Notes: generated from the sequence alone by a model not told the origin. 64,000 nucleotides of DNA from Chitinophagales bacterium (GCA_040383345.1 JBEIDU010000005.1:1196-65195), one strand, 5' to 3'; counted from the stretch's first letter, positions 1 to 64,000 are shown. A program made the numbers and translations.

Positions 1-858
1 GCTTTCAATAGCCTCGATAAGGGTAGAGTGGAAACTTTCGATGAGATGATGCGGGAGTTTGCGTATAAAACCTACGGTATCGGACATCAAAAAAGGTACA
101 TTTTCTATCACTACCTTGCGAACGGTGGTGTCCAGCGTAGCAAAAAGTTTGTTTTCTGCCAATATATCCGCTTTGCTCACGAGGTTCATGATCGTACTTT
201 TACCCACATTGGTATAGCCTACTAGCGATACGCGTATCATTTCGCCACGGCTTTTTCGCTGGGTTTCACTTTGTTTGGATATTTCTTTGAGCTTTTCTTT
301 AAGGTGCGAAATTTTGGTTTGAGCTATACGTCTATCGGTTTCTATCTCTTTTTCCCCAGAGCCTCGCATGCCTATTCCTCCTTTGATACGGTCTAGGTGT
401 TGCCACATGCCTTTGAGTCGGGGCATCAAATATTGAGTTTGAGCCAGTTCTACTTGTGTTTTGGCTTGCAACGTTTTGGCATTTTGTGCAAAGATGTCTA
501 GGATGAGCATACTTCTATCCAAGACTTTGATTTTCAGTTCTTTTTCGATATTATTCTGCTGCGAAGGGCTGATTTCATCATCAAAAATGATGGCATCAAT
601 TTTATATTTTTTGCAATATTCGTTTATTTCTTCCAGTTTTCCACTGCCTACATAGGTTCGCTTATCGGGATTGTCAAGTATTTGATGAAAAACTTCTACG
701 GGCTCTACATTGGCAGTAGTAGCTAGGAAATAGAGCTCATCCAAGTATTCTTTCAATTTGAGGAGTTCGTGTTTGTTTTTGGCTACGCCTACCAATATGA
801 CACGTTCGCGTTCTTTGAGGGTATTGTCTACTTTAAATTCGGTTCTTTCTAATGCCAT
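1..858 (-). CDS. hflX: GTPase HflX, N-terminal ~286 codons (gene runs off the window start)
   Basis: Absent from the ORF track because there is no stop inside the window. My reverse-strand translation from the ATG at 858 reads MALERTEFKVDNTLKERERVILVGV...RVSLVGYTNVGKSTIMN...LFATLDTT...MSDTVGFIRKLPHHLIESF. This gives the HflX N-domain plus the G1 (GxxNxGKST) and G3 (DTVGF) GTPase motifs. Confidence 0.85.
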   Translation of the reverse strand, partial: MALERTEFKVDNTLKERERVILVGVAKNKHELLKLKEYLDELYFLATTANVEPVEVFHQILDNPDKRTYVGSGKLEEINEYCKKYKIDAIIFDDEISPSQQNNIEKELKIKVLDRSMLILDIFAQNAKTLQAKTQVELAQTQYLMPRLKGMWQHLDRIKGGIGMRGSGEKEIETDRRIAQTKISHLKEKLKEISKQSETQRKSRGEMIRVSLVGYTNVGKSTIMNLVSKADILAENKLFATLDTTVRKVVIENVPFLMSDTVGFIRKLPHHLIESFHSTLIEAIES

Positions 859-861
859 ATT

Positions 862-2613
862 TTATTTTATTCGCACACCATTTTCATATTTTACAATGAA
901 TGCATCATTGAAACCTTTCATTTTTACATACTCTTTATGTTTTCGAGCTTCGTCTATATTTTTAAATTCACCAGTCAAATATTTATACAAGCCATCTTCT
1001 TCGCTTTCTTTTATATCGGGGAAAGTCCCATAGATAATATCTTTATTTTCAATTTTTCGTTGGGATGCTTTTACTTGAATTTTGAATATCAATCCTGTTT
1101 TGGGAGCGATAGGACTACTTTTTGATGCGATAATTGGAGGTGTGGCTATCTTACTTAGTTCCTTATTTGTAGCATTTTTTGGAGTATTGATGGCTACTTT
1201 TTGTTCAATTTCTTTATCTCCGATATTAATTTTTTTAGCTACTTTTTTTTCTGTATTGGATTCTGTTTTTTTAGGCTCAATATTTATTTTTTCTTCGGTA
1301 GAAATGATTTCCTTATTTGATTTTTGTTTTTGCGTGTTTTCTGCTACCGAAGCTATATCTACTTTTGTTTTTGGAGTTGGGGTATTCATTTCCTTGGAAG
1401 AAGCTTCAATTTTAGGTTCAGTTATTTGTACCAATTCAAGAGGTGTTTCTTCTTCTATGATAATAATTTTTCGTGGCGGCGATATCAATACACTTTCCTT
1501 AGGTTTTGTTTTTGTTTTTTCTTTTGAAATAGTGTCTTCTGCAATAGGTTTGCTAGGCACTTTGGTCATTTCTTTGATGGGTTCTATAGCAGTAGGAGGC
1601 TGCTTTGCAGCATCTTTTGAGGGTGTCATTTTTTGATTGGATTCCATTTCTTTCATAGCATTGGGATAGCCGGCTTTTTCGGTTTTTAATTTTTCAGCAA
1701 GATCCATTTGTTTATCCATACTTATTTTCTTTTCAGCAGCGCTTGGTTCTTTGCTAGGCGCAGATATATCGGTATGTTTTCCCTCAAATTTTCGTTTGTA
1801 TTCGCTGAATGCATTGGCTATTTTGGTGGCAATATTTATTTGCCCCAATTTGCTGTTCATATATTCTTCTTCTTCGGCATTGGAAATAAATCCAATTTCG
1901 AGAAGACAGCTTGGCATAGCTGTTTGATATAATACTAAAAATCCTGCTTGTTTGGTTCCTCTAATGGATTGATTGTCATTATTTTTGAATTCATTTTCAA
2001 TCCTTTTGGCGAAATGAATACTATTATCTAAAAACAAACTTTGTTTCATGGTCATGATAATATTTCCTTCGCCGGAGTTGGGATCAAACCCATAATTTTC
2101 AGTTACATTTCCCTCCAAATTTACTACGGCATTCTCCTTTTTTGCTACTTCTAAGTTTTCTTCCGATTTGTGCAATCCCAAAACATAAAATTCTACGCCA
2201 GAGGGTTCTTTTTTCTTATTGGAGTTTGCATGAACCGAAATAAATAAATCTGCTTTGGCTTTATTAGCAATAGAAGCTCGCTGATACAATTCTATAAAAC
2301 GATCGTCTTCACGGGTCATGATTACTTTTACATCGGGATGTTTTTCTCTAATCAATTCTGCTAATTTAAGCGATACCGCTAATACAATATCTTTCTCTTT
2401 TGAAAAGTTGCCAATAGCACCAGGATCTTTGCCACCATGGCCAGGATCAATAACAACTTTTCGTAGTTTCTTAGACACTATTTCTTGGCCGTAAGAATTT
2501 TTAGCCAAAAAGCACAGACAAATAATAAAAATTGTATATTTGCAGTTTTTAAGAACGTTTAGAAGAATATTATTTTGCATTGTGTGAATTTTTGTATCAA
2601 TTATTTTTTTCAT
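862..2613 (-). CDS. N-acetylmuramoyl-L-alanine amidase (Amidase_3) with a long K/E/P/T-rich linker and a C-terminal SPOR domain
   Basis: VVIDPGHGGKDPGAIG and ISVHANS are amidase_3 motifs. The last ~80 aa (GLIFKIQVKASQ...GFNDAFIVKYENGVRIK) look like a SPOR domain. The second Met at 2580 (MQNNILLNVLKNCKYTIFIICLCFLAKNSYGQ, signal-like) is the more likely start. Confidence 0.8.
   Translation of the reverse strand: MKKIIDTKIHTMQNNILLNVLKNCKYTIFIICLCFLAKNSYGQEIVSKKLRKVVIDPGHGGKDPGAIGNFSKEKDIVLAVSLKLAELIREKHPDVKVIMTREDDRFIELYQRASIANKAKADLFISVHANSNKKKEPSGVEFYVLGLHKSEENLEVAKKENAVVNLEGNVTENYGFDPNSGEGNIIMTMKQSLFLDNSIHFAKRIENEFKNNDNQSIRGTKQAGFLVLYQTAMPSCLLEIGFISNAEEEEYMNSKLGQINIATKIANAFSEYKRKFEGKHTDISAPSKEPSAAEKKISMDKQMDLAEKLKTEKAGYPNAMKEMESNQKMTPSKDAAKQPPTAIEPIKEMTKVPSKPIAEDTISKEKTKTKPKESVLISPPRKIIIIEEETPLELVQITEPKIEASSKEMNTPTPKTKVDIASVAENTQKQKSNKEIISTEEKINIEPKKTESNTEKKVAKKINIGDKEIEQKVAINTPKNATNKELSKIATPPIIASKSSPIAPKTGLIFKIQVKASQRKIENKDIIYGTFPDIKESEEDGLYKYLTGEFKNIDEARKHKEYVKMKGFNDAFIVKYENGVRIK
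2535..2542 (+). promoter_or_regulatory. Bacteroidota -7 box TATATTTG (TAnnTTTG) upstream of the LptD-like gene
   Basis: Exact match to TAnnTTTG, 32 nt upstream of the TTG start at 2575. It lies inside the 5' end of the divergent amidase ORF. Confidence 0.4.
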
Positions 2614-5142
2614 TATTGTAGCAACGGAGCAAAGATACTTATATTATCTCTTTTTCTATTCTTTTCATGCGACTTATTTTCACAATCAAAGCCTTTGCTC
2701 TCTACAAAAAAGGACACTTTGACTCGCAATGAAGTAGTTGTAGATTCTTTTCAATTAAAAGATGCTAGTGGAGATATAAAAACAAAGATTGATTATCATG
2801 CCGAAGATAGTATTGTATTTGACAATGTATCCAAAAAAATGTTTTTGTACAATAAGTCCAAGATTGACTATAATAGCATGAATGTAGATGCCTATTTTAT
2901 AGAATATGACTGGAATACAGGTATAATGACTGCAAATCAAAAAGTGGAAGGAGACTCCATCATTGGGGTACCTTATCTGAAACAAGATGGAAAAGAATAT
3001 ATTACTGATAAAATTACGTATAATTTTAAATCCCAAAAAGGGAAAGTATATAATATCGTAACTCAAGAAGGCGAAGGAATTCTTCATGGCGAGGAGGTAA
3101 AAAAAGATAGCAATAAAAACTGGTATGTAAGCCGTGCTAAATATACTACATGTGATCTTGAACATCCACATTTTCATTTTAATGCTAGAAAATTGAAATT
3201 AATTCCCGATAAAGCTATGATTACGGGGCCTACCAATATTGTTATCAATGATATTCCTACGCCTTTGTATCTTCCTTTTGGACTTTTTCCGCTCAAAAAA
3301 GGACGAAGAAGTGGCTTGCTTTTACCTACAGAATATGGTTTTTCGCCAGTATTCAACCTTCAAGGTCTAGGATATTATTTTGGTATCAATGATCATTTGG
3401 ATTTGGCCGTGCGTACCCAGTTGTTTTTCAATGGCAGTTATGGTATACAAGGTGATTTTAGATATTTGAAAAAATATAATTTTAATGGATCTATTAGCGT
3501 AGGGATGAATAGAATTTTTCAAGGGGATAATGATAATCCTGCCGTTTCGGCCAATACAGCTACCAACTATAATATTACATGGACGCATAGTCAGGATATA
3601 AAAGCCCACCCCACTTTTACCTTCAATACGACTTTGCGCTATCAAACACAAGGCTATTTTCAAAATCCTATCAACGTAACAGCAAGAAGAATTGATGCTC
3701 AAATCAACTCCAGTTTGAGCCTAACTAAACGATTTAGAGGATTGCCATTAGAACTCAGAAGTAGTATCAATTACACTCAAAATTTAGCAAATAAATCGGT
3801 AACAGGGCAATTTCCAAACTTACAGATGAACTATAATGGAAATCCATTAAAAACCGCTTCGGGAAAAGGCTATTTGAACCAATTGAATTTTTCCTATACC
3901 TCTGAATTTAACTCACAATTTAGAAGTTATGACAGTTTGTTGCTTTCAGATCAATTTTTCAAAGATTTGAAATTTGGAATTTTACATACCCTTAATTTTA
4001 ATTTTGGAGCCATTAAATTGTTGAAAAATTTTAATTTATCGCCAAGTCTTAGATACCAAAATAGAAATTATTTTTCCCGAACATTATATGGTTTTTCCAC
4101 TAAATTAGATACTATTACCGAAAATGGTCTATATTCAGTTCAAGATTTTAGTGGGGGGATAAACTTAAGTGCCGTAATTGTAGGACTTAAACAGTTTCGA
4201 GGGCGAGGGTTTCAAGGTATTAGGCATCAGATGACGCCCAACGTTGGATTTTCATTTAGTCCCGATTTTACAAAAGATTTTTGGGGATATTACAGGCAGT
4301 TGGATACAGGAAAAATATTTACTTATTCTCCTTATTCGCAGGGGTTATGGTCTGTTCCAGGCAATAGTGCAGCGGCTTTATTGAATTTTGGATTATCCAA
4401 TTCCCTAGAAGCCAAATTTTTTAATAAAAAAGATTCTGCCAATCCTTCCAAAAAAATTATGTTGATAGACAATTTAAGTCTTTCGGGTTCATACAACCTC
4501 AATGCAGATAGTTTTAAAATGTCTAACTGGAATATGTCAATGAGTAGCAATATAGGTAAATTTGCTAATTTTAGAATGGATTTTAATTATGACCCTTATG
4601 TCTATCAAAATGGTGTAAGAGTAGATAAATTATTGATTTCTAATAAAGGTGGTTTGGTTCGATTGCAGTCATTTAGCGCAGCCTTAAACTTCAATCTGTC
4701 TTCTGCCAATCTAGCGTCCAATGTTCTTAAAAGTAAGAAAGGAAGTGAAGCAGAAAGGAACTATATATACAGAAATTATCATTATTTTTATGATTTTAAT
4801 AATCCTTGGAATGCGAATCTAGCTATAAACTTTACCTCTAATAATGATTTTAGATTAGATACTACAGTATATACTGCAAATATTAGTTTAAATAATTTGG
4901 ATTTTAATCTCACAAAAAATTGGAAGATTGCTGTTCGATCAGGATATGATTTCAATGCAAAGCAAATTTTGATGACCACTATTTCCGCTGTACGAAATAT
5001 GCACTGTTGGGAATTCCGATTTAATTATACACCCATATCTAATTTTGGACAAGCGTATTCTATTGAAATTAGACCAAAGTCTGCATTGCTACAAGATATG
5101 AAATTGATGAGAAACAAACCGGCCCTAGAAAATTATTTTTAA
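2575..5142 (+). CDS. LptD/OstA-like outer membrane LPS-assembly protein (Bacteroidota long form)
   Basis: 855 aa with an N-terminal OstA-like segment (KIDYHAEDSIVFDNVSKKMFLYNKSKIDYNSMNVDAYFIEYDW). The rest has alternating, aromatic-rich beta-barrel character. It sits divergent from the amidase, as is usual in Flavobacteriia. The start is a TTG and is uncertain. Confidence 0.65.
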   Translation: MHCVNFCINYFFHYCSNGAKILILSLFLFFSCDLFSQSKPLLSTKKDTLTRNEVVVDSFQLKDASGDIKTKIDYHAEDSIVFDNVSKKMFLYNKSKIDYNSMNVDAYFIEYDWNTGIMTANQKVEGDSIIGVPYLKQDGKEYITDKITYNFKSQKGKVYNIVTQEGEGILHGEEVKKDSNKNWYVSRAKYTTCDLEHPHFHFNARKLKLIPDKAMITGPTNIVINDIPTPLYLPFGLFPLKKGRRSGLLLPTEYGFSPVFNLQGLGYYFGINDHLDLAVRTQLFFNGSYGIQGDFRYLKKYNFNGSISVGMNRIFQGDNDNPAVSANTATNYNITWTHSQDIKAHPTFTFNTTLRYQTQGYFQNPINVTARRIDAQINSSLSLTKRFRGLPLELRSSINYTQNLANKSVTGQFPNLQMNYNGNPLKTASGKGYLNQLNFSYTSEFNSQFRSYDSLLLSDQFFKDLKFGILHTLNFNFGAIKLLKNFNLSPSLRYQNRNYFSRTLYGFSTKLDTITENGLYSVQDFSGGINLSAVIVGLKQFRGRGFQGIRHQMTPNVGFSFSPDFTKDFWGYYRQLDTGKIFTYSPYSQGLWSVPGNSAAALLNFGLSNSLEAKFFNKKDSANPSKKIMLIDNLSLSGSYNLNADSFKMSNWNMSMSSNIGKFANFRMDFNYDPYVYQNGVRVDKLLISNKGGLVRLQSFSAALNFNLSSANLASNVLKSKKGSEAERNYIYRNYHYFYDFNNPWNANLAINFTSNNDFRLDTTVYTANISLNNLDFNLTKNWKIAVRSGYDFNAKQILMTTISAVRNMHCWEFRFNYTPISNFGQAYSIEIRPKSALLQDMKLMRNKPALENYF

Positions 5143-5168
5143 TCTCAAAACATACTACAAAAAAACAA

Positions 5169-5843
5169 ATGCAAACAAATTTTGATACAAATATTACAAT
5201 AGGATTGCGACGCAATATGCTCGAAGATATTGAAAAACTATTTATTGAAAAAAATCATACAAATTTTCAAAATATACTTGAAGCTATGGATTTGGTGCCT
5301 CGCCATTTCTTTTTGGGAAAAGGTTTTGAGCAACTATCGTATAAAAATCAAAATATAGATATAGAAGCGGAACAGACTATTTCTAAGCCAACTACTGTAG
5401 CTATTCAAACCTTTTTGCTCAATTTGAAAAAAAATGAAACGGTATTGGAAATTGGAACTGGAAGTGGATATCAAGCAGCGGTTTTGAGTCATTTGGCGGG
5501 AAAGGTTTATACAATTGAAAGGCATGAAATTTTATTTCAGCGAGCCACAAAAAAATTGAAAGAATTGGGCTTGAAAAATATATATACTTTTTTGGAAGAT
5601 GGATTCAAGGGCGTGCCTAGGTATGCACCTTATGACAAAATTTTAATTACTTGTGCCGCACCTGAAATCCCTCAAAATCTAGTCAATCAACTCAAAGTTG
5701 GCGGTCAATTTGTATTGCCTATGGAAGACGGCGAAGGACAGCAAGACATGCTTCGTTTGACCAAAAATGAAGAGGGTTCGTTATCAGAAGAAAAATTTGG
5801 AAAATTTGAATTTGTACCTATGTTGGAAGGAATTTCTAAATAA
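5169..5843 (+). CDS. pcm: protein-L-isoaspartate O-methyltransferase
   Basis: SAM motif VLEIGTGSGYQAAVLSHLAG, the YDKILITCAAPEIP segment, and ~220 aa length. Confidence 0.85.
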   Translation: MQTNFDTNITIGLRRNMLEDIEKLFIEKNHTNFQNILEAMDLVPRHFFLGKGFEQLSYKNQNIDIEAEQTISKPTTVAIQTFLLNLKKNETVLEIGTGSGYQAAVLSHLAGKVYTIERHEILFQRATKKLKELGLKNIYTFLEDGFKGVPRYAPYDKILITCAAPEIPQNLVNQLKVGGQFVLPMEDGEGQQDMLRLTKNEEGSLSEEKFGKFEFVPMLEGISK

Positions 5844-5851
5844 ATAATCGT

Positions 5852-6421
5852 ATGAAATTACTTTGTATCACAGATTTAGATGGAATTGAAAAGAACTGGG
5901 AAAAAGGTAGTCATGAAAATGAATTTAATTGTCATAGCGTATCGATTACTTTTTTCAATTTAAATCATTTATCATGGGATTTGATAGAGAAAAAAATTCA
6001 AGAAGAGCGTTTTCATCTTTGTCTAAGCCTTATGCAATGTGAAATAAAAGACTCCAATTTAAAAGATTCTATTTTGCTTAATGCCGTTAATAACTACATA
6101 TCAAATGAAATGATAATAAGTGCAGATGAAGATCTTGTTGCCAATCAACCTTTTATTGTGAATAAATCAACGTCATATTTCAATGTCTTTTTGGAAATAG
6201 ATAAATGTATTTCGTTTACCACAGAATTGAAAAATTGCGAAGAAGAATTAAAGCATAAAAATTTATCTAATTTATTAATTATTAGTTCAATCAATTATAA
6301 ATTAGCGCATCTTTTTTCCTCGCATCGGTGCAATTATTATTTGCTAAATTATACTTCAAGTTATAAACAAATAAATAAAGTAGCATCTATGTTTCAAGAT
6401 ATTATTGAGAAATTAGACTAA
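5852..6421 (+). CDS. hypothetical protein
   Basis: 189-aa ORF placed tightly after pcm on the same strand. I recognise no motifs. Confidence 0.4.
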   Translation: MKLLCITDLDGIEKNWEKGSHENEFNCHSVSITFFNLNHLSWDLIEKKIQEERFHLCLSLMQCEIKDSNLKDSILLNAVNNYISNEMIISADEDLVANQPFIVNKSTSYFNVFLEIDKCISFTTELKNCEEELKHKNLSNLLIISSINYKLAHLFSSHRCNYYLLNYTSSYKQINKVASMFQDIIEKLD

Positions 6422-6446
6422 TGAGCTTGAATTGGGATTTTTTTTT

Positions 6447-6454
6447 TAAATTTG
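6447..6454 (+). promoter_or_regulatory. -7 box TAAATTTG
   Basis: Exact TAnnTTTG match, 18 nt upstream of the ATG at 6473. It overlaps the TTG used by the ORF track (6452), which argues against that start. Confidence 0.45.
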
Positions 6455-6472
6455 CAGGTGAAATTTCATAAA

Positions 6473-7000
6473 ATGAGTCAATTTAATATTTGGAAATTTA
6501 GTACATTTTTATTACTATTGTTGGTTTTAGGACTTGGCGCATATATGTTTTTTTTCAAAAAAGCATCTTTTAGTTCAAATGGGGTCATTGTTTTGGATGA
6601 TTTTAATGCGGATAAGAAAGATTTAAATAAATTTCAGAATCCAGAATTTGCGCCAGATAACAATGATTTTTTCTATAAAAAACCTACTCAAATTCAGTTT
6701 GATAAAGAATTATATGATTTTGATACCATTGTAGAAGGCACAGTCCTCAAAAAAGAAATTGAATATCTAAACATAGGTAAAAACCCCTATTTTGTACTGG
6801 ATGTAAAAGTGAGCTGCGGTTGTACCGTGCCACATTATGAAAAAGCACCTATAGCACCCGGAAAAAAAGGAAAAGTAATCGTTGAATATAATTCTGCGGG
6901 CAAAGACGGCTTTTCAATGAATAAGTTGACCTTATACGGCAATGTAAATGGTGATCAAAAATCTACTTTTTTTAAAGTGTTTGTAAAAAAGAAAAAATAG
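6473..7000 (+). CDS. DUF1573-domain membrane-anchored protein
   Basis: N-terminal TM helix (FSTFLLLLLVLGLGAYMFFF) and the characteristic VSCGCTVP motif of DUF1573. Start moved to the ATG at 6473. Confidence 0.7.
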   Translation: MSQFNIWKFSTFLLLLLVLGLGAYMFFFKKASFSSNGVIVLDDFNADKKDLNKFQNPEFAPDNNDFFYKKPTQIQFDKELYDFDTIVEGTVLKKEIEYLNIGKNPYFVLDVKVSCGCTVPHYEKAPIAPGKKGKVIVEYNSAGKDGFSMNKLTLYGNVNGDQKSTFFKVFVKKKK

Positions 7001-7413
7001 TGAGAATAGTAGCAATTGACTTTGGGGGTAAGAGAACCGGATTGGCCGTTACAGACCCCATGCAAATTATTGCCACTTCATTAGAAACGGTTGAAACCTA
7101 CAAATTGATTGAATATTTGGAGAAATACTGCTTAACAGAACCTGTTGAGGGGTTTGTATTTGGATTGTCAAAAAAATTAGATAATTCAATGAATGATATA
7201 CACAAATCTATGCAGGTATTTCAATCCAAATTGAAAGAAAAATTTCCAGAGAAATATATAGAAGAAATGGATGAACGCTTCACTTCTAAAATAGCGCAAC
7301 AGAGTATTTTGATGAGCGGTGTCAATAAAAAAACACGGCAAGACAAGACACTTATAGACAAAGTGAGTGCGGCTATTTTATTACAGGATTATTTAAATTT
7401 TAAACAACGATAA
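7000..7413 (+). CDS. ruvX: Holliday junction resolvase RuvX (YqgF)
   Basis: (M)RIVAIDFGGKRTGLAV N-terminus and 137 aa length. The GTG start overlaps the upstream stop. Confidence 0.85.
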   Translation: MRIVAIDFGGKRTGLAVTDPMQIIATSLETVETYKLIEYLEKYCLTEPVEGFVFGLSKKLDNSMNDIHKSMQVFQSKLKEKFPEKYIEEMDERFTSKIAQQSILMSGVNKKTRQDKTLIDKVSAAILLQDYLNFKQR

Positions 7414-7421
7414 ATTACCTT

Positions 7422-7991
7422 ATGGTGTTACCAGTAGCGGCATATGGAATGCCCATTTTGAAAAAAGTAGGAGAAAAAGTAGATATCAATGATCCTCAAT
7501 TGGATGCCTTGATTCAAAATATGTTCGAGACTATGGACTTCTGCAAAGGCGTAGGCATAGCTGCACCACAAATCAATAAAAGTTTGCTCCTTTTTGTAAT
7601 AGATAGTAGCAAAATAGATAGCGACGAAGATAATCGAAAGTCTAAAGACGAAGTGGGACTTCGAGAGGTTTTTATTAATCCTATAATTTTGGAAGAATAT
7701 GGCGAAATAAAAGGCTACGAAGAAGGATGTCTTAGTATTCCTGCCGTATATGGCAATGTAGATCGTCCTTCCAAGCTGAAAATTGAATATACCAATTCAA
7801 AAAATGAACGCGTAATCCAAGAATTTGATGGCTTTACGGCACGTGTCATTCAGCATGAATACGATCATATTCAAGGTGTTTTGTTTATTGATAAATTAAA
7901 ACCTATGAAAAAACAATTAATCAAACGAAGGCTAGACGATATCAAAAAAGGCAAAGTTTCCGCCCGATACAAAATGATTTTCAATATCTAA
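7422..7991 (+). CDS. def: peptide deformylase
   Basis: All three motifs are present: GVGIAAPQI, EGCLSIP and QHEYDH. Confidence 0.9.
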   Translation: MVLPVAAYGMPILKKVGEKVDINDPQLDALIQNMFETMDFCKGVGIAAPQINKSLLLFVIDSSKIDSDEDNRKSKDEVGLREVFINPIILEEYGEIKGYEEGCLSIPAVYGNVDRPSKLKIEYTNSKNERVIQEFDGFTARVIQHEYDHIQGVLFIDKLKPMKKQLIKRRLDDIKKGKVSARYKMIFNI

Positions 7992-8026
7992 TATCTAACA
8001 TCTAAAATCTCAAATCAATAATAAAT

Positions 8027-9910
8027 ATGTCCGACTCGATAAAACATGAATGTGGTATAGCATTGCTCAAACTTCACAAACCGCTTCAATATTATATTGA
8101 CAAGTACAACAAACCTACCTTTGGGCTAGACAAAATTTACCTGCTCATGGAAAAACAGCGAAATAGGGGACAAGATGGCTCTGGGATAGCTATCGTTAGA
8201 CGTGATACCGAATTTGGAAACGATTTTATCTATAGAGAGCGCAGTGCAGAAAGCAATTCGCTCCAACGAATTTTTGAAAATTGCTACAAACAATATAATA
8301 AACTCAACCCCGAAAAATTAAATGATGCCAACTATCTCAAAGAAAATTGTGAGGTTTTTGGCGATATATTTCTAGGGCATCTTCGATATGGTACACACGG
8401 CGACCTTTCCGAAAAAGTTTGCCACCCCTTTTATCGAAAATCTAATTGGATTACACGAAACCTAGTATTAGCAGGGAATTTTAACCTAACTAATGTGGAT
8501 GATTTACTTCAAAATTTGATTCAACTGGGGCAGCATCCTCGCCAAAAAGCGGATACCGTTTTGGTACTTGAAAAAATAGGCCATTTCTTGGATACCGAAG
8601 TGCAAATTATGTTTGACCAATACAAAAAAGAAGGACTTTCCAATAGTGAAATCACCAAAAAAATAGCTAGTGAAATCAATATCGAATCCATCTTAAATCG
8701 TTCGGTAAAAGGATTTGATGGGGGCTATGTGATGGCAGGCGTTTTGGGACATGGCGATGCCTTTGTCTTCCGTGACCCCAATGGCATTAGACCTTGTTTT
8801 TATTATTCGAATGATGAATTTACGGTAGTAGCAAGCGAAAGACCTGCTATTCAGACCGTTTTTAAAGTAGATTTTGAAGATATTCAAGAGTTGGCCCCTG
8901 CGCATGCATTGATTCTGAAAAATGAAAAACCTGTTTCTGTTGTCAAAATTCAAGATGAGAAAGAACGCAAATCGTGTAGTTTCGAGCGCATTTATTTTGC
9001 ACGAGGCACCGACGGCGAAATATACAAAGAGCGAAAAATGCTCGGAAAATTGCTCGCTCCAAAGCTTTTTGATGCCATAGTAGGCGATTTTGCACACACC
9101 GTATTTTCTTTTATTCCCAATACCTCCGAAACGGCTTATTATGGACTTATCAAAGGATTGGAAAGCATCTATCGCGAACAAATTGTAAAATCATTGCAAC
9201 ATGAAACCAACCCCGATTTGACCAAGCTGCTGGTAGAAGACCGAATCCGTGCCGAAAAAATTATCGTGAAAGATGTAAAACTACGCACGTTTATAACCAA
9301 TGATCAATCCCGAAACGACCTCGTGTCGCACGTATATGATATCACCTACAATTCTATCGAAAAACATCACGATACCATCTGTATGCTGGACGATAGCATT
9401 GTGCGAGGTACTACGCTCAAGCAAAGTATAATCAGTATTTTGGGAAGGCTCAAACCTAAGAAAATCATCATTGTCTCTTCGGCACCGCAAATTCGCTATC
9501 CCGATTGTTATGGAATAGATATGAGCAATATGGGCGATTTATTAGTATTCAAAGCCGCTATTGAATTGCTCCAAGAACGAGGCAACACGCAGCTGATTCA
9601 GGAAGTGTATCAAAACTGTTTGGCGGAAAATCAAAAACCATTGGCTGAAATCCAAAATAAAGTAAAGGATTTTTATGCGCCTTTCTCGGAGGATGAACTC
9701 AGCCGCAAAGCCGCAGAAATTGTAAAGCCCGAAGATATCGATTTTGAAGTAGAGCTGATATTTCAATCCCTTGAAAATCTTCAGATTGCTTGCCCCAACG
9801 ATAGAGGCGACTGGTACTTTAGTGGCGACTACGCTACGCCAGGAGGCAACAAAGTAGCCAATCAAGCATTCATCAATTTTGTAGAGAAAAAAACAGGAAG
9901 AGCATATTAG
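8027..9910 (+). CDS. purF: amidophosphoribosyltransferase, long Bacteroidota-type (class II glutamine amidotransferase + PRTase)
   Basis: N-terminal nucleophile context HECGIAL, RGQDGSGIA, and the PRTase motif CMLDDSIVRGTT. 627 aa. Confidence 0.75.
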   Translation: MSDSIKHECGIALLKLHKPLQYYIDKYNKPTFGLDKIYLLMEKQRNRGQDGSGIAIVRRDTEFGNDFIYRERSAESNSLQRIFENCYKQYNKLNPEKLNDANYLKENCEVFGDIFLGHLRYGTHGDLSEKVCHPFYRKSNWITRNLVLAGNFNLTNVDDLLQNLIQLGQHPRQKADTVLVLEKIGHFLDTEVQIMFDQYKKEGLSNSEITKKIASEINIESILNRSVKGFDGGYVMAGVLGHGDAFVFRDPNGIRPCFYYSNDEFTVVASERPAIQTVFKVDFEDIQELAPAHALILKNEKPVSVVKIQDEKERKSCSFERIYFARGTDGEIYKERKMLGKLLAPKLFDAIVGDFAHTVFSFIPNTSETAYYGLIKGLESIYREQIVKSLQHETNPDLTKLLVEDRIRAEKIIVKDVKLRTFITNDQSRNDLVSHVYDITYNSIEKHHDTICMLDDSIVRGTTLKQSIISILGRLKPKKIIIVSSAPQIRYPDCYGIDMSNMGDLLVFKAAIELLQERGNTQLIQEVYQNCLAENQKPLAEIQNKVKDFYAPFSEDELSRKAAEIVKPEDIDFEVELIFQSLENLQIACPNDRGDWYFSGDYATPGGNKVANQAFINFVEKKTGRAY

Positions 9911-9924
9911 GAAACAAAAACAAA

Positions 9925-10386
9925 TTATACTAAATTCCTAAATTCCCCATAATTGTAGCCTTTGCTTAAAAGGTAGCGGATGAGTTTTTGTTTGACTTGG
10001 GCGGATTCATTTTTAGTCTGAAGTTCTTGTCGTTTTTTGGTTATCAGTTTTTCCATATTTTCGTTGTAGATTGTGGCTTCAATATCTTTGAGATGTTCCT
10101 GAATGAGTTTTGGATCTATCCGTTTTGTATATAATGCTGCTTTTATTTTGTTTACGCCATCTTTTTTCAGATTTACTTTGGATTTAATAAAAAGGGCTAC
10201 GAAGCGATTTTCATCCAAAAATTGATGCGATTGTAAATGTGCAATAATTTCATTTCGTTCGGATTCGTCCAGTTCATATACATCCATTTTCTTTTCCACG
10301 TCATAGATACAGCGCTCTTGATAGGAACAATAATACTCCAATTTTAGCTTGAGACTGTCTATCGAAATGTGTTTTTTTGGTGTCAT
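9925..10386 (-). CDS. recX: regulatory protein RecX
   Basis: 153 aa. The YCSYQERCIYDV N-terminal motif and repeated helical modules are typical of RecX. Confidence 0.7.
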   Translation of the reverse strand: MTPKKHISIDSLKLKLEYYCSYQERCIYDVEKKMDVYELDESERNEIIAHLQSHQFLDENRFVALFIKSKVNLKKDGVNKIKAALYTKRIDPKLIQEHLKDIEATIYNENMEKLITKKRQELQTKNESAQVKQKLIRYLLSKGYNYGEFRNLV

Positions 10387-10430
10387 ATGAGTACAAACTT
10401 AAAAATAATTTAATTTTAAGCAATACTTAT

Positions 10431-10438
10431 TAATTTTG
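10431..10438 (+). promoter_or_regulatory. -7 box TAATTTTG
   Basis: Exact TAnnTTTG match, 20 nt upstream of the ATG at 10459. Confidence 0.45.
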
Positions 10439-10458
10439 CTACATATAAATTTTATAAA

Positions 10459-11457
10459 ATGTATAAAAAAAGTCTTTTATTTATTGGAGTTTTGATATCA
10501 CTTTTGGCATGTGATCATAAAAAAAAGACCGAGGATAAAGAGGTGTCTAAAGATCCTATAAGTAGACAAATAAAATTATTATCTGATAGTATTTTTGAAA
10601 GTCCCAAAAATGCTCGTTTGTATTTTGAGCGTGCCAATTTATATTGGCAAAAAGACGAAATGGAAATGGCATTAAATGATTTTTATAAAACAGTGACTTA
10701 TGATAGTACCAATTCAGACTACTATTATGTTTTAGCAAATTTTATGGTAGAAAATGGTAATTTGGATCGTGGTATTTTAGCGATGGAAAAAGCCATTCAA
10801 TTTCAGCCCAAAGAACCTAAACATTATGTTCAAACGGGGAAATATTATTTGTATATGAAAGATTATCAAAAAGCATTAAATTACTTAAATGATGCATTGA
10901 AGCTAGATCCTATGCTTCCCAACGCTTATTTCTATAAAGGATATATCTACAAAGAATTGAAACAATATGACAAAGCTATATCTAATTTTACCACTGCTAC
11001 CGAACAAGATCCCACGTGGTATGAGCCTTTTGAGCAAATTGGTCTTATCTATGCGGCACAAAACAATGATTTGGCTCTTAAATTTTATGATAATGCCACT
11101 AATGCGGATAAGCGAAACACAAGTTCTAGATTGGAAAAAGCGTATTATTACAAAAAAACGAAGCGTGTGGCAGAATCTGAGAAAGAGTATGAATCTATTG
11201 TGGTAGATTTTCCTCAAAATGCAGATGCAATTTATAGTCTTGGTGTAATAAATTGGGAGAAAAAAAACTATGATAAAGCCTTAAGCCAGTTAAACATTTG
11301 TGTCAAAATTGAACCCACATATGCACCTGCTTTTTACATAATGGGAAAAATCTACAAAGCTAAAAATGACAGGGTAAAAGCTAAAGAGGCTTTTAAACAA
11401 GCTTTGGTTTTTGATGAAAAAATGAAAGAGGCTCAACAAGAATTGGCTACATTATAA
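10459..11457 (+). CDS. TPR-repeat lipoprotein
   Basis: Lipobox LLAC at the N-terminus. Several 34-aa TPR-like units follow (ALNDFYKTVTYDSTN, ALNYLNDALKLDPMLPNAYFYKGYIY, AISNFTTATEQDP and others). Confidence 0.75.
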   Translation: MYKKSLLFIGVLISLLACDHKKKTEDKEVSKDPISRQIKLLSDSIFESPKNARLYFERANLYWQKDEMEMALNDFYKTVTYDSTNSDYYYVLANFMVENGNLDRGILAMEKAIQFQPKEPKHYVQTGKYYLYMKDYQKALNYLNDALKLDPMLPNAYFYKGYIYKELKQYDKAISNFTTATEQDPTWYEPFEQIGLIYAAQNNDLALKFYDNATNADKRNTSSRLEKAYYYKKTKRVAESEKEYESIVVDFPQNADAIYSLGVINWEKKNYDKALSQLNICVKIEPTYAPAFYIMGKIYKAKNDRVKAKEAFKQALVFDEKMKEAQQELATL

Positions 11458-11465
11458 TTTTGTTT

Positions 11466-12719
11466 ATGAACAAAATTCTTTGTTTTTTTATATTTATTTT
11501 TCATTCTCTACTTATACAAGCTCAGGATGATACATTTGGATGGTTCCCCTCAGGTATAGAAAATAGTTATACTCAGGCATGTGCTTCTTATAAGAATTAT
11601 ATCCTGAATTCGGAAATTCTCAATCCACTGTTTGAAAAATTATTACAATTGAAAACGGCCAAGAATAATCAAAAAGTGAATTTTGTGCATATTGGCGATT
11701 CACATATTCAAGCCGATATGATGACCAGCGTCATCCGAAATGCACTCCAAAATCAATTTGGCAATGCAGGCCGTGGATTAGTATTCCCCTATCAAGCCGC
11801 AAAAACCAATGGTCCAAACGATTATCTATTTGGTTCTCCATATAATTGGACTTCTTCGCGTATCAATAAGCAAAGTAGGCCTATAGAAGTAGGGATTTCG
11901 GGTTTTGGATTACAGACAAATAATAATTTCTCCATGTTGGATTTTAAGCAAAAACAAGGAATTTATTTTGATAAAATTCGATTGATCTCTCAGAAATCTT
12001 CTCATGGCGTTGATTTTTATAATCCAAGCGATAGCATTGTTTTTGGATTTTCAAAGAAATCAAAATCACAATGGGATGCATATGATATTATTTTGCCATA
12101 CAAGATAGATGCTTTTCAATTGCATATGCATACAGACCAAATGGATACTATGAATCTATTTGGGGTAATTCTTGAAAATGAATCTCAAAAAGGGGTTTTA
12201 TATCATACCATTGGAGCCAATGGCGCTAAGTATTCGGATTATTTTAATAATGATTTTTTTAAAAATCAATTGACGGAACTGAAAGCCGATTGTTATATTA
12301 TTTCTATGGGTACCAATGAGGCTCAGGACAATGATCTATCGTATATGGATATGTATGATGTCGTAGAAAAATCCGTGGCTCATATTCAATCTATCTCACC
12401 CAATACCCCAATCATTCTTACGACACCTAGCTGTTCGTATTTGAAAAAAAAGTATCCAAATCCTAATTTAAATACTGTGAGAGCTGCTCTGGAGCATTTT
12501 GCTTTTACACATCAATTGGCTTTTTATGATTTGTATACTATTTGTCAGTGTGAATCACAAACTGATGTGTGGCGATCTTCAAATTTGCTCAACAATGATT
12601 TGGTGCATTATACACAAAAAGGGTATCAACTTCAGGGCGATTTGTTCAATCAAGCCTTTGCCAATGCATGGAATTACTTTATAGAAACTAAAAAATCTTC
12701 TAAAACTGAAGATAAATAG
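11466..12719 (+). CDS. SGNH/GDSL-family hydrolase or acetyltransferase
   Basis: Signal peptide, block I HIGDSHIQ, block III GTNEA, and block V DLVHYT (DxxH). Start set at the ATG at 11466 (the track used TTG at 11460). Confidence 0.7.
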   Translation: MNKILCFFIFIFHSLLIQAQDDTFGWFPSGIENSYTQACASYKNYILNSEILNPLFEKLLQLKTAKNNQKVNFVHIGDSHIQADMMTSVIRNALQNQFGNAGRGLVFPYQAAKTNGPNDYLFGSPYNWTSSRINKQSRPIEVGISGFGLQTNNNFSMLDFKQKQGIYFDKIRLISQKSSHGVDFYNPSDSIVFGFSKKSKSQWDAYDIILPYKIDAFQLHMHTDQMDTMNLFGVILENESQKGVLYHTIGANGAKYSDYFNNDFFKNQLTELKADCYIISMGTNEAQDNDLSYMDMYDVVEKSVAHIQSISPNTPIILTTPSCSYLKKKYPNPNLNTVRAALEHFAFTHQLAFYDLYTICQCESQTDVWRSSNLLNNDLVHYTQKGYQLQGDLFNQAFANAWNYFIETKKSSKTEDK

Positions 12720-14184
12720 GCATTACCGATTCGGCACTTTTCAATTGCGAATATGCTATTAAAAATAGTATAAAAAATAACACATAGAAAAATACAGGTT
12801 TTTCTTTTACCCATTTCCATTCATTAAATGAAAATTTTGAAGGAATTAAATGTAATATATAGCCAAGTGTCATCATCAAAAGGACATTTTTGTAATTTGT
12901 TATAAATTTCTCAATTCCCAACAATGTAAAATTAAAAAAAATCTGGCGTATTATTATTTGAGCTTCGTTTATAGTTTCCGCACGGAAAAATATCCAACAA
13001 AAACATACAAAATGAAACGTAAGAATTGCTGAAAATAGTGTGTAGAATTTACTTTTTGAAAAATGCCAGTTTTTGTAAAAATCAAAACTTGTAAAATATT
13101 TATGAGCGCCCAAGACCGAGCCGTGCAAAGCACCCCAAATAATAAAATTCCAGCTAGCGCCATGCCAAAATCCGCCTAAAAGCATTGTAATGAATAAGTT
13201 TATATAGGTTCGAAAAGTACCTTTTCTATTCCCACCAAGCGAAATATATAAATAATCTCTCAACCAAGAAGATAAAGAAATATGCCATCTTCGCCAGAAT
13301 TCTTGTATAGACGAGCTCTGATAGGGCGTTCGGAAATTGGCAGGAATTTCTATCCCCAACCATAATGCAATTCCTATGGCTATTTCGCTATAGCCGCTAA
13401 AATCGCAATAAATAACGATGGCATAAGCATACGTAGCCAGCAAACATTCAAGCCCTGTATGTAAATTGGGTGTATCGTATACAAAATTGACAAAATTGAG
13501 CGTGATATAATCCGAAATGATTAGTTTTTTGAACAATCCGCTGATAATCAAGAAAAAACCTCGTGATAAATAATCATTTGAAACAAAATAAGACTTTTTG
13601 AGCTGTGGGATAAAATCCTTAGCCCGAACTATCGGTCCCATTACTAGTTTTGGGAAAAAAGAAAGGAACAGTAAATAGTTGATAAATGATTTTTCGGGTT
13701 CAATTTCTTTTTTGAAAACATCTACTACATAGCTGATGTTTTCAAAAGTATAAAAAGAAATGCCTATAGGAAGCAATATATGCAAGGGATTGAGCGGTTT
13801 TTCCAAAAAATGATTGGTGAGCGAAATGAAAAAATCGGTGTATTTGAAATAAAACAACATCCCTAAATTGAACACAATACTCGTAATCAAATATAGTTTT
13901 TTGTGAAGCTGTTTTTGGGATTTGAACAACGCATTGGAAAGCAAAAAATCTACTGTGGCTGATATGAGAACAAGAATAACGAATGAACCACTCGCCTTGT
14001 AGAAAAAATAAAGTGAGAAAAAGGATAAAATGCTGGCTCTAATTCTAAAATGATTTCTAAAAATAAAATAGAGCATCATAAAAGCTACAAAGAAAAATAC
14101 AAAAAAACCACTATTGAAAAGTAATGGATTTTCAGGATTATACAATAATTCTTTGCCTAAAGCTTCCCAGCTAAATTGATACAT
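12700..14184 (-). CDS. MBOAT-family membrane O-acyltransferase (AlgI/DltB/PatA-like)
   Basis: Polytopic, with FWRRWHISLSSWLRDYLYISLGGNR and the catalytic-His region GGFWHGASWNFIIWGALHG. Confidence 0.85.
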   Translation of the reverse strand: MYQFSWEALGKELLYNPENPLLFNSGFFVFFFVAFMMLYFIFRNHFRIRASILSFFSLYFFYKASGSFVILVLISATVDFLLSNALFKSQKQLHKKLYLITSIVFNLGMLFYFKYTDFFISLTNHFLEKPLNPLHILLPIGISFYTFENISYVVDVFKKEIEPEKSFINYLLFLSFFPKLVMGPIVRAKDFIPQLKKSYFVSNDYLSRGFFLIISGLFKKLIISDYITLNFVNFVYDTPNLHTGLECLLATYAYAIVIYCDFSGYSEIAIGIALWLGIEIPANFRTPYQSSSIQEFWRRWHISLSSWLRDYLYISLGGNRKGTFRTYINLFITMLLGGFWHGASWNFIIWGALHGSVLGAHKYFTSFDFYKNWHFSKSKFYTLFSAILTFHFVCFCWIFFRAETINEAQIIIRQIFFNFTLLGIEKFITNYKNVLLMMTLGYILHLIPSKFSFNEWKWVKEKPVFFYVLFFILFLIAYSQLKSAESVMPIYLQF

Positions 14185-14190
14185 TTAGTC

Positions 14191-15528
14191 TTATTTTTTA
14201 TGATGTAAACGTTTGTTTTCTTCTTTTTCAAAAAGATTATAATCTTTCAAAAAAGCTTCAGCTATCCATTTGCCTATTGCTTCAGCGCCTATATGATTAG
14301 GGTGGATGTAATCTTTGTTTGCCCATTTTGGGGAACTATTTGCCCATTTTACGATAGTGCCATTGCCTCCTATCGATTGATAGAGATTGTAAAATGCCAT
14401 TTGATTTTTAAAAGCTAAATTTGCTTGTAGTTTTACCAAAGAATCAATTCCTATAGCTGTTTTCCATTCGTTATTGTATTTAAAACCGCGGTCTGCGCAG
14501 CTTATGATCAAGAACTCGGTATTGGGAAGATTTTTTTTGTATTTTTCTAAAACCGGTTGCATCATTTGCTCATAATAATCATAATTTGTGTCATTTGGAC
14601 GAAATAGCATATTTACTCCATATTGCAATACGATAAGATCATAATATTGGTTTTCAGCAATATCTTGAAGCAATTTTGAATTTACTTTATTTAGCTCCAC
14701 GCCTGTAATACCTCTATAAGAATAGTTGTCGAGAATAATACCATATGAGGGTTCTATACTTACGCCATATATATTATTTTGCTTCTGATTCCATACAATA
14801 TCGATATTTTTCTTTGTAGATTTTTCTAATAAAATAGCTTCGAAAGTATTCCCTTTTTTTGTGAATGTACAATCTTTTTTATTAATTTTTAGATTCAAAA
14901 TCTTATCTGTATCACCACACAATAGCCATTTTTCAAGAATTTGAATGGAATCGCCTAGGGTATTATCATTTGTATAAAAATTGCCATATTCTGATGCGAA
15001 AATATTTCCCGACAAAAAAAGTGCATCTTTTGAATTTTCAAAAGATTTTTTTTCCCATGGTCCTTCCGTTTTGGATCTTGCGGTTATTCTCATATTGCTG
15101 GAAACGGACTGAATGGGTACAAAACCAACTCCATATTGTTTTTCTGCAAATTCTTGCAAAATTTTCCTTATGGTTTGTGTAATTAAATCGGCTTCTATCA
15201 TACTATCGCCAAACCAAGCAATACGGATTTTTCTGCGTTTTCCTTTTTTGAGCTCAAAAAGTTTTGCTTGAAATTTTGGTAAAGCTACCGCTTGACTATC
15301 TTTAAATCGAATCAATCGATGTGCTTCCGTATATTGTTCAAATAGAGGTTTTGATATTTTAGCCACTTTTTTGATAGCTACTTGAGGTGTTTTCTTCACA
15401 AAAAGTGAAGATAGAATATTGATATTCGAAAAGGGTGTTTTATAAATAAAAATATCTACAAACGACAATAATGTCATCCCCAAAAACATCAGACTACATA
15501 TCCATAGAATCGTTTTGTTTTGATTCAT
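14191..15528 (-). CDS. SGNH/GDSL-family hydrolase or acetyltransferase (second copy)
   Basis: N-terminal TM or signal, block I WFGDSMIE, and block V DYIHPNHIG. It lies 6 nt downstream of the MBOAT gene. Confidence 0.7.
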   Translation of the reverse strand: MNQNKTILWICSLMFLGMTLLSFVDIFIYKTPFSNINILSSLFVKKTPQVAIKKVAKISKPLFEQYTEAHRLIRFKDSQAVALPKFQAKLFELKKGKRRKIRIAWFGDSMIEADLITQTIRKILQEFAEKQYGVGFVPIQSVSSNMRITARSKTEGPWEKKSFENSKDALFLSGNIFASEYGNFYTNDNTLGDSIQILEKWLLCGDTDKILNLKINKKDCTFTKKGNTFEAILLEKSTKKNIDIVWNQKQNNIYGVSIEPSYGIILDNYSYRGITGVELNKVNSKLLQDIAENQYYDLIVLQYGVNMLFRPNDTNYDYYEQMMQPVLEKYKKNLPNTEFLIISCADRGFKYNNEWKTAIGIDSLVKLQANLAFKNQMAFYNLYQSIGGNGTIVKWANSSPKWANKDYIHPNHIGAEAIGKWIAEAFLKDYNLFEKEENKRLHHKK

Positions 15529-15534
15529 TTATAT

Positions 15535-15975
15535 TTATAAAGTTTTCAGAATGATGTGTATGTTTTTTTGCCATTGAACAGGATTGGAGGAATAGCCTGT
15601 TTTAGCTAATTTGGATATCCATAGCGAAATGTTTTCGTTTCCTTTTAATTGAGTGTAAAACCTTTTATTCATTACAATTTTACAAAAATCTTCATAAGAG
15701 GCTCTATCATTAGGATATTGTTTGTATTTAGTTTTAAATTGAGCTTTATTTTTACCTTTTACGCCAAAATGATTGTGTAATTTTTTACAAATTTTGCTTC
15801 GGCCACCTTCCGTTTCCATTATTGCTAGTGCTAATATAAATTTATATGGGATCTTATGTTTTTCTCCCAATTCAATACTTAAAGGTTTGTATTTTTCTAT
15901 GTACTTTGAATTTCTTGCTCCCAAAAATAGGGGGAGAAAATAGAGGAGAACGAATAACTTTTTTAACTTTATCAT
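15535..15975 (-). CDS. glucosaminidase-domain (peptidoglycan hydrolase-like) protein
   Basis: FILALAIMETEGGRS...HNHFGVKG...YPNDRASYEDF resembles the mannosyl-glycoprotein endo-beta-N-acetylglucosaminidase domain. Start moved to the Met at 15975 (MIKLKKLFVLLYFLPLFLGA signal), which removes the overlap with the CAP gene. Confidence 0.6.
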   Translation of the reverse strand: MIKLKKLFVLLYFLPLFLGARNSKYIEKYKPLSIELGEKHKIPYKFILALAIMETEGGRSKICKKLHNHFGVKGKNKAQFKTKYKQYPNDRASYEDFCKIVMNKRFYTQLKGNENISLWISKLAKTGYSSNPVQWQKNIHIILKTL

Positions 15976-16042
15976 AAAATTGGGAACAAAAGTAGTTAAA
16001 ATATATAGATTAAAACTATAAAAAAAACTTAAAAAATAAATT

Positions 16043-16603
16043 TTATTTTTCTTCAAGTCGTCTACCAAAATTTTGAACCCCATAAAATATGATTTTTTTA
16101 CCTTTGTGTATCTTGTGTATGGCTATACCTATGTCTTTTGCCTCTTTTGATAGCATATTTTTTCTGTGTTTGGGTGATTTTTCCCACATTCGGAAAAATA
16201 TTTCAGCTACATCTTCGCTAGTCATAGCTTCTTTAGTGGTTTCATAGTAGGCAATATTTTCTGCGATATAGGCATAATTATAACTAAAGTATTTGATTCT
16301 ATTTCCCGGTTTTTGAAATTGTTTGTTCTGTTTGCATTCATGCCCAAAAAAATTATAACGATCCATATGGGTGGCATGTGTATAAGAGGATAAAAATAAT
16401 GCATTCTCCCATTGAAGTGTATCCAGTCCTCTTGATTTTCTGAAGGCATTGGTTTTATAGAAAACGAATTTGTTTTCTGCAATGGCAAATCCATTCATCG
16501 ACATTTCATGCTGGAAAATGGATAATAGTATGAGTATAATTATCATGATTGCGTTTTTTGAAAACTTTGACCAAATGTATTGTGAAAAGTTTATTTCTAT
16601 CAC
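16043..16603 (-). CDS. CAP/SCP/PR1-like domain protein
   Basis: NAFRKSRGLDTLQWE, HECKQ, YAYIAENIAY and WEKSPKHRKNML match CAP-domain signatures. Confidence 0.65.
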   Translation of the reverse strand: MIEINFSQYIWSKFSKNAIMIIILILLSIFQHEMSMNGFAIAENKFVFYKTNAFRKSRGLDTLQWENALFLSSYTHATHMDRYNFFGHECKQNKQFQKPGNRIKYFSYNYAYIAENIAYYETTKEAMTSEDVAEIFFRMWEKSPKHRKNMLSKEAKDIGIAIHKIHKGKKIIFYGVQNFGRRLEEK

Positions 16604-16639
16604 AAAAAATATGAATAGATTGATTTATTATATTTATCT

Positions 16640-16647
16640 TAAATTTG
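16640..16647 (+). promoter_or_regulatory. -7 box TAAATTTG
   Basis: Exact TAnnTTTG match overlapping the track's TTG start at 16645. An in-frame TTG at 16675 lies 27 nt downstream. Confidence 0.4.
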
Positions 16648-16674
16648 CCTTTTAGGTATATAATAATAAACAGC

Positions 16675-17655
16675 TTGAATAATTTTACGAAAAACAGCAT
16701 TAAATTTTTTATTTCTATAGGTATTGGTGTATTTCTGATTTGGTTCATTCAAAAAGATTTGAAGCCAGAAGAATTACAGTTTATAGTACAAAGTATAAAG
16801 AATACAAAATGGGTTTATATCTTTGTTTTATTTATTTTGGGAAGTCTTGCTTGTATTATTCGTGCATTAAGATGGCGATTATTATTAGAGCCTATGGGGT
16901 ATAGTCCTTCCACAAAAGTGTTGACAGCTTCTATATTTATTATGTATTTATCCAATTTAGCCTTTCCGAGATTGGGAGAGGTTCTTCGATGTTCTATTTT
17001 AGCTAAATATGATAAAGTGCCTATTGAAAAAAGTGTGGGAACAATGGTCGTTGAACGTCTGGTAGATGTTTTAGGAATGGGGATTATCGCTTTTTTAGCT
17101 TTGGTCTTTGAATTGGACAAGATCAGTATATTATATAATTCCATGCAGGCAAATACTACGTCAAATACCAATCCAAATATTAAATGGTTTGTTTTGAGTA
17201 GCTTATTACTTGTAGGAAGCATTGTATTTTATTTTATTCGAAAGACAAAGTTTTATGCTATTTTAATAGAAAAAATCAAAGGATTTGCGGAAGGTTTGAG
17301 TTCTATTAGAAAAGTGAAAAATTATAATTTGTTTTTTGTCTACAGTGTTTTGATTTATTTTATTTACTTCATTACTACGTATATTTTTTATCAAGCCATT
17401 CCTGGCATGGAACATTTGAGTATCAAAAGTGCCTTTTTAGTTTTAACGGCAGGGACCATAGGAGTGGGTATGACTCAGGGTGGGATAGGCGCATATCAAA
17501 TTTTAATTACTAAAGCCTTGGAATTATACAATATTCCTACAAAAATTGGATTGGCGTATTCATGGGCAATTTGGTTAATACAAACCGTTACATTGGTTTT
17601 GGGAGGACTTTTGTCTTATGTATATCTTATTTTTAGAAAAAATGAGCAAGAATAG
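16675..17655 (+). CDS. UPF0104 / lysylphosphatidylglycerol-synthase-TM-region family membrane protein
   Basis: Multi-pass membrane protein with the RALRWRLLL motif after TM2 and a PRLGEVLR segment. The start is uncertain: TTG at 16675 is preferred over TTG at 16645. Confidence 0.6.
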   Translation: MNNFTKNSIKFFISIGIGVFLIWFIQKDLKPEELQFIVQSIKNTKWVYIFVLFILGSLACIIRALRWRLLLEPMGYSPSTKVLTASIFIMYLSNLAFPRLGEVLRCSILAKYDKVPIEKSVGTMVVERLVDVLGMGIIAFLALVFELDKISILYNSMQANTTSNTNPNIKWFVLSSLLLVGSIVFYFIRKTKFYAILIEKIKGFAEGLSSIRKVKNYNLFFVYSVLIYFIYFITTYIFYQAIPGMEHLSIKSAFLVLTAGTIGVGMTQGGIGAYQILITKALELYNIPTKIGLAYSWAIWLIQTVTLVLGGLLSYVYLIFRKNEQE

Positions 17656-18280
17656 GACTAAATTTTATGTAGTATGGCAAGGTAGAAATCCCGGAATATA
17701 CAGGTCTTGGATAGAATGTAAAAGCCAAGTGGATGGATTTGAAGGCGCCAAATACAAGTCCTTTGAATCACAAGAAGAGGCGATAGAAGCCTACCGAAGC
17801 GATTTTAAAACGTTTATATATAAAAAGAAGGAAACTGAAAAAAATCCTATTTTCACTTACAATCAACAAGGAAAAATTATTGAAAATGCTATATGTGTAG
17901 ATGCATCCTGTCTGGGCAATCCTGGAAAAATGGAATATAGAGGCGTGGACTATCAAACTCGTACCGAAATTTTCCGAAAAGGTATTTTTGAAGATGCTAC
18001 TGTCAATATTGGCGAGTTTTTAGCTATTGTTCATGGCCTCAGTTATCTCAAACAACACAATTTGAACAAAATAATCTATACCGATAGCAATACCGCTATA
18101 GCGTGGGTAAAGAAGAAAAAAGCTGCTACCAAACTCGAGTTAACCGAAAAGAATAAAATGGCTTTTGAATGGGTAGAGAAGGCGGAAAATTGGCTTAGAC
18201 AAAATGATATAACTACGCCTATAGTGAAATGGGAAACCGATAAATGGGGCGAAATACCTGCAGATTTTGGAAGAAAATAA
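17642..18280 (+). CDS. rnhA: ribonuclease HI with N-terminal hybrid-binding (RNase H1 N-terminal / caulimovirus VI-like) domain
   Basis: N-terminus is FYVVWQGRNPGIYRSWIECKSQVDGFEGAKYKSFESQEEA. The C-terminal RNase H fold shows VDASC..GEFLAIVHGL..IYTDSNTAIAW. Start set at the ATG at 17642. Confidence 0.8.
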   Translation: MSKNRTKFYVVWQGRNPGIYRSWIECKSQVDGFEGAKYKSFESQEEAIEAYRSDFKTFIYKKKETEKNPIFTYNQQGKIIENAICVDASCLGNPGKMEYRGVDYQTRTEIFRKGIFEDATVNIGEFLAIVHGLSYLKQHNLNKIIYTDSNTAIAWVKKKKAATKLELTEKNKMAFEWVEKAENWLRQNDITTPIVKWETDKWGEIPADFGRK

Positions 18281-18286
18281 TAAATA

Positions 18287-18925
18287 TTAATATTGTTTTT
18301 TGCCTTCTTTGTCTTCTTCCTCGCGAATTTTATTTTTGATAATATCGCCTAATACTTTTATAGCTACACTGTTAAAACCTCCAAGCGGTAGGATGATATC
18401 TGCAAATTTTTTGGAAGGTTCTATATATTGTTCATGCATTGGTTTTACAGTTTCGAGGTATCGTTTCAAGACCTCATTGACATCGCGTCCTCGCTCTATG
18501 ATGTCACGCTGAATTACACGAATAAGACGTTCGTCCGCAGGGGCATCTACATATACGCAAATGTCCATTTTTTCCCTTAATTTTTTATCGGTTAAGATTA
18601 ATATGCCTTCAACAATAATGGCTTTTTTGGGATCGGTATGAATGGTGTCCTCGCTGCGGCTGCATGTGAGGTAAGAATAGATGGGCTGTTCTATAGCTTT
18701 TTGATTCTTCAAATCCTCGATATGGCTTGCCAATAGACTAAATTCGATTGCATCGGGATGATCAAAATTTGTTTTTTTCTTTTCTTCTTCGCTTAAATGT
18801 CCATTATCTTTGTAGTAGTTATCTTGGGAAAGAAGCACGACATCTTTTTTTGGAAAAAGATTCATGATTTTTTTTACTACAGTTGTTTTTCCAGAGCCTG
18901 TGCCGCCCGCAATACCAATAACCAT
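18287..18925 (-). CDS. udk: uridine kinase
   Basis: P-loop IGIAGGTGSGKTT, NFDHPDA, and ~210 aa. Confidence 0.85.
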   Translation of the reverse strand: MVIGIAGGTGSGKTTVVKKIMNLFPKKDVVLLSQDNYYKDNGHLSEEEKKKTNFDHPDAIEFSLLASHIEDLKNQKAIEQPIYSYLTCSRSEDTIHTDPKKAIIVEGILILTDKKLREKMDICVYVDAPADERLIRVIQRDIIERGRDVNEVLKRYLETVKPMHEQYIEPSKKFADIILPLGGFNSVAIKVLGDIIKNKIREEEDKEGKKQY

Positions 18926-18963
18926 TTAATTATAATATACTTTATGTGTTAGAAGAAAGAAAA

Positions 18964-19605
18964 CTATTTAACGATTTTTCCTCCTTTGAGTTCTTCCGTC
19001 AATTTTTTGAAATCTTCCATTCTGTTTTCAAATAATAATTGTGCTTGCATTGGCCATGTTTCTGGAGAATGCATGGCAAATCGAGGTCCACCTTCGTTCA
19101 AAAATTGCTGAATAATATCAATCTTTGTGTTAGCCAATTCATTATATGAATTGATATTCTTTGAATTTAATAATTTTTCAATCCCAGGCCCTATTCCTTC
19201 AATTATTTTTAAATCATTTTTAGTGTTTGAAACGGGTGTTTTTGCTACAGTTTTTTTAGCAGTAGTTTTTGGGGGTTCTACTTTTGCTTTTGCTTTCGGA
19301 GTTTCTGCTTTTAGAACCGTTTCTTTTTTTGTTGTTTTTTTCTCAGATACGTTTTCATTATCTGAAGAAGTAGTAGCTTCTTTTTCAGCTTGAATAAATT
19401 TTTCTTCAATCGAACTTTTGCTAGAAGATTCATTTTTTACATCATTGTAAACAAATTCCTTCTTTGTTCTATGGCTCATGAAATATCCCAAAAGAAACCC
19501 CAATAAGGAAGATACAAATAGCATAATTATAATTTCAATAGAGGCATTAGTTATATCGTATTGCTCTAATATGTTGTTTTGAAAAATGGTTAATGTGAAT
19601 ATCAT
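18964..19605 (-). CDS. membrane-anchored protein with low-complexity K/T/E-rich linker and C-terminal helix-hairpin-helix-like domain
   Basis: One N-terminal TM helix (IIIMLFVSSLLGFLLGYF), then a KKTTKKETVLKAETPKAKAKVEPPKTTAKK linker, then LKIIEGIGPGIEKLL (HhH-like). Confidence 0.5.
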   Translation of the reverse strand: MIFTLTIFQNNILEQYDITNASIEIIIMLFVSSLLGFLLGYFMSHRTKKEFVYNDVKNESSSKSSIEEKFIQAEKEATTSSDNENVSEKKTTKKETVLKAETPKAKAKVEPPKTTAKKTVAKTPVSNTKNDLKIIEGIGPGIEKLLNSKNINSYNELANTKIDIIQQFLNEGGPRFAMHSPETWPMQAQLLFENRMEDFKKLTEELKGGKIVK

Positions 19606-19624
19606 AATCTTTGATTTACTATAA

Positions 19625-20449
19625 TTATTGAATGATTTTAATTGTTATGCGACAGTTTTTTGCAATGTTTTCGGGCGTATTATTTACATATTTTGGTTTT
19701 GAAGATCCATATCCTTCTATGACAATTTTGTCCTCAGAAAGACCCATGCTTATCAAATGATTTTTAACCATTTTGCATCGATCTTCAGAAAGTGTTTTAT
19801 TTGTAGCTTCAGAATTTAAATTATTCACAAAATGCCCTTCCAATCTAATTTTTTGAGAGCTAAATCCAATCTTAGCTATATATTCTTTTAATATATTGGA
19901 ATACGTTTCTTCTTTTAAACTAATTTTTGAATGTAATGGGAAAAATAATTCTGCCATATTATCCTGACTTACTACTTTTATTTCCGATAAATTTAAAAAA
20001 CGAGTGGTGTCCGCGATTTGAATTTTCAATGCTTCAAAAGGAGATTTAAATAAAGAATCTTTAGTGATTTCAATAGAAGCTAACTGAATCTTGCTTGTAT
20101 CTATACAAGAAGCAAGAAGATTTTTGAATTGTTGTGCTCTTGCCAATCCAATGTTTGCAAAAGATGAGCTATTTATTTCGTCGGAAAAATAAGAGCCCAC
20201 GATTTCTATATATTGACCATTATATTTACTACAAAGATCACTTCTATATATTTCAAAATCATTTAATATTGCACTGTCCGAATTGATATTGAACGAAATA
20301 GGAAAAGAAGGCGCTTGAAATTGAGAAGAATCTACCATACGTGTATATTCCGAATCGCAAAAGTTTTTGATGCCACAAGTATAGTGTTTCCAGCATACTA
20401 TCCACCAAATCAACATTACGATGAGTACTAAAATGCTTTTTAAATTCAT
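19625..20449 (-). CDS. OmpA-family (OmpA_C-like) protein
   Basis: N-terminal TM or signal. The C-terminus LSEDRCKMVKNHLISMGLSEDKIVIEGYGSSKP is the OmpA-like peptidoglycan-binding signature. Confidence 0.7.
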   Translation of the reverse strand: MNLKSILVLIVMLIWWIVCWKHYTCGIKNFCDSEYTRMVDSSQFQAPSFPISFNINSDSAILNDFEIYRSDLCSKYNGQYIEIVGSYFSDEINSSSFANIGLARAQQFKNLLASCIDTSKIQLASIEITKDSLFKSPFEALKIQIADTTRFLNLSEIKVVSQDNMAELFFPLHSKISLKEETYSNILKEYIAKIGFSSQKIRLEGHFVNNLNSEATNKTLSEDRCKMVKNHLISMGLSEDKIVIEGYGSSKPKYVNNTPENIAKNCRITIKIIQ

Positions 20450-20485
20450 CTAAAGCAACGTTTAAAATTGATTAAAATTAATTTG

Positions 20486-20493
20486 CAAATTTA
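20486..20493 (-). promoter_or_regulatory. -7 box TAAATTTG on the minus strand
   Basis: The plus strand reads CAAATTTA inside the palindrome AATTTGCAAATT. It is 36 nt upstream of the start at 20449. Confidence 0.4.
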
Positions 20494-20750
20494 TAAATAA
20501 AATCTAATATGTATTGTTTTAAATTATAATTGTTTATAATTCAATAGATTGTGTATCTAATCGTAATAAAAATGTATTTTTATAATGTGTACAAAATCAA
20601 TTACTTGTGATAATCAATTTTAATGAAATTTATTAAATTTTTAATGATGATAAGCTCTATTTTTATCATATCAAAAAAAAGTTATACTTTAGCATTTTAA
20701 ATTGAAAAATGATAATAAAAAATCAGATATAAACCTGAGGAAGTAAGTCG

Positions 20751-21839
20751 ATGATGAATAAACAAACCATTTTTAATGTTGGACCCGCTATGATTTTTGA
20801 GCAAGTGCCCAATCTTACCGCTCAGTTTTTTGCTGAAAATATGGGAAGTGTATCGCATCGTAGTCCTGAGTTCAGGCAATTGCATTTGGAAGTTGTCTGT
20901 CATTTAAAAAAAATAATGAATATACCTGAATCGTATGGTGTTTTCTTTGCAGGTTCTGCATCAGAATTATGGGAACGAATTCTATTAAATGGTGTCAAAA
21001 ATAAAAGTGCTCATATTGTCAATGGCTCTTTTTCAAGCAGATTTTATGACTACGCACAAAGTCTCAACTTAGATACGCAAAAAATTGAATTTGAAGAGGG
21101 AAGAGGATTTCACGCTTCGCAAATATTGGTAGAAGACGATGTAGAGATGATATGTATAACTCAAAATGAAACTTCCACAGGGGTTTGGATTCCAGAAAAT
21201 GAAATAGCTGATATTGCGAAAAAATACCCCGAAAAATTGATTTCGGTAGATATTGTATCTTCTGTACCAATAGTAAATTTAGATTTCAATTGTATTGATA
21301 ATGCTTTTTTTTCAGTTCAAAAAGCTTTTGGAATGCCTGCTGGATTGGGGGTTTGGATTGTATCGCCCCGTATGCTTGCCAAATCCATTGCTTTGAAAGC
21401 GGAAAAGGGTATTGGGGCGCATCATACGTTGCCTGTTCATTGGAAAAATTTTGAAAAAAATGAAACGCATTCTACGCCCAATGTCTATGGAATTTATTTG
21501 CTCAATCACATTTCACAATATCTCTTATCCCAAAATATAAAATCTCTTTGTAATGAAATAAAAACACGAGCAAATTGGATTTATAACCAATTGAATTCAA
21601 TGGTTCATTTCAAACCTTTTGTATTTGATGCGCAGTTTCAGTCGCCTACTATTATTGTCCTTCAGGCAGATAGTGCCGATAGGGTCGCACAAGCTATAAA
21701 ACTTTTGGCATCTCATAATTTATCGGTAAGTAGTGGTTATGGGCAGTATAAAACGATGCAAATTCGTATCGGTAATTTTCCTGCATTGAAGCAAAAAGAT
21801 TTTGAAAACTTTTTTTCAATTTTAAAACAAATAGATTAA
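20751..21839 (+). CDS. class V aminotransferase, phosphoserine aminotransferase-like
   Basis: FNVGPAM...SHRSPEFRQL N-terminus is SerC-like. 362 aa. Confidence 0.55.
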   Translation: MMNKQTIFNVGPAMIFEQVPNLTAQFFAENMGSVSHRSPEFRQLHLEVVCHLKKIMNIPESYGVFFAGSASELWERILLNGVKNKSAHIVNGSFSSRFYDYAQSLNLDTQKIEFEEGRGFHASQILVEDDVEMICITQNETSTGVWIPENEIADIAKKYPEKLISVDIVSSVPIVNLDFNCIDNAFFSVQKAFGMPAGLGVWIVSPRMLAKSIALKAEKGIGAHHTLPVHWKNFEKNETHSTPNVYGIYLLNHISQYLLSQNIKSLCNEIKTRANWIYNQLNSMVHFKPFVFDAQFQSPTIIVLQADSADRVAQAIKLLASHNLSVSSGYGQYKTMQIRIGNFPALKQKDFENFFSILKQID

Positions 21840-21845
21840 CGAAAT

Positions 21846-22706
21846 ATGATAGCAGCATCCGAATTGATTTTGAACCCTGATAATAGTGTGTATCACTTAA
21901 ATTTATTACCACAAGATATTGCAGATACCATTATTTTTGTGGGTGATCCGGATAGAGTTTGTGATATTTCATGTTTTTTTGATACGATAGAAGTCAAAAA
22001 ACAAAAAAGAGAATTTTTGACTCATACGGGCCTATTCAAAGGCAAGCGAATTAGCGTAATTTCAACAGGAATTGGTACCGATAATATTGATATTGTTTTA
22101 AATGAGTTGGATGCGTTAGTTAATGTCGATTTGGAAAAAAGAGAAATTAAAAAGGAACTCAAATCGCTTAAAATCATTCGAATAGGCACTTCTGGAGCAT
22201 TGCATGCCGATATCCCATTGGATAGTATTGTATTGAGCCAATATGCAATAGGTATGGAAGGTTTGATGCATTTTTATCAGACGAATCTCTCTCCAATAGA
22301 AATGCAGTTGAAACAAGATTTTGAAGCTTTTTTGAAGCAAGAATCTATTGCAGTCATTGCCCCTTATACGGCATCGGCTTCGCAAGATTTATTGGATTTA
22401 TTCCCCGAATTTATAAAAGGAATTACACTCACCAATACGGGATTTTATGCACCACAAGGACGTCAAGTGCGTGCCATTCCCAAAGTAGAAAATTATAATG
22501 ATAAGATGGCTAAATTTCAATCTTCATTGGGAAAAATTACTAATTTTGAAATGGAAACATCTGGCATTTATGGCTTATCTAATTTGTTGGGGCATAAAGC
22601 CTTATCAGTCAATGTAATAATTGCCAATCGTGCGTTAGGCAAATTCTCCGAAAATCCTCAACAAGCCGTAAAGCAAGCTATTGAGACAATATTGGGGAGG
22701 TTGTAG
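21846..22706 (+). CDS. nucleoside phosphorylase (PNP_UDP_1 family)
   Basis: FVGDPDRV, IRIGTSGAL and NFEMETSG are family motifs. Confidence 0.75.
   Translation: MIAASELILNPDNSVYHLNLLPQDIADTIIFVGDPDRVCDISCFFDTIEVKKQKREFLTHTGLFKGKRISVISTGIGTDNIDIVLNELDALVNVDLEKREIKKELKSLKIIRIGTSGALHADIPLDSIVLSQYAIGMEGLMHFYQTNLSPIEMQLKQDFEAFLKQESIAVIAPYTASASQDLLDLFPEFIKGITLTNTGFYAPQGRQVRAIPKVENYNDKMAKFQSSLGKITNFEMETSGIYGLSNLLGHKALSVNVIIANRALGKFSENPQQAVKQAIETILGRL
22651..22705 (+). repeat. 55-bp direct repeat, copy 1 (last 17 codons of the phosphorylase gene)
   Basis: aaaatcctcaacaagccgtaaagcaagctattgagacaatattggggaggttgta is identical, base for base, to 29683-29737. Confidence 0.95.
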
Positions 22707-22718
22707 TGGAAATATAAA

Positions 22719-23651
22719 TTACCAACGACCATATGCATAGCCTCGTTCAATTTTCTCGCCGATATTTATCTTAATAGTAACTTCATGGGTACTTCCCATT
22801 TGATCGGTGGGTGTTCTACTAGAAAGATCAAAATTATAACATAATTTGATTCTATTTCTTAATAATGAAAACTGATTTTCATTGAATTCATATTGTGCTC
22901 CGAATAGGAAGGCACCACTACTTCTATATCCACCAATAAAGGAAATGAATCCACTATATTCCCACTGGGAATAAATATCAAAATTATCTGGTGCATTTGC
23001 ATTATAGCGATATTGAAAAGCAGGTTTTAATATCCAATTTTCATCAAATATAATATTAAAGTCTAATCCACAATATAGCTTATTCACTGTCTTATATGAT
23101 CTAGTATTATTAGTCATATCGTATACTCCAGGAATAAGATCCGGAACAGATGCGCCTAATGAGAATAAATCATTTTGATAATATACACCTAAACCCAAAA
23201 CAGGTTTATTGTAATATGAGCTTTCCGTTTGGAAGTTGGGATCTCCTTTATAGTATCCATCTAATGCTCTATTATTAATAACGCCAAAATCCATACCAGC
23301 TCTCACTCCTAATTGTAAAAAAGCTTCTTCTTGAATATTGAACCTATATGCATAATTTCCATATAAATTAAAATTACTCATAGGACCAATTTTATCAAGA
23401 TTGAAATTCATTCCAAGGCTTGAATTCGTCTCTCCCATAGGACTGGATAAAGAAAGTAAATAATTTTTTGGATTATCTTGAATGCCTCCCCATTGATTTC
23501 TGTATGCACCTACTACTTCCAGATTGTCTGATATACCAACAGCGGCAGGGTTAAACATCATTTTTTGATCATGGTAGTTTGAAATAAGTATGCCTTGTTG
23601 GGCATAAATATTACTGCCAAAAATTAATAAGAAATATAATATAGCTCTCAT
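22719..23651 (-). CDS. PorP/SprF-family type IX secretion system membrane protein
   Basis: Signal peptide followed by AQQGILISNYHDQKMMFNPAAVG (family N-terminal signature). ~310 aa beta-barrel-like. It starts 3 nt after the upstream type-B cargo gene. Confidence 0.8.
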   Translation of the reverse strand: MRAILYFLLIFGSNIYAQQGILISNYHDQKMMFNPAAVGISDNLEVVGAYRNQWGGIQDNPKNYLLSLSSPMGETNSSLGMNFNLDKIGPMSNFNLYGNYAYRFNIQEEAFLQLGVRAGMDFGVINNRALDGYYKGDPNFQTESSYYNKPVLGLGVYYQNDLFSLGASVPDLIPGVYDMTNNTRSYKTVNKLYCGLDFNIIFDENWILKPAFQYRYNANAPDNFDIYSQWEYSGFISFIGGYRSSGAFLFGAQYEFNENQFSLLRNRIKLCYNFDLSSRTPTDQMGSTHEVTIKINIGEKIERGYAYGRW

Positions 23652-23654
23652 GAT

Positions 23655-26600
23655 TTATTTTTTAATATAGATATACCCTGTTTTTTCATTTTTTTGACCA
23701 TAAATCGTGAAACTAAAAACATAATAATAGACACCATCAGGTAAGGTATTGTTTGTATAGCCATTGGTCAAATATTCTCCATACCAATCATTTTGATAAT
23801 TTTCTTTTTCAAATACTATTTCTCCCCATCGGTTAGCAATTTGAATTTTATTATTTTTAGCTAAATGAATATTTTCTATCGTAAAAGCATCCATGATTTG
23901 ATCGTTATTTGGACTCATAGAATTGTTTACATAGATCGAATCCAAAAGCACTTTCAACTCTAACGTAGCTTTTATAGCTGTAGCCTCACTTTCGCAATTA
24001 TTTTCCCGTTGAGTTACATAGTATACTTTTTCATTTTGTAATGTGGTAGAACTAGGGATATTTTTTTGCAATTGGGAATCTTCATACCACTTTAAACTAT
24101 TTCCAGTAACAATAAGATCGTCTAATGTATTGTCATTTGAATACGTTTGAGGAGATGTAGCTATCGGTTTAGGTGGAATAGGATAGGATATTATATTTAT
24201 AGAGGTACTGCATGATTTATTTCTATAGGTATAGTCTACTGTATAACTCCTAATCTGTTGCGCTATTATTTTTATTGTTTTTGTTGTTGCGGCATTAAAC
24301 CATAATAATTTATTGAACAAGGATTGGAAGGTTAGCAAAATCGTATCACCTTCACAATAGTTGGGTTTATCAGAAGTAATATTGCCTGAATTGATATATG
24401 CTTTAACTTTTTTGATAGCACTTTCACAATTATTTAATGATTGAGTAGCATAATAGGTTACATTGTCTGAAAGTTGTGCGTTGTTATTAAGGATAATTTT
24501 CTTTGTAGAATCCTGGTACCATTTGATAAGATTTCCGGTAATAATTAAATCTTTTATTTGTGCGGACATACAAAATATCTGAGAATCTAATGCTATAGGA
24601 GCGATACTACTATTTACGAATAAGTTTAGTGTACGAATAGAGTCACACCCTTTGCTATTTGCCCCAAACAAGGTATCTACATAAATTCCTGTTGATTTCT
24701 TGCCTAGGAAGGAATCACCTTGACAAATCGTTTGATTAATGGTTGAGAATGTTCTTGGATTTACCGTAAGATTTAATGTTCGAATAGAATCACACCCTTT
24801 GCTATTAGCGCCAAATAATGTATCTACATAAATTCCTGTTGATTTCTTGCCTAGGAAGGAATCACCTTGACAAATCGTTTGATTAATTGTAGAAGTTGTT
24901 CTTGGATTTACCGTCAGATTTAGTGTTCGAATAGAGTCACAACCCTTGCTATTAGCGCCGATTAAGGTATCAATATATGTTCCACTTATTGATCTTCCCA
25001 AAAAGCTTTGTCCTTGACAGATCGTTTGATTGATTGAAGAAGTTGTTCTTGGATTTACCGTAAGATTTAGAGTTCGAATAGAATCACAACCCTTGCTATT
25101 AGCTCCTATTAATGTATCAATATATGTTCCGCTTATTGATCTTCCCAAAAAGCTTTGTCCTTGACAGATCGTTTGATTGATTGAAGAAGTTGTTCTTGGA
25201 TTTACTGTCAGATTTAGAGTTCGAATGGAATCACAACCCTTACTATTAGCGCCTATTAATGTGTCAATATATGTTCCGCTTATTGATCTTCCCAAAAAGC
25301 TTTGTCCTTGACAGATCGTTTGATTGATTGAAGAAGTTGTTTTTGGATTTACCGTAAGATTTAGTGTTCGAATCGAATCACAACCCTTGCTATTAGCGCC
25401 AGTTAATGTGTCAATATATGTTCCGCTTATTGTTCTTCCCAAAAAGCTCTGACCTTGACATATCGTTTGATTAATTGTTGAGATTGTTTTTGGATTTACT
25501 GTCACCGTCACAGTATCCGTACAAAAATGACTGCCATTGGATACACGCACCCAGTACTTAGTAGTTACAGTCGGTGTTACATTGATAGTAGGTGTAGTAT
25601 CGCCTGTGGACCAAAGGTAGGACTGAGGATAAGCTGGTGTATATAGTTGTTGAATTTCTTGGAGAGTTAAAGCTCGGTTCCATGCTAAAAAATCATCTAG
25701 CTTACCTTTAAAAAATGATGGATAACCATCTGTATAAATCAATTTCCCAAATGTTAAAGGTTTAAAATTAGAAGTATTAATTAATGTATTTGGATTGTAT
25801 ATTGAAGATGGAATAGTTAATAAAATACCATTTTTATATACTAATATATTATTTTGTATTGTTCCTCCATTAGGGAAAACAATACAATAAAAATTCCATT
25901 TATTACAAAAATTAGTATCGCTATTGTAAGCAATAAAAGAACTACTTGTAATACTAGCGATATTATCTTGAATACCACATCGAATAATTGCTGCGAATGT
26001 TTCTCCAGGCGCACCATCTCCATAGGAAAATGCATAAGAATTTGAGAGATTTTGTTCTGGTAAAGCCCAAAAAGCTATTGTTCTACTGTTGTTTCCTGTA
26101 ATGCTATTAATAACTGATGTAGAAATAAAATCATCCACTCCATCAAAATTATACGCCTTATTCGTATTCCCGAATCTATCAGTAGTTAATGTTGCTCCAT
26201 TCACCGTTCCATTATTCCCATTTCCACTAGCATCATTGGCATTACCACAGAATGGCCAGAAGCCGACGAGTCCATTTTGAAGATTTGCTGGAAGTGGAGC
26301 ACAGTAGGAAAGCGGTGTGCTACCCAATATGCTATCTGCATTTAATCTTACCGATCTTCCAAGACAAATTGTAGTATCATTATTAAGGATATTTGCCTTA
26401 ATAATACTCACAAAAACAGAATCCATTCCTGAACATCCAGCACTATTTGTAGCCGTAATTTTATACCATCCTGTACTTTTTGCAAAAAAAGACGCCGTCG
26501 TTTTTCCATTTGACCAGCTATAGGTACTCATACCTGAAGTAGCTGAAACTAAAACAGAATCTCCGCAGGCTTTGATGGTATCTTGGGAGATAAGATTTGT

Positions 26601-29540
26601 AGGAGGTTGACTTACAGTTACTGTAACCGTATCCGTACAAAAATGACTACCATTGGATACTCTTACCCAGTATTTTGTAGTTACAGTCGGTGTTACATTG
26701 ATAGTAGGTGTGGTATCGCCTGTGGACCATAGATAGGACTGAGGATATGATGATGTATATAATTGTTGAATTTCTTGTGGAGTTAAGGCTCGGTTCCATA
26801 TCCCAATATCATCGATTATTCCGTTGAAAAAATATGGGTGATTAAGATAATCATGTTTACCTATATATAAAGGATCTGTATTTGTTCCAAATGAGTTATT
26901 ATTATTTTGTGTTACAGTATTTTCTAATACTCCATTAACATAAATTTTCATTGTTAGACTGTTAATACTAGCAGTAATCAAAGTCCATTGATTTATGTTA
27001 ACAGTTGAGCTGGATTCAACAAATATGTTATTCCCAATGACGAACCTAGATTTATTATTAGAAGAGAAAACTAGTAAATCATAATGTCCTGGTCCCTGAT
27101 CCCATCCTTTATTAACAACCATTGATGCATTTGACGAATTGTATGCTGAAGTATTGACCCAGGCAGATATAGTAATTTGTGAAGTCGGATTAAGTGAATT
27201 ACTATTATTGATATTTATAAAATCATCCACTCCATCAAAATTATACGCCTTATTCGTATTCCCGAATCTATCCGTCGTTAAATTAGCGCCATTCACCGTT
27301 CCATGATTATTATTCCCGCTTACATCATTGGCATTACCACAGAAAGGCCAGTAGCCTACAAGTCCATTTTGAAGATTTGCAGGAAGTGGTGCACAGGAGG
27401 AAAGCGGTGAGCTTCCCAGTATACTATCTGCATTTAATCTTACCGATCTCCCAAGACAAATGGTAGTATCATTATTAAGGATATTCGCTTTAACAATACT
27501 CACAAAAACGGAATCCGTTCCTGAACATCCAGCATTATTTGTAGCTGTAACTTTGTACCATCCTGTGCTTTTTGCAAAGATGTTTGAAGTAGTAGCTCCT
27601 GTGTTCCAAGCATATGAACTCAAACCCGAAGTAGCCGAAACTAAAACACTATCACCACAAGCTTTGATGGTATCTTGGGAGATAAGATTTGTAGGAGGTT
27701 GACTTACTGTCACTGTAACCGTATCTGTACAAAAATGACTGCCATTGGATACACGCACCCAGTATTTTGTAGTTACGCTTGGTGTGACATTGATAGTTGG
27801 TGTGGTATCGCCAGTGGACCAGAGGTAGGACTGAGGATAAGATGATGAATATAATTGTTGAATTTCTTGAGGGGTTAAAGCGCGGTTCCAAATTCCAATG
27901 TCATCTAATTTTCCTATATAATAATTTACAAAAGAACTCCACTCTCTTCCAAATTGTATATCTCCAGAACAAATATCAATCGAAGAAGAAGGTGGAATTG
28001 AAGTAGACTTTAATATCCCATCAATGTATACATTAACTTCTGTTGAATAAGTGGCAGTAACCATATGCCAGTTGCCATTAGTTAAAATTGGATTATTTCC
28101 ACCAAAAGATGACCACCCAATTGATGGTTGACATGAACTATTGTATTTTAAACTTAGTAGGTTTGAAAAATTAAGTGCAAATGAATATTGTTCATTTGCA
28201 GCATTCATGAAATTATTTTTTTTAATTGGAACCATTAAATTACCACCAGTGGTATTTATCCAAAAATTCACTGTACCTTGAGGATTATTTAATGAAGAAT
28301 TTGAAGGAACTTGTATGAAATTATTATTAAAATTATATGCATTATTCAAATTCCCAAATCTATCCGTTGTCAAAGTAGCTCCATTTACCGTTCCATTATT
28401 CCCATTGCCACTAGCATCATTGGCATTGCCACAGAATGGCCAGTAGCCGACGAGTCCATTTTGAAGATTTGGGGGAAGTGGAGCACAGTAGGAAAGCGGT
28501 GTGCTTACCAGTATACTATCTGCACGTAATCTTACCGATCTTCCAAGACAAATAGCCGTATCATTATTTAATATATTTGCCTTAATAATACTCACAAAAA
28601 CAGAATCCATTCCTGAACATCCAGCACTATTTGTAGCCGAAACTTTGTACCATCCTGTACTTTTTGCAAAGATAGACGCCGTTGTTTTTCCATTTGACCA
28701 GCTGTAAGAAGTTAACCCTGAAGTAGCCGAAACTAAAACACTATCGCCACAAGCTTTGATGGTATCTTGGGTGATAAGACTTGAATTAAAAATCGTATTT
28801 AGTGAGCCGGAATATAGAGCTTGAACTTCACAAGTCGTTAATGCTCTATTCCATATGCCAATATCATCAATTTTACCATTAAAATTCTTAACATTAAATA
28901 AAGACCAGTTAGCTTGTCCAATTAATAAGTCAAATGAATTATTACCAATAACTCCAGTTCCAAAACTTTGTGCAACTAAAATTCCATTTATATAAATTTG
29001 TCCTTGAGTACCAGTCCAAACTTGAACAATATGATACCACGAATTTATAGTTATTGAATTATTAGAAGTGCTTAAACTATATGCTGGATTAGGAGATCCA
29101 TTCTGAAGTCTAAAGTTACTTTGATAACCAATTTCTATGTTAGAATTATATCCATTTTGTGTAGAACCTGAGCCAGCTTGTTTACTTAAAATAATACTAA
29201 TTTGACTTGAAGATAAAGATGCTGCATTAATCCAATATGAAAATGAGAATTTATTTTGAGTTTGAAAATTAAGTGAAGAATTATTTGGAATAGAAATGTA
29301 TGAAGTGGTGCCATTAAAACTATATGCTTTATTAGACATTCCAAATCTGTCAACTGTCAAAGTAGCTCCATTTACGGTCCCATTATTTCCATTTCCAGAG
29401 CTATCTATAGCATTGCCAGTAAAGGGCCACCATCCTACCAGCCCAGTTGAAGGAACGTAATTTGGAATTTGAGCTTTTATAAATATACTTATTGAAAAAA
29501 GTAATATAGAGAGTATTTTTTTCATAATTTTATTTTTCAT
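23655..29540 (-). CDS. giant repetitive adhesin-like protein: 4 LamG (concanavalin-like lectin) modules, Ig-like linkers, 6 x 49-aa repeats, T9SS type-B (gliding-motility-associated) C-terminal sorting domain
   Basis: Signal peptide. Four copies of LVG(W/Y/F)WPF.GNA.D.SGN.N.GTVNGA.LT.DRFG and DDIGIWNRALT (LamG_3-like). The C-terminus reads SPNNDQIMDAFTIENI...RWGEIVFEKENYQNDWYGEY...DGVYYYVF...GYIYIKK. Confidence 0.85.
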   Translation of the reverse strand: MKNKIMKKILSILLFSISIFIKAQIPNYVPSTGLVGWWPFTGNAIDSSGNGNNGTVNGATLTVDRFGMSNKAYSFNGTTSYISIPNNSSLNFQTQNKFSFSYWINAASLSSSQISIILSKQAGSGSTQNGYNSNIEIGYQSNFRLQNGSPNPAYSLSTSNNSITINSWYHIVQVWTGTQGQIYINGILVAQSFGTGVIGNNSFDLLIGQANWSLFNVKNFNGKIDDIGIWNRALTTCEVQALYSGSLNTIFNSSLITQDTIKACGDSVLVSATSGLTSYSWSNGKTTASIFAKSTGWYKVSATNSAGCSGMDSVFVSIIKANILNNDTAICLGRSVRLRADSILVSTPLSYCAPLPPNLQNGLVGYWPFCGNANDASGNGNNGTVNGATLTTDRFGNLNNAYNFNNNFIQVPSNSSLNNPQGTVNFWINTTGGNLMVPIKKNNFMNAANEQYSFALNFSNLLSLKYNSSCQPSIGWSSFGGNNPILTNGNWHMVTATYSTEVNVYIDGILKSTSIPPSSSIDICSGDIQFGREWSSFVNYYIGKLDDIGIWNRALTPQEIQQLYSSSYPQSYLWSTGDTTPTINVTPSVTTKYWVRVSNGSHFCTDTVTVTVSQPPTNLISQDTIKACGDSVLVSATSGLSSYAWNTGATTSNIFAKSTGWYKVTATNNAGCSGTDSVFVSIVKANILNNDTTICLGRSVRLNADSILGSSPLSSCAPLPANLQNGLVGYWPFCGNANDVSGNNNHGTVNGANLTTDRFGNTNKAYNFDGVDDFININNSNSLNPTSQITISAWVNTSAYNSSNASMVVNKGWDQGPGHYDLLVFSSNNKSRFVIGNNIFVESSSTVNINQWTLITASINSLTMKIYVNGVLENTVTQNNNNSFGTNTDPLYIGKHDYLNHPYFFNGIIDDIGIWNRALTPQEIQQLYTSSYPQSYLWSTGDTTPTINVTPTVTTKYWVRVSNGSHFCTDTVTVTVSQPPTNLISQDTIKACGDSVLVSATSGMSTYSWSNGKTTASFFAKSTGWYKITATNSAGCSGMDSVFVSIIKANILNNDTTICLGRSVRLNADSILGSTPLSYCAPLPANLQNGLVGFWPFCGNANDASGNGNNGTVNGATLTTDRFGNTNKAYNFDGVDDFISTSVINSITGNNSRTIAFWALPEQNLSNSYAFSYGDGAPGETFAAIIRCGIQDNIASITSSSFIAYNSDTNFCNKWNFYCIVFPNGGTIQNNILVYKNGILLTIPSSIYNPNTLINTSNFKPLTFGKLIYTDGYPSFFKGKLDDFLAWNRALTLQEIQQLYTPAYPQSYLWSTGDTTPTINVTPTVTTKYWVRVSNGSHFCTDTVTVTVNPKTISTINQTICQGQSFLGRTISGTYIDTLTGANSKGCDSIRTLNLTVNPKTTSSINQTICQGQSFLGRSISGTYIDTLIGANSKGCDSIRTLNLTVNPRTTSSINQTICQGQSFLGRSISGTYIDTLIGANSKGCDSIRTLNLTVNPRTTSSINQTICQGQSFLGRSISGTYIDTLIGANSKGCDSIRTLNLTVNPRTTSTINQTICQGDSFLGKKSTGIYVDTLFGANSKGCDSIRTLNLTVNPRTFSTINQTICQGDSFLGKKSTGIYVDTLFGANSKGCDSIRTLNLFVNSSIAPIALDSQIFCMSAQIKDLIITGNLIKWYQDSTKKIILNNNAQLSDNVTYYATQSLNNCESAIKKVKAYINSGNITSDKPNYCEGDTILLTFQSLFNKLLWFNAATTKTIKIIAQQIRSYTVDYTYRNKSCSTSINIISYPIPPKPIATSPQTYSNDNTLDDLIVTGNSLKWYEDSQLQKNIPSSTTLQNEKVYYVTQRENNCESEATAIKATLELKVLLDSIYVNNSMSPNNDQIMDAFTIENIHLAKNNKIQIANRWGEIVFEKENYQNDWYGEYLTNGYTNNTLPDGVYYYVFSFTIYGQKNEKTGYIYIKK
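24615..25496 (-). repeat. 6 x 147-bp in-frame tandem repeat inside the adhesin gene
   Basis: The unit encodes NP(K/R)T.S.INQTICQG.SFLG....G.Y.DTL.GANSKGCDSIRTLNL(T/F)V. Period 147 nt, read directly from the DNA. Confidence 0.95.
25497..29470 (-). repeat. ~3.6 copies of a ~1.1-kb module (periods 1092, 1092, 1116 nt) inside the adhesin gene
   Basis: The anchor gctttgatggtatcttggg occurs at 26569, 27661 and 28753. The anchor acaaaaatga occurs at 25521, 26637 and 27729. Confidence 0.9.
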
Positions 29541-29626
29541 TTTAATCTATTTCTTAAAATTACTTCTCAAAACAATTAGTTTAAGAAACAAATTTTATTT
29601 GTTAATTTTTATTAAAAAAATATTCG

Positions 29627-29634
29627 CAAATATA
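29627..29634 (-). promoter_or_regulatory. -7 box TATATTTG on the minus strand, upstream of the adhesin operon
   Basis: The plus strand reads CAAATATA. It is 86 nt upstream of the ATG at 29540. Confidence 0.35.
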
Positions 29635-29682
29635 AAATAGATAAATTAAAATAAAAAGTATAATTCAATATGTTTTATTTAA

Positions 29683-29737
29683 AAAATCCTCAACAAGCCG
29701 TAAAGCAAGCTATTGAGACAATATTGGGGAGGTTGTA
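29683..29737 (+). repeat. 55-bp direct repeat, copy 2 (orphan fragment of the phosphorylase 3' end, followed by TAA)
   Basis: Identical to 22651-22705. The next base differs (TAG stop in copy 1, TAA here), and the flanks on both sides are unrelated. Confidence 0.95.
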
Positions 29738-29792
29738 AGGGGGGCATATTTCTAATTTGTATGTTAGAGCTGTGATTACATTTAAAGTAATT

Positions 29793-30836
29793 TTAATACC
29801 AAATATAAGGACAAAAATTTGGCTCGCCTTTCGTGGGTTGGTCTTTGGATTTGATTAAATATCCTATAGAAAGTTCGAGTCCCCCATAGTTTGATGAAGC
29901 TATACTGAGAGGCGATGAATTAAAGTCGTAGCTGAGCTGAGCCGTAAATACATTTTTTTCATAGTGAAACCAAGGTATCCAAGCATCTCCAATTCTATGG
30001 CTCATTCCAAAAGTTATACTGGATTTTTCATCGTCAGATCCTTTTGCCAAATCTAATTTTGCTCCTAGTCCCATTACCCATTCATTTTTATTGTCTTGCC
30101 ATTGATAAAAGGATAATGGCATCAAGGCTATATTTTTCCATATAACAAAATCTGCACTAGCATAGAGATTAAATTTTCGTTGAAGCAATGCGTTAGAAGA
30201 TTTATTGAGGAAATTTTGGTTGGTTTGATTCAAATGCTGGATAGAAAAACCAACATTAAAAATTTGATCTTCTCTAAAAACTTGATTATAATTCAAACCT
30301 ATACCAAAATCAAAAAAACTCAATTGGGTTCGGTCAAATTGTTCATTGATGGGAATATTGGGGTCAAAATAATCGCCATTAAATTGGTTGTCAAATCGAA
30401 GCTTATTGGGATCATATGATCGTTGAGTGAAGTTTACTTGAGCTCCAAGACTCAGGGAAGCAGGGTTTCGACCACCAAATGTATAATGATATGCTGGACT
30501 AAAAGAGGCTACCGTAGTAGTATATTTTCCATCGCCAGCTCTATCAGATACTATTTGAGCCCCAAAACCTACGCGATCTCTTGAGGTTTCAAACGTTAAA
30601 TTATAATCTGCACTTAAACTGATAGAATTGTAAGGTACAGGAATGGCTTGCCATTGATTGCGAAAATTAGCCATGACCCGGATTTGTCCTTCAAAAGCAC
30701 CCGATAAGGCAGGATTGAGGAATAAAGGAGTTCTATTAAATTGAGAAAAATGTAGATCTTGGGCGATACATTTTGTATCAAAAATAAAATGAGTTATTGA
30801 TATAATTACCATAAAAAAGCGCTTTTTCAAGTCCAT
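29793..30836 (-). CDS. PorP/SprF-family type IX secretion system membrane protein (second copy)
   Basis: AQDLHFSQFNRTPLFLNPALSGAF N-terminal signature. 347 aa. It starts 6 nt after the upstream type-B cargo gene. Confidence 0.8.
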   Translation of the reverse strand: MDLKKRFFMVIISITHFIFDTKCIAQDLHFSQFNRTPLFLNPALSGAFEGQIRVMANFRNQWQAIPVPYNSISLSADYNLTFETSRDRVGFGAQIVSDRAGDGKYTTTVASFSPAYHYTFGGRNPASLSLGAQVNFTQRSYDPNKLRFDNQFNGDYFDPNIPINEQFDRTQLSFFDFGIGLNYNQVFREDQIFNVGFSIQHLNQTNQNFLNKSSNALLQRKFNLYASADFVIWKNIALMPLSFYQWQDNKNEWVMGLGAKLDLAKGSDDEKSSITFGMSHRIGDAWIPWFHYEKNVFTAQLSYDFNSSPLSIASSNYGGLELSIGYLIKSKDQPTKGEPNFCPYIWY

Positions 30837-30842
30837 GCTCCC

Positions 30843-33800
30843 TTATTTTAATAACGTAATATTACCTGATTTTTTGAGTCTTGCCCCACCAATGCATTCT
30901 ACATCAAGATAGTATGCATATACAGTAGGTTCAAGAAGGATTCCTTTGTAGGTGCCATCCCATCCTTTTTTTTGAGTATTGGACTCAAAAATTAATTGCC
31001 CCCATCGGTCATATACTGCAAAATACATTTTTAAAATATTATTGCCGCGAACATACAAGGCATCATTTTTTCCATCTCCATTGGGAGTGAAAGCATTGGG
31101 TACATATACTTCTGGGTCATCACATATTTCAAAAAAAACTTCTACTTCGGCGGTATCTGATTTTTTACATCCATTTCGATCTTTTACTATTACTTCATAT
31201 ATTGTATTTACGATTGGTTTTGCCCAAGGGCTGGGAACTATAAACTTGTCCAGTGATTCTTTGGGCGACCATACAAAATCAACTCCATTTTGTGCTTTTG
31301 CAAGCAGTCTTGAAGAATCTCCAAATTCAATTCTAACGGGTGTGGCTGAAGCCTCTAAATCTTCCAATAAGCGACTATAATCAATAGTAATAGTGTCAAA
31401 ATATTTACATTTATTGGATGGGGCTACAGAAATTTCACAACGATATAGTAATTTATCCTGCAATACATATCGAACCAACGTGTCTCGGTTTTCGATCCAG
31501 TTTGTGGGATTCCATGAATATTTATAATTCGGATTGAATGTAGCTTTGATGGAAAATGTATCTAATCTACAAATAATTGGATTAGCAGAAAGTTTTACGA
31601 AATTCGTATCTTTTTTGATAAATATACTATCGGAGACGCTACATCCCCTCGCCAGTGATCCTGTAACAACGAATAAAGTATTTGAATTGATAAATCCTCT
31701 AATCTTACTTGTTCCAATGCCACTTATTATTGGAATTGTGGGAGTCCAATTATATTGAACATTTGGTAGATAATTTGTTTCTATTTCAATACTATCAAAT
31801 TTACAACTCAATGTGTCGATAGTTTTGATAAAAAAGGTATTGGGTTCTAATACATTAATAAAAATAGAATCCATTAGTTTACAATTATTTGTATCTATCA
31901 CTTCAACAAAAATAGTAGATCCTTTTTGTAATTTGGCGAGCGCCAAAGCTCCTACTCCATTGACAATTAATGGTGCGGGAGTCCATGTATAAATGGCTCC
32001 TGGAATAGGTGTGGCATTAATAGACACCGTATCATTGATACATATTATGGAATCCGCTTTTACTTTCATTAAGTCTTTTGTAATAGATACTTTTTGAAAA
32101 AAAGTATCTATACAGCTTCCTTTTGTGACGATAGCTTTATAGACAGTGGTAGACAAAGGAGTGGCATAGGGTGCTAAGATATTGGGGTCGTCAATGGTAT
32201 TTGAAGGCGTCCAGCTTATTGATATGGAAGGGTCTGTCACATTTGGAAAGCCAATTCGAACTGAATTGCCTGGACAGACGGTTTTTTCGGGTAATGAGGT
32301 AGATGAATATCCCAAAACTAATACAGGTTTGATAATTGTATCGGTGTTATTGCAGGAATTTGGATCTTTAATGATGAGTCTTACATTATAAATTCCTGGA
32401 GAATTATAAAATGTCGTTGGGCTCTTTAATGAAGAAGTATTTCCATTATCAAAATCCCATTGGTAGGTAACATTAGTACCAACTGTATGACTCAAATCTG
32501 TGAATTGAATATTGCCAGGAGCACAATTTGTAGCCGAAGAGAAATTGGCTTTTACAGGTAATCCAAAATCAAATTTTAGAACACCAAGATTACAATTGGG
32601 GCTTTGATTGGTTCCTGAAACGACTGCCGAAGCACTCGGAAAAATAGGATAGTTGCTCTGTCCACCACATCCAGCACATACAGCATGATAAATTATGCCA
32701 TTTTTATCAAAACGACTCGTCCCACCATCTACATGTTCATCAGATAATGCGGTTGTGCCTCCAAAAAAAGAACCATAAAACAATTGACTTAAATCGCCCT
32801 CTAAGATCATCATATAAAATCCATTTCCTAGTGTAGCACTTTGATAGGCATTGGCTGTTATTGGAAGCCCGGCAACAGATAATTGGTATGTGTTAAAACC
32901 ACTAAGATTGCTTCCCCATCCCGTAATAAAAATTTTATCACAATAATCAACTAAAAAGGCTGTAGGTGATATGTCTGGAAATCGATCATTGTCCCCAAAC
33001 ATTGTGGAGCGAAGCCGCGAAGTGTATGTAGCATTGAAAATAGATACAAATTGACCGCTGTTTGATTGTCCAAATGTTGCATTTGAAGAATAAAAATTTC
33101 CAGTACCAATATCGGACTGACCAAAAACATGAATTTCATCTTTATTGTTGAGTTCTACAAAATAGATTTGATCATATTCAGAAGTGCCATAATATCCGGA
33201 AAAACGCAATAATGATAAATTATTACTTAAAGAAGAAATGATGCCATCTACACCTCCACTATTGGCAGTAGCATATACGCCAGGGGTATTTGGGTAGTTA
33301 GAAGAATTAGAGCCTCCTGCTACTACAATGTTTTTGTTTTTATCAAAAGCCATGTCATACAAAGCGTCATCACCGGCTCCTCCTATATGACTAAATGATA
33401 AAAGATTGGATAAATTAGTATTAAATTTAGCAATAATTCCATCAAATCCACCTGCATTTGTTTTGTATAGCGAGTTTGCTACTGAAGGTAAATTTGTGGA
33501 ATTGGATGTAGTAGCAATATAAATATGATCATTAGAATCAACTAATACTTCGCCACGAAGGCAATCGCCATAGTTGACAATTAATGATGCTGCTGTACCT
33601 ACACCATCTGTTCCGGAGCCTCCAAAAAAGCTAGAGCCAATCAATGCATTTCCATTACTATTGAATTTTGTAATAACTATATCGGCACCATTTGGATATT
33701 CAATGCCTAATCCTAAAAAAAAATTAAATAAACTCATACTGAGTGCATTGCCACCATTAAATGAGTTGTCAAAAGCATTTGATGTGGTTGGGTAATTAGG

Positions 33801-34817
33801 AGAACTCGTTGTGCCAAGCAAAATCAATCTACCGTTTTGATCTACAATCAAACTATGTGGCACATCATAGCTATTACCACCAATGTATGTAGAATAAATT
33901 CTGGCGGAGCCAGTAGCATTAAATTTTGTAATAGCAATATCGGTTTGTCCTGCAAAAGTACTTTGAAAGGCTCCCAGTGTAGTGGGATATCCCGTTCCAA
34001 AAACTAATCCTGAACCATATAAGTTTCCAAAAAAATCATAGGTAGCAGTAGCGCCAAAATTATCAGCTGTAGAACCACTATAGGTGCTGAATATGATTTC
34101 AGGGTCTATTTCTAGTATTTCATTTTCTTTGAGCTCATAATTGTTTACTTCAAATGATACTTGATTCTTTTCTAGCTTAAAATTTGAAGGTATAGAAAAT
34201 TTGTTTTCTTTTGATATTATATAACTCAATGGTTTTAAATCGGTACTATAGCCAAGCGCCGTTCTTGATAATATATTACCTGCTTTGTCTTTTTCTATAG
34301 ATTCCAATCCATTGTACTCAATTTTTATATCTTTCAATCGAGCACCCTTTTTAAGAAAAAAGCTATATTTAGGACGGCCTTGAAAAGATGTTACTTTTAA
34401 ATCTATATTGGGATAAATATTGATATAAAAAATTTCACTAAAGGCTTTACAATCTCCTCGCCATTTTGAAGAGTCATTGCCAATAAAATAATTGTAATAA
34501 TTTGAAAAAATCCCACTAGACTTAATTTTGACATTTGGATTTGTATTCAAAAATGTCATATTGAACGCATGCGATTTATATATTTTGTCTATTGGATCTG
34601 GATTTCTTACGTGTGTTTTTCGAGATTCATGTATACTAAAGGTCATTTTGTCTTTTTCAAGAAACATGGCACCTCCAGTGATATCTGCTTTGTATAATAT
34701 GTTCTTATCCCATTGACCTTTGTTTTCAATAAATTCCAATCCATTAGGATTGTGAGCCAAAATTGGGACGCATATATTGCTGATTAAAAAGAGGAAAATA
34801 TATTTTGTCAATTTCAT
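30843..34817 (-). CDS. large T9SS type-B cargo: N-terminal domain, SBBP beta-propeller repeats, PKD domain, Ig-like repeats, gliding-motility-associated C-terminal domain
   Basis: SBBP-like YSTYIGGNSYDVPHSLIVD and FSHIGGAGDDALYDMAFD. PKD-like YQWDFDNGNTS...GIYNVRLIIKD. C-terminus VPNAFTPNGDGKNDALYVRG...YDRWGQLIFES...GWDGTYKG. Confidence 0.85.
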   Translation of the reverse strand: MKLTKYIFLFLISNICVPILAHNPNGLEFIENKGQWDKNILYKADITGGAMFLEKDKMTFSIHESRKTHVRNPDPIDKIYKSHAFNMTFLNTNPNVKIKSSGIFSNYYNYFIGNDSSKWRGDCKAFSEIFYINIYPNIDLKVTSFQGRPKYSFFLKKGARLKDIKIEYNGLESIEKDKAGNILSRTALGYSTDLKPLSYIISKENKFSIPSNFKLEKNQVSFEVNNYELKENEILEIDPEIIFSTYSGSTADNFGATATYDFFGNLYGSGLVFGTGYPTTLGAFQSTFAGQTDIAITKFNATGSARIYSTYIGGNSYDVPHSLIVDQNGRLILLGTTSSPNYPTTSNAFDNSFNGGNALSMSLFNFFLGLGIEYPNGADIVITKFNSNGNALIGSSFFGGSGTDGVGTAASLIVNYGDCLRGEVLVDSNDHIYIATTSNSTNLPSVANSLYKTNAGGFDGIIAKFNTNLSNLLSFSHIGGAGDDALYDMAFDKNKNIVVAGGSNSSNYPNTPGVYATANSGGVDGIISSLSNNLSLLRFSGYYGTSEYDQIYFVELNNKDEIHVFGQSDIGTGNFYSSNATFGQSNSGQFVSIFNATYTSRLRSTMFGDNDRFPDISPTAFLVDYCDKIFITGWGSNLSGFNTYQLSVAGLPITANAYQSATLGNGFYMMILEGDLSQLFYGSFFGGTTALSDEHVDGGTSRFDKNGIIYHAVCAGCGGQSNYPIFPSASAVVSGTNQSPNCNLGVLKFDFGLPVKANFSSATNCAPGNIQFTDLSHTVGTNVTYQWDFDNGNTSSLKSPTTFYNSPGIYNVRLIIKDPNSCNNTDTIIKPVLVLGYSSTSLPEKTVCPGNSVRIGFPNVTDPSISISWTPSNTIDDPNILAPYATPLSTTVYKAIVTKGSCIDTFFQKVSITKDLMKVKADSIICINDTVSINATPIPGAIYTWTPAPLIVNGVGALALAKLQKGSTIFVEVIDTNNCKLMDSIFINVLEPNTFFIKTIDTLSCKFDSIEIETNYLPNVQYNWTPTIPIISGIGTSKIRGFINSNTLFVVTGSLARGCSVSDSIFIKKDTNFVKLSANPIICRLDTFSIKATFNPNYKYSWNPTNWIENRDTLVRYVLQDKLLYRCEISVAPSNKCKYFDTITIDYSRLLEDLEASATPVRIEFGDSSRLLAKAQNGVDFVWSPKESLDKFIVPSPWAKPIVNTIYEVIVKDRNGCKKSDTAEVEVFFEICDDPEVYVPNAFTPNGDGKNDALYVRGNNILKMYFAVYDRWGQLIFESNTQKKGWDGTYKGILLEPTVYAYYLDVECIGGARLKKSGNITLLK

Positions 34818-34828
34818 AAAAAACTGGA

Positions 34829-34836
34829 CAAATATA
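34829..34836 (-). promoter_or_regulatory. -7 box TATATTTG on the minus strand
   Basis: The plus strand reads CAAATATA, 11 nt upstream of the ATG at 34817. This implies a very short leader. Confidence 0.35.
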
Positions 34837-34887
34837 GGGCTAATTTACCGATTCTGCAATAATAAATTATATTGAAAAGATTATTTG

Positions 34888-34895
34888 TACCTTTG
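34888..34895 (+). promoter_or_regulatory. -7 box TACCTTTG
   Basis: Exact TAnnTTTG match, 28 nt upstream of the slyD ATG. Confidence 0.45.
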
Positions 34896-34923
34896 CAAAA
34901 TTCAAAAATAATAAATTAAAAAA

Positions 34924-35439
34924 ATGGAATTAAAAAATCAAATGGTTTGTAGTGTGGACTATAAATTACAAATTGAAGAAAATGGCGCAATGGTAATGGT
35001 AGATCAAACTACTTCGGACGCACCACTTACTTTTTTGATGGGAGCAGGTCAATTATTGCCTCAATTTGAATCAAACTTAATTGGGAAAAGAGTAGGGGAA
35101 GTTGTTTCTTTTAAAATTGATGCTGAAAATGGATATGGTCTTTCAAATCAGGAAGATATTGTAGCTATACCTGCTGAAAATTTTTTGCATCCTGAAACAG
35201 GTGCATTTGATGAAGAAATTGTAAAAGTAGGTGAATTTATTCCATTGCAAGATCAAGATGGAAATCAATTTAATGGAAAAGTAATAAGTATCAATGAAGG
35301 TATGGTTACGATTGATTTTAATCATCCTTTGGCTAATAAAGAATTAAATTTTGAAGTTACGGTTTTAGATATAAGAGAGGCATCTGCTGAGGAGATAGCT
35401 CACGGACATGCTCATGGCTTAGGAGGCCATCACCACTAG
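34924..35439 (+). CDS. slyD: FKBP-type peptidyl-prolyl isomerase SlyD with His-rich tail
   Basis: FKBP core with an insert-in-flap region. The C-terminus is EEIAHGHAHGLGGHHH. Confidence 0.8.
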   Translation: MELKNQMVCSVDYKLQIEENGAMVMVDQTTSDAPLTFLMGAGQLLPQFESNLIGKRVGEVVSFKIDAENGYGLSNQEDIVAIPAENFLHPETGAFDEEIVKVGEFIPLQDQDGNQFNGKVISINEGMVTIDFNHPLANKELNFEVTVLDIREASAEEIAHGHAHGLGGHHH

Positions 35440-35467
35440 TTTTTAGTCTTTGAGATACATACACGAC

Positions 35468-35498
35468 TCCCTTGATATTATCAGGGGATTTTTTTTTT
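35468..35498 (+). terminator. rho-independent terminator after slyD
   Basis: The hairpin tcccttgat-att-atcagggga has a 9-bp stem including one G-U pair. It is followed by T10. Confidence 0.75.
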
Positions 35499-35499
35499 G

Positions 35500-37812
35500 C
35501 TAGAATGGATAGCCTACCGCAATATTAAATACCAAATTTTGTCTTTGCCAGTCTGAGTTAAAGGGCTTAGCTTCTTGTATAATCCAGGAATCTTCTCCAT
35601 CTTTGTATGGCACTCTTATAGGGAATCCTAGGTCCATTCGTATTGCAAAATAATCAAAGTCAAATCGAAGTCCAAAACCACCTCCAATATAAAATTGTTT
35701 ATAAAATTCACCTATTTGAAAATTCTTTTGGTCATCGGTGTTGAATTCATTTTTGGTAAGCCAAATATTACCCATATCAGTGAATAAAGCCCCTTTAAAC
35801 ATTTTAATAATATTGAATCGATATTCAAGATTTCCTTCCAATAATAAATTTCCTGTTTGATCTTTGATGTTTTGTTTGGTTACATCAAATGATCCAGGGC
35901 CAATCTGTCTTAGTGGAAATGCTCTTATACTGTATGGACCACCAAGGAAAAATTGTTTAATATAGGGGAGTGATGTTGAATTTCCATATGAAAAAGCTGC
36001 ACCCATTTTAAGTCGAGTATGCATAGCTGTTTGTTTATTAAATTTATGCGAATACACCATTTCTGATAGAAATTTTACATATTGACTTACTACAACATTG
36101 TTGAAATTGACAGTATTTTCTTTTTCATCGCTAAAAATTCTGTCCGCAAGATAGGGGAAATTTCCAGCGGTTTCGGCATTGAACTTATATCCAAAGTTGT
36201 CTTTTTTGTTTTTTGAAGTATTAAAATAAGAAAATTGATAATTGGATCCTAAAATTAAAGCATCATCAAAAGAAGCTTTTAAATATGGGTTTTGATCCAA
36301 AATATTGGCGAAAGCAGCTTTTACAGATCCAGGCGGCAAGTATATATAGCTCAGTGCTAGAGGATTGTAAAAATGTCTTATTTTTGGATTTTTTGACCAT
36401 TCATAACCAAAGCTAAGCGTCATATTGTGCAAGTCATAGTAGTTGATCCTTTTTTCATAGGTGTATTTTGAGAAGAAGTTTGTTTTGTAGATATAAAGAT
36501 TTTCTTTGTGTATATGAAATGGAATCATCAATTTTTCTATCGTATAGTTTGTGGTAAGAGAGATATCGCTTCTAGAAATAATTCCTTGATTGTTGTTTAA
36601 TGCACTTTCGTCCAGAGAAAAATTAAGTTCTAATCCTCCCGAAATTGCAATATTTAATCTATCAGCTCTTTTTGTAAGGTTTCTATTGTTATAAATCAGG
36701 GATAGTGAATTTCCCAATAGTCCTTGTGAACTATTATATGCATAAAATCCTGTAGAAAAAAATTGTTTTTTAAATGGACTTAATGAATAAAGAGCATTGA
36801 TGTGATTTATTTTATTTGGATTTATTGAAAAATTTGAGTTTATTAATTTGAAATTATTTAAATCGGTAAGCCTTTGTAAAGTGCGATTTGCATTTTCTTT
36901 TGAATAAAAAGAATCCTTATTTAGCTCAAAAAAAGAAGTCATGAAATTTTCATTGTATAAGATTTTTCTAGGCTGAATAAAAGTAATATTTTTTATTTTT
37001 TTGATATTTTCATTTGAAATTTTATCATTTTCATTTTCTAAAATCAATACATAGATAGAATCCAATTTATATTTTTTAAAATCAGAAGTATCGGTTTCTT
37101 TTTGGATTTTTATATAAATATCCAATTGATTTGTATTTTGAAATGTATCTATTTTGAATAAAATAAACTCTTTATTAAAAAAATAATATCCTTTGTTGTT
37201 TAGTGTTTCTGTAATTCGTTGTCTTTCATTTTTTAATGTTTCAATATTAAAACTTTCGCCTTTCGAAATCAGAGAGTTCTCTTTTGTATTGAATATTATT
37301 TTCTCAATAGCTGTTGAGCTATCAAAAAATACATTTCTATACGTAAAAACTTTTTGAGGTTCAACAATAAAATCAATGGTTGTAATTTTATTTTTAGTAG
37401 ATACAGTCGCATCTACCTTATTGTTAAAGTGTCCAATATTTGAGTAATAATTTTGAAACCGATTTATGCTTTGAATTAATTTGGTGGAATCAAATAAAAC
37501 AGGCTCTGCACCCACTTTTGTTTTCATAAATTGGGTGAATTTTGTTACTTTTTTATTGGAATAAAAAGCCCAAATATTTAAGGATAACGGCCAAAAATTT
37601 AAAATGCGTTTGTTGGGTTTTTGGATGGGTATAGTCAATAAATCATCTTTGTAAAAAAAGTCATTGATTAAATCTTTTTCCACTCCTTTAATTGCTAAAT
37701 TATTAGCGCGTAAAAGACTCTGATTTTCAGGAATATGTTTACTTATTCCACAAGATTGGAGCAAGAGAATGGATATCCCTATCAAAAAAAAAATATGTAT
37801 TTTTGTATTCAA
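35500..37812 (-). CDS. BamA/TamA (Omp85, surface antigen D15) family outer membrane protein
   Basis: Lipobox-like LLQSCG. The C-terminal beta-barrel has LGGPYSIRAFP and LEYRF motifs, and the terminal residue is F. Confidence 0.7.
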   Translation of the reverse strand: MNTKIHIFFLIGISILLLQSCGISKHIPENQSLLRANNLAIKGVEKDLINDFFYKDDLLTIPIQKPNKRILNFWPLSLNIWAFYSNKKVTKFTQFMKTKVGAEPVLFDSTKLIQSINRFQNYYSNIGHFNNKVDATVSTKNKITTIDFIVEPQKVFTYRNVFFDSSTAIEKIIFNTKENSLISKGESFNIETLKNERQRITETLNNKGYYFFNKEFILFKIDTFQNTNQLDIYIKIQKETDTSDFKKYKLDSIYVLILENENDKISNENIKKIKNITFIQPRKILYNENFMTSFFELNKDSFYSKENANRTLQRLTDLNNFKLINSNFSINPNKINHINALYSLSPFKKQFFSTGFYAYNSSQGLLGNSLSLIYNNRNLTKRADRLNIAISGGLELNFSLDESALNNNQGIISRSDISLTTNYTIEKLMIPFHIHKENLYIYKTNFFSKYTYEKRINYYDLHNMTLSFGYEWSKNPKIRHFYNPLALSYIYLPPGSVKAAFANILDQNPYLKASFDDALILGSNYQFSYFNTSKNKKDNFGYKFNAETAGNFPYLADRIFSDEKENTVNFNNVVVSQYVKFLSEMVYSHKFNKQTAMHTRLKMGAAFSYGNSTSLPYIKQFFLGGPYSIRAFPLRQIGPGSFDVTKQNIKDQTGNLLLEGNLEYRFNIIKMFKGALFTDMGNIWLTKNEFNTDDQKNFQIGEFYKQFYIGGGFGLRFDFDYFAIRMDLGFPIRVPYKDGEDSWIIQEAKPFNSDWQRQNLVFNIAVGYPF

Positions 37813-37824
37813 ATTTTTTAAATC

Positions 37825-38562
37825 TTGGCCACAAATTTACAAATAAAATTTATTAAAAGTCTACATCTTAAAAAAAACAGAGAAGAAAATAAGCTTTTTC
37901 TTTGTGAAGGGGCCAAAATCGTTGGTGAATTGATGAGTCAAAATACTTTTACTATTAAAGAAATTTATGCACAAAAACAATGGATGGATCAAAATCCTAT
38001 CAATTCAATAACCGTAATAGAAGTATCACCAAAACAAATGGAACAATTATCTACGCTAAAAACACCTTCTGAAGTATTAGCAGTAGTTCATTTCCCAAAA
38101 ACACTCTCTTTTAAAAAAGAATGGCTTACGCTCTATTTGGATGAAATAAAGGATCCCGGGAATCTAGGAACTATAATACGAACTGCCGAATGGTATGGCA
38201 TCAAAAGTATAGTGTTGTCTCCAAATTGTGTAGAATGGTATAGCCCCAAAGTAGTCCAGGCAACAATGGGTTCAATTTTTCGAGTGTATCCATTCTATGA
38301 AAAATTAGATGATTTTATTGAGAAAAATGCTTTCTCCAATATTTATGGGGCCTATTTAGAAGGAAATTCACTTTATAATGAGCCTTTTACAAAAAACTCA
38401 TTGCTTGTCATCGGAAGTGAATCACATGGGATTCATCCATCCCATTTTGAGTTAATCAATAAAAAAATTACGATACCTTCTTTTGGCAATGCAGAGTCTT
38501 TAAATGCTTCAATTGCCACATCTATTATTGTAGATAATTTTAAACGAATGACTATTCAGTGA
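37825..38562 (+). CDS. TrmH/SpoU-family RNA 2'-O-methyltransferase
   Basis: LDEIKDPGNLGTIIRTAEWYG, LLVIGSESHG and ESLNASIATSI are the SpoU motifs. The TTG start lies 12 nt from the divergent BamA-like ATG. Confidence 0.8.
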   Translation: MATNLQIKFIKSLHLKKNREENKLFLCEGAKIVGELMSQNTFTIKEIYAQKQWMDQNPINSITVIEVSPKQMEQLSTLKTPSEVLAVVHFPKTLSFKKEWLTLYLDEIKDPGNLGTIIRTAEWYGIKSIVLSPNCVEWYSPKVVQATMGSIFRVYPFYEKLDDFIEKNAFSNIYGAYLEGNSLYNEPFTKNSLLVIGSESHGIHPSHFELINKKITIPSFGNAESLNASIATSIIVDNFKRMTIQ

Positions 38563-38764
38563 TTTCTTCAATGCTATATTTCGTATCGTATGCAATTTTT
38601 TCTTGTATTGAATGTTTAGGAATTCCAGTTTTAGAAACGATGATTATTTCAGTAAACTCACTGTTGATAATTACATTTAATACATTTGGTATTTCTTTTA
38701 TTTTTTCTTCAATTTCAGTCCTACATCCGTTACAAGTAATTCCTATAAAATGATATCTAGAAAT
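38552..38764 (-). CDS. heavy-metal-associated (HMA, CopZ-like) domain ORF without a canonical start codon
   Basis: Hand translation gives (I)SRYHFIGITCNGCRTEIEEKIKEIPNVLNVIINSEFTEIIIVSKTGIPKHSIQEKIAYDTKYSIEEITE*. It has the G(M/I)TCxxC metal-binding loop and a beta-alpha-beta-beta-alpha-beta length. The frame is open from 38797. There is no in-frame ATG, GTG or TTG, and ATT at 38764 is the best-placed codon. Confidence 0.55.
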   Translation of the reverse strand: MSRYHFIGITCNGCRTEIEEKIKEIPNVLNVIINSEFTEIIIVSKTGIPKHSIQEKIAYDTKYSIEEITE

Positions 38765-39375
38765 TTGAACGTCATTTTTTTGAATAGAAATAGAAGTTCA
38801 CTATTTTTTCTTGGATCGATACTGTTTTCAGCTTTTTCAAAAAGAGCTATTTCAAAAGCGAAATTAAATAAATTTCTGTACTCAGCCTCATTGCCTCCAA
38901 ATGGCGGGCCTGAATCAAAGGTTCTGTTGAATAACAATCCCATTAAAACACCATTCGTGTTCAATAATTGATGCATTTTCCATAGATATTTTGTTCGCCA
39001 TTGTGGAGGAATTGCACAAAAAAAAGTTTGTTCTATTATTACATCAAAATAAGCATCAAGTTTGAAAAAATCCCCATGTATAATTTTTACATTTGTATTA
39101 TCTTTGAATTTATCTATCAAAATATCACAAGCTGATTCAGAAATATCTATCAATGTAATATTTGTAAAACCTTTTGAAAGTATGTATTCTGCCTCGTATG
39201 CAGATCCGCATCCCGGTATTAATATGGATGCATCTTTATTGTTAATGGTATCTATAAGCGATGCTATAGGGGGACTTACGTGCCCTATATCCCATCCAAT
39301 GGTATTACTCTTCCATTGTTCATCCCAAAACTTTTCGTCCAAAGGTTTTTCACATACTGTTATACAACAATTCAT
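38743..39375 (-). CDS. TPMT-family (thiopurine/halide/chalcogen) SAM-dependent methyltransferase
   Basis: FWDEQWKSNTIGWDIGHVSPPI, followed by ILIPGCGSAYEAEYILSKGFTNITLIDISE. ~210 aa. Confidence 0.7.
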   Translation of the reverse strand: MNCCITVCEKPLDEKFWDEQWKSNTIGWDIGHVSPPIASLIDTINNKDASILIPGCGSAYEAEYILSKGFTNITLIDISESACDILIDKFKDNTNVKIIHGDFFKLDAYFDVIIEQTFFCAIPPQWRTKYLWKMHQLLNTNGVLMGLLFNRTFDSGPPFGGNEAEYRNLFNFAFEIALFEKAENSIDPRKNSELLFLFKKMTFKFLDIIL

Positions 39376-39393
39376 ATAATCTCTAAAATTTCT

Positions 39394-39401
39394 ACAAAAG
39401 T
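39394..39401 (-). promoter_or_regulatory. -7 box TACTTTTG on the minus strand
   Basis: The plus strand reads CAAAAGTA, 18 nt upstream of the methyltransferase ATG at 39375. Confidence 0.4.
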
Positions 39402-39501
39402 AATTTATTTAATGAAATAAATAGGTAACTTTTGTAGCATTTATATGCTATTTGTAGAAATATGATATTTAAATTATCCATCTAAGTTGACAATAATTTA
39501 G

Positions 39502-39509
39502 TAACTTTG
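39502..39509 (+). promoter_or_regulatory. -7 box TAACTTTG
   Basis: Exact TAnnTTTG match, 20 nt upstream of the accA ATG. Confidence 0.45.
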
Positions 39510-39529
39510 CAATCCTTAAAATTAATCTT

Positions 39530-40510
39530 ATGGAAAAGAGCAACGAGAGTATGCCTATTCAATATCTTGATTTTGAATTGCCAATAAAGGCTATTAATGA
39601 TCAAATTGAAGAATTGAAAGAAATGGAGAAGAAAACTCAGATTTCGATGGAAGACAAAATTAAAATTTTGGAACTACAATTGGAAGATGAGAAAATTAGA
39701 TTGACAAAAGAATTGACTACTTGGCAAAAAGTACAATTATCGAGACATCCCAATAGACCATATACCGTATTTTATGCCGATAAAATTGCAGATAGTTTAA
39801 TTGAATTGCATGGCGATAGAAATGTAAAGGATGATAAAGCCATTGTATGCTATATGGCCAAAATTGATGGAAAATCAGTAATGATCATTGGCCATCAAAA
39901 AGGAATCAATACAAAAATGCGTCAATATCGAAATTTTGGAATGCCCAATCCAGAAGGCTATCGCAAAGCATTAAGAATGATGAAAATGGCTGAAAAATTT
40001 AATATTCCAGTTGTAACTTTTATAGACACCCCAGGTGCTTTCCCCGGCATAGAAGCCGAGGATAGAGGACAGGCGGAGGCTATTGCCCGCAATTTGTTTG
40101 AAATGACAAAATTGCGTGTACCGGTTTTGTGCTATGTTATTGGAGAAGGCGCTTCGGGCGGTGCATTGGGTATAGGCGTTGGGGATAAAACATTCATGCT
40201 TCAAAATACTTGGTTTACAGTTATTTCTCCTGAATCTTGTAGTAGTATCTTATGGAGAAGTTGGGAGCATAAAGAACGTGCTGCTGAAGCTTTAAAATTG
40301 ACACCAGAAGATAATTTGAATAATGGATTGATAGATGAAATTGTACCGGAACCTGCAGGAGGCGCTCATCACAAGCCGGAAGAGATGGCTACAACATTGA
40401 AGCATCATATTTTAAAAAATCTAGAGTCTTTGGAAAAGATATCTCCCGATAAGCGAATTGAAAATAGAATAGAAAAGTATAGCAAAATGAGTACGGCCAT
40501 AGAAATTTAA
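39530..40510 (+). CDS. accA: acetyl-CoA carboxylase carboxyltransferase subunit alpha
   Basis: LSRHPNRPY, FIDTPGAFPGIEAEDRGQAEAIARNL and GEGASGGALGIG. Confidence 0.9.
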   Translation: MEKSNESMPIQYLDFELPIKAINDQIEELKEMEKKTQISMEDKIKILELQLEDEKIRLTKELTTWQKVQLSRHPNRPYTVFYADKIADSLIELHGDRNVKDDKAIVCYMAKIDGKSVMIIGHQKGINTKMRQYRNFGMPNPEGYRKALRMMKMAEKFNIPVVTFIDTPGAFPGIEAEDRGQAEAIARNLFEMTKLRVPVLCYVIGEGASGGALGIGVGDKTFMLQNTWFTVISPESCSSILWRSWEHKERAAEALKLTPEDNLNNGLIDEIVPEPAGGAHHKPEEMATTLKHHILKNLESLEKISPDKRIENRIEKYSKMSTAIEI

Positions 40511-40514
40511 TTCA

Positions 40515-41039
40515 ATGTGGGATAGTATAAAGTTATTTTTTTTCAATAATAGAATTCAGAAAGATTTAGTATCTAATAAATCTATCAGACAAATGATTAA
40601 TCTGAATGATGCAAAAAAGATAGGAATTGTATTTGATGCAACGAATTATAATGATATCAATGTAATTCACGATTTTAAAAATATAATGCGAGGCGCCGGC
40701 AAAGAAGTAGAAATATTTGGATATATAAATTCAAATGAGAAAAAAGATGAATTTTTCTTAATGACTAACAAAAATTTGAATTGGTATGGATATCCTACAA
40801 AACATCAGGCTTTTGTATTTGCCAAAAACAATTTAGATATTCTATTTGGTATATATAGCGATTCTAAATCTCCCTTAAATGCTATTTTTGCCAACTCAAA
40901 TGCCAAGTTGAGAATTGGAACCTTTGAAAATCATAAAATAGATTTATTTGATGTAATGGTTGGAGTCAAGAAAGAGTCGAATGCTAAAAATATAATAAAA
41001 GCATTAACTGATTTTTTAATACAAGTAAAAACAAAGTAA
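40515..41039 (+). CDS. hypothetical protein (between accA and dapA)
   Basis: 174-aa ORF tightly packed in a co-directional gene run. I recognise no motifs. Confidence 0.45.
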   Translation: MWDSIKLFFFNNRIQKDLVSNKSIRQMINLNDAKKIGIVFDATNYNDINVIHDFKNIMRGAGKEVEIFGYINSNEKKDEFFLMTNKNLNWYGYPTKHQAFVFAKNNLDILFGIYSDSKSPLNAIFANSNAKLRIGTFENHKIDLFDVMVGVKKESNAKNIIKALTDFLIQVKTK

Positions 41040-41050
41040 AAATTATATAA

Positions 41051-41929
41051 ATGAATCAAGATTTAATTGGCTTAGGTGTGGCCTTAATTACACCATTTGA
41101 CAAGTCGGGAAAAGTAGATTTTGAAGCGTTAAACAAGATCGTGAATAAGTGTATAAAAGGGAAGGTTAATTATTTTGTTGTTTTAGGTACAACAGGCGAG
41201 ACACCTACTTTGAATAAAGATGAAAAGCAAGAAATATTAAAATTTGTAGCAGAGATTACAAAAGGTTCTATTACTTTAGTAGCTGGTTTTGGTGGAAATA
41301 ATACACATGAAATATGTGAAGATTTGAAAACTTATGATTTAACAGGCTACAGTTATATATTATCGGCGAGTCCTTATTACAATAAGCCAAACCAGGAAGG
41401 TATTTTCCAACATTACAAAACAATAGCAAAATCAAGTCCATTACCCATTATTTTATATAATGTTCCTGGAAGAACTGCATCTAATATACTTCCTGAAACT
41501 ACATTGAAATTAGCAAGAGAAGTAGATAATATTGTAGCAATAAAAGAAGCCAGTGGTAATTTAGATCAATGTATGAAATTGGTGAAAAATAAACCAAAAG
41601 AATTTATTGTATTAAGTGGCGATGATAATTTGGTTGTATCTCAAATGGCTATTGGCGTTCAAGGTTGTATCTCTGTTATTGGAAATTTATTGCCCGATGA
41701 GTTTTCTAAAATGATTCAACATTGTTTGAAAAATGAATTTGAACTAGCTCGTGAAACTCAATTAAAACTATTGGATATAATAGATTTGATTTTTGAAGAG
41801 GGAAATCCTGTAGGAATTAAAGCAGCTATGAACCTCCAAAATTTGTGTATGGATACTGTGCGACTCCCTCTAGTAAAAGGCTCCTCGAACTTGAGAGATA
41901 AAATCAAAAAAGTTTTGATTCAAATTTAA
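41051..41929 (+). CDS. dapA: 4-hydroxy-tetrahydrodipicolinate synthase
   Basis: GVALITPF, LGTTGE, YNVPGRT and IKEASG motifs. Confidence 0.9.
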   Translation: MNQDLIGLGVALITPFDKSGKVDFEALNKIVNKCIKGKVNYFVVLGTTGETPTLNKDEKQEILKFVAEITKGSITLVAGFGGNNTHEICEDLKTYDLTGYSYILSASPYYNKPNQEGIFQHYKTIAKSSPLPIILYNVPGRTASNILPETTLKLAREVDNIVAIKEASGNLDQCMKLVKNKPKEFIVLSGDDNLVVSQMAIGVQGCISVIGNLLPDEFSKMIQHCLKNEFELARETQLKLLDIIDLIFEEGNPVGIKAAMNLQNLCMDTVRLPLVKGSSNLRDKIKKVLIQI

Positions 41930-41961
41930 TTTGACTATATTTGTTCCAAATTTTTTTTGTT

Positions 41962-43095
41962 ATGAAACAAATAATGACCTTGGTCCTTTTCGTTATTTCA
42001 ATATCGGTAGTTTTCGGTCAAACTAGATTTGAAAACTATCAATTACCTGTTCCAGGACAGATAGATACTGTATTATCTTCAAATACGAATAGTGCGCAAG
42101 TTCTAGGTTCAGGTAATCAAAATTTTGATTTAACTACTGCCTCGTCTACCATCCAAACACCTATTCGATATGAATTGGTATCAAATAATACATCATTCCC
42201 AAATGCCAATATAAAAACGGATTTAGGAAATGGATTAGGAACAATTTACTTAGAAAAAACACAAAATGATTTGCTTGTAAGAGGCCTATCTATTAATGCA
42301 GGTCTTTTCCCATTGAGTTTTGTAATGAAAGGTAATCTTAAATATTTAACGGCTCCTTTGTATCATAATATGCCCATAAATACATCCACAGATAAAGCGA
42401 GTATTTATTTGCCAGGAACCTTGATTCCTGACTCTCTTATTAGTACCCTTTTAGGAAGTCAATTGCCCAATGGTGCCACCGCTACAATTGATTCTATAGA
42501 AATTAGGCTCACAATTACTTCCAATTTATCCGCAGATGCTTTTGGCAAAATAGCTACGCCTGTAGAAACAAATGTAAATTGTTTAAGAGTGTTAAGAGAT
42601 TTAATATTTAAAATAGGTGTTTATCCTAAAGGTAAAATTAAATTTGGTGCCTTTTCATTACCTATACCTGAAATTGATTTAGCCAACTTTCTATTAGCTC
42701 AAGCGCCTATTCCTATTCCTTCCAATTTGAAATCCCATATCTTTTTTGCACCTAATTCAAAACCTGAAGTAGCTACTGCAACATTGGATTCAACCATGAA
42801 ATCATATACCTCGATTAATTATAGAAAATCAAGCAAAGCCGTTTCTGGAATTACTTCAAGTTTTAATACATCTATAGAAATGGTGTTCAGAAATAATATT
42901 GCTGAAATTTCTTGTAAAGATAATACGCCCAAATTAGTTTCTCTTTATAATACTTTGGGACAAAAAGTTTTAGATTTTACCTGGAATTCTCATGATACTC
43001 GTATTGATTTGAATGACCAAAAATCAGGCATCTATTTTCTAATTATTCAAGAAAATGGAAAGGATAAAATCGATTATAAACTATATAGACCCTAG
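41962..43095 (+). CDS. secreted protein with T9SS type-A C-terminal sorting domain
   Basis: Signal peptide MKQIMTLVLFVISISVVFGQ. The C-terminus is SLYNTLGQKVLDF...GIYFLIIQENGKDKIDYKLY. Start set at the ATG at 41962. Confidence 0.65.
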   Translation: MKQIMTLVLFVISISVVFGQTRFENYQLPVPGQIDTVLSSNTNSAQVLGSGNQNFDLTTASSTIQTPIRYELVSNNTSFPNANIKTDLGNGLGTIYLEKTQNDLLVRGLSINAGLFPLSFVMKGNLKYLTAPLYHNMPINTSTDKASIYLPGTLIPDSLISTLLGSQLPNGATATIDSIEIRLTITSNLSADAFGKIATPVETNVNCLRVLRDLIFKIGVYPKGKIKFGAFSLPIPEIDLANFLLAQAPIPIPSNLKSHIFFAPNSKPEVATATLDSTMKSYTSINYRKSSKAVSGITSSFNTSIEMVFRNNIAEISCKDNTPKLVSLYNTLGQKVLDFTWNSHDTRIDLNDQKSGIYFLIIQENGKDKIDYKLYRP

Positions 43096-43097
43096 AG

Positions 43098-43559
43098 ATG
43101 GACGCTCGAAAACTCGCTGCAAAATTTCCTGAAGTATATAAAATCTTAAATGATTTTATGATGGATAAGAATATGCGAAAAACGGGTGAACGCTATTATT
43201 TGATTTTAAAAATTTACGAACAAAAAGATCATTTTGATGCAGAAAAATTATATAAAGTAATTCAAAAAGAAGAACGAAATATTAGTTTGGCAACAGTTTA
43301 CAACTCTTTAGAGTTATTTTTGGAGTGTGGATTGGTTATTAAACACAATTTTGGTCAAAACCTTTCTTTGTATGAAAAATCATATGGACACAAACAGCAC
43401 GACCATTTTATATGCAAAAAATGCAAGCAAATAACCGAATTTTGCGACCCACGATTATATCAAATTAAAAAATCTTTAGAAGAAATTTTAAATGTAAAGG
43501 TAGATTCGCATAGCCTTTATTTATATGGATTCTGTTCCAATCCCAAATGTAAAGTATAA
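43098..43559 (+). CDS. fur: Fur-family transcriptional regulator
   Basis: ISLATVYNSLELF winged-helix region, plus HHDHFICKKC...C metal-binding motifs. It starts 2 nt after the upstream gene. Confidence 0.8.
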   Translation: MDARKLAAKFPEVYKILNDFMMDKNMRKTGERYYLILKIYEQKDHFDAEKLYKVIQKEERNISLATVYNSLELFLECGLVIKHNFGQNLSLYEKSYGHKQHDHFICKKCKQITEFCDPRLYQIKKSLEEILNVKVDSHSLYLYGFCSNPKCKV

Positions 43560-43760
43560 ATATTAAGAGTTTTTACAAACCAATTTTGGCAGATTTTTTT
43601 TTATATATTTTACTTTTCTATTTATTTAGAAATAGATTTAATAGTTTTTATAATAAAAAGTGTTTACAAATGTTAAACAATGTTGTAAAACCTTTTTATT
43701 TAGTTACAAAAGAAAAGCTATAGTTTTCTTTGTCTTTATTATTTACAAAAAAATAAAGTT

Positions 43761-44420
43761 ATGAAAAAAACTAAGAACACGTTTTATCCATTTTTCTCAA
43801 AAATGGTAGGAGTCTTTTTTATCTCCATAATGCTGGCATCCAATGCCCATGCTCAATGCACCAAAAGTGGAACTACTACGTACAATGCTGTAGTCACACC
43901 CGCCAATATTTCTAATACCACCTTTAATGGCGATGTCGTCATTTCAGGGGGAATCGTAAATTTTTCAGGAACAATACGAATGAAAAAGGACGCATTTATT
44001 AGAGTAATGCCCGGTGCTACACTCAATATCAATAATGCCACTATTACTACTGCTACAGGATGTGGAACTAATACGTGGCAGGGTATAGAAGTAGCTACCA
44101 GCACTGCAAATAGGTTTATTGCTATGGGCTATGTAAATGTGCAAAACAGTACTATCGAAAAAGCCCAAATAGCCATTATGAATTATAGCAAAACCCTTTC
44201 TTATGCCTCTTTTAAAACGGGTATGATTAATTGCGACAAAGCTACTTTTAAAAACAATTGGATGGATTTATTGATAAAAGAAGAGTATATAGCACGCTCC
44301 ATGTTTGGGATACGACAAGAAATTACCAATAGTACCTTTATCAATGATGATATGTCATATGTTCCTTCTACCAACTTTCCACTAAACTATTTTTCAAATG
44401 GAATTTTTTTAAATAGCTAA
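43761..44420 (+). pseudogene. 5' fragment of a split T9SS cargo gene (signal peptide + beta-helix-like repeats, no sorting domain)
   Basis: Signal peptide FFISIMLASNAHAQ and repetitive N.T(F/I).N beta-helix-like segments. It ends at TAA 44418-44420. The next ORF's frame opens at 44413. Confidence 0.5.
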
Positions 44421-44436
44421 TATTCCAGCTATAGCA

Positions 44437-46170
44437 ATGAACAATACAAGTAAAAATATTAGAGCATGCAACTTTAGCTCTTCTATTTATTTTAAGAAGA
44501 CCGCTATATTGCTCAATGATGCGAGTGCTAACATTACCAGCAATACCTTTATACAAAATTATACAGGTATAGAAACCCATAGGATAGAAACCAATAAATC
44601 CAGCTGGATAGAAGCTAACTCATTCTTGAATAATTGTTCCTTTGATATTTTAGTAAACGCTGTAAATGGAAATACCATGATAGGTAATAAATTTACCCAA
44701 ACTTTTAGGTATCAAAATGTACCGGGCGTACCTAATTGTGTAGATAAAAGTTTTCTTAATGTTTATGGAGCCGCAAATAATAATGGTATAGAGCGCAGCG
44801 TTACCAATGGGTATTTGGGACAGCCTCACTTTCTATATAGATTTGCTGGTACGGCCAATCAGCAAGTGAATAATAATAGTTTTACTAATCCTATTTTTAC
44901 TTCGGCTTTTATTCATTCCGATGGCGTACACTATTCTTTGAATGGCAAAGCAGAACAAGGACTGGCTATCAACTGCAATACCTTTAATGGTTCCAATCAA
45001 AATGGCTATACCGCCTATAATGGTGGTGTACGAAGAATCCAAGCCGACTACAATGCAGGGACTATCTTAGCCGCCGCAGGCAATACCTTCTCTGCCTCCA
45101 ATACCTCTAGACTCCATATAGACAACGATGCTAAGAACAAAGCCGTAGCCCATACATACTACTACGATGGACTGCCTACTGCCTCCAATCGTAAATATCC
45201 CGCTAAGGTGAGTCCTTTGGTAAAGTTAATAAATAATAAAACAAATCAATGTGCGAGTATCGTACCTCGTTCGCTGGATGGCATGGTGGCGTGGAATCCT
45301 AATGCCAAAGCCCTAGTAGAAGCCGCCCGAACAGAGGTGAGCCAGCTGCTAGAGTCCAAAAAACAAGAATTTGCACAGAGTGCTACCGTGTCTGAAGAGG
45401 TATTGGAAAATCAAAAAGCACAGCTAACGGTGATAAAGGCACAAAAAGACTATCTAACTCAGTGGCTCATAGCAGGTATGTATAAGCTAGCCGTAGAAGG
45501 CGAAGAGCTAGACCGCACCCTCCTACACCAGCTGTATAGAAGCTACGAACATCCAGCGGGGATCTACGCTATAGTACAAGACCAGATTGACTACCGCGAG
45601 TACGAGGCAGCCTTTGCTACCTTGGCATCCATTCCTGCTACATTTACCTTGTCTATAGAAGAGCTAGCCCAGCATACCGATTTGGTAGCATTCTACACCC
45701 TCTTGCGCACCCTCTATACACAGGACAAGACCATTATGGACGTAGATGCTAGCCAAAAAGCGCAGCTCCAGCAGTGGGCCGCTAGAGAGGCAGGCGAAGC
45801 CAAATACAGAGCGTGCAATTGGCTCAATATGCTAGAAAAAGGGAGCTGTATGATTTCTTATCCTATATACGCTACTGCCGAAGAGCCCATCCCTTCTATC
45901 GAACGCACCGATATAGGCATAGCCTTGTACCCAAATCCTGCTACCACCTCTATGCAGGTAGATATTTCTCTGCCGGTAGATATAGCAGCCGCACAGTGGG
46001 TAGCATACTCTATGGAAGGCAATACGATGGCTAGCTATCCTGTAGTAGCAGGTACGCAGGCACTCACTATTGCTACGGCTACCTATCCGCAGGGATTGTA
46101 CTATTATCAGCTCAAGCTGGCGGATAATACCGTGCTCAAATCGGGTGCTTTTATGGTGAATAAAGAATAG
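44437..46170 (+). pseudogene. 3' fragment of the split T9SS cargo gene (beta-helix-like repeats, helical region, type-A sorting domain, no signal peptide)
   Basis: No signal peptide. The repeat style continues (NITSNTFIQN, NSFLNN, NNNSFTN). The C-terminus is IALYPNPATTSMQVDIS...GLYYYQLKLADNTVLKSGAFMV. Confidence 0.5.
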
Positions 46171-46196
46171 CAAAAAAAAAAACAATAATTTGATTT

Positions 46197-46237
46197 GAAT
46201 GCTCATAGCATCCATCTGTGAGCATTCATTTTTTTTT
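46197..46237 (+). terminator. rho-independent terminator
   Basis: gaatgctca (46197-46205) pairs with tgagcattc (46219-46227), a perfect 9-bp stem. It is followed by aTTTTTTTTT. Confidence 0.7.
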
Positions 46238-46285
46238 AAAGTTAGAAAAATTGAATTATATTTGTATCACTATAAAATAAAGCCT

Positions 46286-47791
46286 ATGTACCTAAGAATA
46301 TTCCTCATACTCGTAGCTATATCCTTCAGCATAGCCAATGCCCAATCGTATAACAAAAAGTATGTGTACAGCGGTAGAATTACCCAGCTATACAATATTG
46401 TCAATAAAAATGACACACCTGTAGTCAATGGATGGACGACCAATGATGAGAGTCCTTTTAGTGGTGTTACTCCTCTATTGTTAAAGTTACGTCCAGATGG
46501 TTCTATCTATCAATTGTTCCAACAAAAATTGGACGACTTCTTTGATGTATTTGCTCAGGAGGCTTTTATGATTAATTCAAAAAATAACTTTATATTATTA
46601 GGGAATGCCAATACTAGTGAAAGAAGGTTTTTCTTTGAAATTGACAGTAATTTTGTCTTAAAAAGAAAAAACAATATTTCTATAAATGATAAACAAAAAA
46701 CCAATTATGAAAATATAGTAGAATATAAAAATAGATATTATGTATCAGGTTCAAATTATGTAGAAGCTACCAAAAATTTAGATTTTATGTATTTCAAATT
46801 AGATACTACAGGAAAAGAATTGTGGGGCAAAAAGATACCTGTAGCCAATAGCAATGAGTTATCGGGAGGTATTGTAGCGTTGCGGAATGGAAATATTGGG
46901 ATGACTTTTTTTTCGGAACTCTATAAATGCGACCCTTTTACCTTTGAAGCATCCTTTACCTATGTAGAGATAGATACCAACGGAGTCATTAAAAAAAATA
47001 TAAAAAATACAAAGGACAAAATTACGGTATCAAAAGGATTGATAGAACTGGATAATAATAATTTTTTGATTTGTGGGAGTGCCCCTTTTTATTATTGCCT
47101 CAGCAAGACAGAACCCATTTATCGCAAACAAGCATATCTAGCCCGTGTAGACGGACAAATGAATGTACTATGGGAAAAAAAGATAGGACAGCCAAGCACT
47201 ATACCTACATTTAGAAAAATTATCAAGCTACAAGACGGCACTTTTTTAGCCATAGGCACTACCTATGATTACAATCCTGCCAATGACTATGGCAGAGTAT
47301 CGGGTCTTTTATTAAAATTTGATGAATGGGGCGGTGTAGTATGGGAAAAAAAATATCAAATAGCGTATGACAATATTAGAAATGATAATTTTCTCAACGA
47401 TGCTGTAGAAATGAGCAATGGCGATATTGTAGCATGTGGACATATAGATGAGTCCGAGCTGCTACCTGCTGGAGAATATGCTCAAAAAGGCTGGTTGCTG
47501 CGAGTAGATAAGAATGGCGAAATCAAAGAAAACCAAATAATAGAAGGGCAAAAAAGCCAAATTGAAATCTATCCCAATCCCTTTGACCATCAATTGACCA
47601 TAAAGCATTCTTTGGAGGCAAAAAAAGCCATATTGTACACTCTCATGGGACAGCAGCTCAAGGAAATTATCCTAAAAAAAGAAGAAACCGTGGTGGAAAT
47701 AGATAAGAATTTATCCAAAGGAAATTATTATCTGCTCTTTGAAGATGCTAATGGTAATATACTAGAAAAGAAAAAAATAATAAAAAAGTAA
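46286..47791 (+). CDS. secreted protein with T9SS type-A C-terminal sorting domain
   Basis: Signal peptide MYLRIFLILVAISFSIANAQ. The C-terminus is IEIYPNPFDHQLTIKH...GNYYLLFEDANGNILEKKKII. Start moved from 46199 because the terminator lies inside that extension. Confidence 0.7.
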   Translation: MYLRIFLILVAISFSIANAQSYNKKYVYSGRITQLYNIVNKNDTPVVNGWTTNDESPFSGVTPLLLKLRPDGSIYQLFQQKLDDFFDVFAQEAFMINSKNNFILLGNANTSERRFFFEIDSNFVLKRKNNISINDKQKTNYENIVEYKNRYYVSGSNYVEATKNLDFMYFKLDTTGKELWGKKIPVANSNELSGGIVALRNGNIGMTFFSELYKCDPFTFEASFTYVEIDTNGVIKKNIKNTKDKITVSKGLIELDNNNFLICGSAPFYYCLSKTEPIYRKQAYLARVDGQMNVLWEKKIGQPSTIPTFRKIIKLQDGTFLAIGTTYDYNPANDYGRVSGLLLKFDEWGGVVWEKKYQIAYDNIRNDNFLNDAVEMSNGDIVACGHIDESELLPAGEYAQKGWLLRVDKNGEIKENQIIEGQKSQIEIYPNPFDHQLTIKHSLEAKKAILYTLMGQQLKEIILKKEETVVEIDKNLSKGNYYLLFEDANGNILEKKKIIKK

Positions 47792-47792
47792 T

Positions 47793-49385
47793 CTAATTTT
47801 TTATCAATTTCTTATATAAAATCCGATCTCTAAAATTCAGTTTTATAAAATAAGCACCGCTTGCATAATTGGATAAATCTATCCTAATTAAATTATTTCC
47901 TTGAATGAGTGCTTCAGTTTGGCTAGAAATGAGACCATTGAAACTATACAATTCTACATTTATAGTTTCTTGAAGATAATGATTAAATTCTATGATTATA
48001 GCATCTTTAGTCGGATTTGGATAAAGGTAAATATTCTCTGTAGAATCATTTTTTAGAATCATCTTTTGAGCAGATATAAAATTGGGTATACCATATCCAA
48101 AGGATTCATTTGGATTGGTAAAACGATTACTACTTCTGTATATAGCATCTTTAATCTTATCGGGTGATGCCGTTCTATTGGCTTGCCAAAAACAAGAGAT
48201 CAATCCTGCCATAATTGGCGATGCAAAAGAAGTTCCGTTTGAAATAGCAAATTTACCTGCATCATAGTAGCAAGTAGCTAGTTTAGCTACTGCACAAATA
48301 TTGGGTTTTATTTGGCCAAGCGCATTGTAGCCTCTTGAGCTAAAGTCTGTTACATTTCCAGCTTTATCAATACCGCCAACAGTGATAACACCTTCTGCAT
48401 CTGAAGGACATGATATTTTACCCCAAGATTTATTTCCTAAATTTCCGGCTGCATTTACTACTAATATACCTTTGTCACTTGCTATTTGAGCTGCAATAGT
48501 TGATATAGCCGTTTTACCGTCTAATTGATTCAATGTATAATTGGTACTAGCGTCATCAAATTCTGTGTATCCAAGCGATGAATTGATAATATCTACTCCT
48601 ATACTATCAGCTATTTCGGCCGCCTTAGCCCAATTGATTTCTTCTACTTTGCTTTCATAACCATTCGCTTCGGTTATAAAAAGATAATAGTTTGCTTTTG
48701 GTGCTGTTCCTATAAGGGTGTCTTTTACAAATGAACCCATACATCCCAATACCAATGAACCATGATTGTCATATTTATATAAAGAATCAGTGTTATATAC
48801 AAAATTTCTGACTGGGAAAATTCTATTTTCTATGAATAAATGCCTAAGACTGGCAATACTATCAATTCGGTCAAAGCCCGCATCAAAAATAGCTATTTTC
48901 ATGTTTTCTCCATGATATCCTAGATTGTGTAATGTATCACCTTGATGCATTTTAATTTGATCAAAACTAGATCCGTATTCGGCTATGGAAAATGACGATT
49001 TTGTTTTTTTACTACTATTTTTAAGCTTTTTGGTTCGTGCTATTAAGTCTATTTTCGTAACAAAAGGCAATAATTTTATTTCTTTTAATTTTGATTCATC
49101 ACATTCAATCAATGAGCCATTAAGCCATTTTGAAATCACTATTGGTGTAGTGATATTGCTTAAAGCTTCTATTTTGTATGATTCTATTGCATAATCTTTG
49201 ATATCAATATTAATGTTATACTTTAGTTTTCGCTCTATAGATGCTGGACTAATAGATAATCTCGTTTTGGAAATATCTTTATTGTTGAACCAAATAAAAT
49301 ATTGATTTTGAGACCATAATTGCCCCATGATAGCTAGGGAAAATATGATTATGATGCTTCTATTCATGTTACAAATATAATTCAA
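47793..49385 (-). CDS. S8 (subtilisin) family serine peptidase with T9SS type-A sorting domain
   Basis: Catalytic triad contexts AIFDAGFD, NHGSLVLG and GTSFASPIMAG. The C-terminus is IYLYPNPTKDAIIIEF...GAYFIKLNF. The start may be the Met at 49367. Confidence 0.8.
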   Translation of the reverse strand: MNYICNMNRSIIIIFSLAIMGQLWSQNQYFIWFNNKDISKTRLSISPASIERKLKYNINIDIKDYAIESYKIEALSNITTPIVISKWLNGSLIECDESKLKEIKLLPFVTKIDLIARTKKLKNSSKKTKSSFSIAEYGSSFDQIKMHQGDTLHNLGYHGENMKIAIFDAGFDRIDSIASLRHLFIENRIFPVRNFVYNTDSLYKYDNHGSLVLGCMGSFVKDTLIGTAPKANYYLFITEANGYESKVEEINWAKAAEIADSIGVDIINSSLGYTEFDDASTNYTLNQLDGKTAISTIAAQIASDKGILVVNAAGNLGNKSWGKISCPSDAEGVITVGGIDKAGNVTDFSSRGYNALGQIKPNICAVAKLATCYYDAGKFAISNGTSFASPIMAGLISCFWQANRTASPDKIKDAIYRSSNRFTNPNESFGYGIPNFISAQKMILKNDSTENIYLYPNPTKDAIIIEFNHYLQETINVELYSFNGLISSQTEALIQGNNLIRIDLSNYASGAYFIKLNFRDRILYKKLIKN

Positions 49386-49402
49386 AAAAATATATGGACA
49401 TA

Positions 49403-49439
49403 AAAAAAGCGGCGCTTTTTTGAGCTACCGCTTTTTTTA
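49403..49439 (-). terminator. possible terminator after sod
   Basis: On the minus strand, aaaaaaagcgg...ccgcttttttt has short GCGG/CCGC arms and a large loop. The structure is weak. Confidence 0.3.
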
Positions 49440-49486
49440 ATTATTAAGATGAAATAAATCAATCTATATTTTTAATTCAAATTGAA

Positions 49487-50092
49487 TTAAGCATTTTGAT
49501 AATTTTGAGAAGCTGCTTCCCAATTTATTACATTCCAGAAAGCTGAAATATAATCTGGTCTTCTATTTTGATAATTCAGATAATAAGCGTGTTCCCATAC
49601 ATCTAACCCAATAATTGGGGTGCCTTTACATTCTGCAATATCCATCAACGGATTATCTTGATTGGGTGTACTACAAATACACAAGCTACCATCTGTTTTT
49701 TTGCATAACCATGCCCATCCAGAACCAAATCGAGTTGTAGCGGCTTTATTGAACTCTTCTTTCATCGCTTCGAAGCTACCAAACTGCGCATCGATTTTAC
49801 TAGCCAATTCACCTGTAGGATTTCCACCGCCGTTTGCAGACATAATACTCCAAAAGAAAGTATGATTCCAATGTCCACCACCATTGTTGCGTACTGTAGG
49901 CGAAAATTTAGAAATATTTTTAACAATTTCTTCGATAGACATGGACGCAGCATCTGTATTTTCAATGGCTGCATTCAAATTGTTTACATACGCTTGATGA
50001 TGTTTTGAATGATGAATTTCCATCGTTTTTGCATCAATATGCGGTTCAAGATCAGTATAACTGTAATTTAATTTTGGTAATTCGAAAGCCAT
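49487..50092 (-). CDS. Fe/Mn superoxide dismutase
   Basis: [32 protein letters not shown] and DVWEHAYYL. Start set at the Met at 50092. Confidence 0.9.
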
Positions 50093-50390
50093 AATTTTTA
50101 TGTTTTTATTTATATGAATAAAGAACAATACAGCGCTATAATAAGTTCGCAAAAAATTGAAAAATAATTTGAATTTTGATTTTTTTCTTTAAAAATTACT
50201 ACTAAATATTTTTTGTATACATTTAAAACGTTATTCTTTAAAAGATAATCTGCGTATTCCAAAAATGATAAAGGGAAATCGTATGTATTCTATTTTTTAA
50301 ATAATGAATATTCTAAGAAGATGTCTTTTCTTATATTTTATTTAAAATAAAATTTGTATTAATTCTTGTAAATATTAAAATCAAAGACTT

Positions 50391-50398
50391 TATCTTTG
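50391..50398 (+). promoter_or_regulatory. -7 box TATCTTTG
   Basis: Exact TAnnTTTG match, 17 nt upstream of the ATG at 50416. Confidence 0.45.
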
Positions 50399-50415
50399 CG
50401 ATATAAATAAAAATT

Positions 50416-51777
50416 ATGTCTAAATATTCCGAAATTGTAGCGTCAAAAAAAGAAGTTTTTTTAAATGAATTGGTTGATTTGTTGAAATATCCCTCTATCT
50501 CTGCGGATCCTAATTATAAAAATCATGTATTGGATTGTGCTGATTTTGTGAAATATCAAATGGTGCTAGCAGGTTTAGATGCTGTAGAAATTATTCCTAC
50601 CAAAGGTTTTCCTATTGTATATGGAGAGAAAATAATAGACCCATCATTACCTACAGCATTGATATACGGACATTATGATGTTCAACCTGCCGATCCTATA
50701 GATTTGTGGCATTCTCCACCTTTTGAACCTGTGATAAAAGATGGTAAAATATTCGCTCGTGGTGCTGCTGATGACAAAGGGCAATTTTATATGCACCTAA
50801 AGGCGTTAGAGATATTAATTGCCGAAAGGAAGTTGTCTTGTAATGTGAAAGTCATCATAGAAGGGGAAGAGGAAGTGGGAAGTACCCATTTGGAGCAGTT
50901 TGCACTGGATTATAAAGAAAAATTGAATTGTGATTTTATCATAATTTCGGATACGTCTATGATTTCAAATGAAAATCCTTCTATCACTACAGGCTTGAGA
51001 GGCTTGTGTTATATGGAAGTAGAGGTAACGGGACCTAATAGAGATTTGCATTCGGGCGTATACGGAGGTGCTGTGGCCAATCCTATCAATACCCTTTGCA
51101 AAATGATTTCACAGCTTCAAGATGATAATGGAACTATACAAATTCCTGGTTTTTATGAAAAAGTAGAAGCCGTATGCCAAAAAGAACGCGATGCTATGGC
51201 ACAAGCGCCTTTTGATATAGAAGCCTACAAAAAACACTTGGATATTGACGATGTTTTTGGCGAAAAAGAATACAATGTCCTTGAACGAGTAAGTATTAGA
51301 CCTACTTTGGATGTAAATGGTATTTGGGGTGGATATATAGGTGAGGGAGCCAAAACGGTATTGCCATCAAAAGCATTTGCAAAAATTTCGATGCGTCTTG
51401 TACCGCATCAAGATTTTCATGAAATTGAAAAATTATTTGAAGATTATTTTGTGTCAATCGCGCCTAAAAATGTAAAAGTAAAAGTAACGCCGCATCATGG
51501 AGGAGAGCCAGCGGTAACACCTACCGATAGTTTTGCCTACAAAGTAGCCGAAAAAGCGATAGTAGAGACCTATGGAAAAACGCCTATTCCACTTCGTTCG
51601 GGAGGTTCTATTCCTATTGTATCTATGTTTAAGCGAGTATTGGGTGTCGATACCGTATTGCTTGGATTTGGACTCGATAGCGATGCCATTCATTCGCCCA
51701 ACGAACATTATCATCTTTGGAATTATTACAAAGGCATTGAGACGCTATGCTGCATGTATAGCAATATGAGTCTGTAA
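50416..51777 (+). CDS. M20-family dipeptidase / metallohydrolase
   Basis: GHYDVQPAD, RGAADDKG and IIEGEEEVGS motifs. 453 aa. Confidence 0.8.
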   Translation: MSKYSEIVASKKEVFLNELVDLLKYPSISADPNYKNHVLDCADFVKYQMVLAGLDAVEIIPTKGFPIVYGEKIIDPSLPTALIYGHYDVQPADPIDLWHSPPFEPVIKDGKIFARGAADDKGQFYMHLKALEILIAERKLSCNVKVIIEGEEEVGSTHLEQFALDYKEKLNCDFIIISDTSMISNENPSITTGLRGLCYMEVEVTGPNRDLHSGVYGGAVANPINTLCKMISQLQDDNGTIQIPGFYEKVEAVCQKERDAMAQAPFDIEAYKKHLDIDDVFGEKEYNVLERVSIRPTLDVNGIWGGYIGEGAKTVLPSKAFAKISMRLVPHQDFHEIEKLFEDYFVSIAPKNVKVKVTPHHGGEPAVTPTDSFAYKVAEKAIVETYGKTPIPLRSGGSIPIVSMFKRVLGVDTVLLGFGLDSDAIHSPNEHYHLWNYYKGIETLCCMYSNMSL

Positions 51778-51780
51778 TGT

Positions 51781-52422
51781 ATGACGAAGCCCTTTTTGAT
51801 TTTTGATTTTGATAGCACACTTATCCAAACTGAAACCTTAGATGAACTGGCTGCCATTGTAAGTCCACACGATACTCAAATAGCCTCGAAAATAGCTCAA
51901 ATTACCGATTTGGCAATGAATGGCGAGATAGATTTTTTTCAAGCCCTATCGCAGCGTTTAGCTATATTGAAATTGAATCAAAGTCATTTGGAAATTTTCA
52001 AGCATTTGGTTTTGGACAAAATTTCAAATTCGGTACTTCAGCACAAAACTTCTTTTGAAGCGAATGCCAATCGTATTTATATCGTTTCGGGAGGCTTTAA
52101 TGAATTGATATATCCTGTTTCAGATTTTTTGGGAATCGCACGAAATCATGTTTTTGCTAATCAGTTTCTTTTGGATGAAAATCAAAATGTAGTAGGTGTA
52201 AATACCGATTCTTTTTTGGCACATTCGGGAGGCAAAGCACAATGTATCGATTCGCTAAATCTTGAAGGCGATATATATATGATAGGCGATGGAATGACCG
52301 ATGTCGAAGTCAAAGATACATTGCCTCACGTGCTATTTTATGCCTACACCGAACACGTCAAAAGAGAAAAAGTCCTAGCCAAAGCGGATAAAATTATTGA
52401 GAGTGTTGATGAGTTGTTTTAG
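51781..52422 (+). CDS. HAD-IB family phosphatase (phosphoserine phosphatase-like)
   Basis: FDFDSTLI (DxDxT), VSGGF and IGDGMTD motifs. Confidence 0.7.
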   Translation: MTKPFLIFDFDSTLIQTETLDELAAIVSPHDTQIASKIAQITDLAMNGEIDFFQALSQRLAILKLNQSHLEIFKHLVLDKISNSVLQHKTSFEANANRIYIVSGGFNELIYPVSDFLGIARNHVFANQFLLDENQNVVGVNTDSFLAHSGGKAQCIDSLNLEGDIYMIGDGMTDVEVKDTLPHVLFYAYTEHVKREKVLAKADKIIESVDELF

Positions 52423-52571
52423 AATTCTATAATTGTAAAAATTACATATATTTAATGCAATCGATTAAATAAATTATTTTATATATTTTATTTTTGAGGC
52501 ATTTTTTCGAGTGAGTTCGTTTAAAATTTAAGATATTTGCGTACTTTTATTAAAAATAATAGAAACATTAT

Positions 52572-55292
52572 ATGAGTTCATATCAATCATTTATATCCAA
52601 TGCACATCCAGCGGCTATTGAAGGCATGTATCATGATTTTAAAAATAATCCTAATGCAATAGATCCTGAGTTAAGAAAATTTTTTGAAGGGTTTGATTTT
52701 GCAGTAGATCAGCCACAATCAACTAGCGCTAATGGAGCCATGAGTTTAGATGAGTTGAAGGTGTATCATTTGATTCAGTATTACAGAGATTATGCCCATT
52801 TGATATCGGATACCAACCCTATCAAAAAGAGAAAAGATAGAGGCGTAAATGTTTCTTTTTCACGTTTTGGATTGAAAGACAGTGATTTGAGTAAGAAATT
52901 TGCTATTTCATCTGAAATTGGTTTGAATAATGCTACGTTGCAAGAAATTATAAATAAATTGAACATTTGCTATGCTTCAAAAATAGGATTTGAATACAAT
53001 CAAGTACGAAATGAAGCAGAGCGTGTATGGTTGAAATCAAAGATAGAAAATGATTACAATCAAAAATCATTTGATATTGAAAAACAAAAAGGACTTTTGC
53101 GTTCCTTGAATCATGGTGTAGTTTTTGAAGAGTTTTTGGGTAAGAAATTTATCGGCGAAAAACGTTTCTCACTTGAAGGAGGCGAAAGCACTATTCCTGC
53201 AATAGAGAGTATTATTGACAAATCGGCTAGCTTAGGTGTAAAAGAAGTAGTTATAGGTATGGCGCACCGAGGACGTTTGAACGTTTTAGTGAATATTATG
53301 AAAAAAACATATGAGGAAATTTTCACCGAATTTGAAGGTGTAAAAGCGGATGAAGTAGCTGGAGATAGCGATGTGAAATACCACAAAGGATATCAATCTA
53401 TGCGCAAAACACCTAGTGGCGAAGTGTATTTGAATTTATTGGCAAATCCATCGCATTTGGAGGCTGTAAATCCTGTAGTTTTGGGATATGCACGTGCCAA
53501 ATCGGATATTTTGTACAAAGAAGATTATGCCAATGTATTGCCAATAATTATTCATGGAGACGCTGCGGTGGCTGGGCAGGGAATAGGTCAAGAGGTCGTG
53601 CAAATGCAAACTTTAAAAGGATTTAAGAATAAGGGAACCATTCATTTTGTGATTAATAATCAAATTGGATTTACAACTGATTTTGATGATGCGAGAAGTA
53701 GCGATTACAGTACGGCAATAGCCAATATGGTAAATGCACCTGTAATTCATGTGAATGGAGATAGTGTAGAAGATGTCATTTTTGCATGTGAAATGGCGAG
53801 CGAATATCGTCAAAAATTTGAGAAAGACATATATGTGGATATGGTATGCTACAGAAAACATGGACATAACGAAAGTGATGACCCAAAGTATACACAACCC
53901 GAGATGTATAGTTTAATTGGCAAAAAGAAAAATCCTCGTGATGTATATGCTGAGTTTTTGACATCAAAAGGAGCTGTGGAAGCAGAAATGGTAAAGAAAT
54001 TAGACAAAGAATTGTATGATGAACTTCAAGATAGGCTTAATGTAGTAAAAGAAGAAATAAAAGAATACGTGTATCGTCCTCATGAAAAGGCTTGGCACAA
54101 AATGATGAAAGCGAGAAGCCAAGATTTTGAAAAAAGCCCTAATACAGCTATTGACAAAGCTACTTATGATTTGATTTCTACAAAGATATTTGAAGTGCCT
54201 TCAGGATTTACCCCTTTGAAAAAGGTAGAAAAACAAATGGCTGATTGGATGAAAAATATGGTAGAAGGTCTCAAGTTGGATTGGCAGGCTGGAGAAATGA
54301 TGGCTTATGGTTCGTTGTTGCTAGAAGGTAAAGATATTCGTTTTACGGGAGAAGATGTGAAAAGAGGTACTTTTTCCCATCGTCATGCGTGTCTTTTTGA
54401 TCAAGAAAAAAATACAGAGTTCAATAGATTGAGCAATCTTAGTGAAAAACAAGGGAATATTCGTATGTTCAATTCTTTATTGTCTGAATATGGTGTTTTG
54501 GGATATGAATTTGGATATTCAATTGCCAGTCCTGACAATTTAGTTATTTGGGAAGCACAATTTGGAGATTTTAATAATGGCGCGCAAATTATTATCGATC
54601 AGTTTTTAATGAGTAGCGAAACCAAATGGAAAGTGAGCTCGGGAATGGTGTTGTTATTGCCTCATGGATACGAAGGACAAGGTCCTGAGCATAGTAGTGC
54701 AAGAATGGAAAGATTCTTGCAGCAATGTGCGGAATTTAATGTTCAAGTGGTAAATATTACTTCCCCAGCCAATTATTTCCATGCAATTAGAAGACAATTA
54801 GCGCGTAATTTTAGAATTCCTTTGATAGTAATGTCGCCAAAATCATTATTGCGTCATCCAAAATGTGTAAGTGATGCAAGTGAAGTATTACATGGTGGAT
54901 TTCAAGAATTGATAGATGATGCTGCCGCAAAACCAAGTGAGGTAAAAAGAGTCTTGTATTGTTCTGGAAAAATTTATTATGAATTATTGGCAAAAAAAGA
55001 AGCCGATAATAGAAATGATATAGCCATTGTAAGGATGGAGCAACTATATCCTATTCCTATTAAACAATTGGAAGCTACTTTTGATAAATACAAAAATGCA
55101 GAAAAATGTTGGGTACAAGAAGAACCTGCCAATATGGGTGCATGGACCTATCTACTCGATAGACAATATCGTATGAAAGGGGAAGCGTTTTTTAAGCTAA
55201 TTTCTAGAAAAACATCTTCTTCACCAGCTACTGGAAATAAAAAACAGCATATGGATGAAGTAAAAGATATTATGGAAAGAGCTTTTAAGTAG
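52572..55292 (+). CDS. sucA: 2-oxoglutarate dehydrogenase E1 component
   Basis: 906 aa, with FSLEGGES, GMAHRGRLNVL, HGDAAVAGQG, CYRKHGHNE and LLPHGYEGQGPEHSS. Confidence 0.9.
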   Translation: MSSYQSFISNAHPAAIEGMYHDFKNNPNAIDPELRKFFEGFDFAVDQPQSTSANGAMSLDELKVYHLIQYYRDYAHLISDTNPIKKRKDRGVNVSFSRFGLKDSDLSKKFAISSEIGLNNATLQEIINKLNICYASKIGFEYNQVRNEAERVWLKSKIENDYNQKSFDIEKQKGLLRSLNHGVVFEEFLGKKFIGEKRFSLEGGESTIPAIESIIDKSASLGVKEVVIGMAHRGRLNVLVNIMKKTYEEIFTEFEGVKADEVAGDSDVKYHKGYQSMRKTPSGEVYLNLLANPSHLEAVNPVVLGYARAKSDILYKEDYANVLPIIIHGDAAVAGQGIGQEVVQMQTLKGFKNKGTIHFVINNQIGFTTDFDDARSSDYSTAIANMVNAPVIHVNGDSVEDVIFACEMASEYRQKFEKDIYVDMVCYRKHGHNESDDPKYTQPEMYSLIGKKKNPRDVYAEFLTSKGAVEAEMVKKLDKELYDELQDRLNVVKEEIKEYVYRPHEKAWHKMMKARSQDFEKSPNTAIDKATYDLISTKIFEVPSGFTPLKKVEKQMADWMKNMVEGLKLDWQAGEMMAYGSLLLEGKDIRFTGEDVKRGTFSHRHACLFDQEKNTEFNRLSNLSEKQGNIRMFNSLLSEYGVLGYEFGYSIASPDNLVIWEAQFGDFNNGAQIIIDQFLMSSETKWKVSSGMVLLLPHGYEGQGPEHSSARMERFLQQCAEFNVQVVNITSPANYFHAIRRQLARNFRIPLIVMSPKSLLRHPKCVSDASEVLHGGFQELIDDAAAKPSEVKRVLYCSGKIYYELLAKKEADNRNDIAIVRMEQLYPIPIKQLEATFDKYKNAEKCWVQEEPANMGAWTYLLDRQYRMKGEAFFKLISRKTSSSPATGNKKQHMDEVKDIMERAFK

Positions 55293-55313
55293 TGTCCTAG
55301 ATTTTTTCATGAA

Positions 55314-55341
55314 AGCTGTAATAATTCGTTACGGCTTTTTT
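55314..55341 (+). terminator. rho-independent terminator after sucA
   Basis: agctgtaa-taattcg-ttacggct forms an 8-bp stem with one G-U pair, followed by TTTTT. Confidence 0.55.
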
Positions 55342-55411
55342 ATAAATTTTTAAATATAATAATAGATATATAATCATAAGAGTTTTAAGAATTACACTAT
55401 TAAAATAAAAA

Positions 55412-55442
55412 GGGCAACATTCCTAAATGTTGCCCTTTTTTT
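55412..55442. terminator. bidirectional rho-independent terminator between convergent sucA and the glutamine synthetase gene
   Basis: gggcaacat-tcctaa-atgttgccc is a perfect 9-bp stem. An A-rich run precedes it and T7 follows. Confidence 0.8.
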
Positions 55443-55461
55443 ATTTATAACTAATAGAAAA

Positions 55462-57660
55462 TTATCTTACATAAAGCAATTCTCTATATTTAGGCAATGT
55501 CCATATAGCATTGTCTACAAACTGCTCTAATTTATCAGCATGATATCTAATTTCTTCGAAGAATGGTAGAACTTTGTCACAATATGCTTTTGCTTTTTCA
55601 GAGGTCTCTTCTATTGCATTGCATTTTTTGCGAGCGTCAATCATAGCATCAACATTTTTCTTTAAATTAAAAATATGTTTTGAGATACTTTGGGCCAACT
55701 CTTGTTGTGCGATATAGTCATTTTTATCAAATCCTAAATCTTTTAAATTTTTAATATTCTCTAGAATTTGATTTTGATATTTGATCGCAGCCGGAATTAC
55801 ATTATTTACACATAATTCACCAATTAAACGTCCTTCAATTTGAACTTTTAATAAATAATTATGATTTAAAATTTCTTGACGTGCTTCAATTTCTCTATCG
55901 GAGAAAACACCATTTTCAATAAACACATCTTTGTTCTTTTTCTCTAAAAAGAAATCAAGAGCGTGGGGTGTCGTTTTCACGTTGTTCAATCCTCTTTTTG
56001 CCGCTTCTAGTGCCCATTCTTCACTATAATTATCGCCTTCAAACAAAATATGTTTACTTTCAATAATGTACTTTCTCAATATTCTAAAGATGGCTGCTTC
56101 CTTTTTTTCACCTTCATTTTTGATCAAATCATCTACATCGTTTTTGAATTTTTTGAATTGATTGGCTACAATGGTATTGATTACAATCATGTTCTGAGCA
56201 CAATTGGCAGATGACCCTACTGCTCTAATTTCAAATTTATTACCTGTAAATGCAAAAGGAGATGTTCTATTTCTATCGGTATTATCCAATAAGATTTCAG
56301 GAATACTATTATGGATATTCAATTTGATATCTTCTGTAACCAACTCGTCTTGTTTGTCGTCATTTACTTTTTCTTCAATATCTTTTAGTACTTTGGTAAG
56401 AGCATCGCCAATAAATACTGAAATAATAGCAGGCGGTGCTTCATTAGCACCCAGTCTATGATCATTACTAGCTGAAGCAATACTAGCACGAATCAAATCA
56501 GCGTAATTAGCAGCAGCTGCAATTACATTGATAAATGTAGTAAGAAATAATAAATTGTTTTTTGGAGTTTTGCCAGGAGATAATAAATTTTTCCCAGTAT
56601 TGGTGCTCATACTCCAATTGTTGTGCTTTCCACTTCCATTGACTCCTTTAAATGGTTTTTCATGAAATAATACTTTTAGTTTATGTGCTTTTGCTACACG
56701 ATCCATTATATCCATCAATAATTGATTGTGGTCTACTGCTACATTTACTTCTTCAAACATAGGTGCGCATTCAAATTGACTAGGTGCAACCTCGTTGTGA
56801 CGCGTTCTTACAGGGATACCCAATTTATGACATTCTTTTTCCAAATCTACCATATAGTCCAACACTCTTTCTGGAATCGCTCCAAAATAGTGGTCTTCTA
56901 ATTGTTGTCCTTTGGCTGGAATAGCCCCTAGCAACGTTCGTCCCGTATGAACTAAATCGGGACGAGCATAATATAACGCTTCATCAATTAAGAAATATTC
57001 TTGCTCCCAGCCTAATGTAGCCGCTATTTTTGTAACATTTTTATCAAATAGATTCACAACGGGTAAAACCGCTTTTTCGAGTGCATGAACCGATTTTAAC
57101 AAGGGGGCTTTATAATCCAATGTTTCACCTGTATAGCTTATAAAAATTGTAGGAATACAAAGTGTTTTAACATTTTTATTTTCTATTATAAATGCTGGAG
57201 ATGTAGGATCCCAAGCCGTATATCCTCTCGCTTCAAAAGTCTGACGAATTCCTCCGTTTGGAAAGCTAGAAGCATCGGGCTCTTGTTGAATTAGGTTGCT
57301 TGCTCCAAAATATTCAATGGCATTGCCATCGTTATCGGGCATAAAAAATGAATCGTGTTTTTCGGCAGTAAGACCTGTAAGAGGTTGAAACCAGTGTGTA
57401 TAAGATTTCACACCTTTCTCTATAGCCCATTGTTTCATACCTTGTGCCACTTGTGCCGCTACTTCTCGGTCAATTTTTTCATTATTTTCAATACAATTTT
57501 TCAATTTATTGAAAATAGAATAAGAAACATATTTTTCCAAAACTTTCTCTGAAAAAACATTTTCTCCAAAATAGTCTGAAACTTTGTTAGAAATCGGATC
57601 AACATCGATTTTTTTTCTATTTATAGTTTCATTCATTAAATCAAAACGTACATTTTGCAT
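55462..57660 (-). CDS. glnN: glutamine synthetase type III
   Basis: 732 aa. It begins with the typical GSIII N-terminus (FGENVFSEKVLEKY) and also carries WFQPLTG, HNEVAPSQFE and HKNWS-type motifs. Confidence 0.85.
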   Translation of the reverse strand: MQNVRFDLMNETINRKKIDVDPISNKVSDYFGENVFSEKVLEKYVSYSIFNKLKNCIENNEKIDREVAAQVAQGMKQWAIEKGVKSYTHWFQPLTGLTAEKHDSFFMPDNDGNAIEYFGASNLIQQEPDASSFPNGGIRQTFEARGYTAWDPTSPAFIIENKNVKTLCIPTIFISYTGETLDYKAPLLKSVHALEKAVLPVVNLFDKNVTKIAATLGWEQEYFLIDEALYYARPDLVHTGRTLLGAIPAKGQQLEDHYFGAIPERVLDYMVDLEKECHKLGIPVRTRHNEVAPSQFECAPMFEEVNVAVDHNQLLMDIMDRVAKAHKLKVLFHEKPFKGVNGSGKHNNWSMSTNTGKNLLSPGKTPKNNLLFLTTFINVIAAAANYADLIRASIASASNDHRLGANEAPPAIISVFIGDALTKVLKDIEEKVNDDKQDELVTEDIKLNIHNSIPEILLDNTDRNRTSPFAFTGNKFEIRAVGSSANCAQNMIVINTIVANQFKKFKNDVDDLIKNEGEKKEAAIFRILRKYIIESKHILFEGDNYSEEWALEAAKRGLNNVKTTPHALDFFLEKKNKDVFIENGVFSDREIEARQEILNHNYLLKVQIEGRLIGELCVNNVIPAAIKYQNQILENIKNLKDLGFDKNDYIAQQELAQSISKHIFNLKKNVDAMIDARKKCNAIEETSEKAKAYCDKVLPFFEEIRYHADKLEQFVDNAIWTLPKYRELLYVR

Positions 57661-57666
57661 GATATT

Positions 57667-58947
57667 TTATTTTTTATGATGCAAAAATAAATGTTTTTTA
57701 ATGAATTGGGGTGAAAAATTATACATAGAGAAAATATTGACACACTTAGTGTTGAAAACTATTCCTAAATAAATCAAAATAATGAAAACAGAACGATATC
57801 TTACTATTGAACCATAATTTGGTACGATTAAAATTATTAATAATAAGCCTGTAATTGAAGAAATAAAAGTAAAAAATGCAATGTTGATATTTTTGATTTG
57901 TTTGTTTTTGAAAAAGTAAATTATCCACAAAATAAAAATAAGATTGCTTAGAATAAAGAAAGTATGTAAAAAGGAAAAATTACTAATATTGGGAATAAAG
58001 AAAAATAATTTAAAAAGAGATTTAAAGAAAATAATAAGATTTTCAAAGAAATTGTTATTAAAATCTATATAATCCAATGCTGTATTTCCTATGGCTTTTT
58101 TATTAAAACTAAGTTTTCTTGAAATTACAAAAGGAATGATTTTTTTTAGAATTAAAATTGAACCAATACTTATAGCGAATAACAAAGAATAAAATACTTT
58201 TTTATTCCTTAAATACATTTTTTGTAAAATCCAAATAAGATATACCAAAAGAAAAATTACAAAAATATAATTTCTAATCAATGCTATATGAAACAATGCA
58301 ATAAGTAATAGCCAAATACTCAATAAGCTTTTTTCTAAAATCTTGAAATAAAACACATAGCTAATCAATAAAAATACAACAGCTTCTTTGTGCATCCCTT
58401 GAATGAAAAAAGAATCTATTCCTGAAAAAGTTAAAGCTATTATTCCCAAGTATACTTGAGATTTGGATAAATTATATTTTTCAAATAATTGAATCCACAT
58501 ATATTTTGTAGCAAAGCTCAAAAGCCCAAAGAAAAATGAAATGATATATAAATTTTCTCGAGACAAATACATGAAAAATCCATAAATACGCGACATTAGA
58601 AAATCTGAGGGAATACTCCACGTATTGCTTCCCATTATCTGGTTGTGAACTCTTGGTGGATCAATTTTGCCTCCGTACCAAAAAAGTAGTTCTATATTTT
58701 TCAAAAAATCTTGTTCAAGATAGCAGGAAATATTATTCGCATCTCTAAAAAACAATAAAATATCCCCTTTGAAATAATGAATTGTAGCAAAGGAATAAGC
58801 AGCACTTATTATAACGGATAAAAAAAGCAACAATAAAAAACCTTTACTTGAAACATGTTTGTTTCTTTTGAAAAGAGGACTTATTATAATGAAAAAAGCC
58901 ACTGACAAAAAGAGAACTAAATAGTATAAAACGTCTTTTGAAGTCAA
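57667..58947 (-). CDS. polytopic membrane protein of unknown function
   Basis: 426 aa with roughly 10-12 hydrophobic segments. No motif recognised. Confidence 0.5.
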   Translation of the reverse strand: MTSKDVLYYLVLFLSVAFFIIISPLFKRNKHVSSKGFLLLLFLSVIISAAYSFATIHYFKGDILLFFRDANNISCYLEQDFLKNIELLFWYGGKIDPPRVHNQIMGSNTWSIPSDFLMSRIYGFFMYLSRENLYIISFFFGLLSFATKYMWIQLFEKYNLSKSQVYLGIIALTFSGIDSFFIQGMHKEAVVFLLISYVFYFKILEKSLLSIWLLLIALFHIALIRNYIFVIFLLVYLIWILQKMYLRNKKVFYSLLFAISIGSILILKKIIPFVISRKLSFNKKAIGNTALDYIDFNNNFFENLIIFFKSLFKLFFFIPNISNFSFLHTFFILSNLIFILWIIYFFKNKQIKNINIAFFTFISSITGLLLIILIVPNYGSIVRYRSVFIILIYLGIVFNTKCVNIFSMYNFSPQFIKKHLFLHHKK

Positions 58948-58974
58948 TGGCCTTTCTTATATAGTGAATTACTT

Positions 58975-61605
58975 TTATTGAATATCTAATCTATTTCTAA
59001 TTAGAATTTGTTTGGTGGTATTAAAAAAGGAAAGAATACCTGTTATATTTACGTTACCTGTTGGTACATTGGCACTAGCAAATGACGCTTGAGAACGAGT
59101 AAAATGTACTATTTTATCGGTTCCAACTGTAAAATCTTTACTGCCAGAGAATGTACCCGAAGCAAAAGTTCCTCCTTGAATAGTTACTAATGTAGATTCC
59201 CAATCTGCAAAATTTGTATTGATATCCGCAATTGTAGCTACTCTTGGTGTAATAGAGCCAGATCCAGTCTTTGTAATATTAGCTAATGCGGTTTTTATTT
59301 GCATGCCACCTTGGAATGTAGTAATAGAATCAGAAGCTCCTAAGGTAATTTTTATAATATCTCCTTTTGCAAAAGTAGGTGTACCACTTGCAATTCTTAT
59401 AATGATTCCACCTGTATTATCTTGAACGACAATATTTAAAGATGTCCATTGTCCAGAGTCTTTATCTGAAATGACGGTTCCTGTAACTTCATAACTAGCA
59501 CCAAAAATTTTACTTACTCCTGCGTGCATATTTCTTATTTCCATTATAGTTTTTGTAGTTCCGCCGCCTCCGCCTCCGCCTCCACTATTGGATACATCTG
59601 TTAAAGGATTTCTTATTTGTAACTGAGCTACTGTGTCAAAATTGGCCAAATAACCTATAATATCTCCAGTAGAAGGCATGGACTGTCCTGAAAAAGTAGC
59701 TGCTGGAGCCGTATATAACGTTAAACTACTAGAATTATCAGATATTACTTTACTTCCACTGTAAGTTCCTGATGGAAAATTTGCACCTTTTATTTTCACT
59801 AATGTAGATTCGTAATTATCAAAATTAGCGCGAATTTGAGCAATGGTTAATTGGATAGGGGTAATACTTCCACTGCCTGTTTTTGTAGCATTAGTGAGCA
59901 ACGCATTGTTTACTTGAAGTGTTTTTCTAAATTCATCCAATGAATTCCCTGTTATTATAATTTTTACCACATCTCCAAGATTAAAACTATGTGCAGCCGA
60001 AAAACGAACTAAAATTCCACCTGTTGCATCTTGAATTACTATATTTTGAGAATTTATATTTGCAGTGGATTTATCAGAAATTACAGTTCCTTCAATAAAA
60101 TGGCTTCCTATTGTAACAGCTGTTCCTGTGAATTGATTTCTCAAATCAATAATATTAAGCTTTGTTTCATTACCGCTACCACCGCCGCTAGTACCACCTT
60201 CTACATCGGCTTCACCTCTTATTTGAATTTGATTGGTCGTATTAAATTGTCCTAGATATCCAGTAATATCAACAATACCGGTTTTGTAATTGTTACCGGC
60301 AAAAGTAGCTGAAGGCATAGTGTACATTGTTATAGTTTTTCCGCCACCATCTAAAACAGTTTTATTACCAGTATATTGAGCGGGCGTTCCTGTCAATTGA
60401 ACTCCTTTGATTTTTACCAATGTAGATTCCCAGCTTTCAAAATTTGCATTAATTTCTGTTATTGTTGCAATTTTAGGTGAAATAGGAGCATTTCCTTGAA
60501 AAGTAGCTCCAGAAAGCGAAGCACCATTTACTTGTAAAAGGCCTTTAAAGTCTTCTAGAGATCCATTTTTTAAATTAATAAGGACTTTGTCATACAATTT
60601 AAAATTATGTGTACCTGAAAAACGAACCATAATTCCAGCTGTAGAATCTTGAATGATAATATTTTGCCCATTGATATTATTGGTGCTTTTATCGGAAATC
60701 ACGGTACCTTGTATAGCTATAGCTCCTAATGCAACAGCTGTTCCAGAAAACATATTTCTCAATTCTTTAATTGTAATAGGTGGTCCAGCAACGCAAGCTT
60801 CATTTCGATTGTTTTTGAAATTTAAATCAGAAACATCTCTAATTTTTAATTGTTTATCATTATTATATACAGTGTAAATTGCAGTAGCATCTCCATTTAA
60901 TCCAGCAAGTTTTGTGCCAGCAAATGTTGCATATCCACTACTTCTCAATATGATTTTATTACTGTTATTATCATTTAAAAATCTAGATGCATCATTTTGA
61001 TTGATTGCATCGGCGTATGAATTATTCAAGTCAACACAGTCAAACTCTACATTTTTGATTCGAACTAATTTATACTGATAATCATCATTTAATTGAGGAA
61101 TTGTAACCTCAGTGATTGGAAGTGCATTGTTTTTGGGACCTTTTATTAAATGTGCCGAAATCTTATTGGATACAATCATCCCCAATGACTTAACACCAGA
61201 TGTAGATACGCTATCTACATATCCACCTAAACTAATTAAATTTTTGTAATTCCCTAATGCCAAACCTTTAAGTTTTATATATACTTTCCTTCCTATAGGA
61301 TAATCGTTATAGATACTATTTTGATCTATTTTAATCCCAATGGCTGCTGAAGAATCCTGAATTACAATTTCTTTGTAGAAATTTTGGGTTTTATCATCAG
61401 CGGTAATAATTCCTGCTATTATCAAATCTTTATCAATACTATATACCTGATCGCCCGAATTGATTAACAATTGTTTTAATTCTTTAATTGTATAATTTAC
61501 GGGAAGTTTGGGGTCAACATATTGATTTGGATTATCAAAATCATCTTTGACACATCCCATGAGTCCAATAATAAATACGGAAAGTAATAAAAGGATTTTT
61601 TTCAT
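58975..61605 (-). CDS. surface lipoprotein with four ~190-250-aa repeated modules (DUF5689-like) separated by Gly-rich linkers
   Basis: Lipobox LMGC. The recurring motifs are I.ELRN.F.G....G...I.GTVISDKS...N.QNI.IQD..GGI.VRF and ESTLVKIKG. Linkers are GGTSGGGSG and GGGGGGGG. Confidence 0.6.
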   Translation of the reverse strand: MKKILLLLSVFIIGLMGCVKDDFDNPNQYVDPKLPVNYTIKELKQLLINSGDQVYSIDKDLIIAGIITADDKTQNFYKEIVIQDSSAAIGIKIDQNSIYNDYPIGRKVYIKLKGLALGNYKNLISLGGYVDSVSTSGVKSLGMIVSNKISAHLIKGPKNNALPITEVTIPQLNDDYQYKLVRIKNVEFDCVDLNNSYADAINQNDASRFLNDNNSNKIILRSSGYATFAGTKLAGLNGDATAIYTVYNNDKQLKIRDVSDLNFKNNRNEACVAGPPITIKELRNMFSGTAVALGAIAIQGTVISDKSTNNINGQNIIIQDSTAGIMVRFSGTHNFKLYDKVLINLKNGSLEDFKGLLQVNGASLSGATFQGNAPISPKIATITEINANFESWESTLVKIKGVQLTGTPAQYTGNKTVLDGGGKTITMYTMPSATFAGNNYKTGIVDITGYLGQFNTTNQIQIRGEADVEGGTSGGGSGNETKLNIIDLRNQFTGTAVTIGSHFIEGTVISDKSTANINSQNIVIQDATGGILVRFSAAHSFNLGDVVKIIITGNSLDEFRKTLQVNNALLTNATKTGSGSITPIQLTIAQIRANFDNYESTLVKIKGANFPSGTYSGSKVISDNSSSLTLYTAPAATFSGQSMPSTGDIIGYLANFDTVAQLQIRNPLTDVSNSGGGGGGGGTTKTIMEIRNMHAGVSKIFGASYEVTGTVISDKDSGQWTSLNIVVQDNTGGIIIRIASGTPTFAKGDIIKITLGASDSITTFQGGMQIKTALANITKTGSGSITPRVATIADINTNFADWESTLVTIQGGTFASGTFSGSKDFTVGTDKIVHFTRSQASFASANVPTGNVNITGILSFFNTTKQILIRNRLDIQ

Positions 61606-61621
61606 ATTTTTGAGTTTATTT

Positions 61622-64000
61622 TTACATTCTAAATATTATATTGATAGCATAATTGCGTCCCATCATATAGAAATATCTATTAGGAAATTTTAACGGGTCA
61701 TTTTCTGCAAAATCAAATCGCTGTTGCTCTCTTCCTGCTCTTATATAATTTTGATTATTCAAAATATTATTTAAACTGACATTGATATCTAAATACATTC
61801 TTTTTTTAATGCCTTTTATATATTTGTTCAAATAAATAGATTTTCTAAATGAAGCATCAAGAATAAATGCACTAGGGAGTTGTTCTTGTTTTACTATTGA
61901 ATAATACTGATCAGAATTGGGAACTACTGCATCAATAGCTTCAGTTGTTCTTCTTTGTGCACTCGCTTCTGTATATATTTTCTCAAAATAATTTAAGTTT
62001 ATAGAAGCGGACCAATACTGTTTTGAATTATAATTGAGTTTTATCATACCTGCATTTTGTGGTCCTGAAGCAATATGAATTCCATGAAAATAAACGGTCT
62101 CTGTAGGTTCTGCTTTATCTAAATTGTCATAATAAAAGGTAGCTTTTGGACGTCTGATAAAACTATAATCACCCAAATTTGCTACAAAAGTAGTTGAAAA
62201 TCCACCAAACAACTGAGCTTCCATAGCTAATTCTATTCCTTTGTATCTTTTGCTGATATTATTCATAACTAGCGTACCAAAACTATTTGAAACTTCCGTG
62301 TAAAATGTTAGAGAATTAGATTCGTTTTTGGTTTCGGTCATATACATGGTAGCACTTGCCTTGATTCTAGATCCTCTGTAATTATAATTAATTTCTGCAG
62401 ATGTTATTAAAGGATTTGCAGGATTTGTAGTAATATTTGTGGTTCTTGGAAGTGCAAATACCTGGTTGAATTCTGGATTTTTAGAAGTATGTAAAACTTG
62501 AGCTCCTAAATAATTTTTACCATCAAATTTATAGGTAAAACCCATTTTTGTTCCCCAATTGTAAAATCCAATTTCTTCAGAATTTCCCAATGATTTTGTA
62601 GTATAAGCCCCATTTTGCATATATCCATTTCGTTGCATAAAGGTTCTATCCGCATTGAGCGCAATAAAAAAGTCTACATTATCTAATTTTGAAACTATTT
62701 GTGCAAAGCTTGATATTTTTGTAACACGACCTAAAAAATGATATCCATAGATATCTCCTTCTTTCAAAACTTTATTGGGCTCAAGTATATTGTTCTGATT
62801 TGCTACTGGATTTAGTGGATCAGCTCTTTCTGCAAATTGGTTTACGTTTACAAAATAATCTGCACCTAAGAGATCATCAATTTGACGGTATTGTTCTGTT
62901 AAAGAATTTTGGAACAATATCCCCATATTAAATTCAGTCGTATTAGATAATCTTTGATTTAGCACTATATTTGCTGTAAAATTTCTAATTTTTTCTACCT
63001 GTGCACTCATCAAATATCTAGCCCACTTAAGATTGCTAGCCATTCCTGGTAATACATCAGTTGAATTTTGATTGGCATCATATAATCCTTGCCAGTCTAT
63101 TTGCATAAGGTTGGGATTAGCTAAAAAAGAATCTTTCAATTGTTGTGCAATTAATGGCTGATCTTTGTAATAGCTTGGAGCTTTTTTATAATATGTTGGA
63201 TTAGGATTATAAGAGTTGTACCAGTCTAATCCTGTATTTTTATGTTCTCCAAATTGAAAGCCTAAACTGAAATTAATTTGAGTATTTAATGTAGGTTTAA
63301 ATTCATTGCTAAAAATAATATTAGGAACAAAATCATATCTTAGGTTGGCACTTCTCTTTTGACCATTTTGCCATCCCCAGCTTGGATTATAATAATTTGA
63401 ATTTGCTAAATCATAAAATTCTTGAGTTGAGGATCCTTGAACAGCTCGTTTGTTTTTAGCTGTAAATGCGGTTAATGTAGAAATAAGTTTTTGATTCCAA
63501 ACTTTGGATACAGAACCAAAAATTGAAAAACTTTCATATTGAGTTCCCGGAACATATCCTTCATTGGCGCCACGGAATGAACCAGATACTGAAAATGCCA
63601 GTCCATTTTTCAGTAAACCAGAATTGTATGTAACCATTGCGCGCCCTATAAAATTTCTATTGGTAAGCATGCCCGATACGCGCAATCCTTTTCGTTGATT
63701 TATAGCTTCTGCGTCTACATCTACAGATGTGGATAGTTCTCCAAAATGAAAAGGTATAGCCTTGATGCCGTAGAAGGTATTTCTAGAACGTAATACATCA
63801 TTTAATCCACCAAAATCACCATATGTAACATCTCCTCCTCTAAATAAATTTTGCATGGGAATGCCATTTATAAACATAATGTCTTGAAAATTATCATAGC
63901 CACGCATTCTAAAACCACCTTGTGAAAGATTAAAAGAAGCTGCACTTACAAAAGGATCTCTAGAGGCGTTTAGAAGCGAAGAAATATTATTTCCACTTGT
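61622..64000 (-). CDS. TonB-dependent receptor (N-terminus beyond the window end)
   Basis: The frame stays open from 63908 to 64000 (TSGNNISSLLNASRDPFVSAASFNLSQGGFR before the track's Met). It has beta-barrel character and the terminal sequence YAINIIFRM. Confidence 0.75.
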   Translation of the reverse strand, partial: TSGNNISSLLNASRDPFVSAASFNLSQGGFRMRGYDNFQDIMFINGIPMQNLFRGGDVTYGDFGGLNDVLRSRNTFYGIKAIPFHFGELSTSVDVDAEAINQRKGLRVSGMLTNRNFIGRAMVTYNSGLLKNGLAFSVSGSFRGANEGYVPGTQYESFSIFGSVSKVWNQKLISTLTAFTAKNKRAVQGSSTQEFYDLANSNYYNPSWGWQNGQKRSANLRYDFVPNIIFSNEFKPTLNTQINFSLGFQFGEHKNTGLDWYNSYNPNPTYYKKAPSYYKDQPLIAQQLKDSFLANPNLMQIDWQGLYDANQNSTDVLPGMASNLKWARYLMSAQVEKIRNFTANIVLNQRLSNTTEFNMGILFQNSLTEQYRQIDDLLGADYFVNVNQFAERADPLNPVANQNNILEPNKVLKEGDIYGYHFLGRVTKISSFAQIVSKLDNVDFFIALNADRTFMQRNGYMQNGAYTTKSLGNSEEIGFYNWGTKMGFTYKFDGKNYLGAQVLHTSKNPEFNQVFALPRTTNITTNPANPLITSAEINYNYRGSRIKASATMYMTETKNESNSLTFYTEVSNSFGTLVMNNISKRYKGIELAMEAQLFGGFSTTFVANLGDYSFIRRPKATFYYDNLDKAEPTETVYFHGIHIASGPQNAGMIKLNYNSKQYWSASINLNYFEKIYTEASAQRRTTEAIDAVVPNSDQYYSIVKQEQLPSAFILDASFRKSIYLNKYIKGIKKRMYLDINVSLNNILNNQNYIRAGREQQRFDFAENDPLKFPNRYFYMMGRNYAINIIFRM

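Follow-up and report, generated by a model that had tools for sequence, protein, structure and literature searches.

Tyrosine-integrase islands and prophages in the 3' ends of tRNA or protein genes are recognised by a duplicated target end, an element-borne regeneration of the gene and an empty site. In staphylococci, pseudo-SCC and SCC-like cassettes at the 3' end of rlmH (orfX) combine recombinase-less cargo with direct repeats of the target end, vary by presence and absence, and can be mobilised in trans. Campbell-type integration and homology-facilitated illegitimate recombination use a short homologous anchor and no dedicated recombinase, the crossover with a circle duplicating the anchor; most of what is known of them comes from laboratory constructs and transformation experiments. 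The CIMEs of streptococcal ICE/IME systems are segments bounded by attL and attR that include the target 3' end and have no integration or transfer genes of their own (PMC5704250). In type IX secretion (T9SS), cargoes with a type-B C-terminal domain need a cognate PorP-like protein for secretion and anchoring, and the cargo and its PorP/SprF-like partner are functionally coupled (PMC9143113).

We describe a locus that combines features of these systems, in a 64,000-nt stretch of a Chitinophagales bacterium (GCA_040383345.1, JBEIDU010000005.1:1196-65195), hereafter called the window.

A repeat-bounded insert behind a phosphorylase gene

The features of the locus are as follows.

21846..22706, + strand: nucleoside/uridine phosphorylase (target gene), intact, ending in TAG; 286 aa (Pfam PNP_UDP_1, E = 1.6e-23)
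22651..22705, + strand: direct repeat copy 1, 55 nt at the 3' end of the phosphorylase gene, reaching base two of its stop codon (sequence reading, repeat finding, mismatch search)
22706..22718, no strand: left junction, the G completing a new TAG stop and a 12-nt spacer to the PorP1 stop codon; missing in empty-site alleles
22719..23651, - strand: PorP1, PorP/SprF-family outer-membrane adhesin partner, 310 aa (Pfam PF11751, E = 7.9e-47)
23655..29540, - strand: adhesin1, T9SS cargo, 1961 aa (Pfam: four Laminin_G_3 (LamG) domains and a C-terminal type-B CHU_C domain)
29541..29682, - strand: AT-rich upstream region of adhesin1, 142 nt, part of the insert, candidate promoter; conserved in L100
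29683..29737, + strand: direct repeat copy 2, an orphan gene end followed by TAA (same three methods; also in L100, with 2 substitutions)
29738..29792, no strand: native phosphorylase trailer between the orphan copy and the PorP2 stop codon, opening with the A of TAA and GGGGGG...; colinear with L094
29793..34817, - strand: resident pair PorP2 (347 aa) and adhesin2 (1324 aa; DUF7948/PKD/CHU_C) (Pfam; synteny with L083-L086, L081, L002 and L094)

The phosphorylase, a housekeeping gene, has orthologues in related assemblies with 86-97% amino acid identity. The two copies of its 55-nt end are 100% identical by direct reading and by repeat finding, lie 7032 nt apart, and are both exact host-type sequence. 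The base 5' of the repeat is G at one copy and A at the other, and the 3' base differs as well, which gives TAG in the real gene and TAA behind the orphan; beyond the 55-mer, the surroundings of the two copies are unrelated on both sides. With up to 3 mismatches allowed, these were the only two copies in the 64-kb window, and no match occurred in any of 100 dinucleotide-preserving shuffles (none is expected by chance). The 55-mer has no significant secondary structure, and it is not a dispersed repeat in the window or in the collections scanned, which included viral contigs, plasmids and phages.

The interval 22706-29737 consists of 6,977 nt of new DNA and the 55-nt duplicate. Its content is two cargo genes with 12 nt and 142 nt of non-coding DNA; both boundaries lie close to the genes. 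On the left, homology to the PorP of a distant lineage (L087/L095) stops exactly at 22718; on the right, a run of A (TTTAA/AAAATCC versus G/AAAATCC) would permit up to 4 nt of microhomology. The trailer behind the orphan copy is colinear with what follows the one gene end of L094, a contig with an empty site, and it resembles the TAAGGGGGG trailer of L002.

In adhesin1 the CHU_C domain (PF13585) occupies residues 1871-1959 (E = 3.3e-21), and repeat finding gave five internal units of 147 nt (24612-25499) and three to four of 1092 nt (26142-29448). PorP1 follows directly downstream on the same strand, 3 nt from the adhesin1 stop codon. The window encodes further T9SS substrates, which have a Por_Secre_tail domain, and the organism thus has T9SS cargo. 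Since type-B cargoes require a cognate PorP-like protein (PMC9143113), adhesin1 and PorP1 are taken as a functional unit. A motif search placed a Bacteroidota-type -7 box, TATATTTG, at 29634-29627 within the upstream region of adhesin1, which is therefore a candidate promoter. The insert appears to be a self-sufficient type IX secretion module composed of a LamG adhesin, its PorP/SprF-like partner and their own upstream region.

The first-pass annotation of this DNA had reported a perfect 55-bp repeat, an orphan copy with a stop codon at the matching position, unrelated sequence on either side, exactly one adhesin-PorP unit between the copies and a second, unrelated pair next to it (here 29793-34817). 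All of this was reproduced, and dispersal of the 55-mer over many loci, which it had named as one of two findings that would overturn its interpretation, was not seen in the scans described above.

Empty and occupied alleles in two species

Contig L094, from the same species, has an exact empty site, in which one 55-mer (with 3 synonymous differences from the window copy) is followed by the native trailer and PorP2. It is 96.1% identical to window positions 11849-22705 and 97.6% identical to 29682-39738, and the whole way to each junction identity lies in the range 93-99%; the two alleles thus differ only by an indel of 7,032 nt. The occupied allele recurs in L100, an independent JGI/NCBI assembly that is 99.1% identical to window positions 40838-29311 and contains the right junction and the 142-nt upstream region. 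Its orphan 55-mer has 2 of 55 nt changed, and its adhesin1 is a different allele beyond the first 230 nt. A separate contig of 3,067 nt carries a phosphorylase 97.2% and a PorP1 99% identical to those of the window. The insertion is a precise presence/absence polymorphism among strains.

A repeat of 55 nt also calls for caution, as de Bruijn graph assemblers are commonly run with 55 as their largest k-mer, and occupied and empty strains both exist in the species; a contig could have been threaded through a graph cycle formed by mixed strains. The right junction is, however, independently reproduced in L100, which makes such an artefact very unlikely, and there the orphan copy carries two private substitutions. 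The left junction is spanned by two independent contigs (L003 and the 3,067-nt contig), and every k+1-mer across both junctions would have to occur in the reads. We assign this explanation next to no probability.

The empty arrangement (phosphorylase, an optional small ABM gene, PorP2) was found in all more distant relatives (L081, L086, L002 and L083-85), which indicates that the insertion is the derived state; in the empty-site relatives the PorP2/adhesin2 pair sits directly 3' of the phosphorylase. Empty-site relatives, for which the first-pass annotation had proposed a search, were accordingly recovered in L094 and in the sister species (L083-L085, phosphorylase with a single gene end), and its alternative outcome, that all relatives carry both copies, did not materialise. 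The region 3' of the phosphorylase is variable in the relatives, some having the ABM gene and L082 an RlaP/AAA_35 cargo.

A second polymorphism exists in the sister species, in which L003 is occupied by a PorP1-like cassette and L083 is empty. The two are 99.4% identical, with 23 evenly spread differing sites in 3,855 nt, and their similarity breaks 8 nt before the end of the phosphorylase stop codon. On the cassette side of this break the L003 sequence keeps the length of the phosphorylase ORF unchanged and again provides a TAG stop, which would follow if the cassette brings along a gene end of its own. The PorP proteins of the window and L003 cassettes are 80% identical in amino acid sequence. 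Recurrent use of the site at the phosphorylase end is putative, these alignments covering two species.

Ancestry of the cassette and its proposed route of entry

Adhesin1 is a mosaic, with 89-93% nucleotide matches to two different adhesin loci of the distant lineage L095. The segments at this level of identity are PorP1 with the C-terminal part of adhesin1 (22718-25059), internal units, and the N-terminal part (28517-29535); between the same lineage and the window, a SOD gene is only 75% and the phosphorylase 57% identical. PorP1 is 94% identical in amino acids to a PorP at a different locus of that lineage. By these identity levels the ancestry of the cassette is shown to be lateral and mosaic. 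Its content turns over fast through recombination with paralogous adhesin genes, some of them from the distant lineage.

Two PorP-adhesin pairs lie head to tail, each with a copy of the gene end on its left, an arrangement that an old tandem duplication of gene end, PorP, adhesin and promoter, followed by divergence of one copy, would produce. PorP1 and PorP2 have no significant similarity, though, and resemblance between the adhesins is confined to the C-terminal domain, at 26% identity; the upstream regions of adhesin1 and adhesin2 are unrelated (55 of 152 aligned columns match), the two 55-mers do not differ at any base, and empty sites occur within the species. The argument of the first-pass annotation against an old duplication is borne out by the PorP, adhesin and upstream-region comparisons, and together with the empty site of L094 they effectively refute this origin, for which we see hardly any likelihood left.

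A Pfam scan covering the insert and all ORFs of 100 aa or longer across the 64 kb gave no hit to an integrase, transposase, resolvase or relaxase, in agreement with the earlier statement that the insert contains no recombinase. The insert has no terminal inverted repeats (its ends share no inverted match beyond chance-level 8-mers), and neither remnants nor decayed genes of an element backbone are present in it. Among 88 related loci there was neither an integrase-bearing element nor another repeat-flanked insertion at the phosphorylase end. In the viral contigs, plasmids and phages scanned, neither a junction from a circle or an excision nor a donor molecule with the 55-mer turned up, and the collections searched contained no contig with an attP-like junction (promoter, 55-mer, TAG, PorP1). 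A transposon or insertion sequence was rejected on the grounds that transposase and terminal inverted repeats are absent and a 55-nt duplication is too long, usual target-site duplications being far shorter.

We give about an even chance to the reading that 22706-29737 is a strain-variable, non-autonomous cassette that entered the phosphorylase end through one crossover of the Campbell type. With no recombinase encoded in the insert, the catalyst would have acted in trans. A circular or looped DNA carrying the cassette and a copy of the phosphorylase 3' end would have recombined with the chromosomal gene end. The left repeat copy would then be joined to the body of the gene, with the cassette DNA behind it providing the new TAG stop, and the right copy would be the displaced original gene end with its native trailer (TAA GGGGGG...) still attached. 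Recombination between the two repeats could delete the cassette precisely, and crossovers in the genes on either side could carry the occupied allele from one relative to another. The circle, the enzyme behind the crossover, and whether a given event was a gain or a loss are all matters of inference from the alleles. As catalyst, we slightly favour host RecA acting on the 55-nt homology over an unlinked tyrosine recombinase, the data being compatible with either. Against the Campbell-type reading, RecA-dependent recombination is efficient down to a homology length that 55 nt barely reaches, and the reading also calls for some way of moving a non-replicating circle from cell to cell.

The 55-mers may instead be attL and attR of a tyrosine recombinase encoded elsewhere or by a helper element, with the insert as a CIME- or pseudo-SCC-like cassette. 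Such recombination in trans would account for the duplicated target 3' end with a regenerated ORF, the precise empty site in L094, the diverged cassettes (PorP 80% identical) at the same gene end in two sister species, and the cassette-borne TAG in both, with protein length preserved in L003; recombinase-less, att-flanked elements are moreover a described class (PMC5704250). It is nevertheless unlikely. The 64 kb has no integrase and the 88 loci no integrase-bearing element at this site, the viral contigs, plasmids and phages scanned have no attP-like copy, and the insert is all cargo, whereas a CIME derived from ICE/IME decay would be expected to keep backbone remnants. In addition, the orphan copy is already drifting in L100 (2/55 nt against 99.1% overall identity), and the 55-mer lacks significant secondary structure. 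The attL/attR role that the first-pass annotation gave the repeats is putative: the integrase, circle and backbone that would go with a site-specific recombinase were all absent where they were sought.

A one-off illegitimate insertion would have joined a foreign or ectopic PorP-adhesin fragment to the chromosome by microhomology-mediated template switching or end joining, duplicating 55 nt of the target; from then on the allele would have spread or been lost solely through homologous recombination of the ordinary kind, in the flanking DNA or from one repeat to the other. The exact host-type sequence of both copies is consistent with this, as are the microhomology of up to 4 nt in the right-junction A-run, insert boundaries that hug two genes, the absence of mobility genes, the general variability downstream of the phosphorylase (ABM gene; RlaP/AAA_35 in L082) and the clearly recombinogenic, mosaic nature of the adhesin genes. 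The first base of the insert had a 1-in-2 chance of restoring the stop codon, and a one-off insertion also fits the anatomy of the window. Alone, it leaves the L003 allele unexplained, in which the junction lies elsewhere (at -8) and the cassette side, equal in length and closing with TAG, still looks like the end of a diverged phosphorylase; because of this allele, it needs a second, independent accident at this gene end, or else introgression in which the crossover fell within a few nucleotides of the heterology. We consider this origin possible, if rather improbable. The locus is compatible with a homology-captured cassette, with a trans-mobilised one (the two alternatives of the first-pass annotation) and with a one-off illegitimate insertion.

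Comparison with known systems

In Bacteroidota, gliding and attachment are shaped by T9SS-secreted surface adhesins, and so, probably, is the susceptibility of the cells to phages and grazers. Here a complete secretion-competent unit (cargo, outer-membrane partner, candidate promoter) is gained or lost as a discrete, precise block in natural lake populations, and its content is exchanged with a distantly related lineage. The broadest reading is a doubtful one, namely that adhesin-PorP pairs in these freshwater Bacteroidota are genuine non-autonomous mobile cassettes that use a mimic of the phosphorylase end as recombination site and are swapped between strains and species, integron- or CIME-like, by a chromosomal recombinase acting in trans. 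If the 55-nt repeat is a working recombination site, it would be a simple way to plug adhesin modules in and out with no self-encoded mobility gene, and a tractable system for recombinase-less cassette mobility. If it is the scar of a single accident, the locus would still be a clean natural example of short duplications making an acquired island reversibly deletable.

Like CIMEs, the insert is bounded by direct repeats that include the target 3' end (their att function being putative) and lacks mobility genes. CIMEs are decay products of ICEs or IMEs, and an element with an integrase specific to their att site lies beside them or mobilises them, whereas the insert has no decayed backbone and no cognate integrase-bearing element was found at the 88 loci. 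The repeats of SCC elements are core sites of about 15 nt for the known Ccr serine recombinases, and the repeat described here is 55 nt of exact host sequence; we know of no Ccr-like recombinase/site family for it, and found none. With tyrosine-integrase islands the insert shares a duplicated target 3' end, a regenerated gene and a precise empty site, but those islands carry an integrase beside one att site, usually with an excisionase and further genes, and the insert has two cargo genes only. As in Campbell-type integration in naturally transformable bacteria, the anchor is duplicated on both sides of the insert; a natural 55-nt anchor around an adhesin module is not known to work by this route. 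In its cargo the insert resembles SprB/SprF-type modules, with a large repetitive surface protein, a CHU_C/type-B domain and a PorP/SprF gene 3 nt downstream; such modules are described as fixed chromosomal operons, and we know of none described as repeat-flanked and precisely insertable or deletable. Recombinase-less, repeat-flanked islets are already known, and the adhesin-PorP cassette adds a variant to them.

The 55-nt repeat and the module it encloses

The 55 nt that end the frame of a phosphorylase gene (21846-22706, plus strand) recur with 0 mismatches at 29683-29737, 7,032 nt downstream. The gene belongs to the PNP_UDP_1 family (close homologues are labelled uridine or nucleoside phosphorylase by their sources), and an exact look-up of the window's version returned no record. 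The stop codon is TAG in the phosphorylase itself and TAA after the orphan copy; the base preceding the 55-mer differs between the copies (G vs A), as does the base after it, and the flanks beyond are unrelated. Direct reading and repeat finding thus agree with the first-pass annotation, which had reported a perfect 55-bp repeat with these two stop codons. That annotation had also considered that the 55-mer might be a dispersed repeat, which was not found: a search of the 64 kb with 3 mismatches allowed recovered these two copies only, 0/100 dinucleotide-preserving shuffles gave a match, and neither the exact 55-mer nor a degenerate gene-end pattern occurs in viral contigs. The DNA of the 55-mer folds like its shuffles (z = -0.7; no significant secondary structure). 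Between and beside the copies lie the following features:

22719-23651, minus strand: PorP/SprF gene (PorP1), by profile match
23655-29540, minus strand: adhesin1, 1961 aa, four Laminin_G_3 domains and a CHU_C (type-B) C-terminal T9SS signal
29793-34817: second pair, PorP2 and a DUF7948/PKD/CHU_C adhesin (adhesin2)

Adhesin1 lies 3 nt upstream of the PorP1 gene, both on the minus strand; the stop codons of phosphorylase and PorP1 are 12 nt apart, and an AT-rich stretch of 142 nt lies between the adhesin1 start codon and the orphan repeat. It contains a -7 box of the Bacteroidota type, TATATTTG, located 87 nt before the adhesin1 ATG, which is a candidate promoter (a scan for sigma-70 promoters and terminators, uninformative for Bacteroidota, found sites no commoner than in shuffles, and an Rfam search of 21500-31000 gave no family). 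Because a type-B CTD cargo is followed by a PorP/SprF gene, the insert is a secretion module complete in itself, upstream region included; by function its cargo is an ordinary SprB/SprF-type "type-B CTD cargo + PorP-like" module. Within adhesin1 there are five tandem 147-nt units at 24612-25499 (identity 73-83%) and, at 26142-29448, three to four units of 1092 nt (identity 75-90%, one LamG-containing block each), which probably explain the breaks of public assemblies inside the gene. Por_Secre_tail (type-A T9SS sorting) proteins are encoded at 41941-43095, 46199-47791 and 47793-49385 (one is a subtilase), so the organism encodes type-A as well as type-B T9SS cargo in the window. A further repetitive gene (58975-61605, minus strand) encodes an 876-aa protein with four DUF5689 repeats, present as 612-618-nt direct repeats; the 761-aa and 426-aa ORFs after it have no Pfam match.

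The neighbourhood of two adhesin/PorP pairs could suggest a recent tandem duplication. This is essentially excluded, as the first-pass annotation had argued for an old one: PorP1 and PorP2 have nothing in common beyond membership of one family, the adhesins share 26% identity in the C-terminal domain only, and the sequences upstream of the two adhesins show no relationship. No integrase, transposase, resolvase or relaxase was found in the insert, in keeping with the earlier claim that it holds no recombinase, nor among the other window ORFs of at least 100 aa (64 kb of host genome). The surroundings are ordinary housekeeping genes; the window has no tRNA genes and the insert ends no terminal inverted repeats. 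The whole cassette had no match in plasmid and phage collections, and a downstream direct repeat of the gene end was found at 0/88 related phosphorylase loci, in a search that recovered the window's own repeat as positive control.

Empty and occupied alleles

The closest public genomes are freshwater "Chitinophagales" MAGs. The identity of the conspecific contig L094 (Logan, SRR30597347) is 96.1% over window 11849-22705 and 97.6% over 29682-39738. The contig carries one 55-mer (three synonymous differences from the window) that runs directly into TAA GGGGGG..., i.e., the trailer found at 29738-29792, and then PorP2. It is the empty-site relative that the first-pass annotation had proposed to look for. 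Identity between L094 and the window stays at 93%-99% up to both junctions, and the empty and occupied alleles therefore differ only by a 7,032-nt indel. On the occupied side, L100 (JGI 3300044640, also in NCBI) matches window 40838-29311 at 99.1% identity and contains PorP2, the trailer, the orphan 55-mer, the 142-nt upstream region as in the window and the first 230 nt of adhesin1. Its orphan copy has two private substitutions, and the right junction is thus present in an independently assembled, slightly different strain. Since 55 is a common assembler k-mer size, a graph cycle might produce a repeat of this length; such an artefact is very unlikely here, because the junction recurs in L100 with substitutions of its own. 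A 3,067-nt contig from another assembly also has a phosphorylase 97.2% identical to the window's, along with a PorP1 that is 99% identical.

In all the more distant relatives the phosphorylase gene is followed by PorP2-adhesin2, either directly (L083-L085) or with a small ABM-family gene between them (L081, L086, L002 and L001); by this distribution the empty arrangement is ancestral and the cassette is the derived state. The ABM-family gene (antibiotic biosynthesis monooxygenase-like; L002:870-1184, L081:8874-9200, L086:10867-11181) is absent from the window, L094 and L083, and the window has just the 55-nt trailer there. In L082:10862-14582, plus-strand genes for RlaP (a nucleotidyltransferase), an AAA_35 ATPase and a 549-aa protein follow the phosphorylase (92% aa identical) in place of PorP2, which may be a defence-type islet (the contig stops before the right border). 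The region downstream of the phosphorylase is a general variable spot. When a degenerate 43-nt gene-end pattern was run against metagenomes, one contig matched, the already-known L083; a search with the adhesin1 N-terminus for other right junctions gave as best match P0127 (on L093), in a different context and without the 55-mer.

The same polymorphism was seen in a sister species. Identity between L003 (occupied, with a PorP1-like gene after the phosphorylase) and L083 (empty) is 99.4%, the 23 mismatches being evenly spread over 3,855 nt; the two contigs then diverge abruptly 8 nt short of the end of the stop codon: the cassette-side allele reads ...TTG GAG AAG ATA TAG vs ...TTG GGG CGG TTG TAA in L083. 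The L003 phosphorylase ORF is unchanged in length and stops with TAG, like the occupied allele of the window. Its PorP region is 72-82% identical to the window's at the nucleotide level (flanks 93-95%), and at the protein level this type of PorP has 80% identity to PorP1. The MAG of the L003 lineage, JBIPMU01, also has a 4,967-nt contig on which PorP2 (protein P0263) is encoded. Judged from these sequences, occupied and empty alleles are both present in each of two sister species, the cassette versions have diverged, and L003 seems to have received a copy of the gene end together with its cassette.

The 3' third of the window's phosphorylase gene (22151-22706) is 77-88% identical to L083, the rest of the gene and both flanks 93-97%. 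The empty, conspecific L094 has the window-type gene end, so this divergence is species-typical and unlinked to the cassette; it may be an older recombination tract. The low identity had suggested that everything from the 3' part of the phosphorylase to the orphan entered as one block along with the cassette; this was rejected because L094 shares the gene end and the trailer but lacks the cassette. A second small presence/absence difference from the sister species is an extra PALP (pyridoxal-phosphate-dependent enzyme) gene at L083:2793-4111, in the RNase H/uridine kinase interval (window 18280-18306), missing in the window and L094. Near 38780 (ORF 38743-39375, minus strand) a 1-nt deletion relative to L094 frameshifts a TPMT-type methyltransferase gene, cutting the ORF to 210 aa (274-288 aa in relatives, with a C-terminal domain containing a GITCNGC motif); either the gene is a true pseudogene or the deletion is a sequencing error.

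Mosaic ancestry of the cassette

The cassette is a mosaic, related laterally to genes at other loci. Over PorP1 and about 470 C-terminal codons of adhesin1 (22718-25059) it shows 89.7% identity to an adhesin-PorP pair (FG-GAP/LamG/CHU_C adhesin) from another, distant lineage, in which the pair has a fixed position (SOD - aldehyde dehydrogenase - adhesin A - PorP - DUF4230 - MenC - UbiA - adhesin B; L087, L088, L095-L099). Adhesin A matches internal units of adhesin1 at 91-93% identity, and adhesin B matches the N-terminal part of adhesin1 (28517-29535) at 92.8%. The SOD gene of that lineage is just 75% identical to the window's, and a phosphorylase on a contig of equal length (65,531 nt), most likely the one with that SOD gene, is 57% identical. 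The homology ends at the coding borders, and no direct repeats flank the PorP1-like module at its other locus (L087/L088). A phosphorylase pseudogene remnant beside PorP in L095/L087 was also considered and rejected (weak blastx matches, just 1-2 bits with the profile HMM). Adhesin1 of L100 is 100% identical to the window's over the first 230 nt and then a different allele. The cassette slot is stable, and recombination among adhesin paralogues swaps what it contains. Past these 230 nt the similarity is about 70% (L100:11527-12947 vs window 29310-27890), next to a flank that is 99.1% identical.

Insertion mechanism and known systems

The gene-cassette fusion, the displaced native end and the conspecific single-copy empty site together are the product expected of a single crossover. 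In such a Campbell-type integration, circular or looped DNA carrying the cassette and a copy of the gene end would recombine with the chromosomal gene end, leaving on the left the gene body fused to the repeat copy and then cassette DNA supplying a new stop codon, and on the right the displaced native gene end with its native trailer. The L003 allele fits this scheme too (host-type to near the gene end, then a diverged, cassette-borne end of the same length), which would predict for that lineage an orphan end that is foreign-type on the left and host-type on the right (...GGGGCGGTTGTAA ATAAAATGG). Taken as a whole, we regard Campbell-type integration as an even call. Within it, host homologous recombination on the 55 nt is somewhat more likely than a dedicated recombinase, because no remnant of an integrative-element backbone or integrase was seen, the two copies match the host type exactly, and the orphan copy can drift, as it has done in L100. 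Whatever its origin, recombination between the two 55-nt repeats would delete the cassette precisely and restore an intact gene and an empty site.

It appears unlikely that template switching or end joining produced a single illegitimate insertion, which then spread through homologous recombination in the flanks; a possible 4-nt A-run microhomology at the right junction would fit such an event. A dedicated recombinase acting in trans, as in CIME-like or pseudo-SCC-like elements, is rather unlikely, and a trans-acting system plugging adhesin cassettes in and out at the phosphorylase gene is quite improbable. The first-pass annotation had proposed a trans-mobilised or homology-captured cassette: an insertion that carries no recombinase gene stands, with L094 as its empty site, and homology capture is the somewhat likelier of its two options; an att-site role of the repeats, with no integrase in the 64 kb, is rather unlikely.

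The locus is a repeat-flanked, recombinase-less, strain-variable islet: a complete T9SS adhesin module is inserted at the very 3' end of a housekeeping gene, and natural populations provide both an exact empty site and an independently assembled junction. Adhesin islets that vary between strains are common; the unusual features are a clean 55-nt duplication of the gene end with no mobility gene and the apparent reuse of that gene end in two species. Pseudo-SCC cassettes at rlmH are recombinase-less and att-flanked. CIMEs are likewise recombinase-less, att-flanked elements (PMC5704250). Unlike a self-encoding integrative island, the cassette has no integrase of its own, and unlike a transposon it has neither transposase nor terminal inverted repeats; in contrast to CIMEs and pseudo-SCC cassettes, it has no cognate integrase-bearing element among the 88 loci and no decayed backbone. 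As a genomic object, repeat-flanked and free of a recombinase, it nevertheless resembles these two most closely.
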